A stretch of DNA of 41,705 bases, taken from the NCBI GenBank assembly GCA_003990765.1, contig RBNJ01000103.1, forward strand, positions 1 through 41,705, written 5' to 3'. Source of the stretch: Jimgerdemannia flammicorona. Its lineage: Eukaryota. Shown piece after piece: positions 1 through 41,705 of the stretch. How positions within the stretch are numbered: the stretch's first letter is position 1; each line of letters begins with the position of its first letter. Position numbers and translations under genes: made by a program. The notes beneath the pieces were generated by a model. The model made no database searches, was not told the origin of the DNA, and saw only the letters and a program-made list of their open reading frames with translations.

Positions 1-176
1 GTCCTCTCCCCTCCTCTCTGCCTCAGACCTCCCCTCCCTCCGCCGCTGGGGCCCCGGCTAGCCATCGAGGCCCCTGGCATCCCCAAACCATCTCCCCTCC
101 TCCCCACCTGCTGCCAGCCAAAGGCGCCGCCACCCCCCTGGCCAGTACGCTCACCAGATCGATCGTTGCCATCCAT
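1..176 (-). CDS. Partial Gly/Arg-rich ORF running off the window; possibly the 5' end of another retroelement gag
   Basis: ATG at 176, open to position 1 (MDGNDRSGERTGQGGGGAFGWQQVGRRGDGLGMPGAS...). It is preceded on the minus strand by TGGTGTCCGACG (186-197), which is PBS-like. No domain recognised. Confidence 0.2.
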   Translation of the reverse strand, partial: MDGNDRSGERTGQGGGGAFGWQQVGRRGDGLGMPGASMASRGPSGGGRGGLRQRGGER

Positions 177-252
177 GTTGTTAGTCGTCGGACACCAAAA
201 ACGTTGTAGAAAGTGTTGTCTGAGTCTTGTGTAACCTGAATGTTACCGGAGG

Positions 253-1547
253 TTGATGATTGCTTCTCTTGTGTCAATGAACTGGCTCAAAGAAGAACCA
301 ATAGAAGAAAGGCTTCTACAACTGAAATCACCACCATTGGATCAGACAAACTGCTCACCCTTAAGGCTTTTGTCAACAGAGCACCTGTCAAGATCATGAT
401 AGACAGTGGTGCCTCAAGCAACTTCATCAATGAAGAAACAGCCAACAGACTCAAGGTCTTCACCTCTCCAGTACAGCAAACCCAAGCAGTTGCTACAGCT
501 GATGGAACCTCACATGTTATTAGCAAAGAAGTCCGCAATCTACCCTTCCAAATTGGCAACTACCAAGTACATGTTACCCTCCAAATCATACTACTTCCTG
601 ACAATGAAATCATCCTTGGAACCCCATGGTTAAAACAAGAGAACCCCATGAATGGGTAAACCATTCTCTGACCATCAAGAAAGGATGCCACAACTTCAAA
701 CTATAAGGCAAAAAGGACCCACTCAACTCTAGTGACCCTGGACCAAAGATCACCTACATCAACAAGCTATAACTCAAGAAATTGGCCAAGAAATGCCCTC
801 TCTTCACCATCTCCATCCGACCATCCAAAGGAGAACCCGAGAACTCTGAAGAAGATTTTTCCAAAGTTGACAGCCATGTCAGACCACTACTCCAGAAATT
901 CTGAGACATATTCCTAAAGAAGCTCCCAAAAGGCCTACCTCTCAAACGAGCAGTAGACTATGCAATCAAAACTATCCCAGATGCCAAACTAGCCTTCAAG
1001 TCAATCTACCACATGTCTCCAAGAGAAATTGATGCACTCAAGAAAGAAATTGATGAACTCCTAGAATAAGGATTCATCAGACCCAGTGTATCACCCTATA
1101 GCACACCAGTCCTCTTTGTTGTCAAAAAAGGAGGAGACCTGCGAATGTATATTGACTACCATGATCTCAATGAACAGACCATCAAGAACTGTTGCCCACT
1201 ACCGAGGATCAATGAAATATTTGATAGACTTACCAACCCACAATTCATGAGCTCCTTCGACCTGCGAAATGGTTACTGGCAAATTGCTATGAAAGAAGAA
1301 GACATCTACAAGACAGTCTTCCGAACTCGCTATGGACACTTCGAGTTCCTGGTTATGCCCTTTGGCTTAACTAATGCTCCAGCAACCTTCCAGATACTGA
1401 TGAATACCATCCTGCATCCATATCTGGACAAATTTGTTATTGTCTATATTGACGACATCCTAGTCTTCAGCAAAACCTTGGAGGAACATCTTGAACACCT
1501 TGAACTAGTACTACTGAAACTCCGAGAAAACTGACTCTTTGCAAAAC
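253..1547 (+). mobile_element. Ty3/gypsy pol fragment (protease + N-terminal RT), same family as the 1548-12183 element but in opposite orientation
   Basis: Protease motif IDSGASSNFI and ILGTPWL; RT motifs [37 protein letters not shown]. Near-identical to the reverse complement of ~6274-7570. Several in-frame stops. Cut off at 1547 by the LTR TGT. Confidence 0.95.
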
Positions 1548-3607
1548 TGTAAGAGGGTTACTTTTTAGGGTAACCATTATGTAGTCCTGGAAGGGTTTTC
1601 TAGAAGTTCTGGATATTCTAGAAGACTGTTTTCTTATGGTCAAGATCAATTTCATATGGAGTATGTCCTCTATGCTTATTGATTTCAAGATTGGGTTGAT
1701 GTCTCAACCAAAGTCCTTTTTTGGACTAGTTCTGGATGTTCAGGATTTTCCGTATTTCAGGAAGTTCGAGAAACTAAGACCAGCTTAGTTGGATTGGCAT
1801 ATTGCTGCAGACAATACCCAATTAGGAAATTTCGTGACAGGGTTAGGAGTAGGACCTAACAAGGAGCAGATTTACTTAAGAGTGGTTTGTGGGTTATGGG
1901 ATAGGTTTATTTGCTATTCATGATATTGCTATACTAGGAGTAGTTGTGTGAAGGAGTATTGTGGGGAAGTATTCAGGAATGTTCTTGTGTGTTTGAGTCT
2001 GAGATTCTGAGATCTGGGGGAGAGGATATTTATACTAGTGAGGGGCTATCTGAGCCATGCTAGATATGGATGTAGCACTAAGTGCCTTGCTGAGTCAGAA
2101 TGCAGTCACATAGTACAAGTATGATCTGACATATCAAGAGATTGTCTGACTGCTGAGTCGGTTCACAGTCTCATTGTATAAGGCTAATCTAACTCTACTA
2201 TGACTGCTAGACTATTTATGGGTTTAGGTGCTGTCTGGGTAGTCCTCGATGACATCACCATCGATTGCATCATCTCTGATGAAGTAGTCGTCTAGGAATA
2301 ATGGTTCATGTATTACTTCTCCTTGTTCGCTGAGGTTAATACATTGGAACTTCATCTCCATCCCACAAGATGGCATCATCAGTCTCATATGCTGGATAAG
2401 GTATTGGTGGGCGAAGGAGGGGTGCATCATTTTCATTTTCGTCGGATTCACTGTCTGTGTACCTTCTATAGGTTACGGCACTGTGAGTTGCGGGGTTATA
2501 GTATGCTGGTGGCTGTGGTTCATGTCACTCATACTCAGGTAGTGGAGTGGTTGATTCAATCTCAAGGGTTGTCTGGAGGTACAGGTTGTGTTCTCCAGTC
2601 TCTTCATTATAGTTGAAGTAGTCAGGGGTGAATTTGGGTTGGTATTCGTGCCAGTGGTCATTGTCCCAATAAGTCTCGTATGTAGTTATGAACTGTTGTA
2701 AGTTCATTGGCAAGATTGGCAGAGTGATCAGGGTTGGCAGAGATCCTTGGCTAGAGGTCATGTCAGCATCAGAGGGATCATTGTCTTCTGCTTCATCTTC
2801 ATTGAAGTGGATTATATCGTAGATGTCCTTCATGGCATATCCAACTTGGGGCATTTGCAGGATTTGATCATTGGAGTGTGGGAAGGTTCTGTCTGTGGTT
2901 TCGAAATACTCAAGGTACTTGAGGTTGAGTTCTTGTATCATGTCATCGATTTGGCCATAGGACAGGGTAGCAACCATTTCACTGATAGTAACTCGGAGGC
3001 AGGGAATAATGGTACTGTACTCATAGAAGAGTTCTTGATGTTTGCGGGCAATGAGCTTCTGGTGTTGAGACATCTCGGTAATATCTGTATCATGGTGATG
3101 TTCGACCATATCTTCCAGGAGGCGGCTGATCTGGTAGTAGCTTGAGATTTGTCTGATTTGGTGGGCCTCGCTAAGCATGTTCAGAGCATTCCATTGGGCT
3201 TCCATGAAGTAGAGGGGTGCTAGGCTATGGATATTCATGAGGGGCAGAGGGGGTATGGCTCGGTTGATAATGGCATTCCAAATGTCAGCACAGATACAGT
3301 TATAGATTTCAGTGGTCATGTTTGTGTGTTTGGAAGTTGTGGTTGTTGTTTGTTTTGGTTCTCTGATTTGATGCATCTCGGTGCTTGGTATATATACATT
3401 TGGTCCTGATTGGTAAGATTCCGTTTGTGTAAATCTTGTGTTCCATGACTTCATATTGACTCAGCTTTGTGCGCTGTGATTTCGGTTTGACTCAGCTTCA
3501 TGATCAAGCAGATGATTTTCAGATTTGTTTGGAGGTCGCATGTGATTTCAGTGGCTTGTTCAGAGGGTGACATGTAATTTCAGTGGCTTGGGGGTTGTGC
3601 ACTTACA
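1548..3607 (-). repeat. 3' LTR (2060 bp)
   Basis: Begins TGTAAGAGGG, ends ACTTACA (TGTAAG/CTTACA inverted termini). Colinear with 10122-12183 and abutted by the PPT. TATA-like TATAAATA on the minus strand near 2030. Confidence 0.97.
2525..3454 (-). CDS. LTR(U3)-encoded protein of unknown function, 309 aa; ancestral ORF probably ~410 aa extending to 2224
   Basis: Uninterrupted ATG-initiated 309-aa ORF in the element's sense orientation. The frame continues past the TGA at 2525-2527 (HEPQPPAYYNPATH...WDGDEVP). The 5' LTR copy, which is 2 bp longer here, joins it in frame to ...EPLFLDDYFIRDD...YPDSA*. Confidence 0.7.
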   Translation of the reverse strand: MKSWNTRFTQTESYQSGPNVYIPSTEMHQIREPKQTTTTTSKHTNMTTEIYNCICADIWNAIINRAIPPLPLMNIHSLAPLYFMEAQWNALNMLSEAHQIRQISSYYQISRLLEDMVEHHHDTDITEMSQHQKLIARKHQELFYEYSTIIPCLRVTISEMVATLSYGQIDDMIQELNLKYLEYFETTDRTFPHSNDQILQMPQVGYAMKDIYDIIHFNEDEAEDNDPSDADMTSSQGSLPTLITLPILPMNLQQFITTYETYWDNDHWHEYQPKFTPDYFNYNEETGEHNLYLQTTLEIESTTPLPEYE

Positions 3608-3620
3608 ACTCTCCCCTTCT
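3608..3620 (-). promoter_or_regulatory. Polypurine tract
   Basis: AGAAGGGGAGAGT on the minus strand, directly before the TGT of the 3' LTR. Confidence 0.9.
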
Positions 3621-4034
3621 TAGCTTTCGATGTCCTCGTTGGGGCCTTCTAATTTGTTCTAGTATTGTTACACCATTTGCGAGGTCAAAAGTCTGGTAAG
3701 GTCCATTTTTTCTCAGAAAGTGGCATGCTCGTAGTACAGTTGCCTAACGCATTGGATTCACATGTTAAAGGGTTGTGTGTTCAATACCATGTGCTGGAAG
3801 TGATTCTGACGTCATTCACTGCTGGAGAATTTCCTCTAAGGAATCTTCTTAAATGTCTATGCCTCATTTCCCACCAGTGGTACGGGGAGAATAGGCTTGC
3901 TTTCAGTTTTGCTATTTTTCCAGAGGGTCAGTATTCTTGTCTTGTTTTGCTGAGTTCTTGGTTTAGTTTGTGATAATTATAATGTTTGGGAGGATAATAT
4001 ATAGTGTATACTGATAGGTGCAGAGTATTCGGCT

Positions 4035-7000
4035 CTAGTTGTTTAAGGAATCATATTTCTGAACTAGGTCAGTAGCATTCTGAAGATTGGTCTTGGGTTC
4101 CCAGGTTGCATTATGGATCGGGTAACCTTTCCATTTGATAAGGTACTCAGGGTGGTTCTTATTGCCACATTTGTTGAGGATTTGTTCAACTTTGTACTCT
4201 TCTTGGTCATTAATAATGACAGGTGCAGGTGGTTTGGTGGTCCAGTTTGGAAATAGCTCATCATCATTGTCATTGTATTGCTTGAGACATTGAACATTAA
4301 AGACTGGGTGATCTTAATAGTGTCAGGTAGCGCCAGTTTGTAGGAGGTTGGAGAGACTTGTGCAATGACTTCAAATGGTCCAATGAACTTGCTGTTCAGC
4401 TTTGTAGATGGTCTGTGCTTCAGGTTGTCAACTCAGTATCCTCTGATGTCTAGTAGGACTTTTTCTCCAATATCAAAAGTTTCTTCTCTGCAGTGTTGGT
4501 TAATATACTGTGATTGTTGTTCTTGGGCTTGTGATAAATTCTCGATGGCAATCTGGCTTAAATTGCGCATTTGGAGTAAGAATTCTTCAACAGCTTCGAC
4601 TGTAAAGGGTTCTTCAGTGGTTTGGATAAGTGTCAAAGGGGTGTTTGAATTTTGTCCAGTATTGGTGAAGAATGGGGTCATTCCAAGAGAGGCTTGTTTG
4701 CTATTGTTGTAGGCAAACTCAACTGTGGTGAGGTGTTCATGCCAATCATCTTGCCTGTAGGAAACATAGTTCCTTAGCATTTGTTCTAGAGTTTGGTTCA
4801 TTCTTTCAGTTTGGCCATCAGTTTCTGGGTGAAAGGCTGTGGATAGTGCAAGTTTTGTTCCAAGGTGTGCATAGAGGGCTTTCCAAAAGTTGCTGGTGAA
4901 TTTCGGATCTCGCTCACTAACAATAATCTTGGGAAGACCATGATAGTGGAAAATGTTGTCAAATAAGAGTGTGGCTATGTCTGGTGCTGTTGCAGTAGTG
5001 GTAGTAGGTACAAAGTAGGCTTGTTTGCTGAGATAGTCCACAAAGACAACAATTGCATCTTTCCCATTCTTGGTTCGGGGTAGTTGTACAATGAAGTCTA
5101 TAGAGATTTGTTCCCAATTCACAGATGGTACTGGGATAGGGTGAAGTAAGCCGGGTTTTGCTAGTGTGGAGGACTTGTTTCGTTGGCAGGCATCACAGGA
5201 AGTAAAGTAGGTTTTGAGCTGATCTGCCATATGGGGCCAATGGAAGTTTTGAGAGATAACTTCATAGCATTTGTCAAATTCTAAATGTCCAGCTGTAGGG
5301 GCATCATGACATTTGAATAGGATAGTTCTTCAGAGATCTCGGTTGTTTGGGATACAATCTGTCGTTGTAGTAGATAGCATTGTCCTTGAGTTGGTATTGG
5401 TTGTACCGGGTATACTTGTCAGCATCATTATTGTTCAGGATTTCTCAGAGTGCTTGAGCTTCCTTATCATCAATACATGCTGCAATGATTTGTTCCATGA
5501 TAGTGTTGGTAACTAAGGTCAGAGTTTAGAGAAACTCTTCGATTGGTGGTCTAGAAATTGTATCAGCAACAATGTTTTCCTTGCCAGGGTGGTACTGAAT
5601 TTCATAGTCAAAGTTGGTGAGGACTTTCATCCATCTGGCTTGCTTTCGAGAAAGGGTAGCCTGTGTCTTGATGTTGACTAATGACTTGTGGTCAGTCAAT
5701 ACAGTGAAGTGTGCTCCTTCTAGATATGGTTGATATTTGATCAGAGTGTCTACGATGGCTAGCATTTCCTTTTCGTGAGTTGTGTAGTTGATTTTGGCAT
5801 CATTGAACTTGCAGGAGTGATAGGCCACAGGGTGTCATTCTTGCATGAGCACTGTTCCAAGAGCTAGATCAGAGGCATCAGTAGTGACTTCATATAGTAG
5901 GGCAGAATTTGCCACTTAAAGTACTGGAGTGGTTATCAGGGCATCCTTTAGTGCTTGAAAGGTGGTATCTTGCTCATGTCCCCAATTTACAAGATTGTTG
6001 AAGTCTTTTTCTTATTTCATGGTCCAGGGTTGTTCTTGTTTCTTGCTGTGCTTGGTCATTTGGGTGAGGGTGGTAGCGATTTTAGCAAAGTTGGCAATGA
6101 ATCGCCTGTAATAGTTTGCTAATCCCAGGAATGACTGGAGGTCTTTCAGCTTCTTGGGTCTGGGCCAATCCTTGATTGCAGAGATTTTGCTGGGGTCTAC
6201 TTTAATTCCATTTGGAGTGACAATGTGTCCAAGGAATTGAATTTCTTTTAGAAGGAATTCACACTTACTGAGTTTTGCAAAGAGTCGGTTTTCTCGGAGT
6301 TTCAGTAGTACTAGTTCAAGGTGTTCAAGATGTTCCTCCAAGGTTTTGCTGAAGACTAGGATGTCATCAATATAGACAACAACGAATTTGTCCAGGTATG
6401 GATGCAGGATAGTATTCATCAGTATCTGGAAGGTTGCTGGAGCATTAGTTAAGCCAAAGGGCATAACCAGAAACTCGAAGTGTCCATAGCGAGTTCGGAA
6501 GGCTGTCTTGTAGATGTCTTCTTCTTTCATAGTAATTTGCCAGTAACCATTTCATAGGTCAAAGGAGCTCATGAATTGCAGGTTGGTAAGTCTATCAAAT
6601 ATTTCATCGATCCTCGGTAGTAGGCAACAGTTCTTGATAGTCTGTTCATTGAGATCATGGTAGTCAATACACATTCGCAGGTCTCCTCCTTTTTTGACAA
6701 CAAAGAGGACTGGTGCGCCATAGAGTGATATGCTGGGTCTGATGAATCCTTGTTCTAGGAGTTCATCGATTTCTTTCTTGAGTGCATCAATTTCTCTTGG
6801 AGACATGTGGTAGATTGACTTGAAGGCCAGTTTGGTGTCTGGGATAGTTTTGATTGCATGGTCTACTGCTCATTTGGGAGATAGGCCTTTCGGGAGCTTC
6901 TTTGGGAATATGTCTTGAAATTTCTGGAGTAGTGGTCTGACATGGCTGTCAACTTTGGAAAAATCTTCTTCAGAGTTCTCGGGTTCTCCTTTGGATGGTC

Positions 7001-7570
7001 GGATGGAGATGGCGAAGAGAGGGCATTTCTTGGCCAATTTCTTGAGTTGTAGCTTGTTGATGTGGGTGATCTTTGGTCCAGGGTCACTAGAGTTGAGTGG
7101 GTCCTTTTCACCTTATAGTTTGAAGTTGTGGTGTCCTTTCTTGATGGTCAGAGAATGGTTTACCCAATCAATCATGGGGTTCTCTTATTTTAACTATGGG
7201 GTTCCAAGGATGATTTCATTGTCAGGAAGTGGTACGATTTGGAGGGTAACATGTACTCGGTAGTCACCAATTTGGCAGAGTAGATTGTGGACTTCTTTGC
7301 TAATAACATGTGAGGTTCCATCAGCTGTAGCAACTGCTTGGGTTTGCTATACAGGAGAGGTGAAGACCTTGAGTCTGTTGGCTGTTTCTTCATTGATGAA
7401 GTTGCCTGAGGCACCACTGTCTATCATGATCTTGACAGATGCTCTGTTGACAAAAGCCTTAAGGGTGAGCAGTTTGTCTGATCCAATGGTGGTGATTTCA
7501 GTTATAGGAGCCTTTCTTCTGTTGGTTCTTCTTTGAGCCAGTTCGTTGACACAAGAGAAGCAATCATCAA
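4035..7570 (-). pseudogene. pol: pol: protease, RT, RNase H, integrase with GPF motif and chromodomain
   Basis: Protease [23 protein letters not shown]. RNase H TDASDLALGTVL and NYTTHEKEML. Integrase H..H..CDAC, SIDFI, SERDPKF, HPETDGQTER, KFIGPF. Multiple stops and frameshifts. Confidence 0.95.
4065..4203 (-). other. Integrase C-terminal chromodomain
   Basis: Translates EEYKVEQILNKCGNKNHPEYLIKWKGYPIHNATWEPKTNLQNA (Y.VE.IL, YL.KWKGY and TWEP motifs). Not in the ORF track frame. Confidence 0.92.
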
Positions 7571-7685
7571 TCATTTGGAGAGTACATTCCAATACCATGA
7601 GGGCATCAGCCACTTGGTACATATCCATCTTCGATCATCTTGTAGAATTGTTCTTCTTTGCTCATGGTAGGTTGGGCTGGGGCTT

Positions 7686-8100
7686 TGTTTGATGAGCTAA
7701 ATCCTTTGGATCCTCGGATGGTGGGCAGTAGTTCAGGGACTTCCTTGACTGTCAGAGTTGACTCGATTTTTTCGAATAGGATCTGGGCAATGCAGAAACC
7801 AATAGGGATCTTGAAGGGTATCCAACTGTGGTTTCGGATGAGGACAATAATTTTGCCTGTATAATCTTCGTCAATGACTCCTCCTTCTACTGAGAGTCCT
7901 TTCAGTGCTAGGCTGCTGTGACAGCATATTCTTCCAACATGTCCTTCAGGGATTTGGATACTGATTCCTGTGTAGACTTGTTTGACTTCTCAGTTGAAAA
8001 CTATAGCTTCTTCAGCTGCATACAGGTCATATACAGCTGCTTTTTGACTTTCTTTGGTTGGGGCCTTAGCAGTTTGTCTTAACTTGACAAAGTCTAGTAT
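7686..8100 (-). pseudogene. dut: dUTPase domain between Gag zinc knuckle and protease
   Basis: Translates ILDFVKLRQTAKAPTKESQKAAVYDLYAAE...TGISIQIPEGHVGRICCHSSLALKGLSVEGGVIDEDYTGKI...IGFCIAQILF...RGSKGFSSS. All five trimeric dUTPase motifs are recognisable; one internal TGA. Confidence 0.92.
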
Positions 8101-8159
8101 TCTGGTGGTCAGGTTGTTGAGGTGGTGAAGAGTGGTAACAGTTGCTCATGTTGCTGTTC

Positions 8160-10082
8160 AGGGTTTTCGGTTAGGGCAGGCACTGGCCATATGTCCTGTC
8201 TTTTGGCAATAGAAGCATGCTCCACTTCTTCGAAGTTCATTCCTTTCACCTTCAGTAAGTTTCTTGAAGGTACTTGGCTGGGTGGGTTCTTGATTTCTGG
8301 GTGTCTAAGGGGTGGACATGGAGGGAGCTCAGGATGCTTCATGCTTGAGTTCTTCTTTCTTGGTCTAAGTTCTTTCCTTGTTATTGAATTGCCTTCAGGG
8401 CAGAATTGGTCCAGCTGTTAGGATTTGCTTGACCATGGTCTTCATTCTTGCCAGGCACCATTGTTGATGATCACAACTGGGTGGCCTTGCTCTCAGATTT
8501 TTCTAGTAAGCCATTCAGGCAGGGCATCAAATAAATGGTCTGCTCTTGTACCATTTTGTGCTTCATCATTGGCAATATATCCTAGGCCAACAGTGTTCAG
8601 GAGTGACTCGAGTTTTGTACAGAAGGTTTCGAATTCTTCTTTACCATATACATCAAATTTGAGGTTGTGGAGTTTTACTCGAGATTCGGCAATCATGGTT
8701 TCACTGTGATATTGAGCAATCATGAGTTGTTTGAGTCCAGGGGCTGCAGGATGGGCTCCATATCCTGGGACATTGTTTGCTGCATTCTGAGCAACTACTG
8801 CAGGTCGGGTATCTTATGTGAGGGGTTTTTCAGGAAGGGTTCGCTACCATTCTTCGGCAGGTCCTTGAAAGAATGTAACAACTTGGCGGACATAGGCTGT
8901 AGTTGTAGCAAAGAGTTGTTCCAGAGTGTGGTCTTAATTGTTTGTCAGAATGCGGTCAGCAACTCGCTCATTAGTCCATTGATTGGCTTCGAAGTTGGTA
9001 TCAACTATACTAATGAAGCTTTGGACTTCTTGTACAGTACCATTGAATGTAGGTAGGCTCAGATTTTTGGTAGGTCGGGTCTGTTCAGCTAAGGCAGTAA
9101 TGGTTGCTGCCATTATGGCTATCTGGGCTGTGAGGTCTAGAATCTGTTGGTTTGCCATGTTGTTTACTAGAGGTGGTTGGACTGCTGGTAGTGGTGTTAC
9201 CAGTACTACTTGAGGTACAGGTGCAGAATGTGATGGAGTTCTTTAGGTCTATGTAAGTTGCTAGAGTAGTAGTTGTGGGTCTGGAGTGAGGGCTTGATAG
9301 ATAGCTGTTTGTTGCTGTGTAGGTGTATTCTGTCCTGATGGACATGTATCTCCTTCAGTGGTGTATCTGGGATCAAATTCGGTGAGATACTCCTCCTCTT
9401 CTTCAGTTTGGTCCCCATGTAATTGGGTTTGCTCGGTATCAAAGTAGATGGAATCAGTTGTATATCTGATTTCAGATGGACTTAATTCAAAGTCAAGTTC
9501 AGGTTCGGTATTGGTTTCAGATTCAGATAGGGCTATAGTAGGGCCTGCTTCAGGTTTGGGATCAGGTAGTTGATGAAGGGTTTCTCTTACTTCTTCTTTA
9601 AGAATATGGCAGGCCTTGCTGTTCTGGAATCGGTAGTATAATGCAGTCTTGGTCCTGGTACAGTGAAAGTTGGTAGAGTTGAGCCACTTGGCTACAGAGG
9701 CTTGGGCTTCATGAGGAACTAAGGCTAGAAAGACTGCTGCTGGTTGTCCTAGGTTGCTTGGATTTGTAGAGCTGACAAAACTCTTGTTGAGAAGAGTAAA
9801 GAAGGCTTCAATAAGACCTTCTTCATCTTGACTTGCTGGGTGTAGTGCAAGGAGTTTGGTGAATAGCGTTTTGCCTATTTGCTGGTTTAACCTGAGTACT
9901 TCTTTCTTTGAATGAAGTTTATTCCACTTGTTGCAGGTGTGGAGGTCAAATTGTCCTTATACATCAGGTTCAATTCTCTCCAGATTGTCAGATAGTTCAG
10001 GATAAATTCCAGTTCAGAGGTTGGGCTTTATACCAACTTGTAGGAATTCTCAGAGGAGTTTTGTAGTGGGGTGAGGAAGCAT
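8160..10082 (-). pseudogene. gag: gag with long N-terminal extension and CCHC zinc knuckle
   Basis: ATG at 10082, just downstream of the PBS. Capsid-like LPTFNGT...FI and FQGPAEEW segments. CFYCQKTGHMASAC (CX2CX4HX4C) at ~8175-8220. Stops and frameshifts present. Confidence 0.85.
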
Positions 10083-10106
10083 CTTGAAGTGGAATTGGAT
10101 TGTAAA

Positions 10107-10118
10107 CCGCTGCTACCA
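10107..10118 (-). promoter_or_regulatory. Primer binding site, probably initiator tRNA-Met
   Basis: TGGTAGCAGCGG, 3 nt inside the 5' LTR end. TGGTAGC matches known iMet-type PBSs. Confidence 0.85.
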
Positions 10119-10121
10119 AGT

Positions 10122-12183
10122 TGTAAGAGGGTTACTTTTTAAAGTAACTGTTATGTAGTTCTGGAAGGGTTTTCTGAAAGTTCTGGATATTTTAGAAGAC
10201 TGTTTTCTTATGGTCAAGGTCAATTTCATATGGAGTATATCCTCTACGCTTATTGATTTCAAGATTGGATTGACATCTCAACCAAAGTCCTTTTTTGGAC
10301 TAGTTCTGGATGTTCAGAATTTTCCGTATTTCAGGAAGTTCGAGAAACTAAGACCAGCTTAGTTGGATTGGCGTATCACTGCAGACAATACCCAATTAGG
10401 AAATTTCGTGATGGGGTTAGGAGTAGGACCTAACAAGGAGCGGATTTACTTAAGAGTGGTTTGTGGGTTATGGGATAGGTTTATTTACTATTCATGATAT
10501 TGCTATACTAGGAGTAGTTGTGTGAAGGGGTATTGTGGGGAAGTATTCAGGAATGTTCTTATGTGTTTGAGTCTGAGATTCTGAGGTCTGGGGGAGAGGG
10601 TATTTATACTAGTGAGGGACTATCTGAGCTATGCTAGATATGGATGTAGCACTAAGTGTCTTGCTGAGTCAGAATGCAGTCACATAGTACAAGTATAATC
10701 TGACATGTCAAGAGATCGTCTGACCACTGAGTCAGTTCACAGTCTCGTCATACAAGGCTAATCTAACTATACTATAACTGCTAGACTATTTATGGGTTTA
10801 GGCACTGTCTGGGTAGTCCTCGATGATATTACCATCAATTGCATCATCTCTGATGAAGTAGTCATCTAGGAATAATGGTTCACGGATTACTTCTCCTTGT
10901 TCACTGAGGTAATAATATATTGGAACTTCATCTCCATCCCACAAGATGGCATCATCAGTCTCATATGCTGGATAAGGTATTGGTGGGCGAAGGAGGGGTG
11001 CATCATTTTTGCTTTTGTCGGATTCACTGTCTGCATATCTTCTATAGGTTACGGCACTGTGAGTTGCGGGGTTATAGTATGCTGGTGGCTGTGGTTCATG
11101 TCACTCATACTCAGGTAGTGGAGAGGTTGGTTCAATCTCGAGGGTTGTCTAGAGGTACAGGTTGTGTTCTCCAGTCTCTTCATTATAGTTGAAGTAGTCG
11201 GGGGTGAATGCGGATTGGTATTCGTGCCAGTGGTCATTGTCCCAATAAGTCTCGTATGTAGTTATGAACTGTTGTAAGTTCATTGGCAAGGTTGGTGGAG
11301 TGATCAGAGTTGGCAGAGATCCTTGGCTAGAGGTCATGTCGGTGTCAGAGAGATCATTGTCTTCTGCTTTGTCTTCATTGAAGTGAATTATATCATAGAT
11401 GTCCTTCATGGCATATCCAACTTGGGGCATTTGCAGGATTTGATCATTGGGGTGTGGGAAGGTTCTGTCTGTGGTTTCAATATACTCAAGGTACTTGTGG
11501 TTGAGTTCTTGTATCATGTCATCGATTTGGCCATAGGACAGGATAGTAACCATTTTGCTGGTAGTAACTCAGAGGCAGGGAATAATGGTACTGTACTCGT
11601 AGAAGAGTTCTCGATGTTTGCGGGCAATGAGCTTCTGGTGTTGAGACATCTCGGTAATGTCTGTATCGTGGTGGTGTTCGACCATATCTTCCAGGAGGCA
11701 GCTGATCTGGTAGTAGCTTGAGATTTGTTCGATTCGGTGGGCCTTGCTAAGTATGTTCAGAGCATTCCATCAGGCTTCCACGAAGTAGAGGGGTGCTAGG
11801 CTATGGATATTCATGAGGGGCAGAGGGAGTGTGGCTCGGTTGACAATGGCATTCAAAATGTCAGTGCGGATATGGTTGTAGATTTCAGTGGTCATGTTTG
11901 TGTATTTGGAAGTTGTGGTTGTTGTTTGTTTTGGTTCTCTGATTCGATGCATCTCGGTGCTTGGTATATATACATTTGGTCCTGATTGGTAAGGTTCCGT
12001 TTGTATAAATCTTGTATTCTGTGACTTCATATTGACTCAGCTTTGTACACTGTGACTTCAGTTTGACTCAGCTTCATGATCAAGCAGGTGATTTACAGAT
12101 TTGTTCGAAGGTCGCATGTGATTTCAGTGGCTTGTTCAGAGGGTGACGTGTAATTTCGGTAGCTTGGGGGTTGTGTGCTTACA
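10122..12183 (-). repeat. 5' LTR (2062 bp)
   Basis: TGTAAGAGGG...GCTTACA. Colinear with 1548-3607; differences are nearly all transitions. Confidence 0.97.
10798..12030 (-). pseudogene. Second copy of the U3 ORF (1233 nt = 411 codons, no net frameshift, internal stops)
   Basis: ATG at 12030 to TAA at 10798 is divisible by 3. Stops at 11770 (TGA; CAA in the other LTR), 11149 (TAG; CAG in the other LTR) and the shared TGA near 11101. Confidence 0.7.
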
Positions 12184-13203
12184 TTAATAGCCAAGAACAT
12201 ATTTCTGAGCAATGAGATATTGTAATCATAAAAGACACCCAAACTGCCAAGACTGCAGACACTAGAAGATTCACCTCAGCTATGATATTGTAATCCACAC
12301 ATTGAAGAGAGAAGATAACAGAACTCAGATCTGAAAAGTTAAGTCAAGAAACCAGAAAGAAGGATCCTCAAGATCTATAATTTGAAATAAGATATCTTAG
12401 CCCTCATCAGACATACAATCTACCATAAATGGGTAGAAAATGCTAACAACTTTTTGGAAGCATTAGACCCCACAGGAAAGAGAGAAATTAACTATCTCTG
12501 AGACCCTTCTACTGAAGTCAGATGGTTATACCTCAATCTCAAAGCCTGGAGGCTTTCTGCCAGAGAAGCTTCAGCCCAAGGATAGCCAGAACTCAGCAAA
12601 GATGTCACCCAGTATATCCTACTACATCTCAAGGCCAAACCTCCAACCAAAGCTCACCAAGAAGATATAGGGTATGACCTCTACAGTCTGGAGGATGAAT
12701 CCATCAGATCTGGAAGAATATTGATGTTCAGAATAGAACTAGCTATGCAGTCACCCAAAGGAACTTATATTCAGTTAACCTCAAGATCTGGACTTGCCAG
12801 ATAAGAAGTAACTATAAAAGAAAGAACCATAGACCCAGGATAGACAGACAAAATTAAGATCATCTTGCATAATAGTGGCACAAAATGATATCAAATCCTT
12901 AGAGGACAGAAGATTACTCAAGCAATCTTCATGAAAATCAAGACCCCTCAATTATAAGAAGTCTCCAAACTGACCAAAGGAACAAGACAAACTGAAGGAT
13001 TTGGAAGCTCAGATAAGAAAGAAGTATATCTCCTCTAGGCCAACTACCTCAAGAAGGATGCCCTTCAGCAAGTATATTGCCAATCAGTCAAATTGCAGAA
13101 GAACCTTATCCTGGAGCCTGGAGAGCAAACCATTTTCGAAATCTTTGCACCACCCAACCCCAGGAATCTCTTCTTTGAACCCAATGAAGACATCCTGAAC
13201 CTG
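12184..13203 (+). mobile_element. Internal fragment of a second Ty3/gypsy family containing a dUTPase (12601-13015)
   Basis: Translates ...KAKPPTKAHQEDIGYDLYSLE...LTSRSGLAR*...TIDPG*TD...GQRITQAIF...RQTEGFGSS. 12368-13203 aligns with 23476-24312. Confidence 0.88.
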
Positions 13204-15085
13204 ACTCTTTGAAGAGGTCGGACATGGAGGTATGCCAGTCCTTTTCGGTGGGCGGGCGCTCGGGAATGAATACAAGGTCGGCGTCGCAGCTTTGGTGAAG
13301 GGGAGGTCGGAAGCGAAGTGAGGAGGAACACACGAGGGATCCATAATCAAACTTATAAATACCCCGTAATTATCCACCACGCCCAACCTGGATGCTTACC
13401 TAATCCCTGCCATCGATGCCGTGCCTCCACAAGACTTCAAACGCCCACTGATTGCCCATAGCTGTACTTGAAATTGAATTGATGCTCTCACAAATGCAAT
13501 GCAAGCTCGTCACAGCGACAACAGTAAAATCTGTGCTTGACATAAGGTATCCTAACAACCTGACGACATTCAGCGCCGAGCACCAACCCAGGGAACAAGC
13601 TCAGCGAGAAGGCTCGACGACTCTTATCGGAACAGGTAAGCCCCTGTTCGGGAGCCACCACCGTCCCACACGTTCAGGGCAGCAATTCTATTCTCAATTT
13701 GGTTCTCCGCGGCTTGGAGATGGTCGGAGTTTTCTTTAAATTCGCCATGCACAGTGCCGATGAAGGTACTGCCCTGGGAGGAGGGAGGGGGGGTGTGGTG
13801 AGTAGGCTTGAGCTTGTGCGGACCGAGCTGAATACTCGAAGGTTCGAGGCGTTCATACGTCCATTACAAAAAGACTGTCCCTAAGGACCACTTACGATGT
13901 GAAGGAACCCACGGACATCATTCCATACTAGCTTCTTGAATTTCTCCTTGCCGACAAGACCTACGATGTCGAAAAGGATTTTGTCAGGTGAGCGCTCCCT
14001 TACAGAAACAGGCCACCAATAACATACCGCCCCGCCCTTTCCCACACCTCGCACCTTCCCACTATCCCGACCCTAACATTGACCCTAATGCTGGCATTCA
14101 CGCCTGCATGTTGAGTGGCTTCTGGGGATGGACGATGGGGCCGTACGAGCGGTCAACTACCTCGCGCAAGAGCGGCTGCCCAACAATCGTGAACGTTAGC
14201 AGGTTGTTGAGCGGGTCCCTCTTGTAGAACTCTTTTGGGGTTTGCGAGGCTGCTAGTGAGACAGAGAGAGGCTTCGAGGAGGGCAAGGGTGTATACTTTT
14301 GGAAAGGGCGTGAGTGGGAACCAGGATTGATACAACGGTCTAAGTGAGAAGGAGGATGATCAGCGGCGGTTGTACGATCAGTTTTAGTAATATTTTTCAT
14401 TTGTGTAATCTCGGATTCCAAGTACTTTACGCGATCGATGGAATTTGATTCCGTATGTTGTGCTGCTAGCCTATACTAATTAATGAGAAAAGGGGTATGA
14501 AATTAGGTTGGAGTGGTAAGGAGTGATTTCTAATTACTTACGGTCACGAATTTTGCATTGCCAAGTCCAAGCATATGCTAACGGCTTCCTCGCTAGGAGA
14601 TTGGAATAGTGTGTTGGAGGTTCTGCGCAAAAATTCTATTGGGTGTAGGAGTGAGGGTTAATTCGTATGGGTGAATGCGTGTGTGGACGAATGCGTGTAT
14701 GCGTGTGAAGGTCGTCCCTTGACGCCACAAAGGATCGCCAATCACATGGACCAGGTCCGTTAAATAGAATTTCTATTATTTCTATTGCACTCAAAGTCTA
14801 ATCGGATGCTTTATCAAACGAACCAACATGCGATGAACGTAAGAAATATACGCTAAACCTGGCCCGTTTATTTGTAGCGAGTTAATATGCAAAAAGGTGC
14901 GATAAGGATTGAAGCTTGAAATGTCAAAGATAATTGTGACCAAACGACTAGCATTAACGACAAATTGATTCGATTATACAAAATTTTAAGAAAACTGTTG
15001 ATTGCAAAGAAACAATGAAAAATGGTCTCTTCGGAGCGAGTTTCAAGGTCAGACATTGCTCGTTGCAGAAAGATCAATATTTATA

Positions 15086-17861
15086 TCACTGGCGAGGACG
15101 TTTTTGCTTCGGCTTCGTTGGCGTCGTCATACAATCGGGCATTGCCCTTTCTTCTTTTCTCCTTTTGACAATCATTTCTTGAAAGGACGTTGCAATCGTC
15201 GGGACTCTTGTGCTCAAGGCTTTCGCCGTTTCCTGTACGGCTCTCTATAAAGTGTAAAGGGTGTATAAAGAATAACATGAAAATAAAGAATAACATGAAA
15301 AGAACGAAATAGCACTACCTTTAAAGTTACATACAATTACATTACCTTAATATTCAATATTGCTGCAAGGATTGGAAGAAGTGCTGTAATACTTTCCTCG
15401 CAATTGGGAACCTCCATTATCTCTCCTCGTTGAATTCTGCAAACAAACCCACCGGGACAGTCCATGAAAATGGGCATCATGATAAGGCCTATAAATAGTA
15501 GGTAGCAGGTGAGCATCCCCACCTCATTTCTGTTTAATTTTGTCATAAAATACTCACCCGAATGTATAATTCCGACCGTTTGCATTCTTGAACAAAGCTC
15601 TGGTTTCCAATCCGCCTTTCTCATCAACTTGGTGAGCATGTCTTTCAACGCTTTCGGCACCTTGAGTCCAGCCTCCATGAATTTCGTGCCGAAATTGTCC
15701 GTCCACTCCTTGGCTGCCTCGCCTACACCAAATTCGTCGCGGTCTCCGTTCCCAACGCTCCTTAACACCCAATCGCCTCGATGTCCTACATTGCGACGAT
15801 CATTGGATTTGCGATGGCCATTCTTTCGGAGAGCTGTTGACATGGTAATGTTTTCCCCACTTGATGGATGAGATATGAAATCCAATTAGATATTTATCAG
15901 CAAACAACAAAATTGCTAATATATAAAATATATGGCTTTTACCGAACGACAGAAATTCCTGAGAGATTGCCAAACCCTTGGTCAACTATGACATGCCATA
16001 TGTGACAATTGTACCAAGACTCCAAGTTGTTATGTTTGAGATGACCACCTTCAATTTCCCGAATCCTGTAAGATCAAACTTCAATAACTGCCATTAAGAA
16101 CTCATTGCAAGATTAAGATAATTGAAGCCTTACACTGTATGCAATGCATATCGAATGTAATCAAGATCGTGGTATGCATCACGCGTATATCCTCTCCCAA
16201 ATCGTTCGTCTTGGGAATTCAGAGTCTCCCTAACATCTGCGACCTTCATTTTCGTGCTGAATCTGCTCAGATATTCTGCGACGTCTTCGGAGAGTTGCGG
16301 AACGCTCGGTTGTGGCGCTGTAGTTATCTCTTCGAAATCCTTGTCATTGAAATGATTACGCACATTGTCGTCCTCTGTGTCCAAGATAAATGAATGTGTC
16401 CCACTGGAAATAATATAGCCAAAACTATTACCAACAAATTCTTGTAAAATTCCAAGCAAAGGAATGTCTATAGCTACTTACTGTTCGTAATTTAGACCCT
16501 TTCCGATCTTATATAGTTCCTCCTCAACGATCGTGCCGCTTTCTAGTCTCCACATTTGTGCCTTCGGCATACGGTTGAATGCCATCTTTATCTCCTTTCT
16601 GTGATAACTTGTCAACATCGGAGGGGCGGTCTGCAAGGGACAAATAACGGCACTCTTCAATTTCAACTGCATTATGATTAAAGTCCCAAACAATGAAAGC
16701 TCACCTTATCTGCCACAGGGTTTATATAATTTTTATCCTCCCTCAATTCTTTTCCTTCGTCCTCGCTTTCTTCTGGGGTGGAGTCCTTAATGAACCTTCG
16801 AAGGGCCAGCTCTTCACTTTCGGTGTCGTTGTTGCTGTCGCTGCTGTCATTGTCTTCATTGTCACCGACGTCGTCGTCAGCGCCGCCGTCGTCGTTGTCG
16901 TCGCCGCTGTCGTTGTCGTCAACGTCTCTGACGTCGTTGTCAGCGCCGTTGTCGTTGCCGCTACTGTTGTCGTCATCGTTACCGTCATTGGCGCCAGCGT
17001 CATCATTGTCGTCGTTGCCACCTTTGACTGAGTGCTGAAAAAAGAAAAACAAAATATTATTGAATTGATCGCCACCTCCAAAACAAACAATCCAAACATC
17101 TTGTAAATAAATGGAAACAAATATAACGGATTTCAGGGTAGTCTTTTCAATATCTTCCCAAAATGTGGTAACACTTTGGAATGCTTGGCGGTGGTTCTTT
17201 TGAGTGGATGTTGGAAATTAAGAAGGTAAGTAAAACATATTTGAAACGGAATAAGGCCGAAAATGTCTGGGGTTAACCAGCAAATAACGTAAAATGGATC
17301 CGCAGAGCATAAGGTCGGCAAAAAAAATTTGAAGAAAGTAGTTGGTACACAATTAAGATGCAGTTCGCAGATGACCCTCCCAGTCACATATATATATACG
17401 TATAGGGCCATCAGACGTATTCACAAAAATGATGACAAATAACAACCTACCTTGAAATTTTTTAATAGAAGTTGGCATGAATTCCTCACTTCGTCAAATT
17501 CACTTCTCGAGAACCGTTTCAGCTCCAGCAAAAATTTTGTAGCTTCTTTGCGGAAACAGAAGGTGAAATCCTTCTGATGCTGGCGAAACTCATAGAACCC
17601 AATGTGGCTGTACTCGCTGGCAGGTGTTTCTCGGAAATATTTCGAAGATGTTTGTGGCCTCACTGGTTATGGAAAAATAGACACACCGCAGTTCCAGCAA
17701 TGAAGGCGTTGCGAACACACACAGAAAAACGGTTGATAAAAGAAGGCAGGTTTACTTGTCGTTGCTGGGGTCTGGATTTTTCCTTCGGCTTTCACTTGAT
17801 TCCTAATGTATGGCTTTTGGGCAGGAGCAGCAGGTCGGTGGGGGGCTTTCTTTTTGGGCAT
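15086..17861 (-). CDS. Intron-rich (~10 exons) gene for a putative PD-(D/E)XK restriction-endonuclease-fold protein; apparently intact
   Basis: Manual GT-AG splicing gives MPKKKAPHR..., KYFRETPASEYSHIGFYEF, TFWEDIE, an acidic D/N tract, MWRLESGTIVEEELY, EHGTHSFILD, ESWYNCHIW, RGE...RKN...GHRGDWVLR...EFGVGEAAK...K.PKALKDML, GIIHSG, MDCPGGFVCRI, ending ...KQKRPRQ*. The nuclease fold is inferred from motif order. Confidence 0.8.
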
Positions 17862-18178
17862 CGTACAAAAGGGCAAATTATTGTTTTGGTGGCCTAAAAA
17901 GTAATCAGAGTGGACGTCACGTGATTTCTTGACGAATTCAGATGGATCTGCACGTGCTCACCGATAGCTATGACCACGGTTCCGTCATCTGGGAGTACGC
18001 GTAGAATAAAAATGTGTTTATTATTAAGAATGTATATACACATGAGCAGAAAACGGATATTCTTCAGGCATCGGAACTGCCTATAGTCACCTTCTTATCG
18101 GACCACATCAACCTGTCTAACAATCCCGATGCAAACGATTTTCAGCTACCACTACAGGATATTATTCGGTAAATTTGG

Positions 18179-18208
<30 letters not shown>
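18179..18208 (+). repeat. Poly(A) run, 30 nt
   Basis: Direct count. No flanking target-site duplication recognised. Confidence 0.95.
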
Positions 18209-18210
<2 letters not shown>

Positions 18211-18645
18211 CAAAAGGTACAACTGGCTACAATAATCAGTGGTTTATCTTGAACGAAAAGAAATACCGATCATACTTTAGCTTGCTGTCCGCGGTACTAA
18301 TAGCCTTAATTAGTTGCCGATTGTAATTTTCGGAAATGATTTTGGTCCTCTTTAGAGACGGAAGCTAGACTTTTTTGTTCGAATTGTTCTGTAGGGTTAG
18401 TTGTAAGTTCGTGAGAGCCGCAAAATAGTGGTTCAAGTCGCTAGACTCCTGTCCTTCTGCTTGCACGTCATCTTTTGGTATAAGTGTTTCGGGTGAATTC
18501 GGACGGCCTTCGAAAAGTACCAGTAACTTTGAACGCGGTTTCGAAGTGGACATAATGGACCTTGCGAGGCACATTTGGGTCGTCGTAGGTTGGGGAAGGT
18601 CGCAAGCTCGTTCTCCGAATAAGATGAGACTAATAGGCACTGGTT

Positions 18646-18726
18646 GGCTATTGATCATTGGGACAACGGCGGCTATTGACCATTGGCAGAACGGAGGCTA
18701 GACCATTGGTAGAACGGCGGAACGGC
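18646..18726. repeat. Short tandem repeat, ~25-bp unit x3 plus partial
   Basis: GGCTATTGATCATTGGGACAACGGC / GGCTATTGACCATTGGCAGAACGGA / GGCTAGACCATTGGTAGAACGGC. Confidence 0.85.
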
Positions 18727-19689
18727 AGTCAGATAATCAGGACGTCCGAAGTCTCCACCGGGACATCCCGGTCCCGTTAAGAATGTGCAACTCAGATATG
18801 AGTGAATGGGAGAAATTGGAAGGTGTACGTTTTTGTTGAGTGGCGTAAGAAGGGAGAATAATTATGAAACTATGATGGAACTGGTCAGTTGACATCAAAT
18901 TATAGCACGCGTCATGTACCTCCTTGCCGAACCATTCAACAACATATTGATCTCTGCCAAGTGGGGCAGTGATACAGAGGCAGGTGGGTTATTGCGTTTT
19001 TTTAGAGGCCCCCAATGGGAGAGGGTTAGGAATGGAATGACGCCATCGGAATATCTCAACGATCCATAATATGAGGCGTCGACAAGCCTCTTTGCTTTTT
19101 CTGCCGTAGTCACCGGGGGAGGGCACTGAAAAATAAACCCGGTGTGGAGTCCGACAATGGTCGGGGAAATCATTTTCACAGGAGTTAAGTGACCGTTGGA
19201 GCTCATGAATTATAATATTATCTTGCTTCACATCTGTCATCTAATGAGCGCTCCATGAATACAAATTAATGAATCTCCTTTTGACAAATCCTGATTCCAC
19301 CTAAAAGGACGCGGCATGTTGGTTCCCTGTTACGACAGAGATCATTTACTGCAGATGTCCAATATTAAACATTTCCATAACACAAATGGAGTGATCAAAT
19401 TGTGCCTCAAGAGGCAGCCATAGGTATCACATGTCCTCCGAAAGTGGTCCTGAACATCGACATGTGAACTATATCTGGGACGAAGGATCGAATTATATCT
19501 AGATTTCGGATCAGATACATATCCCATCTGGATGGGATTGCAGATCAGATAGATATTCTATATGGATGGGATTAGCATTTCGTCTGCTATCGTACATCGT
19601 CCATAATTATTCCATTGTCGATCTGCAGCCTATCAGTCTTTGCGCACTCATCTGAAGAAAAATAAATGACCATTGGGGATTGGTGGGAC

Positions 19690-19917
19690 GGTGATTATTA
19701 GCGGAAAAACAATTATGGTAAAATGCCGATTATTTGTAGAATGTCAATTATTGGCCGAAAAACAATTATTACGAGATTGACGAGCATAACTGAACAAAGT
19801 ATAGCAGAATGACAAGTATTGGCAGAATGATTATTTAACGAACGCCGATTATTATTTATAGGACAACGATGATTTTACAGAACGAGGAATATTGGCAAAA
19901 GGCGGTAATGACGATTA
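19690..19917. repeat. Degenerate ~17-19-bp repeat array
   Basis: Recurring GCCGATTATTT, AAAAACAATTAT and GCAGAATGA units. Confidence 0.6.
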
Positions 19918-20146
19918 TGCCATGATTGGGAACGTCCCGTCCGGAATACTAGTTGTTGCCTCTGCTATCTTCAACATCTCTCCCTCATTCAACTTTCGTT
20001 CTACCGCAATCTCCAAAGCTTCAACAATTCCATGCATTTCTGCACTGTCATCGTAGTCTGAACTGCGATTCCCGTAAAGTGTTAGGGATGGGCGACGCCA
20101 AATTAACAGGCGCATACACGTTATTAAACAACATGCCATTTGAGTG

Positions 20147-20621
20147 CTCGCCGTTCACCGGCCATTCTGTTCCTCGTCATTCTTCTCCTCGCCATTCCTT
20201 CGCTATGCTTCTCCTCTGTTTATTGTTAATCTACCTTATTGTTGTTCAAATATTCGACAACTGCTTGATCGTTATTCACCTGTTCATCTGCTCCCCTCAC
20301 CGGTTCGTGTTCACGCCGGTCACGCTGCGCGCTGTTCACTCTGTTCAACCTGTTCACGCGATTGTATGCCGTTCACACCATTCACAGTTCATGCCGTTCA
20401 CGCCATTCATGCCATTTGACGTAGCAGGCGAATGATGAGAAGAATGGCAAGAGAAGAATAGCAAGAGAATGGCGAGGAGGAAAATGGTAAGTATATTACG
20501 AGGAGAAGAATGACAGGCGAATGGCGAGGCAGGCGAATGGCGAGGCGAGGCAGGCGAATGGCGAGGAAGGCGAATGACGAGGAAGCAGGCGAGTAAATGG
20601 TAGGGAAGAGGAAAAGAATGG
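20147..20621. repeat. Foldback-like segment built of short repeats in inverted orientation
   Basis: Left arm CCTCGTCATTCTTCTCCTCGCCATTC (~20172) is the reverse complement of the right-arm units GAATGGCGAGG / CGAGGAGAAGAATGAC (20430-20600). GTTCAC repeats lie between the arms. Confidence 0.65.
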
Positions 20622-20895
20622 CTCTACCAGTGACATGATGCCAAGTAATACATTGAACCGAGCAGAATATATTTAATTCTTGTCACTGAGGTACGCCGAT
20701 TTGGCTGTAAAAAAAAATTTTGATGTTCATGTGAGTACCTTGAGGTATGGGGTCCATCATTACTAACTGGGCCCAGATCAAGGCCTTTTTTAAGAATCTG
20801 TGAGCCCCTAATCCCCTTGATAACAATATTTTCTGTGGCTTATAATTATATATGAGAATTTCATGTAACTGAGTTTTTTTATTCATATATCTACA

Positions 20896-21301
20896 ATGTT
20901 GTCTCCTTCTTCTACTTTGTCTTCCTTAGCTGCTCCTAATACTCCTATGCCTACATCAGCTGCCACTATCTCCAGATGGCATGACCATACCTTTGCTATT
21001 ACCTCCTTGTCCAGCCAAGCCATTGCTTGCCCATCTTCATTGTCCAAAGCTATTGCTGGCCTGTCTTTGTTATCTCAAGTTACTGCTATCTCATCCTTAT
21101 CCACCCAAGTTGCTGCTAGTTCATCATCAGCTTCTCCTGTAGACAAGTACAACATTCCTGTCAACATCCTCCTTAGCCATCTACATGTGAGTGTTTTGAA
21201 AGGATTTCTTAAACAAATAAATAGCAAATTATCTAAAGGAGTAAAGCTGTCTGGAAATATGAAAAAAAAATGAGTTGCAGGAGCAATTGATGGTGGTTTA
21301 G
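20896..21301 (+). pseudogene. Ser/Ala-rich ORF ending in a possible SAP-like motif, frameshifted in an A9 run
   Basis: LSHLHVSVLKGFLKQINSKLSKGVKLSGNMKK followed, after removing one A, by NELQEQL, which resembles L..L.V..LK..L...SG.K.EL..RL. Region is CpG-depleted. Confidence 0.35.
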
Positions 21302-22074
21302 TGATAAACATTCAAGATCCTGTCACTGTTTACCAGGCTAATTGCTAAGTTACAAGATAGATATAGTATGGCTCTGAGTCACAGCAAATCATTAAGTTAC
21401 TAAGTGAGCAGGTGAATGTCATGAAGTACTGCAACATTACTATCTTCTTGCCACTGAAACTGGTATGCATCTGAGTCAACACAAACCCAATTGCTTCGGG
21501 CACAGGGAATCCGATTGACTGAATTGTACGATTGGTCCGCATAAAACTTAAGGGATTCGGCCACTTTGCCGAAGCTTAAATCACGTGCATAACTGTATTA
21601 AAATAATAAAATAATATATGATAATATGAAATAAAAAAGATAATTCAGAATGTCAATTAAAAGCCATCTTCAAAAATTGGATTACACACGTAACTCTTCA
21701 ACACAAAGAGCGAGCAATTGCTGGGGATATCTGAATCTAACAGCTCTGTTCCATTCATATACCGCCGAGGCTCAAGTTTCCTTATGGCGACATTTGTAAT
21801 GGGTTTTTCGCCACTAACCACCCCTCAATTGTTGGGTGTCATCTTAACACAAATCCACTATGGTATCCATTAAATAGTTCGCAATCGCCACAACACTTTG
21901 TCTCATCATCATCTATCAGAATCACGTCCGCCGTGCACACAGCAAGATCATGTCTCGTCCTGATATAATTCGATAGTACCGGAAAGGATAGGAGAATCAA
22001 GGTTCACGGTGGAGCATAATGTCATTGTCGCCCTAATAAAATTAAGCATGAAAGAGAATGAACCGATGACCTAC

Positions 22075-22260
22075 TTTCTGGTTGGATGGACGCTGATATG
22101 ATAAGCAAATGGATTATTGTCGTCGGTATTCCTGGGATCTTTCAACTTGTCGATGGTAGTGTATAGCCATGCAATTTTGGTGTCTTCCACCATCCAATTC
22201 CATATCAAAAGCGGCAATGTAGTGGCCGTCTGAGGAAACGGCGATATTTACAATATGCGA
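22075..22260 (-). pseudogene. Possible WD40/beta-propeller gene remnant
   Basis: IVNIAVSSDGHYIAAFD and, in a shifted frame, AYHISVHPTRK resemble propeller blade motifs. No continuous ORF. Confidence 0.25.
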
Positions 22261-23117
22261 CGAACTCCCTCTTCTGTAGGTATTGTCACGGTTGTCGAGG
22301 GCATCTGAGTTGCGATTAGCAACATGTACTTAAGTGCCATTGAGTTTTATGCTGTAGTTATGCGCCACATAGATCACAACCCTTGTGATGACCTTGATGC
22401 CGATAATGCCACCTTTGCCATGCGTGATGTTGGTCTTTTCACTGACAGGTGCTCATACTCTGGCTCGATCATGCGAGAGGTGACATGTGGCAGCTGTAAA
22501 GAACACGATGGCCGTGTGGCTTACGGCCAGGTAGGGCTCAGAGAAAAGAAGTTTCTGGTTATTGACGTGTGAAAAGGAAACCAGAGATGGTGGCGGTGGG
22601 TTTCATGGAAGTTGTCATGGATTGTCAATAAATTCCAATTGTTCAGCAAATTACATTAATGCTATTCTACTTTGGACGCAGTTACGATTTTCAGAATCAT
22701 TGCGTCTGCATGCTCTCAGTTCAACACCTTATGCTCATGAGCACTTGTTGGAATATTGACTCTACCTTGTTGAACTTATATACCTTTTTTACATTGCCAT
22801 CAGCCAGTACATGCCTTGCTAAGAGCACGAAATTTGCAAAGATGCAGACAATCTCAAAGTTCTCAGGAACCAATATCTGATAGAGGAGGGTTTGAAGTCA
22901 TCAAGTATCAAGAGTTGATTAAGGAGTGTCAAATTATCATCATTATTATATTTTTTTCATCATACTCATCATCTGCACTCTATCTGAGTCCTGAGTGTTC
23001 ACTTTTTTCATCTTATTTTCATCACAGTTGATTAAGTTAGAGATCAAATCACTTAATTTATTATTAATGATATTATAATATATTAGTTCAATAAAGGCAA
23101 ATTTCAAGAGGAAGCAA

Positions 23118-23470
23118 TGTAGATTGGCTTGAGCTCTTAGTTACTTTATCAAAAGTAACAAAATGTTCAATAGTTTATATTAGATGAAGTATTAGAATTA
23201 TTTTAAATAGATAAAGTCTTCTTCTTAGTACTTGGTGACAAATTATCAGGCTTGGTTTTGATAAGAGAACTGAAGTTAAATCTGATAAAAAAAGCTTAAA
23301 ATCTCTTTAACAATAGCTCTTAAGTAGATATTTCTCCTAAGTATTACAATCAGTTCTTTTAGATCAAGTGACATTTAGTAGATATATCTCTAAAAGTATA
23401 TTATAGACAGACTTGTCTTTTGCTTTTAATTTAGATTATAGACTGAGATTTATTTACTTATATCTTTAAA
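23118..23470 (+). mobile_element. LTR-like fragment related to the LTR starting at 28670 (opposite strand)
   Basis: TGTAGATTGGCTTGAGCTCTTAGTTACTTTATCAAAAGTAACAAAATGTTC matches the reverse complement of ~28619-28670. Right boundary uncertain. Confidence 0.55.
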
Positions 23471-23475
23471 ATATT

Positions 23476-26400
23476 TCAAGATCTATAATTTAAGAGAAGA
23501 CATCCTAACTCTCATCAGACATACAACTCACCAAGAATGGGTAGAAGATGTCACCAATTTTATAGAAGCCCTAGACCTTACAGGAAAAAGAGGAATTAAT
23601 TATCTCTAAGATCTTTCTACTGAAGCCAGATAGCTGTACCTCAACCTCAGAGCTTGAAGACTTCCTACCAGTGGAGCTTTAGCCCAAGAATAGCCTGAAC
23701 TCAGCAAGAACGTTGCTCAGTATATTCTGCTACATCCAAAGGCCAAACTTCTAACCAAAGCTCACCAAGATGATATATAGTAAGACCTCTACAGTCTGGA
23801 GAATGAACCCATCAAGCCTGGAAGAACATTAGTGTTCAGAACTAGACTAGCCATATAGCTACCCAAAGAAACTTATATCTAACTAACCTCAAGGTCTAGA
23901 CTTGTCAGACAAAGAGTAACTATAGAAGGAGAAACTATAGATCCAGAATACACAAGTGAAATCAAGATTATCTTATTTAATAGTAGTATAGAATAGTACT
24001 GAATTCTTAGAAAATAAAAGATTATACAAGCAGTCTTTATAAAAGTCATGAGCTTTCAATTATAAGAAGTCTCCAAACTGACTGAAGGAACAAGATAAGC
24101 TAAAGAATTTGAAAGCTCAGATAAGAAGGAAGTATATCTTTTTCAGGTTAATTATCTCAAGAAGAATATTCCTTAGCAAGTATATTGTCAATCAGTCAAA
24201 CTGTACAAGAATCTTATCCTGGAGCCCAAAGAGCAAATTATTCTTGAAATCTTTGCACCATCTGACCCCAGAAATCTCTTCTTTAAATTCAATAAAGATA
24301 TCTCAAATCTGGATATTGGAGGTCATACATTTCCTGATAAGATGAATCCAGTACACTTCTGAGCAACTAACCAGAGCTAGAAAAGTATTATCTTGCCAAA
24401 AGAAACCATCATAGGATATCAGTGCCCTTCCTCAACTGAACCCATAGAGAAGTCTATGAGCTAAACTTATTGAGAAATAGCAAAAGGTCTCAGAAGAAAA
24501 GAAAGGCCCCTCTGTAACCCAGGAGACAGTAAAGCCTTCCATCAATATTGGAGAAGAATTGATACCTCAGTAATAGTAACAACTAGTAGAACTCCTCAAT
24601 AAATATCAAGATATCTTCACTACTAATTATAGTAATCTGCTATATAGCTCATCATACTACTATATTATAAATACAGAAAATGCAACACCCATTTGATAGA
24701 ATCTCTATAAAATACCCCACTACCTAAAGATATTCAAAAAGGAATATATTTAAGAACTCTTAGACAATAGAGTCATCTGACCCTCAACCAGCTCTTAGGC
24801 CAGCCCTACACTTATTATACTAAAGAAAGGAGGATAGAGACTCTGTGTAGACTATAGGAAACTCAATTTAGTCATCAAGAAGAATACCTATTCTTTGCCC
24901 TGAATTGATGACCTCTTGGACCAGTTACAAGATACCAGATACTTCAGCAGTATGGATCTTTTCACAGGATTCTATAAGATCTCCATGAATCTCAAAGATA
25001 TTTAAAAGACAGTCTTCTTAGCTCTAGAAAAACTGTTTGAATACCTCTGAATGCCCTTTAGACTTTGCAATATACCTCTCACCTTCCAGAGAATAATGAA
25101 CTCAATCTATGGCCCACTGATTTACTACTTCTAATTGTATATATAGATGATTCAAACATATATTTAGCTAATTTCGAGAAACACTTACATCACCTAAAAG
25201 AATTCTTTAAGCTCATCTATAAGAATCACCTAGACTCAATACCAAGAAATACTACTTTGGAAAACAGAAACTTAAATTTCTTGGATTCATAATTTCAAAA
25301 GAAGAAACTCATACAGACTCAAAGAAAATAAAGAAGATCAACAATTGGCTAGTACCCAAGACCCCAAAGGAAATACTATCATTCCTAATACTAGTATCCT
25401 ACTATAGAAGATTTATCAAAGACTTTGTCTAAATTGCTGCTCTAATCCAAATCCTTCTCAAGAAGTCTCTTACAAATAGACAGAATTATAAGAGAAAGCC
25501 TTCAAAGAACTCAAGTACTGTATGACTATAGCACCAATCCTTATTTCGCCCAATTTACAAAAGCCATTTATCTTGTATATAGATGCTTCTAAAGATGGTC
25601 TTAGAGTAGTTCTAGCCCAGAAAGGACCTGATCAACAATACTATGCGATAGCTTATACAAGTCAAGCAACCAATTAGCAGCAAACCAACTATAGTAGCAC
25701 CAAACTGAAATATCTTACAGTCATATATATAGTTACTCTGTTAAAGCATTATTTTATCAGAAAAAGATTCACTCTAATAACTGACCATGCAGTCTGCAAA
25801 TGGCTATTCAACTGTAAGAACCCCATCAGAATCCTAGCCCATGAATTCATATCCTTCAGAATTACACAATCACCATTATTTACAAAGTAGAGAAAGCTCA
25901 CAACAATGTTGATGTCTTTTCTGCCAACTCTAATGAATCAGAAGAAGAGTGTACTGAAAAGGAAACCTCAGACCATCAGAGTACAAGAAGATCTCATCTA
26001 GAAAGAATACCAGAAAACCTATCAAGGATAGGTGAATATAGAAGAAAAGCTGTAAATAATATACCAACATTGGCCCAATCTCAGAATATAAGTCTGGAAT
26101 ATACTCAAGAAATGTGATATCTGCCAGAAGTACCAAAGAAGGAAGAACCATTAAGCACCACTATAACCAATCATATGTACCATCAGACAGCATCTTTCAG
26201 AGATAGAGAGTAGATGTAATTGGACCTTTACTCATTATACCAAGAAGAAATAAGTATATTCTTATATTTGTGAAATATCTAACCAAGTGGCCTAAAGCTT
26301 TTCCAATAGAAATCACAGATGACTTGACTATTATAGACCTCTTCTATAGACTCACACTCAGATATAGACCCCCAGAAGAACTTATCTCTAATTGAGGCAC

Positions 26401-28049
26401 AGAATTCATCAATAATATAATCATAAGTTATACCTAAATTTACAAAATTCATCTCAAATAGACCCCATTATACTGCTCTCAGACCAATGGTATAATAGAA
26501 TAAATGAATCAGACCATTAAAAAAGATCAATTCTATCAACTAGGATCTCTGCTTATTTGAGATCCTATGGGAAATTCAGAATATCCCTACTATCTCTATC
26601 AAACAAAAGCCCTTCAAAATGATATTTGCTAAGAAAACCAGAACTACTAATGATGAGAACCTCAGAGATCTCTTCAAAAAGACAGAATAGTTATATAATT
26701 AAGTATGAGTTCAGATTATCAAGACCCAAGAAAGACAAAAGAAATATTATAATTAGAAGTAGAAGAATCAGAAGATCAAGATTGGAGATCAAGTACTAGT
26801 TTGGAGAAGTATAATTGAAACCAACTTTGCTACCAAACTGGAGTCCAAATGGGAAGGACCTTATCTTGTACACAATATTAGAACAACTAGTATCTATTTA
26901 AGAAATATAGATGGATGAAGTTTGAGGATACCAGTATACATCAACTACCTTAAGATATATCTCTCTCTATATTATAAACTAGACAATTGACCAGCATCTC
27001 CAGACTCTTGTTCTGAGCTCATTTCAATTACTTTCAGTTCCCCTCTCACAATTTCACTAAGCCAATAAAAACTCCCTCCAACAAATCCAGACCCATCAGG
27101 AGAATCTCACCTTAGTCAGACATATACTGTAAGTCTACCAGCTATAGGCCTACTATATGTATAATTGGAGAGCAATTGTAGAACCTTCTAACTTCAGATA
27201 TTAGAAACTCCACTGGTCTGATCTGGAAAAACACCACTACTATAGATAGATTATATATAATCTATAAAAAAAACACCCCAGCACTGATACAGGCACAGTT
27301 CTTTCTGAATGATATATAACAAATAAATCCTACCATCTACTTGAGTATTATCAACCATGTTGAAATCCTATTCTCAGAGAAAGAAGAAGAACCTATTAAA
27401 TAGAGTAACTCTGATCCAAATGAAGATAATAGTTCAGATATTGATACCAAAGATGCTTATATATATTGAGATGATAACTAAAGAATAGTCTGAGAACAGA
27501 CTATCCTTTAGTGGGGACTGATGTGACAAGCAGCAGAATTGTACTGCTGAAATCATAAATTAGCCACATACTATATTTAGTACACTAAGCAACTAAGACT
27601 ACTTTACTTTGCCACCCTATATAATTAGCCAGAGATACTAGAAACAGTATATCTATATTGGTCCAGTATACTATGTCAGTACACTATTCTGTTCATTATA
27701 TTGTACTATTCAGGAACACTTACTATAGATAGAAATCTATAATTAGCTATATAGTAACCAGTAGTAACCACAACTATATAAAATATCCCAGAGATAAGAG
27801 TGAATAAACCTCAGTCTGAAAATCAAAAGCAAAAGTCAATTATCTGATATACTTAGGAAGAGAAACCTGTCAACAAGCTACTGCCAAGAAGTTGTGAGCT
27901 ATTTTCCACTCCAGTCCACTTTCTGATACAAAGAAGAGTCTGTTATGTTTAGGTTCACTTGCCAGATAAGCCTGAAGAGAGCTCAAGTTATTTAAGAAGT
28001 CAATACTATCTGTTGTACAGAGGAAACCCACAATAGGAATCTTGTCACA
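23476..28049 (+). mobile_element. 5'-truncated, heavily mutated Ty3/gypsy element: dUTPase-RT-RH-IN(GPY)-PPT-3'LTR
   Basis: dUTPase ~23710-24123 (SRSRLVR, GETIDPEYTSEI). RT RLCVDYRKLN, LP*IDDLLD, VYIDD. RNase H LYIDASKDGL, LITDH. Integrase VDVIGPL, YLTKWPKAFP, QTNG, KWEGPY. PPT AGTGGGGACTGA at ~27510-27521. No chromodomain seen. Confidence 0.93.
27522..28049 (+). repeat. 3' LTR (528 bp) of the dUTPase-RT element
   Basis: TGTGACAAG...CTTGTCACA perfect 9-bp inverted termini, preceded by a PPT. TATATAAAA at ~27775. Confidence 0.85.
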
Positions 28050-29400
28050 AAGTCAGTCTTCTGATACAACTTCACAGTGGAGCCAGTCCATCTGATTTAA
28101 CCCTGCATAAATGAAGTCAGTCTCGACATAACTTTGCCAAGAATCTGCATCATCCAAGTTATTTCCCAGAAACCCACCAATTCAGAAAGAATCCACATCA
28201 TCTGAGTTATCTGCTATTTTTGAGTTATCTGCCATATTCAAGAAGCCTGCCAATTCAGGAAGAATCCATGACATCCGGGTTATCCGTGTCATCCAAGTTA
28301 TCTGAGTTATCAAGTTATCTGATATTCCCAGAAGAGTCTGCCGATTCAGGAGAATCTACGCCAAACCAAGTTATCTGAGTTATCTGCCAAATTGAGTTCC
28401 CTGCCAAATGCCAAGATCATCACACAGAAATTGCATAAGGAGCTAAACAAGATCGTCACGCAGAAATCACATACTTTTGGAGATCATCATGCTATACAAG
28501 GATCGTCAACTACATACATGCAAATCATTGCTCACACCCAAGTACCCATCTCAATAAGAAAATCGACCATTGTATCCAGATTGACTATTATACCAGTAAA
28601 CACCAACAAGGAATCTTAGAACATTTTGTTGCTTTTTGACAAAGTAACTGGGGGCTCAAGCCAAACTACATCAACCCCCAACCTTGTAATTTGTCTCTAT
28701 TGAGCTGGGCACATTACAGTATTAATACTATAAAAAATGCAGGCATTTCAAGCACTATCTCTATAGGTGCTGTGGGTGAGTCTTTCTCCAATATTATAAT
28801 AGGTAAGAAACTCTTCTCTGAGATAGTTCTGATCATTCCATCATTTATACCAGAGGAGGGTAGTGATAAACTCATAGGTGTCAGAATTTTCTATCATTTA
28901 TGGCTGGTCTGAAACTTAGTGGTTGATGGTATAGACTCCTTCATTCTTGATGATTTCAATGATACAGTTGATCTGAGAGGTATTGTATATTATTGTAAGA
29001 GTAGTAGAGATTATAGAGTAAGTATAGTTATTTTAGGGGTAATTATACTATGGTTGATGACTGAACTAAACAGGTTTTCATTATTTGCTAACTAAGTCTT
29101 GATCTTCAGTGAATTACTAGAGGTCATGCTGATGTTTGTAAGTATTGAGTAATTCATCAGTATTTGGCGGAAGGTATTCTTTGTATTTCCAGATAGAGTC
29201 CCAATTAGGGTATCCTTTCTATTTGATCAGATAGTATCTAGTTAGTTTTAGTGATCATCTATATCTTCTTCTTGATATTGTAGGATTTCTTCTACTTTAA
29301 ATTTAATATAGTCTGTGAACTTTACTGGGTCTAGGAGTGATACTGTTTGTCCTTCAAAGGGGTTGGATGTATACTGTCATAGTAGAGATATATAGAACAT
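28050..29400 (-). mobile_element. 3' end of another chromovirus (chromodomain, PPT, partial LTR 28050-28670 with internal GAGTTATCTG repeats)
   Basis: NPFEGQTVSLLDPV...FKVEEILQY and YLIK*KGYPNWDSIW at ~29190-29370. PPT TGGGGGTTGA (28671-28680), then TGTAG at 28670. Confidence 0.8.
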
Positions 29401-29546
29401 ATCTTTCCCCACCGGAAAAGAAAATGAAAAAAAAATGATATCAGTAAGAAGACATCCGTGTACATGTTCCGGAGATAAATGGCATCGATCTCTAAACCCC
29501 TCTCAAAAGGGAACCTCCTGCGGATTTTAGCATTACGCAAACCCAC

Positions 29547-29762
29547 CTTAAAACAATCCGGACACATAAGCCTACTCGTTAACTGTCCATGGAACAGGTC
29601 GACAATGATTGAGTCGAACCTGGCTTTATGGTACTTCCAGCTGATCCTAACGACCTCGGCGTCTGGCCAGCCGTCGAAGATGGACCATTCGATGTAGGGC
29701 ATCTTAATAATGCGATCTAGGTCTTCGTGAAGACCGTCCAGCAAGAAACCCCGTAGCTCCTG
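29547..29762 (-). pseudogene. Isolated 216-nt exon of a USP4/11/15 (Ubp12)-like deubiquitinase catalytic domain
   Basis: ttcag|QELRGFLLDGLHEDLDRIIKMPYIE...DSIIVDLFHGQLTSRLMCPDCFK|gtgggt. Neither the Cys box nor the His box is present in the window. Confidence 0.85.
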
Positions 29763-29984
29763 CTGAAAGGTGAGGATGGAAGAATGGCAGAGAGATGTGA
29801 AAGGGGGCGCTTCTTGTAGTACTTTACGCGCATAATATTCTTGATGAAAAAACGGTTTTCCTCAAAAATAATAAATAATAACAATACAATTCCCATCTGG
29901 TTCCTTCTCACCCATTGTAGAGTCCATTATTACCCAGCAACCTACCATAAACTCCCTAGGACAGTTCACACGGTTCCAACATAC

Positions 29985-31810
29985 TTCGGAGATTCAGCGT
30001 AGTCAGTGTTTTATTCTGCTTCAGAGACTCGCTCAGTGAGCGTCCTCCACCAGAGCTGACCTTATTACCTTAGATTGCACAAGGGATGGATAGACGAGCA
30101 AACACTCAAAGATCGTAAGCTGGAGCCCATCACACCGCTGCAAATAACAACTCACACAGTTCAAATATACCTCGGAGATTCAGTGTGGTCAGCATCATGT
30201 TCTGCTTCAAAGATTCGCCCAGTGCATGTCCTACCTCAGAGCCAGTCTTATTGTCTGAAGACACAAGGGATCGAAGGATGAGCAAATACACAAAAAATCA
30301 CGAGCTGGAACCCATCAGCAATCAACAATTCGCACAGTTCTAACATACATGAGAGATCCAGCGTGGTCAGTGTCGTGTTCTGCTTCAGAGACTCGCCCAG
30401 TGCGCGTCCTCCCTCATCACCAATCCCATTCCCTTATATGAATAAACACGCAAAGTTCATGAGCTGTAACACATTACGTAGCTGCAAACAGCAGTTCTAA
30501 TGATTCAAACATACAAGAGAAATCCAACGTGGTCAGCGTCGTGTTCTGCATCAGAGCCTCGCCCAGTGCGAGTCCTCCCTCGTCGCCGATCTCATTGCCT
30601 TAAAATGCACAGGGATGGATGGATGAGTAAATACACAAAGATCATGAGCTGGAACCCATCATGCAGCTACAAAAAGCCATTCCCACAGTTCAAACATACC
30701 AAAAAGATTCAGAGTGGTCAGCGTTGTGTTCTGCTTCAGACACTCGACCAGTGCGCGTCCTCCCATGTCGCCGATCTCATTACCTTAAAATACACAGGGG
30801 GTTTGTGGATGAGTAAACATGCAAAGTCAGTATGCCGGAAGCCATCTCGCAGCTGTAAATAGAAGTTCACACAGTTCAAATACAAGAGAGATCCAATGTG
30901 GTCAGTGTCGTGTTGTGCTTCAGAGACTTGCCCAGTGCGCGTCCTCCCTCGTCGCCAATCATATTTACTTAACAGGATGAGTAAATAGGTAGAGGTAGTG
31001 AGCTTGAACCCATCATGCAGTTGCAAACAGCAGTACACATGGTTCAAACATACTAAAGAGATTCAGCGTGGTCAGCGTCGTGTTCTGCGTCAGAGACCCG
31101 CCCAGTGCGCGTCCTCCCTGAGGGCCGATAATATTGTCTGAAATGCACAATGGATGATGAGAAAACATGCGAAGATCATGAGTTAGAACCCATCACTCAG
31201 CTGCAAACAGTAGTTTACAAAGGTGCAAAGGGGAAACATACACGAGATATTAATCGTGGTCAGCGTCGTGTTCTGCCTCAGAGACTCTTCCCAGTGCGCG
31301 TCCTCCCTCATCACCGATCCCATTCACTTAAAATGCACAGGGAATGGATAGATGAACAGACACGTAACGATCGTGAGATGGAACTCGTCATGCAGCTGCA
31401 AACAGTAGTTCACACGCTTCAAACATACTCGAGAGATTCAGTGTGGTCAGCGTCATGTTCTGCCTCAGAGACTCGCCCAGTGCCTCGCCACCAATCGAGC
31501 TGAAACCCATCACGCAACTGCCAACAGCAGTTCATACAGTTCAAACATACCAAAGAGATTCAGCGTGTCAGTTTCGTGTTCTGCTTCAGATACTCGCATA
31601 GTACGCGTCCTCGCTCGTCGCCGATCCCTTTCCTTTAGAATGTACCGGAGATGGATGGATAAGCATACACACAAATTTCCTCAGCTGCGACCTATGATGC
31701 AGCGCAAATAGCAGCATAAATAGTTCAAACATACCTTGGAGGTCAGCATCGTGTTCTGCTTCAGATACTCACCCAGTGCGCGTCCTTCCTCAGAGATGAT
31801 CTTATTTTCC
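29985..31810 (-). repeat. Tandem array of 11 intron+exon units, each exon one 28-aa RNI/NLRC3-type LRR
   Basis: Intact 84-nt AG|...|GT exons at 31054-31137, 30884-30967, 30700-30783, 30515-30598, 30349-30432, 30171-30254 and 29985-30068 (consensus NxIGDEGGRALGESLKQNTTLTTLxLx). Homologous 82-102-nt introns. The four units nearest the kinase carry indels. Confidence 0.95.
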
Positions 31811-33236
31811 GGGATTCAAGTACTACCCGGAACTGCTGGTTCTCGCGAGAGTGCCATGCTACCCAATCCATCCACCACAACGGCTGCGTCCTCTCTGACG
31901 TTTTCTTTTTGCTCAACTTCAGCCTCCTCCAACAGTTCCGTCAGTGCTCCCAACCGCGTCAGTGCTCCCAACCGTGTCAGTACCTCGACCACCTTTGGCC
32001 TCAGGGCAGGATCGCCATCCCAACACTGGGTGTAGAGCTCAATGTATTCCTTTGGCGTGCTCTCGATAGTATCCTCCGCATCCCCTGGCAGATGTGCATG
32101 GGAGTCATGAAATCGGCATGCGGGAAGGGAAGGGCCCCATCCGCGCTGATCTCCCAAAAGATTACGCCCAGGCTGTAGACATCTCCGCGCACGTCGTGTT
32201 TAACCTTCGGGTTCCAAATGCGCTCAGGCGACCTTTGTGTTTGTCGGGGAAGCAAAATTGGATGGATAATTACGTATGGGACGTTGTGTATAGAAAATAA
32301 AACGAAAAACATGTCTTGGAGGAAAAATATTTGGTATATATACATATGGCACGCGTCCTTCAACAGGAAGCTTCGAAGTTTCGGCTGATGCCAGCCGGCT
32401 CAGGCCAAAGTCTGCAATGAGCGCCCTTCTCGTGGCATTGATGCTACCAAGTACGTTGCCACTAAATCAGTCACCAAGGCACAAGGTTTTTAAAAAATAA
32501 ATACCACACATGAACAAGAGATATTCACAGAATGTTACCACTGTGCAAATCGTGGTGTATCACGTTTCCATCGTGTATGAAATCGAGCGCTTCAGTGATT
32601 TGGTATGCGAGCCTCAGCCTATCTCCCCAGGTCAGCCGGCCCTTGTTGATCTTAAGATAATCTGCAAGGGAGCCCTGCTCAGCGTATTTCATTACCAAGA
32701 AATACGAGTTCATCATGAGATCTGCATTTTGTGGATACCATTTGGTTGATTATGGTGTAAAATTATATGAGCCTTGAGAAGAGAAGAAGGAAATCAATCT
32801 CCAATCCATACCTCGTGATACACCATAGCATCTTGCAACGAAGTCTTCGTCGTCCACCTTGCGGAGAATTTGCAGCTACGACAAAGTTCAACTAACGTGA
32901 GTCTCAACGTTGTCCGTTGCGTGTTCCAACTTAAAGAAACGCACAGCTACGTAATTACCTCCTTTACAAAGATTTGTACCCCGCTAGATCGCACTCGACA
33001 ATGTTCAAGTATTTGAGGGCGTATTGCTTTTTGCGCTTTATGCTTGTAACACGGTAAATAGCGCCAGATCTCCCTTGAGCGATAAAGACGGGTTTGTTGA
33101 ACTCGTTCAAGGGGAAGAGGTCGATTCGATTTTCGTCAATGGCAGCCTGAAGTCAATCCATAATGGATAATCGGTCAGAGGTCACTAACGGAAAGATGAG
33201 GGAGACAATGAAAGGGACTCGATCAAACGCAGACAT
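29985..33236 (-). pseudogene. Tyrosine-kinase-like protein kinase fused to RNI-type LRRs; multiple lesions
   Basis: Spliced kinase motifs IAQGRSGAIY, YALK, FVKE|LQIL, LVMKYAEQGSL, IHHDLHSGNIL|INATRRALIADFGLS, SPE, DVYSLGVIFWEI, CWDGDPALRP. The kinase frame runs through one TGA (31816) into the first LRR. Stop at 33153; frameshifts near 32985 and 32077. Confidence 0.88.
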
Positions 33237-33679
33237 GGCTTAGGATCTGTTAGACGTTACGAATTTTGATATGATCGCATAATCTCCATCCTGGATAATT
33301 AGATTTGTAAGTATCTCCACCTGAGTTCCCCCTTCCCCTCTCCATTTCCCCTCTCCACTGGCCTCCCCGTTCTCATTCACGCCTAAGCCTCGGCTTCCGC
33401 TCCCATGCCCCTAGACAGCTAAGATTGTTTGCCAGCGAGCCCATCACCAAACCCGCGTCGCATGACCCACCAAACGCCTCCCTATCACCGGCGCCACAAC
33501 CCGCCCTTCTCTTGCTGTCGACCGCGAACGTATGGTCAACTCCATTGCCGTGAGATTTACGAACCAGCCGGTGGAAATTCCGTAAGTGGCTTGGGAGACC
33601 CCGCATACCGTATAATTATAATAATGAAAGTTCCCAGATTGGCATCAATAAGGCGTTCTTCGCCAATTCGGCGTCTGAT

Positions 33680-36072
33680 TTATTTTCTACATATTATCTT
33701 GTTCTTCTTAGAGGGAGTCTGCACACAGTCTTCGATACAAAACAGTTGAGACTTTCGTTTCTTTACCCCTACGGCCTGCAGTTCTTGCAGTTGACTATCT
33801 TCATTATCATGGTTTTCGGCAGATTCAACGATGTCGACGACCTCCTTAACGATGGCCTATCATTTGAAATGCAGATTATGATGAAAATCTATTTCACAAG
33901 CGTTACGTATTTCGTATGAACCATTCAATCTGGGTGTTTACCTTGGCTTTCCATATCAACGCCAGGAAAGGTACCACCTGTTGACCAAATAATCCAACGG
34001 TCTGCGGAATAGTATATATTGGGCTCCTCACCACCCGGCACACATAACCCCTTGGAGAATCTAATCTCAACAGCAAAACATTCAACTCTGTTGAGAAGTA
34101 TAATAATATCGACAATGTTGATTAGCTAGCGCTTAAACGAAGTGCTGCGTCATGAGTACTCAAGAAAGATATGTTCTACTAACCGGAAAATATCCAACCA
34201 ATCACCTGTAACCTTCTCACTTTCTCAACGTCCCACTTCACCGCATTACACAGATTGACAAACATGTCCTTCTGCATCTTGGGTGCTTTTAATCCCCGTT
34301 CCTTCAGTATCTTAGTACCATTCTCTCCCTCCCATTCTTTACCCGCTTCTCCATTTCCATACTCATTGTGATGTTTTCTGATAATGAGGTCGCCGCGTCT
34401 ACCCATCATCTTATGTGCCACCTGCATCAAGCCCGAAACACTGCGTGTTCTGTTTTTCCGGTACGACGAAGTAAAACTCGATGCTTCGCCACGTACACTA
34501 TACATATCTTGTAAATTGAGAAAACACCGATCGATGACATGCCAGCAATGCATAAGGGTAGTGAATTTCTAAATGCCCAGTGACCAAATTACCGCCTTCA
34601 TATTCTTGCACCCTAATAATTGATTGTTAATGGTATTGAGTCCATTATTTCATATCAAGGGAGTCACATGTCGTTAAACAAGTGATTTTCAAAATATAAA
34701 AATCTCCGCAGACGACAATACAGAAGAAAGAAAGAAAACCTTACAAATTGTGAACAGAATTCTTGATCCAGTCGTGATCAAAGTGATATTCCCTTCTAAA
34801 ATTAGCCCCTTCCCAATCTTGAACCATGGATAGTTGTGATCTTAATTCCTCGATAGAACTCTGTCAAAGGTAAGTAAGAAAGTCAGCATCGTAATCCTAT
34901 GAGCAATAGAATAATCCCACTTTTCTTAGAGGACATCTTACTTTGCGGAAGCTGTTCATATATTTCATTAAATCTATCGGGATATCTGGTAGTGACTTTG
35001 TATCGGTCTCCTCAATCTCAGTGAGCTCTCCCTCCGTGAACACACCATGTGCAATGTAACTCGTGTCGTCCGGGTCAACGATGAATGACTGAGACAAGCT
35101 AAGGAGGTAAAAAAATTGTGAGTACGATGTAAATACGAATAAAACTCAAATGGAAAGTTGAACATCTACATACTGTTCCGATTTGCATCGTCTTGCATAT
35201 TCAAATAACGCATCCTCGACAACCTTTCCAGTTGACAACTTCCACTTCTGACTGTCATTCATTCTACGAAATACCTCTTCGACTTCTTTCCACGTACTGG
35301 ATCCAGCTGCATATATCCCTTCATCCTCACTTTCCTCTTTGCTTTCCCCTTCAGCCACACTTTCATTTTCTGTAAAGACTTCTCGTTCTTTTTTTTCATC
35401 GTCGGCGAAAATATCTGGTATTTCATCTTGATAAACCGTTGTTGGAGATTCATCCCCTGGTAACATCGTTCTAGGGCTCCTAATCTCGGATATGAATTCA
35501 TTTGTAGTCTTCTGGCTCATAGCAATGTGTTCGGAATGGATGTTCGATTCAATAACGTTCTTATGTTGACTCTACATAGTGGAAATTCTGAGTTATTATT
35601 GAACGCAAGATCAAAAGAACCGATGTATGGAAATATATAATGAAAATACGTAGTTCTCACCCGTCGCTGCTCTAAAATGAATAATGAATTCTTCGTCAGC
35701 TCTCTTTCCTCATTAATCATCATTTGGTTCCAATATCGTTCTGCATGTTTTGAATTGGTCATCCGCTCGAACCTTCCAAGGAGCCTCGTTGATTTTTGTT
35801 TGACCAGCGGATCGTCCGAGGCAGACAGCTTTTGCAGGTATTGTCGCAGATCGTCTTCCGCGTCTTGGCGCAACCTACTATTACTCCAGCCTTTGTACTT
35901 GTAAAATTTGACGGCGGAGAATTGCCTCAAAAAGGTCCGTATATCCTAATTATATTATGGTTATGAGATAATATATATATATGAGACATACGCATATCGT
36001 CTTGTTATTGAGCACCACTACGATAACCTCACGAATACTAAGTATCAAAGGGAACCTTACATTTGAAGCCAT
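33680..36072 (-). CDS. Paralog of the 15086-17861 gene (putative PD-(D/E)XK nuclease-fold protein); one apparent +1 frameshift at ~34557
   Basis: Spliced product contains KWKLSTGKVVEDALF, EHLSQSFIVDPDD, DWIKNSVHNL, WHVIDRCF, RGE...RKNRTR...GRRGDLIIR...EYGNGEAGK...KAPKMQKDMF, LDSPRGYVCRV. Four intron positions and phases are shared with the paralog. Confidence 0.8.
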
Positions 36073-36210
36073 TATCGTTTATCGGTACCGTTTTCAGACC
36101 AGTTGAATAATTGAAACGAGAAATGATTAGATATCTGAGGTCGGAACAAAGCCAACGCACGGGTTTCAAATATGCGCGCGCCGAAATTACAAGACACGTT
36201 TATAAGTCGT

Positions 36211-36587
36211 TATATGATAGCAGTCGGGGTCCCCATCCTGGAGATTATCCCAACCACCATTTTGTGCAAAGTTCCGACTTGGCAACTTCGTCATACAACC
36301 ATTCGAGACTACAAACCGTTGGCCAAACAACCTGCTCTCATGGCGAGTGTATCCGCGGGCTTTACAGAGTGGGATACGCCAAAATAAATTGGAACTTATA
36401 AACATGACTTGTAACCACTATATGATAGCAGTCGGGGTCACCATCCCGGAGATCATCCCAACCACCATTTTGTCGAAGTCACGACTTGGTGACCTAGTCA
36501 TATAGTCATTCGAAACCACAAACCGTTGGCAACACCCACTTTTTGTGGTGTGGATGTATCCGCGGGCTTTACAGGGTGGGATATGCC
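36211..36587. repeat. Diverged direct tandem duplication, period 208 bp
   Basis: TATATGATAGCAGTCGGGGTC...GTATCCGCGGGCTTTACAG.GTGGGATA.GCC at 36211-36380 and 36419-36587. Confidence 0.9.
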
Positions 36588-37169
36588 GGCGTGCGAAAAA
36601 CAAAAAGTATCAACGAGGTTTACATCACCTTTGTGAATACAGGGTAGGGTATGTCCTTTGTGAGACAGGTAATGCGTGAAGTGCAGGGAGTGCAGGGTAA
36701 CGTACAATCGGCACCGCTGAAAGCTGGGTTTCCGAAGTGTGAAGGGAGTCTTGGTTGGGTTAGCATGATTCTGTACAACAACCCCTGCGCAAGACTCAAT
36801 CATATGGGTATACCTGTCTGCGAACCTGTCTGCGAGTTCAGGTATTCGTTTGGACCCTCAAATTATTCTGACTGACGTCGAGACGATGGGTAGACGTGCT
36901 GAGGTAGTTCACCCCGCAAGATGGCGCGCAATGCCGTGGATAGGAGGACCACGCCAACAAATACAGTGCGACCGGACCTGTCGACGTCCTTATTATCTAT
37001 TATTATTTTATATTAATTTATAATTAGTCAGCTTTAATAATAATCTTCTTGGTTCTCGATGACCAACTTGTAAGTGAGGTTTGGCATATCCAATGGGCCC
37101 CGAGGATAGATACAAGACAATCTATAGGTCTAGATACATACCAGCACATGCCGATGGATAATTGGTAAT

Positions 37170-38450
37170 GACATCGGCAAGTTTATGTTAGTCTATAAGG
37201 ATGACGTAATCATTATTCCAAAGCTCACTGAATATACATGCGGTCACCGCACAACTTTTAACAAATTGACATTGAAATAATAATAATAATAATAATATAA
37301 TAATAATTGCATATTAAATATCAAAGCTCCAGAAGCCACGTTACCTACCTATTCATAGCTTGCCACGCCTTGCATTCCCCAGACGGATGCTTCTGACGTT
37401 GTTATCGGATCGGTCTGGATGGATGAAGAAAGGATTAGCATCGTTTGGGGAATTCCCCTTTCGTTGTGCAGATCGACTACGATTCTCTCAAGTCCATGCG
37501 AACCACCAAGGAAGATCGTCAAGTTGATGTCTTACCAGTTCCCTGCCACTGATCTCCGGACGTGTAAATTCCAATGCGAAATACGTAGACTCGGTCATAA
37601 TTGCTAGATAGAATGGCTCATAGGACGATAAACGTGTAGATCAGTGCAAAATCCGGAAATCACAAAGAGGCTGGAATCCACGATAAAGTGCTACACTACA
37701 ACAGTCAACGCGCCTATGCTGGCTTAATTAACAATTTCACTCAGGTTTGCGAGCCTTGTAGTGGCATGGAATGTAGAAATGTACGATGATGAGCAAATGT
37801 GTCAAACACAACGGTGTCAATCGAAGTGACCAGGGTCTCTGCCTATGACGAGCTGTACCACTACAATATTGTCGGCATCGATTACCTTACAGATGCCTCC
37901 GTTGCTATGGGTTATATACGAAACTGTCGTCTGTCGCCACAATTACCCTACCATCCTTCAATGTGACAGTGAAAGTCAATTCGTAAGGGAAATATCAGTA
38001 CATTTTCGGGATCCAGCGCAAATTCACGACCTCACCACCCACAGTCTAATAGCCTCGTAGAGTGTTTCAATTGCATTGTGAAGGGAGCCTTCAAACGCTG
38101 GTTCTAGAGCACGGTGTCAAATAGTATATCTACTTGCAAGCCCATACCTAGGCAACCACTCAACACAGGCCATTCGTCCTTACCTACAACCGAGAGGTTC
38201 GGTATGGTTCAGATCTCGATGATTAATGCCAGTCGAGGTGATCAGTAGACATGCCGAAGAAGTCGCCCTGGAAGAGCGAGCTACGAAAGGGAGTGATGCA
38301 GAGAATCAGAATCGAACGGAGGCATCAGAAGGCTTGGTACCGTGGATAAAAGGGATTTTTTAAGTCAAGATGGGATGCGGGAACGAAACGTATGTGGTTA
38401 CCAAGAAGACGGACACGTCATAGTAGTAAGATTACACGGAGCTAGCTGTG
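37170..38450 (+). mobile_element. Very old, internally deleted Ty3/gypsy pol relic
   Basis: Ordered motif remnants: GKFMLVYKDDVII (~37176, RT YxDD), QTDASDVVIGSV (~37380, RNase H), YETVVCRHNYPTILQCDSESQF and HHPQSNSLVECFN (~37917-38071, integrase). Confidence 0.7.
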
Positions 38451-40751
38451 TGAATGAGAAGGGATCACTTTGGCTTGAGTGGACCAAGCCACCAGTCAAG
38501 ACGTGTATACATTGACTTTAGAGGCTCACGCGTCTGTGCTATCTCAGCAAAGTTATTAAAAAGTACTATCTGGATTGGTACCTTTTGAATATGTTCTGCA
38601 CCCATCTGGTGTTCTTCACAAAGCGGCTAAGCACGACCTCAACGTCATCATCACGTAGAACGCGTGACATCATGCATATTATTATTACACACGTGCACAA
38701 ACCAGCCACAGAATTAATGGCTGGAGCAACAACGGCGTTAAGCCCTTGGAAGCCGAGATTGCACTATTAAGGTACAGCAACCTCCGCCTGAATCTGTGAC
38801 GTATCGAAGGACATGGGTTACGTGTGACGGGCACCGGTGGTAGAATGGGACTTGCATGGAGGTGAACACCCGGATATTGGCGCTTGAGGTTGGTACGGGT
38901 TCGTGTGCAGTGGACGGATGCTCCACTAACGGTTAAAAGAGGGCTTCGTGGCTTCTGGGTTTTCCAACCCATTGACATATATCTCTATTTTCGTCTAAAT
39001 CGTATTTCGTATTTCATCGTCTCACATAGATGAAAGCGGCCCTCTGATTTGACTTGAATCTTTCTGTGGAAGATAGAAACGGAAAACCTCGCCAAAGTGA
39101 AGAAGCCATTAACGAATTTGTGGCAAGGTGATTGATTTTATATTATATTTTTTATTTTTCCTCTGCGAAGGCTCTGTTTGTCCAGTTTAAATAGTACGCC
39201 TATGGTGATTGGGGCAATGGACCAAGAAGGATGATCGTGATACTGACAGCTGCGTGGGGTGAGAATGTGCACTGAGGGAGGGGTTCGTGACCATGGGGCA
39301 AGTTGGATACAGAGGAAGAGATACTCCACGGTGATTCCATACCTTTGCTGACTCACACCTCAAACACACACTTCAAACATTCTATCTCTCGTCTGACTTG
39401 AACAGGCCCTTTCCAACAAACATCTGTGCATAAGCCCTTCCACTTGTTCTGGCATGACGACATTGAAATCACCCTTGAATTTTCGCGTTCCTTCTTCTGA
39501 CACAATAGCACAGCTAGCAAGGAGCGCAACAGCAGTTGCATTATGAGGGAATTACGAGCGCCTGAAAGCCTAGCTTAAGGTCACATGACTTGGACCTAAG
39601 AAGTAGCTATGTATGTCGTTATCCATATTTTTATATGTAATCATACATGTAATGATTTTGGCTGCATGCTAATTGTGTTTTCTTTTGTACGCAACTAGAT
39701 CTATTATATCTCTAGTTGCCAACTTCAGAATAACATGTGCAAACCGAACGTCTACGACGGGCGCAAGATGATATTTATTACATGCAACGGGGTGATCAGC
39801 TCATGCTCGCTCATCGAATTTCGCGATATACTGGAATTTATGCTTATTATCATGTGAGTCGATGAACTTTTTTTTGAAGGAGTTTATAATTAAGATATAT
39901 AGAAATTTGAGTTCTTTTCCAATTCCATTGCAGCGAGAATCACAACATCGAGGTGTGCGACCTAAGTATCAAAAAGGATTCGGAAAGTGACGGGTGTATT
40001 TAACAGCTCAATTCTATTATACGCTGCGGTACTGAATGTCAGCCGTCTCTCTACCTTGTACACTGATACTGGGCATGGAGCTGTGACGTATTCGAACTGA
40101 AGGGAAAGAACGTCAAGCCGTCAGCAGCACGAGTTGCTCGAAGCAAGTTTCTGTTTTTCGAGGCACTTGTGGTAAGCATCTTATAATTGTCAAATACTCG
40201 TTTATATTGTATCGTGAATCACTGCTCATCCATGATGTTCAATATAGGTTATTGGATGCTCCCGCCTCCCGACGCACGCGACAAATGATCTCGAGCCGAC
40301 AGATCGTGGCAGCATGCCTTGGCAATCTAAAAAAGGAAGGTAAGTGGATAGGTGGATGTGGGGGACTGTGATGCCTATTGTTGGTTTTGTTGTGCGTAAC
40401 GAGATAGACCTGTTAACATAAGAACATGATTTTCAGTTTTTTTTTTTTTTTTGGTTCATGTTACGTTTTCACTCCCCTTCTAAATAAATACCCCCTGTTC
40501 TTACATGTCCAGTTTATAATGATGGCTGTGCGGAATGAGTGAAGGATGGTACAGGAATATTCAACGCACGAGCCACGGGAGGGTTTCAGAAGAAGTAGTT
40601 GGAATTTTTCTAATGCTAGGGGAGACTACACGTGAACAATAAAGCGAATACACTCACTTCAAACCTTTCCATCTCTGAAGGAATCCAATGGATTCAGCAA
40701 CAGCAATAAAATTACTCCGAGTGCCGATTGAGTGAAATATTTACAATACAA

Positions 40752-40777
40752 TTTTTTTTTTTTTTTTTTTTTTTTTT
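40752..40777 (+). repeat. Poly(T) run (another at ~40437-40452)
   Basis: Direct reading. Confidence 0.9.
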
Positions 40778-41705
40778 CTTTCACAATCCATCCCATCGAG
40801 AAAGGTACAGATATAAGCCGCATGAATAGTGATCGTCACTGTACTACATTATTCGGTCGATCACTCGTCACATCCCGAAATTTCAACTTGGGCTCCTCCT
40901 TGTCCGGGCCGTTTCATTAAGCGTCACATGCGAACCGGTCCGATTTCGAACCGGATTCCACTATGCCCGATTCGATCTGTGCAACGGCATGTACGACTCC
41001 AGGATTCAGATCGACCTTGGAGCATATTTGAGTACGTTATGATGTTACCAGGTACACCCCATTTTTATTCAGTTATTATACAACCGGATGTATACATCTC
41101 GACAGCATGCTTCTAAGATAGGACGTGGCGATTTCGTGTAGACGTGCAATTTCATGACACCATACTTCTAATAGGACAGGACGTGGCGATTTCGCAATTT
41201 CGTGTTGCAAGAACTTGATTTCGTGAATTTCAGAGTTGCTTAGTAATTACTTTGTGGCACAGGTTAATGCTTGTGCTCAATATTTATTTAAACAGTTTAT
41301 TTATACGGCCACGTCGATTTCGGGGGTTGTCTAAAGCGTCGATAGGCACAACTCGGCGGTGCTCGAATTATTTTTAGATTGGCTACATGAACTTCCGGTT
41401 TTGTTATTGAATTAAAGTATATATAAAAACGACGTAATAATAAAATATAGCTAATGAGTCAATCTAGTATCAAAACTTGTTAATATCTACATTAAATACT
41501 GGATTTAATGCAGCTGTCAAGAGGTTTAAGAAACCCTCAGCTTGTATTGCATCATTAGCTTCTTCAGCTCTCTAATACTGATCTTTTAGTCACTCTAATG
41601 TCTCATTAAATTGTAAATGACATCTGCCTGCTTCCCTTTTAGCTTCTTTCTGAACTGATAGAACTTCTATCAATTCTCAACTCTGGTAAACTTCATTTTT
41701 TTTTT

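Follow-up and report, generated by a model that had tools for sequence, protein, structure and literature searches.

A candidate accessory gene within the putative U3 region of the long terminal repeats of a fungal Ty3/gypsy chromovirus

Results

A decayed chromovirus bounded by 2-kb LTRs

The window, by which we mean the whole stretch of DNA analysed (41,705 nucleotides), contains a Ty3/gypsy chromovirus of 10.6 kb on its minus strand. The element is bounded by a 3' LTR at 1548–3607 (minus strand, 2060 bp) and a 5' LTR at 10122–12183 (minus strand, 2062 bp), which pair with 93.5% identity over 2063 aligned columns. Read on the minus strand, the LTR termini are TG and CA, and the ends of contigs from runs X3 and X5 cluster at 1548. 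Three nucleotides past the 5' LTR lies a primer binding site, TGGTAGCAGCGG (10107–10118, minus strand), which we take to be complementary to a tRNA 3' end, while a polypurine tract, AGAAGGGGAGAG (3609–3620, minus strand), lies just ahead of the 3' LTR. No target-site duplication is present at the element's edges, since the flanks ATTAA (12184–12188) and GTTTT (1543–1547) differ; such unlike flanks fit decay or recombination between copies and have no bearing on the assignment of the element to the chromoviruses.

Pfam searches and the list of open reading frames delineate a decayed gag-pol with many frame breaks at 4035–9956 on the minus strand. It comprises an N-terminal extension (9261–9956), gag (8493–9242), pieces of which match the polyprotein P0030, a dUTPase (7606–7989) that precedes the protease, and the protease itself (about 7347–7634), which is placed on the basis of a DSGA motif in the open reading frame list only. 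These are followed on the same strand by RT (6012–6869; Pfam RVT_1, 2.4e-28), RNase H (5526–5834; RT_RNaseH, 1.2e-23), integrase (4433–5329; Integrase_H2C2, 3.9e-16, and rve, 6.8e-07, the latter under Pfam's own cut-off), and a chromodomain (4035–4313; Chromo, 2.3e-16). The order of the Pfam domains on the minus strand is thus RT, RNase H, and integrase, with the chromodomain at the integrase C terminus, which bears out the chromovirus assignment made in an earlier note on this DNA. P0030, which is encoded on a 28.7-kb contig, is also the closest polyprotein match, with an integrase identity of only 61%. The end of pol is separated from the LTR by about 415 nt of non-coding sequence. The best match of a UCH exon flanking the element is from Endogone sp. 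(69% identity, 43% query coverage), followed by Phycomyces and Hesseltinella; judged from this one exon, the host is probably a fungus, presumably a soil-dwelling member of the Mucoromycota. The element in the window is dead: gag-pol is broken, and the two LTR copies of the reading frame described below carry stops and, in one case, a 2-bp deletion.

An open reading frame in both LTRs

The two LTRs share a long open reading frame on the minus strand of the window, which is the element's sense strand, as the earlier note had claimed. In the 3' LTR, its largest extent is 2224–3454 (minus strand), of which 309 codons are open before a TGA at 2525–2527; past this TGA, the frame breaks off behind codon 372, with the final 34 residues encoded in another frame, and a 2-bp deletion is present at 2336/2337. 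In the 5' LTR (10798–12030, minus strand), it spans 411 codons when the final stop is counted and is interrupted by four internal stops, at codons 87 (TGA), 154 (TGA), 294 (TAG), and 310 (TGA). The placement of the ORF upstream of a TATA box also holds, the ORF stop in each LTR lying 190 nt upstream of the only TATAAA. No further copies of the LTR or the ORF were found elsewhere in the window.

Transitions account for 124 of the 132 differences between the LTRs, and the observed/expected ratio of CpG is 0.31 in the element versus 0.80 in the remaining window. Of the CpG columns, 18 are intact, 33 show decay in a single copy, and a further 18 show it in both, with the two copies affected on opposite strands. 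It is this pattern that underlies the complementary lesions noticed previously. Every stop in the ORF copies is compatible with CpG decay. At codon 87, one LTR copy reads CAA and the other TGA, and the outside fragment P0002 (described below) has Arg, which fits the ancestral CGA that had been suggested. In six contigs of run X1 and three of run X3, AA or AG occupies the place of the 2-bp gap at 2336/2337, a deletion that the earlier note had seen only in the 3' copy. For the TGA shared by both copies, the earlier note had left a choice between a mutated CGA and readthrough. CpG decay suffices here, and because parallel decay of both copies is common in this element (18 columns), no readthrough is needed.

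Met46 (3319) is more likely than Met1 (3454) to be the true start. The outside fragment P0002 begins at Met46, the Met46 ATG lies in the context CAAACATGA with an A/C-rich leader upstream, and the ATG of "Met1" falls within the second of two repeated 31-nt modules. The probable coding sequence would then run from Met46 to the TAA (2224–3319, minus strand), a total of 365 codons.

Protein properties and relatives

The ORF product has a net charge of −39 and a pI of 4.5, and Phe, Tyr, and Trp make up 17–22% of the C-terminal blocks 251–300 and 371–410. This acidic-aromatic composition would fit the pattern of acidic activators such as foamy Tas or VP16. No membrane helix was found, the best 19-residue hydropathy window scoring 1.22, and the protein is therefore not env-like, as stated before, nor Sag-like. 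Pfam returned no family for the ORF, P0001, or P0002 at E ≤ 0.01 or at E ≤ 10, and a profile search of PDB sequences gave a best E of 0.4. The earlier note had likewise recognized no domain, and no binding domain was recognized in the protein. A search of the ESM Atlas reached a best feature score of 0.82 and a best TM of 0.30. The AlphaFold2 models were weak (pLDDT 36.4 for residues 1–309 and 31.8 for P0001) and too poor for a fold search, and because both models are of low confidence, no particular function is favored. An origin of the ORF from gag was rejected: BLASTP against P0030 gave E = 0.51, phmmer gave no match, and hhalign against a gag alignment gave a probability of 0.25%.

A protein scan of 1.84 billion representatives yielded three matches at E ≤ 0.001, two of which are real. 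P0001 (247 aa, 64% identity) is open across the shared TGA site, where it has Gln, ends at the same C terminus, and aligns with two gaps, both in-frame; P0002 (128 aa) is 86% identical to the ORF. The third, P0003 (E = 3.9e-4), aligns with only 38 residues of a repeat protein and is probably spurious. The outside relatives are thus two protein fragments, both from short contigs, and they constitute a biased sample because gene callers output open frames only. No related DNA loci were found in the metagenome contigs, prokaryote genome contigs, or viral contigs scanned. Contigs at 80–100% likeness cover the ORF-bearing part in four runs from three studies (3928, 497, 499, and 423 contigs), and this part belongs to the LTR of the family. 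In the DNA runs, the depth of the LTR exceeds that of the internal part, from which no copy-number argument is drawn.

Proposed promoter and transcript layout within the LTR

The LTR has one TATAAA (2029–2034, minus strand; counterpart at 10608 in the 5' LTR), the putative promoter of the genomic RNA, and one AATAAA (1906–1911, minus strand), a putative poly(A) signal for both the genomic RNA and an ORF transcript; the two are 123 nt apart. Because this proposed genomic promoter is downstream of the ORF, the ORF is likely to be located in U3.

Ahead of the ORF, two tandem 31-nt modules, each with GCTGAGTCA, occupy 3436–3497 (minus strand; direct repeat D3, inverted repeats I1/I2), with the exact 9-mers at 3457–3465 and 3488–3496. 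They are followed at 3389–3413 (minus strand) by a CCAAT (3413–3409) and TATATATA (3396–3389), the latter lying 77 nt upstream of the Met46 ATG, and both are kept in the 5' LTR copy. Two inverted copies of the same module lie between the ORF stop and the TATAAA (2088–2193, plus strand; direct repeat D2, inverted repeats I1/I2), with 9-mer matches at 2089–2097 and 2152–2160. Exact GCTGAGTCA occurs six times in the 41.7-kb window, all inside the two LTRs; counting a one-mismatch copy, each LTR has four, a sense pair ahead of the ORF and an inverted pair ahead of the TATAAA. Moreover, the LTR sense strand has only two TATA-like places, TATATATA being one of them, each 61–67 nt past a GCTGAGTCA pair. 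We take these motifs, which are short consensus matches, to represent an AP-1/Gcn4-type site, CCAAT, and TATA. The modules at 3436–3497 are proposed to serve as upstream activating sites for a promoter belonging to the ORF itself. To judge from this arrangement, the chance that the ORF has a promoter of its own inside the LTR falls only a little short of even.

Alternatively, the gene could be real and located in U3 but have no promoter of its own, being read only off the 3' end of the element's RNA by way of a subgenomic messenger that arises through splicing or internal initiation, in the manner of MMTV sag or HIV nef. The U3 position is the same as in those genes, a CAG some 20 nt ahead of the first ATG could be an acceptor, and the non-coding stretch after pol could house an internal promoter. 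However, no donor-like GT[AG][AT]GT is present from the TATAAA of the 5' LTR through the leader into early gag (10610–9700), and the succession of CCAAT, TATA, leader, and Met46, together with the start of P0002, suits initiation inside the LTR. The sequence therefore appears to favor an LTR promoter of the ORF's own over the spliced transcript starting near 3500 that had been envisaged earlier, and a subgenomic messenger is unlikely.

We also judge it improbable that the ORF is a passenger, that is, an inverted-repeat cassette from the host or another mobile element that became lodged in an ancestral LTR and is useless to the retrotransposon. Its protein is unrelated to gag or pol, and 31-nt arms, 73–74% complementary, bracket it at 2089–2119 and 3435–3465 / 3467–3496, but the outer edges of the arms show no duplication, and no host or transposon relative emerged from the 1.84 billion representatives, Pfam, or the PDB sequences. 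In addition, contigs cover the ORF region in each of the four runs, and the excess of synonymous differences reported below, along with the open 64%-identical relative, argues for selection while the family was active. Finally, a TATA-like site upstream of Met46 would, if it were the sole promoter, make the ORF the first cistron in a very long R-U5 leader of an element RNA starting upstream, but this is highly unlikely, as it needs an R-U5 of about 1.8 kb, whereas the only TATAAA and the only AATAAA, spaced as they are downstream of the ORF, form the usual U3/R/U5 layout.

The stretch is not contained in any run recorded as RNA. In run X11, whose kind is only guessed as RNA, the summed contig depth is 2773–5308 over 1691–1981 versus 0–20 over 1982–3630. 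This step lies about 50 nt past the TATAAA; being a per-contig depth in a run of guessed kind, it is not taken as evidence of a transcription start or of expression, and the uncovered bins of this run carry no meaning. Contig joints have non-canonical ends, mostly with intervening letters, and resemble deletion variants.

Evidence for the ORF as a probable constrained gene

The longest sense ORF has 311 codons, whereas 2000 dinucleotide-preserving shuffles gave a mean of 86 and a maximum of 196, none reaching 309 (0/2000). The ORF frame contains five stops in each window copy (the terminal stop being included in the 5' count) versus 14–37 in the other two sense frames. The codon-position base composition of the ORF resembles that of RT and integrase, and that of the LTR tail is flat. 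When 247 codons were allowed to drift neutrally to 64% identity, 0.6–1.6% of the simulated sequences were free of stops (1000 per setting).

The comparison with the family rests on 18 listed differences within the ORF, out of 638 across 2.9 kb. Among those listed, 12 set both window LTRs apart from the family, of which nine are synonymous and three are not, compared with an expected synonymous share of 0.30 (binomial P = 0.0016). Four synonymous family differences, again among those listed, lie beyond the shared TGA, and the listed differences private to the 3' copy comprise two synonymous and four non-synonymous ones. When the listed differences were split post hoc at Met46, the synonymous to non-synonymous ratio was 9:1 for codons 46–410 and 0:2 for codons 1–45. 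Between the 5' and 3' LTR copies, the ORF has 16 synonymous and 33 non-synonymous changes, and these two dead copies diverge neutrally.

Taken on the sequence evidence, the LTR ORF is probably a real, constrained gene. There is hardly any likelihood that it is no gene at all, its frame having stayed open through base composition and the outside proteins being copies that happened to be open when gene callers picked them up: the T-poor sense strand does lengthen random frames, just two outside fragments exist, and both fold predictions failed with low pLDDT, but none of the 2000 composition-preserving shuffles attains even 200 codons, and the scarcity of in-frame stops, the probability of a stop-free frame at 64% identity (0.006–0.016), and the synonymous excess among the differences listed all speak against it.

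Discussion

On balance, and with moderate confidence, we favor the interpretation that this chromovirus LTR family carries a real accessory gene in U3, with a proposed promoter of its own. The gene would lie in U3, upstream of the element's TATAAA, and because of this position, it would be copied into both LTRs at each transposition and retained in solo LTRs. Its RNA polymerase II promoter would consist of the two GCTGAGTCA modules, CCAAT, and TATATATA, followed by the A/C-rich leader and the Met46 start, and the transcript would end at the single AATAAA of the LTR. Given a promoter of its own and a shared poly(A) signal, each LTR would be a self-contained transcription unit, and since the same modules lie inverted before the TATAAA, one host factor could drive both promoters. 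The product is predicted to be a soluble, highly acidic, aromatic-rich protein with a helical N-terminal part. We regard it as conceivable, although rather unlikely, that this protein is an activator-like or adaptor regulator acting for the element, for instance in its transcription, in evading silencing, or in controlling copy number. It is more doubtful still that an acidic regulator is made from all LTRs, also the solo ones, at a dose that tracks LTR number, and that it feeds back on the family through the GCTGAGTCA modules as a transactivator or a copy-number brake.

LTR-internal accessory genes are textbook for a few complex retroviruses. To our knowledge, accessory genes in the LTR are treated as absent from LTR retrotransposons, whose LTRs are assumed to be purely regulatory. 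The sag gene of mouse mammary tumor virus encodes a superantigen from within the U3 of its LTR, and the ORF described here resembles it as a sense frame a few hundred codons long that lies wholly within the putative U3 and hence in both LTRs. Sag is a type II membrane glycoprotein made from spliced or internal-promoter RNAs, whereas the LTR ORF protein has no membrane helix and no sequence match, and unlike MMTV, the host element is a fungal Ty3/gypsy element with no env and a possible LTR-internal promoter. Because there is no Pfam family (E ≤ 10) and no membrane helix, the resemblance to sag is one of position only. Similarly, the accessory genes nef of HIV/SIV and bel/bet of foamy viruses begin in internal sequence and only overlap the U3 of the 3' LTR; the foamy-virus product Tas is a transactivator of acidic character whose expression relies on an internal promoter. 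The LTR ORF shares with nef and bel/bet an accessory-type character, a place at the 3' end of the retroelement, and sequence in common with U3. However, it starts 153 nt inside the LTR (288 nt for Met46) and ends 675 nt before the LTR end, and no homology was found.

The additional ORFs of plant elements occupy either the interval from the 5' LTR to gag or the one from pol to the 3' LTR, whereas the chromovirus gene is placed inside the LTR itself. A review describes plant LTR retrotransposons as carrying extra genes of unassigned function besides gag and pol, and none of the wordings "inside the LTR," "within the LTR," or "in the LTR" occurs in it (PMC7264820). For fungi, the sections used here of the survey by Novikova et al. 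(2010, PMC2864245) report a dUTPase domain at the Pol N terminus in one Postia chromovirus family, and the legend of its figure 3 marks an "add. ORF" with no assigned function in some elements; those sections describe no LTR-borne ORF. Like the dUTPase-bearing chromoviruses of these sections (PMC2864245), our element is a chromodomain Ty3/gypsy with a dUTPase, which here lies ahead of the protease. A search of the literature outside subscription journals turned up no fungal retrotransposon described as having an ORF inside its LTR. A gene borne by the LTR, if that is what the sequence represents, would follow an arrangement known from some retroviruses and of which we found no report for fungal elements.

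The LTR gene is nearly missing from protein databases, with two fragments among 1.84 billion representatives, and the family is present in soil metagenome runs from several studies. If the interpretation is true, repeat masking may conceal a class of orphan genes, and solo LTRs can code for protein rather than act just as promoters. LTR retrotransposons would then be able to reach retrovirus-like complexity by another route, and if the product does act as a regulator dosed by LTR number, the family would possess a control circuit that survives the loss of gag-pol.

The chromovirus and its surroundings

The window holds a 10.6-kb Ty3/gypsy chromovirus on the minus strand, whose LTRs are 2.06 kb long. 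Its direct repeats (1548-3607 and 10122-12183) are 93.5% identical over 2063 aligned columns, and both start with TGTAAG and end with CTTACA on the minus strand. A primer-binding-type site, TGGTAGCAGCGG, begins 3 nt after the upstream LTR, the purine run AGAAGGGGAGAG precedes the downstream LTR, and a decayed gag-pol occupies the minus strand between the repeats. The Pfam domains on this strand follow one another as dUTPase (7606-7989, between gag and protease; 9.9e-23), RVT_1 (2.4e-28), RT_RNaseH (1.2e-23), Integrase_H2C2 (3.9e-16) with rve (6.8e-07, under Pfam's own cut-off), and Chromo (2.3e-16). This order of RT, RNase H, integrase, and chromodomain bears out the chromovirus that an earlier note had recognized. 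The flanking pentamers differ, and thus no target-site duplication is visible at the flanks of the element. Among 1756 matches from 3701 candidates, the closest integrase relative is only 61% identical; it belongs to P0030, a 1964-aa polyprotein in which a dUTPase is also present.

Between the 5' LTR and the recognizable gag, 231 open codons without any Met (9261-9956, minus strand) align weakly but collinearly with the N terminus of P0030 (BLASTP E=0.16), and probably represent a lineage-specific Gag N-terminal extension whose start codon has decayed. The 3' LTR starts with TGTAAGT (3601-3607, minus strand), in which LTR positions 2-7 form the consensus-like 5' splice-site hexamer GTAAGT; the matching positions of the 5' copy read GTAAGC, and the likeness may be chance.

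An RT relic on the plus strand (1070-1534; RVT_1, 4.7e-29) stops just short of the 3' LTR; the chromovirus probably inserted into or beside an older retroelement. The best match of a flanking ubiquitin-hydrolase exon (29331-29861) is from Endogone sp., with 69% identity across 43% of the query, followed by Phycomyces and Hesseltinella (92 matches from 305 candidates). By this exon, the host probably belongs to the Mucoromycota. Two open stretches on the minus strand, 15337-15885 and 34179-34568, share 39% identity over 107 residues (E=7e-19), match no Pfam family, and may be a repeated gene or a protein of an unknown mobile element. An AT-rich block at 23001-28000 (31-34% G+C vs about 42% elsewhere) contains a 300-nt repeat (23476-23775) that is 81% identical to 12368-12667, just outside the 5' LTR, and is likely older repeat debris.

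A long reading frame in both LTRs and its decay

Both LTRs contain the same sense frame, here called the LTR ORF, as the earlier note had seen. It lies at 2224-3454 in the 3' copy and at 10798-12030 in the 5' copy, both on the minus strand; the note's coordinates are those of the 3' LTR. Numbering from the first ATG (Met1, 3454), the 3' copy is open for 309 codons and then meets a TGA, beyond which the frame holds to codon 372; there a 2-bp deletion breaks it, leaving the final 34 residues in a different frame. The 5' copy spans 411 codons with its terminal stop and has internal stops at codons 87, 154, 294, and 310. The 3' and 5' copies read TGG and CAG at codon 4, CAA and TGA at codon 87, CGA and TGA at codon 154, CAG and TAG at codon 294, and TGA in both at codon 310. 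The length of the frame is far beyond composition-based expectation: dinucleotide-preserving shuffling, repeated 2000 times, gave longest sense frames of 86 codons on average and 196 at most. Over the ORF span, each copy has five stops in the ORF frame (the terminal stop included for the 5' copy) and 14-37 in the other two sense frames.

The lesions of the ORF are decay. The two LTRs are separated by 132 substitutions, 124 of them transitions, and the observed/expected CpG ratio is 0.31 in the element (1548-12183) vs 0.80 in the remaining window. Both features point to a decay of CpG sites, driven by methylation, in the repeats of this fungus. Among present-or-former CpG columns, 18 are intact in both copies, 33 have decayed in one, and a further 18 have decayed in both on opposite strands, with codons 4 and 87 as direct examples of such double hits. 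By symmetry, decay of both copies in the same direction, which is invisible, should have affected about as many sites. Because double CpG decay is this common, neither readthrough nor an already truncated ancestor has to be assumed for the TGA that both copies have at codon 310. Of the two explanations offered earlier for this stop, CpG mutation therefore suffices and readthrough becomes unnecessary, an outside relative (P0001) reading Gln at this position. The complementary nature of the lesions holds at codon 87, where another relative (P0002) has Arg, and the 2-bp deletion is private to the 3' copy, the gap being filled in other family copies (six contigs of sequencing run X1 and three of run X3).

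Evidence for a constrained gene

In each of the four public runs aligned, which come from three studies, contigs of 80-100% likeness extend over the LTR and its ORF (3928, 497, 499, and 423 contigs per run). Since they cover the ORF, this segment belongs to a multi-copy LTR family and is no private insertion. Matching sequence was listed for 15 runs from nine studies, mostly soil metagenomes, with a best word share of 0.23. In the small run X11, whose kind (RNA?) is only guessed, contig depths sum to 2773-5308 across 1691-1981 and to 0-20 across 1982-3630. The step between the two, some 50 nt past the TATAAA of the LTR, is not readable as a transcript start from these data.

Three proteins matched at E<=0.001 when 1.84 billion representatives were scanned in full with HMMER, and we take two of them as real; both are short protein fragments without DNA, and gene callers report open frames only. 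P0002 (128 aa) is 86% identical to residues 46-173, and its first residue corresponds to Met46. P0001 (247 aa), also the sole match of a word-indexed search (1 of 121 candidates), is 64-65% identical from residue 160, stays open across codon 310, and shares the C terminus; its alignment has only two gaps, each in-frame and of two residues. When neutral drift to 64% identity was simulated over 247 codons, starting from the stop-free portion of the LTR ORF with 1000 runs at each of three transition shares, the frame stayed stop-free in 1.4%, 1.6%, and 0.6%.

Public contigs supplied 18 well-supported, tool-chosen ORF differences out of 638 over 2.9 kb. Twelve of the 18 shown are common to both window LTRs and thus set the element's lineage apart from the other family members. 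Synonymous changes account for nine of these twelve (expected share 0.30, binomial P=0.0016), and four of the nine lie past codon 310. The six shown that are private to the 3' copy comprise two synonymous and four non-synonymous changes, and between the two dead copies 16 single changes are synonymous and 33 non-synonymous, near the neutral 0.33. This contrast is the pattern that would be expected for purifying selection while the family was active and neutral decay after insertion. In codon-position base composition, the ORF resembles the RT and integrase frames, and the LTR tail beyond the ORF shows a flat profile. Overall, judging from its sequence, the LTR ORF looks like a real gene in an unusual location.

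Position in the LTR and proposed expression

The LTR sense strand has a sole TATAAA (2034; LTR position 1574) and a sole AATAAA 123 nt past it, and the 5' LTR has conserved both. Between the end of the ORF and this TATAAA lie 190 nt, so that the ORF is upstream of the TATA-like box as first described, and we therefore infer that it lies in U3. A repeat search found that copies of one module bracket the ORF: two tandem 31-nt units with GCTGAGTCA in the sense orientation (3497-3436), and two inverted units (2088-2193) that are 73-74% complementary to the first pair. The exact 9-mer occurs six times in the 41.7-kb window, always within the two LTRs, and each LTR has one more with one mismatch. 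We take TGA(G/C)TCA to be an AP-1/Gcn4-type site, and CCAAT and TATA are read as promoter signals. The LTR has only two TATA-like places, each 61-67 nt after one module pair. Downstream of the first pair, the minus strand carries CCAAT (3413-3409), TATATATA (3396-3389), a G-poor, A/C-rich stretch between TATATATA and the Met46 ATG, and this ATG itself (3319), whose context is CAAACATGA; the 5' LTR conserves every one of them.

Translation from Met46 would fit the start of P0002, the location of the Met1 ATG inside a module, and the family differences shown, which under a post hoc split number zero synonymous and two non-synonymous in codons 1-45 and nine and one in codons 46-410. From an ATG at 3491, a 16-codon upstream ORF (3441-3491, minus strand) leads to a TGA that overlaps the Met1 ATG (ATGA). 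Both ATGs lie in GCTGAGTCA modules and so may belong to a cis-element instead of starting translation.

From the layout of modules, TATA-like places, and Met46, we propose two tandem LTR promoters with common upstream modules. The first would yield a messenger of about 1.4-1.5 kb, ending at the LTR's own poly(A) signal and encoding a 365-codon protein, and the second would yield the element's genomic RNA. A rival to this arrangement is a messenger made from the 3' end by splicing or internal initiation, in the fashion of sag or nef. Alternatively, the inverted repeats could be the boundaries of a passenger cassette, or the frame could be a leader ORF.

Relation to known systems

By position, the nearest analogue of the LTR ORF is MMTV sag; compared with sag, it has no membrane anchor and no homology, and it is no member of the sag family. 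For HIV nef and the foamy-virus bel genes, the overlap with U3 is only partial. The additional ORFs known from plant LTR retrotransposons lie outside their LTRs. The full-text literature, with subscription journals outside its coverage, yielded no description of a fungal retrotransposon whose LTR contains an ORF, and the phrases 'within', 'in', or 'inside the LTR' do not occur in the available part of one review of the plant ORFs (PMC7264820). In the available part of Novikova et al. 2010 (PMC2864245), fungal chromoviruses with a dUTPase are already reported, and a figure legend marks an 'add. ORF' of unknown function in some fungal elements, which may overlap the present finding.

The predicted protein

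The maximal protein has 410 residues, a net charge of -39, and a pI of 4.5. The earlier description of a helical core followed by an acidic, Tyr/Pro-rich part agrees with the prediction, at low confidence, of helix for residues 46-186 and with the acidic remainder, in which Tyr/Phe/Trp and Pro are abundant. The blocks kept with P0001 lie around residues 252-263, 275-296, 352-356, and 384-396. As the earlier note had also stated, there is no membrane helix (best 19-residue hydropathy window 1.22) and no recognizable domain: Pfam has no family for the protein, the best E value among PDB sequences is 0.4, and the ESM Atlas assigned no fold (best feature score 0.82, best TM 0.30). The AlphaFold2 models, with pLDDT values of 36 and 32, were too poor to assign a fold. 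An origin from the element's gag was rejected (BLASTP E=0.51 and no phmmer match with P0030; hhalign probability 0.25% against the gag alignment).

The acidic, aromatic-rich composition resembles that of activation domains and other adaptor-type disordered regions. Our best guess, a doubtful one drawn from these features, is that the protein is a regulator serving the element, and such a regulator could act in transactivation, against silencing, or in the control of copy number.

Follow-up and report, generated by a model that had tools for sequence, protein, structure and literature searches.

A transcribed locus, probably a decaying mosaic of kinase-LRR origin, in which each LRR has its own symmetric exon, in the early-diverging fungus Jimgerdemannia flammicorona

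The locus considered here raises the following question. Is a minus-strand 'satellite' of Jimgerdemannia flammicorona in fact a row of LRR exons and, if it is, do these exons belong to a diversifying kinase-LRR receptor, in which any exon can be skipped, duplicated or exchanged in frame, as the first-pass annotation of this DNA had proposed, or do they belong to something else? It is noted that J. flammicorona is a mycorrhiza-forming, early-diverging fungus of the Endogonales (Mucoromycota) with a large and repeat-rich genome, and the transposon-rich content of the window (the whole stretch of 41,705 nucleotides that was analysed) fits such a genome.

The array spans 31809-29961 on the minus strand, where 11 homologous exon+intron units of ~185 bp each lie head-to-tail. 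Tandem Repeats Finder reports 5.7 copies with a period of 185 nt at 30438-31483 (72% matches), and with two units as blastn queries the 41.7-kb window yields 11 copies from 31792 to 29961, all on the minus strand, with no LRR unit outside the array and none inverted. By a pattern search 10 donor-like sites are found, seven consecutive ones of which have an AG exactly 84 nt upstream together with an open LRR frame. These seven are the exons E1-E7, and the exons of the four upstream units, u1-u4 (31809-31138), all have frame-breaking indels; the cassette of the array can be taken as an 84-nt exon plus an intron start of the GTATGTTTGAAC type. The units are as follows.

~31809-31735, minus strand: exon of degraded unit u1, with a 10-nt deletion (MAFFT alignment of the 11 units)
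31632-31551, minus strand: degraded unit u2, with a short exon and half of its intron lost
31499-31429, minus strand: degraded unit u3, with an exon of 71 nt
31326-31242, minus strand: degraded unit u4, with an exon of 85 nt (+1 insertion)
31137-31054, minus strand: LRR exon E1, 84 nt, phase 1-1
30967-30884, minus strand: LRR exon E2, 84 nt, phase 1-1
30783-30700, minus strand: LRR exon E3, 84 nt, phase 1-1
30598-30515, minus strand: LRR exon E4, 84 nt, phase 1-1
30432-30349, minus strand: LRR exon E5, 84 nt, phase 1-1
30254-30171, minus strand: LRR exon E6, 84 nt, phase 1-1
30068-29985, minus strand: LRR exon E7, 84 nt, phase 1-1

The exons E1-E7 are flanked by AG/GT, with GTAT as the donor throughout, and their borders fall at the same residue of the repeat in all seven, with one repeat per exon. 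When put together by coordinates, the seven make up 588 nt that encode 195 residues without a stop, repeating every 28 residues. The intervening six introns, which in order have 86, 100, 101, 82, 94 and 102 nt, begin with GTAT and end with AAG or CAG, and their intron-to-intron identity is 74% (gaps ignored) versus an exon-to-exon identity of 77%. The structural part of the first-pass annotation is thus borne out: the 'satellite' is a minus-strand array of 11 duplicated intron+exon units (blastn, MAFFT), the seven consecutive 84-nt, phase 1-1 exons with AG/GT sites give a stop-free protein, the peptide being identical to the one given there, and the introns are homologous to one another at the 74% just stated. 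The broken state of the other four units was implied there by the count of seven good exons. At its 3' side the array is incomplete, with the homology of the last unit ending at ~29961, ~24 nt inside its intron (blastn), and with neither an eighth LRR exon nor a terminal exon 3' of E7.

The repeats are of the RI type (Pfam LRR_6, PF13516), having the conserved N/L/G scaffold at a 28-residue period, and in the alignment of the seven units (A1) the residues N2, G9, L12, L16, N19, L22 and L25 are invariant. Single exons score 11.1-22.3 bits against LRR_6 (E 1.2e-4 to 0.02), which is below the Pfam gathering threshold of 23.4 bits because the exon border splits the 24-position model at 11/12. At E<=1e-3, a profile search with A1 through 1.84 billion representatives gives 11298 proteins. 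When the joined peptide is compared with the 40 best of the 150 best profile matches, the identity is 42-57%, with E of ~1e-53 to 1e-61; 39 of the 40 alignments have no gap, cover 181-195 residues and cross all the exon junctions, the remaining one (P0127) extending over 205 columns. All of the 40 domain-scanned proteins from the 150 best profile matches carry LRR_6, with NACHT present in 6 and kinase in 2, and the PDB matches of the array are ribonuclease-inhibitor-like proteins and the DRC5/TCTE1 LRR proteins. Among the 28 named or looked-up LRR matches of the 150 best, 9 are from Mortierellomycotina, 1 is from Gonapodya (a chytrid-grade fungus), 13 are without a name and the other 5 are from a diatom, two rotifers, a coral and an amoeba-associated bacterium; none of the 28 is a Jimgerdemannia LRR protein. 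A word-index protein search with an LRR exon gave two environmental proteins only, among 19 candidates. The LRR exon frame is far beyond chance, and the reading as chance ORFs in a satellite is ruled out by the gapless protein alignments together with the junction-skipping contigs, which are described below.

The contigs come from two public runs, X1 and X2, of two samples and two studies, which are of the RNA kind by guess only. In both runs, a joint 30254->30349 skips 94 nt, equal to the predicted E5/E6 intron (30255-30348), a joint 30065->30168 (with the cut movable by +3) skips 102 nt, equal to the predicted E6/E7 intron (30069-30170), and a joint 29762->29946 skips 183 nt, with all three having GT..AG ends on the minus strand. 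Two of the predicted introns are thus missing, to the letter, from contigs of both runs, so E1-E7 are real exons; and the mapping of the predicted junctions in RNA reads, which had been suggested as a check, gave E5/E6 and E6/E7 as used in both runs (with the run kind guessed as stated). Among the contig pieces and joints listed, 2 of the 6 internal junctions of E1-E7 are used, and one X1 contig piece (30699-30922) retains the E2/E3 intron, the donor there being the weaker GTATTT. The partial cover, which has gaps at 31846-33300 and 31176-31309 for X2 and at 32516-32783 for X1, and the intron-skipping contigs fit cDNA; the uncovered parts were given no weight as evidence. If the runs were DNA instead, an intron-less copy would still mean past splicing of these junctions.

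Upstream of the array, on the same strand, lies protein-kinase sequence (PF07714, tblastn), in agreement with the placement given by the first-pass annotation.

31816-33161, minus strand: protein kinase pseudogene, PK_Tyr_Ser-Thr type (Pfam PF07714, tblastn)

The PF07714 match has E 1.7e-12 on 32528-32749, and tblastn of the intact 345-aa paralog P0002 against the window gives five pieces in three frames, the best-scoring one being 60% identical. The kinase domain is present, but without an uninterrupted frame and without the HRD motif. Codon 3 is a stop (33155-33153) where P0002 has W, the catalytic motif is HHD instead of HRD (R codon at 32554-32552), a 1-nt frameshift lies in the C-lobe at ~32085-32076, and the tail closes at TGA 31818-31816, before the first LRR unit. 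The tail is in the same frame as unit u1, with that TGA standing between them, and both are together on one X1 contig piece (31734-31870), which ends at 31734, adjoining the u1 donor, with 243 further letters of the contig mapping elsewhere. The pieces of X1 with 0 differences cover 31842-32169 and 32959-33195 as well as 31734-31870, so that the frameshift site, the codon-3 stop and the tail TGA are all covered with 0 differences, a support that is not fully independent because X1 may be the assembly's own sample. The kinase core ORF (74 residues) is 76% identical to P0002, the intact J. flammicorona kinase, and 100% identical, over the 85% aligned, to P0001 (RUP48195.1, J. flammicorona, 216 residues, 'kinase-like domain-containing protein'). 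P0001, which is a separate record, shares the shifted end frame and differs from the window at few other residues. A word-index search with the kinase core gave 2 J. flammicorona kinases among 6 candidates, and one with the kinase tail gave no match among 3072 candidates.

Downstream of the array, the contigs continue into sequence of another kind.

29946-29984, minus strand: run-on of E7 (contig pieces 29946-30065, both runs)
29762-29547, minus strand: UCH/USP fragment exon (contigs, spliced 3' of the LRR array)
29402-29300 and continuing further, minus strand: UCH/USP fragment exon (contigs, contiguous across 29402/29547)

The E7 donor GT at 29984 is unused in both runs, the exon being observed to end at 29946 before a GT, and within the run-on the LRR frame is ended by TAG 29958-29956. 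The hydrolase part matches PF00443 with E 2.7e-7 at profile positions 92-141 of 254 only; no Cys-box exon was found for it, and adjacent ORFs in the Pfam scan gave no further UCH match. Its frame closes in the second exon, and in the X2 allele 2 letters are missing at 29566, inside the hydrolase exon. The X1 contig that joins LRR and hydrolase parts has 885 nt and 0 differences from the window, and the corresponding X2 contig has a word depth of 64.5. Because of the break within the final intron of the array, E7 reads on to a stop codon and is joined through a cryptic donor to the hydrolase exons. The RNA is thus a chimera of remnants from three unrelated genes.

As for the surroundings, a Pfam scan gives degraded Ty3/gypsy pieces on both strands at 1-12 kb, with remnants of protease, reverse transcriptase, RNase H, integrase, chromodomain and dUTPase, and the 87 ORFs of 27.2-29.4 kb and 33.2-41.5 kb have no Pfam match at E 0.01 or better. 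In the Pfam scans of 12, 102 and 87 ORF stretches (a few scanned twice) there is no NACHT, NB-ARC or Roc-COR. Capture by a terminal-inverted-repeat transposon was also considered and is unsupported, with no inverted repeats found around the mosaic.

Taking the kinase, LRR and hydrolase parts together, we propose, with a probability of about 0.6, that a kinase-LRR gene copy, mosaic and decaying but still transcribed, lies here in transposon-rich surroundings. In the proposed pathway, the LRR domain would have grown by repeated tandem duplication of one ~185-bp module through unequal crossing-over, the module being an 84-nt exon, which encodes one 28-residue RI-type repeat, plus an intron of ~100 nt. 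Because the phase is 1 at both exon ends, the frame would be kept with every added unit. The spliceosome would remove the short GTATGT...AG introns, as is seen at two junctions, giving the continuous coding sequence of an LRR solenoid. The present copy bears the nonsense codon, the catalytic-loop change and the frameshift in the kinase, and has the TGA and the four indel-bearing units ahead of E1-E7. Its product would be a chimeric pseudogene transcript, a probable substrate of nonsense-mediated decay and not a receptor mRNA, and the seven open exons would be a remnant that is yet to erode. In having many lesions, unrelated fragments in one spliced RNA and a transposon-rich setting, the locus resembles transcribed unitary or mosaic fungal pseudogenes, whereas the seven-exon stretch, still perfectly in frame, is unusually long for a typical mosaic pseudogene. 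It is noted that some observations do not go easily with a relic: E1-E7 are uneroded, the open frame has 232 codons, the X2 depth is 64.5 and pN is lower than pS; moreover, the kind of both runs is guessed, one X1 contig keeps the E2/E3 intron, and further isoforms may occur among the 543 contig pieces and 19 joints outside the listing.

The pattern of divergence bears directly on this point. Any two of the 11 units share 65-83% identity, without close pairs or higher-order blocks, and the extent of divergence is about the same among exons (77%) as among introns (74%). In E1-E7 the variable sites are spread evenly over the codon positions (14/13/15), with a mean pS of 0.28 and a mean pN of 0.19, and these exons have no indel at all, with introns that vary from 82 to 102 nt and with indels in all four upstream exons. 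Such unevenness is a hint that E1-E7 stayed under constraint for longer, or are under it still. Alternatively, E1-E7 with the ATG of u4 could still encode a working LRR-only protein of ~232 residues, a small adaptor or inhibitor of the RI type salvaged from the dead kinase-LRR gene, the hydrolase exons being no more than its 3' untranslated region, a reading that we consider unlikely. The frame in question has 232 codons, running from ATG 31323 (u4) through E1-E7 to TAG 29956 on 8 AG/GT-flanked exons, and it would account for E1-E7 being free of indels and stops as against the indels of u1-u4 and the introns, for the use of the E5/E6 and E6/E7 junctions in two runs with a depth of 64.5 in X2, and for pN (0.19) being lower than pS (0.28). 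By contrast, the ATG is owed to the +1 insertion of u4 alone, with the first 12 residues being an out-of-frame LRR; X1 covers the kinase tail and u1 (31734-31870), so that the RNA may begin far upstream and contain many earlier ATGs; the codon positions vary equally; and, with the array cut inside an intron, such a protein would have no terminal capping repeat. In addition, at least two spliced introns lie 3' of the stop, and spliced introns downstream of a stop are a typical decay signal.

The relic need not be the only copy of its kind. On the 4-kb stretch there are 296 contigs of X1, 219 of them at 90-95% likeness, and 178 of X2, 119 of them at that likeness, and the summed word depth over exon E5 reaches 1e4. 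The joints that 'go back' sum to 84 letters (60+24, 63+21), a sign of mRNAs in which 28-residue repeats stand in tandem. Many paralogs of the LRR cassette array thus seem to be expressed, the fungal membership and the domains of these paralogs being putative. A wider reading, in which the Endogonales have a large and highly expressed RI-type LRR family of 84-nt phase-1 cassettes, some of them kinase- or NACHT-fused, that was diversified by duplication, exchange or alternative splicing, with the window holding one dead member, is improbable.

That the locus itself is a kinase-LRR sensor, with a combinatorial repertoire arising as symmetric LRR exons are skipped, duplicated or swapped, is highly improbable. 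In its favour are the splicing and the symmetry (84 nt, phase 1-1) of the exons, the kinase tail in frame with u1 and on one X1 contig piece with it, the hundreds of contigs that repeat every 84 nt and are 90-95% like the exons, and the occurrence of kinase followed by LRR_6 in a protein (P0109) of Gonapodya, an early-diverging fungus. Against it, the kinase has three disabling lesions, the TGA and four broken units come before the intact exons, the array breaks off and continues into a foreign hydrolase fragment, spare exons are present neither in inverted orientation nor in introns, no two units are nearly identical, and the kinase of P0109 shares only 27% identity with the local kinase family (P0002). 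The canonical GT..AG joints listed for both runs connect adjacent exons only and keep the genomic order, and no exon-skipping joint is among the joints listed for X1 and X2, so that the exon-skipping isoforms, for which the first-pass annotation had suggested a search, did not appear. Other listed joints, for example 30590->31058 and 30966->30351 (the latter with extra letters between the sides), were considered as isoforms and are read as paralog contigs, having non-GT..AG ends or such extra letters; the 'goes back' 41-63 joints, considered as isoforms or back-splices, are read in the same way. Nothing in the units, the strands or the listed joints points to ongoing shuffling or combinatorial splicing at the locus. 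Thus, from the proposal of a diversifying kinase-LRR sensor, the spliced symmetric exon cassettes 3' of a kinase remain, while the combinatorial receptor at this locus is unsupported, given the dead kinase, the TGA, the four broken units, the lack of a proper 3' end and the lack of shuffling marks. Finally, that the lesions are assembly errors in an intact kinase-LRR gene is hardly credible, since, although the frameshift sits in a G-rich run, the same shifted reading is present in the separately deposited P0001, which differs at other residues, X1 (though it may be the same sample as the assembly) matches the lesion sites with 0 differences, and there are >7 independent lesions, including 10- and 13-nt deletions.

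It is useful to compare the array with the two known systems that the first-pass annotation had cited. In human NOD/NLRC genes (Hoss et al. 2019, PMC6642158), each exon has one 28-residue RI-type LRR with a fixed border, which permits in-frame skipping. In the Ectocarpus ROCO genes (Zambounis et al. 2012, PMC3341825), each 72-nt exon has one LRR, shuffling was proposed, inactivated exons lie nearby, and shuffling is marked by spare LRR exons on the opposite strand, which are the hallmark used, by those in introns and by near-identical units. The cited background, namely 28-aa LRRs on the exons of animal NLR genes and the shuffling of ROCO exons, is correct (PMC6642158, PMC3341825).

The J. flammicorona array is like NOD/NLRC in having one 28-residue RI-type LRR per frame-preserving exon, with a border constant across repeats, and an NLRC3-like coral protein (P0008) is among its 150 best profile matches. 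Unlike NOD/NLRC, it is accompanied in the window by no nucleotide-binding domain, NACHT or otherwise, its neighbour being a kinase pseudogene, its introns are of ~100 nt and still mutually homologous, and the host is fungal. It is like the ROCO genes in having one LRR per symmetric exon, a repetitive exon-intron layout, exons with indels or stops in the locus, and a family linked to signalling domains; it differs from them in having 84-nt RI-type units versus 72-nt plant-type ones, no Roc-COR in the window, no LRR exons on the opposite strand or in introns, and units that are old and evenly diverged. Because there is no NACHT and no Roc-COR, the array belongs to neither the NLR nor the ROCO family. 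The work on the LRR exons of Ectocarpus ROCO genes reportedly had a follow-up in 2024 (PMC11378527).

The nearest comparisons are with fungi. The closest named relatives of the joined peptide among the looked-up matches are from other early-diverging fungi, with 51-56% identity in gapless alignments. LRR_6 proteins of Mortierella alpina, Haplosporangium, Dissophora and Podila have the same repeat type as the array, and so do the NACHT-LRR_6 protein P0104 of Linnemannia hyalina and the ARM-NACHT-LRR_6 protein P0053 of Mortierella sp. GBA30. The protein P0109 of Gonapodya sp., the kinase of which is the one 27% identical to P0002, has the order kinase-Sel1-LRR_6, so that the arrangement of a kinase ahead of LRR_6 does exist in fungi; no intact Jimgerdemannia kinase-LRR_6 protein was found among the database relatives looked up. 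A literature search gave no report of a fungal exon-modular LRR gene, and the Endogonales titles that it returned were without LRR genes. In a metagenome scan, 111 pattern matches reduced to 4 loci, with no close relative of the array among them. Two of the contigs (L002 and L003, unknown eukaryote) have 28-residue LRR units with a GT donor after each, the exon border being a few residues earlier than in the J. flammicorona array, as judged from the DNA of three units, and the other two (L001 and L004) have LRR arrays without introns at an 84-nt period. One-LRR-per-exon modularity evidently arises repeatedly, and the array is a known kind of gene architecture in a new lineage.

What the locus means can be stated as follows. 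Animals and brown algae are not alone in building LRR domains with a symmetric exon for each repeat, as an early-diverging fungus does so too. The introns, which are still homologous to one another, record growth by duplication of exon and intron together, a small addition to how repeat receptors arise. An important point to note is one of caution, i.e., that a pseudogene which is still transcribed and spliced can retain, within a tandem repeat, an open frame over several exons. Moreover, the paralogous contigs that repeat every 84 nt, deeply covered in both runs, deserve to be followed up. If the wider family reading were true, the family would be a fungal counterpart of the modularity of vertebrate NLRC and brown-algal ROCO genes, and its members would be diversifying intracellular sensors.

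It is noted that the kinase pseudogene lying upstream of the array on the minus strand contains in its C-terminal tail an 18-nt tandem duplication (31939-31981; 2.4 copies, 96% matches), by which six residues are repeated in frame. Parts of the kinase at 32076-32396 are covered by contigs of X1, a public sequencing run whose kind was guessed as RNA, with these contigs having a depth of 30-46 and 4-9 differences relative to the window, while the exact-match contigs are shallower (depth 3-7). Since the mismatched contigs are deeper than the exact-match ones, the data suggest the presence of paralogous kinases with stronger expression.

Outside the array, degraded fragments of Ty3/gypsy retrotransposons are present on both strands within 1-12000, and an AT-rich block (23000-29000, GC 31-39%) adjoins the array, where the GC content is 47-50%. 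A further tandem duplication at 36211-36587, with a spacing of 207-208 nt, shows up as three repeat-family segments of 33-60 nt having 78-95% identity, and no Pfam domain was found in the stretch that holds it. The other features are as follows.

Features of the window outside the LRR array and the kinase
1-12000: Ty3/gypsy protease, RT, RNase H, integrase and chromodomain
7609-7989, minus strand: dUTPase domain in one Ty3/gypsy copy
28229-28409: short tandem repeats of 17-18 nt, within the AT-rich block
26-286, minus strand: fungal fruit-body lectin, weak sub-threshold Pfam match (E 0.0097)
35262-35516, minus strand: leukotriene A4 hydrolase C-terminus, weak sub-threshold Pfam match (E 0.0077)

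The last two matches may be either more gene fragments or chance.

Note also that the architecture of NACHT plus LRR_6 occurs in two proteins of Mortierellomycotina, P0104 of Linnemannia hyalina and P0053 of Mortierella sp. GBA30. A 2025 survey reports that in fungi the NAIP-like NACHT type is paired only with HEAT repeats (PMC12258605); P0104 and P0053 may carry this or another NACHT type.

In two metagenome contigs from a eukaryote (L003, 1-2099, and L002, 170-334), single 28-residue RI-type LRR units are present in alternating frames. Three of the units were read at the DNA level; a GTGAGT donor follows each of them, and their exon border falls a few residues closer to the start of the repeat than it does in the array of the window. 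These contigs look like an independent instance of the one-LRR-per-exon structure.

Follow-up and report, generated by a model that had tools for sequence, protein, structure and literature searches.

The seven short exons that lie in a row on the minus strand of this Jimgerdemannia flammicorona DNA, each of them carrying one leucine-rich repeat (LRR), raise the question of whether the point at which they are joined has been shaped by selection. The initial annotation placed every splice junction in a variable, surface-exposed codon of the repeat, indicated that no combination of exon ends and exon starts would give a stop codon, and proposed that skipping or shuffling of exons would create new residues at the binding surface. 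These proposals are considered here together with the anatomy of the exons, their transcripts and the state of the gene to which they belong. The term window refers to the whole stretch of DNA that was analysed (41,705 nt).

Anatomy of the repeat exons

A pattern scan and a follow-up script showed that the region 29985-31137 of the minus strand holds seven exons of exactly 84 nt each. In the direction of transcription they are located at 31054-31137 (exon 1, which starts with AC and ends with A), 30884-30967 (exon 2; TA and T), 30700-30783 (exon 3; GT and G), 30515-30598 (exon 4; GC and T), 30349-30432 (exon 5; GG and T), 30171-30254 (exon 6; AC and G), and 29985-30068 (exon 7; GT and A). AG stands just 5' and GTAT just 3' of all seven. 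Introns of 82-102 nt, all in phase 1, separate them: the first two bases of each exon finish a codon and the last base opens the next one. The seven exons run consecutively without a stop codon or an indel, and the six junction codons are ATA, TGT, GGC, TGG, TAC, and GGT, encoding I, C, G, W, Y, and G.

One exon corresponds to one 28-residue LRR of the ribonuclease-inhibitor (RI) class. The consensus of the seven repeats is NxIGDEGGRALGESLKQNTTLTTLNLx, with nine invariant residues, and in 7/7 exons the phase-1 introns cut codon x28, directly preceding the conserved Asn of the LxxLxLxxN motif. Exon coordinates and translation thus confirm that the split codon is the x before N and that it reads as initially described. 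The same holds for the neighbouring x positions, where codon 25 is N or D, codon 27 is F, S or R, and codon 2 is I, M, E, G or K, and for the bases at the exon ends and starts. One item has to be removed from that list of exon ends, as the 3' base A of exon 7 is no junction base in the RNA contigs, where this exon runs on to 29946.

Regarding its classification, the array belongs to the RI-class LRRs (LRR_6) by its 28-29-residue period and the consensus LxxLxLxxNxIgdxGaxxLaxxLxxNxx, and a profile of the seven repeats matches RI-like LRR chains in the PDB (E 3e-12). Single exons reach LRR_6 (PF13516) scores of 23.4 bits (exon 5) and 22.5 bits (exon 4) with a cut-off of 23.4, values that stay near the cut-off because each exon spans parts of two Pfam units. 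A DNA profile built from the seven exons recovered 11 LRR units between 29987 and 31806, all of them on the minus strand, seven intact and four decayed ones upstream; the same profile found no LRR units in the rest of the 41,705-nt window.

Transcription and decay of the kinase-LRR locus

The RNA evidence consists of spliced contigs of the locus from two public runs (X1 and X2), which come from two studies and are not recorded as RNA. Splice joints are listed for 15 of 39, and every statement about joints rests on those listed. Among them, the GT..AG joints 30068>30171 and 30254>30349 on the minus strand are present in both runs, which gives exon 6 RNA joints on both sides and confirms two of the six junctions. 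GTATTT, a weak donor, opens the intron after exon 2 (30784-30883), and contigs of both runs retain this intron; the RNA pieces 30699-30967 and 30699-30922 are contiguous across it. The last repeat exon ignores the GT at 29984 and continues through an in-frame TAG (29958-29956) to 29946, with its donor at 29945; as transcribed, it covers 29946-30068 (RNA pieces 29946-30065; joint 29762/29946). The transcript is chimeric, since a ubiquitin C-terminal hydrolase-like fragment at 29000-29762 of the minus strand, made of two exons (29547-29762 and 29000-29402; PF00443, E 2.7e-7), is spliced behind the LRR array after this stop codon in contigs of both runs.

The contigs that match the locus are numerous (298 in X1 and 180 in X2), and 221 and 120 of them, respectively, are 90-95% alike. 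The contigs stack mainly over exons 4-6, with the peak of RNA depth on exon 5, which is the nearest of the seven to the many paralogue transcripts. This pile-up indicates that the organism expresses many paralogous LRR sequences.

One X2 contig connects the LRR exons with those of the kinase and with a 5' exon. The 5' exon (33247-33581, minus strand like all exons of the gene) is found in one RNA contig and is non-coding, with stops in the frame that continues into the kinase exon. The intron that follows it (33147-33246) seems to start with AT and not GT, which may be an alignment slip, as the piece has three gaps. Further downstream lie the kinase N-lobe exon (32959-33146), a 64-nt kinase exon at 32812-32875 (LQILRKVDDEDFVARCYGVSR) located by tblastn with RUO95987.1 and of a length that would account for the 64 unlisted letters of the long RNA contig, the exon with the catalytic loop HHDLHSGN (32529-32721; PF07714, E 1.7e-12, and an RNA piece), the exon with ADFGLSR (32342-32446; RNA contig and tblastn), and a long exon (31735-32230) that carries the kinase C-lobe, a linker, and the first, decayed LRR unit. 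A protein kinase domain of the TKL type, matching PK_Tyr_Ser-Thr, is predicted from these exons, and its HRD motif reads HHD. The exon 32529-32721 is 100% identical in its aligned part to RUP48195.1 (P0001) from J. flammicorona, a protein that departs from the window at several residues elsewhere. The locus also aligns by tblastn along all of RUO95987.1 (P0002), a J. flammicorona paralogue in which the kinase domain is intact. No match to a NACHT domain was found in the ORFs scanned, and the RNA contig goes from the kinase directly into the LRRs. An NLR is recognised by a central NACHT or NB-ARC domain, and by this criterion the locus is not an NLR.

The alignment with RUO95987.1 revealed several breaks of the reading frame. 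A one-base frameshift after GYKSL in the N-lobe exon leads to a TAA at 32966-32964, and a second frameshift is located at ICQGMR, near 32070-32090, in the long exon. The latter also has an in-frame TGA (31818-31816) after PGST, just ahead of the first repeat. Another TGA (33155-33153) corresponds to the third codon of the paralogue's start, in a region that is spliced out as an intron in the RNA contig. The four upstream LRR units measure 82, 71, and 85 nt or are without their end: Ua (31551-31632, 82 nt) starts with GA and is internally out of frame, Ub (31429-31499, 71 nt) is truncated by a deletion that extends from the intron into the exon, and Uc (31242-31326, 85 nt) is frameshifted.

Several of these breaks alter the length of a short run by a single base, as long-read errors would, and the gene could then be intact and functional, with its frameshifts introduced by the assembly. 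This explanation is extremely improbable. The RNA contigs of two runs show no indel with respect to the window over either frameshift site, with 0 gaps in the pieces over the N-lobe exon and in the pieces 31734-32230 and 31842-32169 over the long exon, and the NCBI model RUP48195.1, which comes from another assembly (two J. flammicorona genomes exist, according to the accessible text of PMC12574304), reads through the ICQGMR site in the same shifted frame. Moreover, Ub is missing part of both its exon and its intron, and nonsense codons are present. The frameshifts are real mutations, given that the RNA contigs have no indels and that RUP48195.1 reads the shifted frame. The kinase-LRR locus is a transcribed pseudogene with the seven exons as its intact tail, and it yields no receptor protein because of the breaks that precede the array. 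It would thus have lost its function; against the view of a dead gene, the seven clean 84-nt exons and a pN/pS of 0.49 at scaffold codons point to constraint at least until recently, and the 3' array might still be used somehow.

The surroundings of the gene are largely Ty3/Gypsy debris. The region 240-12100 contains fragments of the Ty3/Gypsy chromovirus type, with protease, RT, RNase H, integrase, chromodomain, and dUTPase domains, and includes direct repeats (1548-2636 and 10122-11212, 93-95% identical) and an inverted duplication (253-1548 and 6271-7570, 95%). Another dUTPase fragment is located at 12586-12804, and the segment 12368-12667 is repeated at 23476-23775 (81%). A block of low G+C content (31-34%) between 23000 and 28000 has the appearance of an old, degraded retroelement and retains an RT_RNaseH remnant at 25678-25890. 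Concerning other open frames, two on the minus strand (15337-15885 and 34179-34568) are paralogues of each other, with 39% identity (E 7e-19), and neither matches a Pfam family; the second is separated from the kinase-LRR gene by about 1 kb, on its upstream side. An Asp/Asn/Gly-rich open frame without a Pfam match (16678-17217, minus strand) runs over tandem repeats of 18-63 nt (16825-16957).

Stop-free junctions and variability of the split codon

At a phase-1 junction, a stop codon requires an exon ending in T followed by an exon starting with AA, AG or GA. As had been claimed, none of the 49 end-by-start pairings of the seven exons gives a stop codon; the 7x7 table contains 11 different residues, and, by arithmetic, a change in the order or number of the exons would alter the residue at the junction. 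This much of the proposal that skipping or shuffling would create new residues at the binding surface holds. Together with the hypervariability of the junction codon, it could indicate that a phase-1 junction in a surface codon and the avoidance of stop-forming combinations are a selected device for generating diversity by exon skipping or shuffling. The X2 contig that links kinase and LRR exons could be read in the same sense, as it has only 165 letters between the exon end at 31735 and exon 2. These would represent two of the four intervening units, with about two left out, and Ua plus exon 1 (166 nt) fits best.

However, that the seven exons pair without a stop is no more than chance would produce (P about 0.2-0.4). 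The probability that no exon among seven starts with AA, AG or GA is 0.23 under uniform composition, 0.22 with the dinucleotide composition of the gene, and 0.17 with that of codon positions 2-3 of these exons. The probability of no stop-forming pairing whatsoever is 0.30-0.34, or 0.42 on condition that none of the six real junctions contains a stop, so that 30-42% of such arrays would present this feature by chance. Moreover, the adjoining unit Ua starts with GA, and the T-ending exons 2, 4, and 5, as well as unit Uc, would give TGA when paired with it.

The paralogues provide a further comparison. Thirteen junction codons, taken from the loose ends of contigs and the letters between joints on the assumption of the same intron position, read AAC (four), TAC (three), GAC (two), AGT (two), TAT (one), and GGA (one). 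Four of them begin with T, and the GGA, which implies a GA start, belongs to a well-covered paralogue transcript, indicating that stop-forming combinations exist in the family. Starts of the stop-forming type are found in 1/13 paralogue junctions (P 0.18-0.27) and in 2/21 when the units of the window are included (P 0.12-0.22), as expected. The suggested depletion of AA, AG, and GA starts, approximated here from paralogue transcript fragments, is therefore not supported, their frequency being no different from expectation. Nor does stop avoidance hold as a designed property in view of the chance-level probabilities and of the exceptions, Ua with its GA start and the GGA junction. As for skipping itself, among the 15 of 39 joints listed there is no boundary-to-boundary joint of non-adjacent exons of the seven, in contigs that miss rare isoforms, and the locus is broken upstream.

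The variability of the junction codon was compared with that of the rest of the array. The mean pairwise diversity per site among the seven exons is 0.75 at the split codon, 0.60 at codon 27, and 0.51 at codon 2, and it is 0.187 at the remaining exon sites, 0.285 in the aligned introns of the array, and 0.136 at four-fold sites of invariant residues. The 6-nt window formed by codon 27 and the split codon has a diversity of 0.675, a value reached by none of the 82 six-column intron windows (maximum 0.511). These figures rest on seven short sequences with a split codon near saturation, and they compare repeats, not orthologues. The variation at the junction positions is thus above that of introns and synonymous sites, and this excess is real. 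It is consistent with past diversifying selection, which seven short, partly saturated sequences cannot prove.

The variability of codons 27, 28, and 2 could also come from neutral drift at unconstrained positions that have never been under diversifying selection. Codons 2 and 27 have a pN/pS of 1.40 and a wider set of x codons one of 0.98, the latter being in line with drift, as are the low number of repeats, the near saturation of the split codon, and the fact that comparisons between repeats differ from those between orthologues. Nevertheless, at 0.62, the pooled diversity of codons 2, 27, and 28 exceeds the diversity of the co-duplicated introns by a factor of about two and that of the four-fold sites by a factor of about four, no random draw of nine intron columns reached it in 100,000 (a test inflated by the choice of these codons for their variability), and the intron windows fall short of the junction window. 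Drift alone is a possible explanation, although a somewhat unlikely one.

In RI-type LRRs, x27 and x28 are located where the beta-strand ends and the next loop begins. The accessible part of Hoss et al. 2019 (PMC6642158) also underlies this placement. The same two positions before Asn are the most variable ones in related fungal proteins: in 83 distinct repeats of 12 Mortierellomycotina proteins they show the highest entropy (3.6 and 3.4-3.5 bits), and an earlier count on 55 Mortierellomycotina repeats gave the same two positions. Judging from these alignments, the junction would not be the cause of the excess variability, which appears to belong to the x27/x28 position of the fold, in relatives too.

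Regarding the residues found there, K, E, and Q together (xAA/xAG codons) occupy the split-codon position in 3/83 of the Mortierellomycotina repeats vs 17/83 for the preceding position (Fisher P 0.0014, at the protein level only), a difference that could speak in favour of a selected device. In a profile search, with 150 representatives that are the best listed of 12593 matches, the split-codon position favours G, N, S, D, and Y across 1441 repeats, and K, E, and Q add up to 137/1441. Against a device, they are also rare (9/144) in 15 uninterrupted reading frames, which are metagenome-contig calls or bacterial sequences; metagenome gene calling would yield only uninterrupted frames. The rarity of xAA/xAG codons at the junction would therefore be largely a residue preference of the fold, since the bias towards G, N, S, D, and Y is also present in uninterrupted frames. 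Considering both sides, a device selected for exon skipping or shuffling is very unlikely.

Searches for further relatives gave few results. A protein search with the 88-aa kinase end and linker had 0 matches among 4694 candidates, and the 61-aa stop-to-stop frame that holds exon 5 had only two distant matches among 31 candidates. With the exception of the two kinases RUP48195.1 and RUO95987.1, no Jimgerdemannia LRR paralogue protein was present among 30 entries checked, and an exon-motif scan of metagenome DNA had 0 matches.

Origin of the array and its place among known repeat genes

The seven exons are probably the best-kept part of a transcribed, decaying gene of cassette origin, and their freedom from stop codons would be a by-product. 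The gene would once have encoded a TKL-type kinase followed by a C-terminal array of RI-class (LRR_6) repeats. The array may have grown as a cassette of about 185 bp, formed by one 84-nt exon and about 95 nt of intron, was duplicated in tandem, and such duplication would explain why every exon is one 28-residue repeat with phase-1 borders at the same codon. TRF detected a period of 185 with 72% matches across the array, and the introns are homologous to one another (aligned mean pairwise difference 0.27). Evidence for exon movement or duplication at this locus is this homology of exon and intron within the array. A simple block duplication is not demonstrated, because the similarities of exons and introns between units are uncorrelated (r -0.34 and 0.11). 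The junction codon and its neighbours would be the least constrained, and possibly diversified, positions of the fold, which could explain why they differ between repeats. The stop-free pairing would then result from the low number of exons, only seven, and from the residues favoured at that position, with no selected device.

This modular, frame-preserving layout with one LRR per exon is of the type known from NOD and NLRC genes. According to the accessible text of Hoss et al. 2019 (PMC6642158), a single exon encodes one 28-residue RI-class LRR in most human NOD and NLRC genes, and the authors propose this layout as a precondition for variants generated by splicing. As far as this source describes them, the vertebrate genes resemble the array in their frame-preserving one-repeat exons, whose borders recur at one place, within or beside the beta-strand, in every repeat. 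They differ in having a NACHT partner, whereas the partner here is a TKL kinase, in a fungus and at a broken locus.

A second parallel is found in the LRR-ROCO genes of brown algae, which, in the available parts of Zambounis et al. 2012 (PMC3341825) and Teng et al. 2024 (PMC11378527), have 72-bp phase-2 LRR exons encoding 24-residue repeats. Exon shuffling and alternative splicing, proposed as sources of diversity, are described for them in the same portions of these papers, together with positive selection at exposed sites and numerous pseudogenes (PMC3341825, PMC11378527). On this information, both systems share one LRR per exon of constant length and a multiple of three, a uniform intron phase that splits codons, and variable exposed residues. 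However, the ROCO repeats are N-terminal to ROC-COR, whereas those of J. flammicorona are encoded by 84-bp, phase-1 exons, are 28 residues long and of the RI class, and lie C-terminal to a kinase.

Among the matches listed, the closest repeats are those of RNI-like proteins from Mortierellomycotina (P0100, P0012, P0006, P0069, P0061, P0042, P0137, and others), with at most 20/27 identical residues. They have the common consensus NxIGDEGAxALAEALKxNTTLTTLDL and share with the array the two most variable positions before Asn, but their N-terminal parts differ from this gene, being Sel1, Arm, NACHT or none. In terms of architecture, the likeness is with P0154 (Gonapodya), P0108, and P0122 (a Capsaspora TKL protein), which combine a kinase of the Tyr/Ser-Thr type with RI-class repeats. 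The repeats are C-terminal to the kinase in P0154 and P0108, as they are here, and the LRR is N-terminal in P0122. Unlike this gene, these kinase and LRR_6 proteins bear extra Sel1 or MLKL_N domains.

The literature search retrieved no description of LRR exons of this kind in Endogonales or Mucoromycota. Among RI-class LRR genes this architecture is ordinary, and only its host lineage makes it new. Beyond this locus, it is conceivable, although we consider it doubtful, that Endogonales possess a large expressed family of RI-class LRRs built from 84-nt phase-1 cassettes, with diversifying selection on the residues next to the junctions, evolving by cassette duplication and birth-and-death, and serving as intracellular recognition modules on kinases or other domains. 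If this were true, such a family would be to fungi what the NLRC receptors are to animals and the ROCO receptors to brown algae, with this locus as one dead member.

In P0086 (Mortierella sp. GBA30, KAG0204571.1), a fungal NACHT protein, ARM-like repeats are followed by NACHT and then by LRR_6 as the sensor repeats. The outcome for the present DNA is a fungus whose modular RI-class LRR exons resemble those of animals and which expresses many paralogues. According to the accessible text of a review (PMC10197012), fungal NLRs predominantly have non-LRR sensor repeats, for example WD40 or TPR, and for this reason a family of such LRRs in Endogonales and Mortierellomycotina could broaden the view of recognition proteins in fungi.
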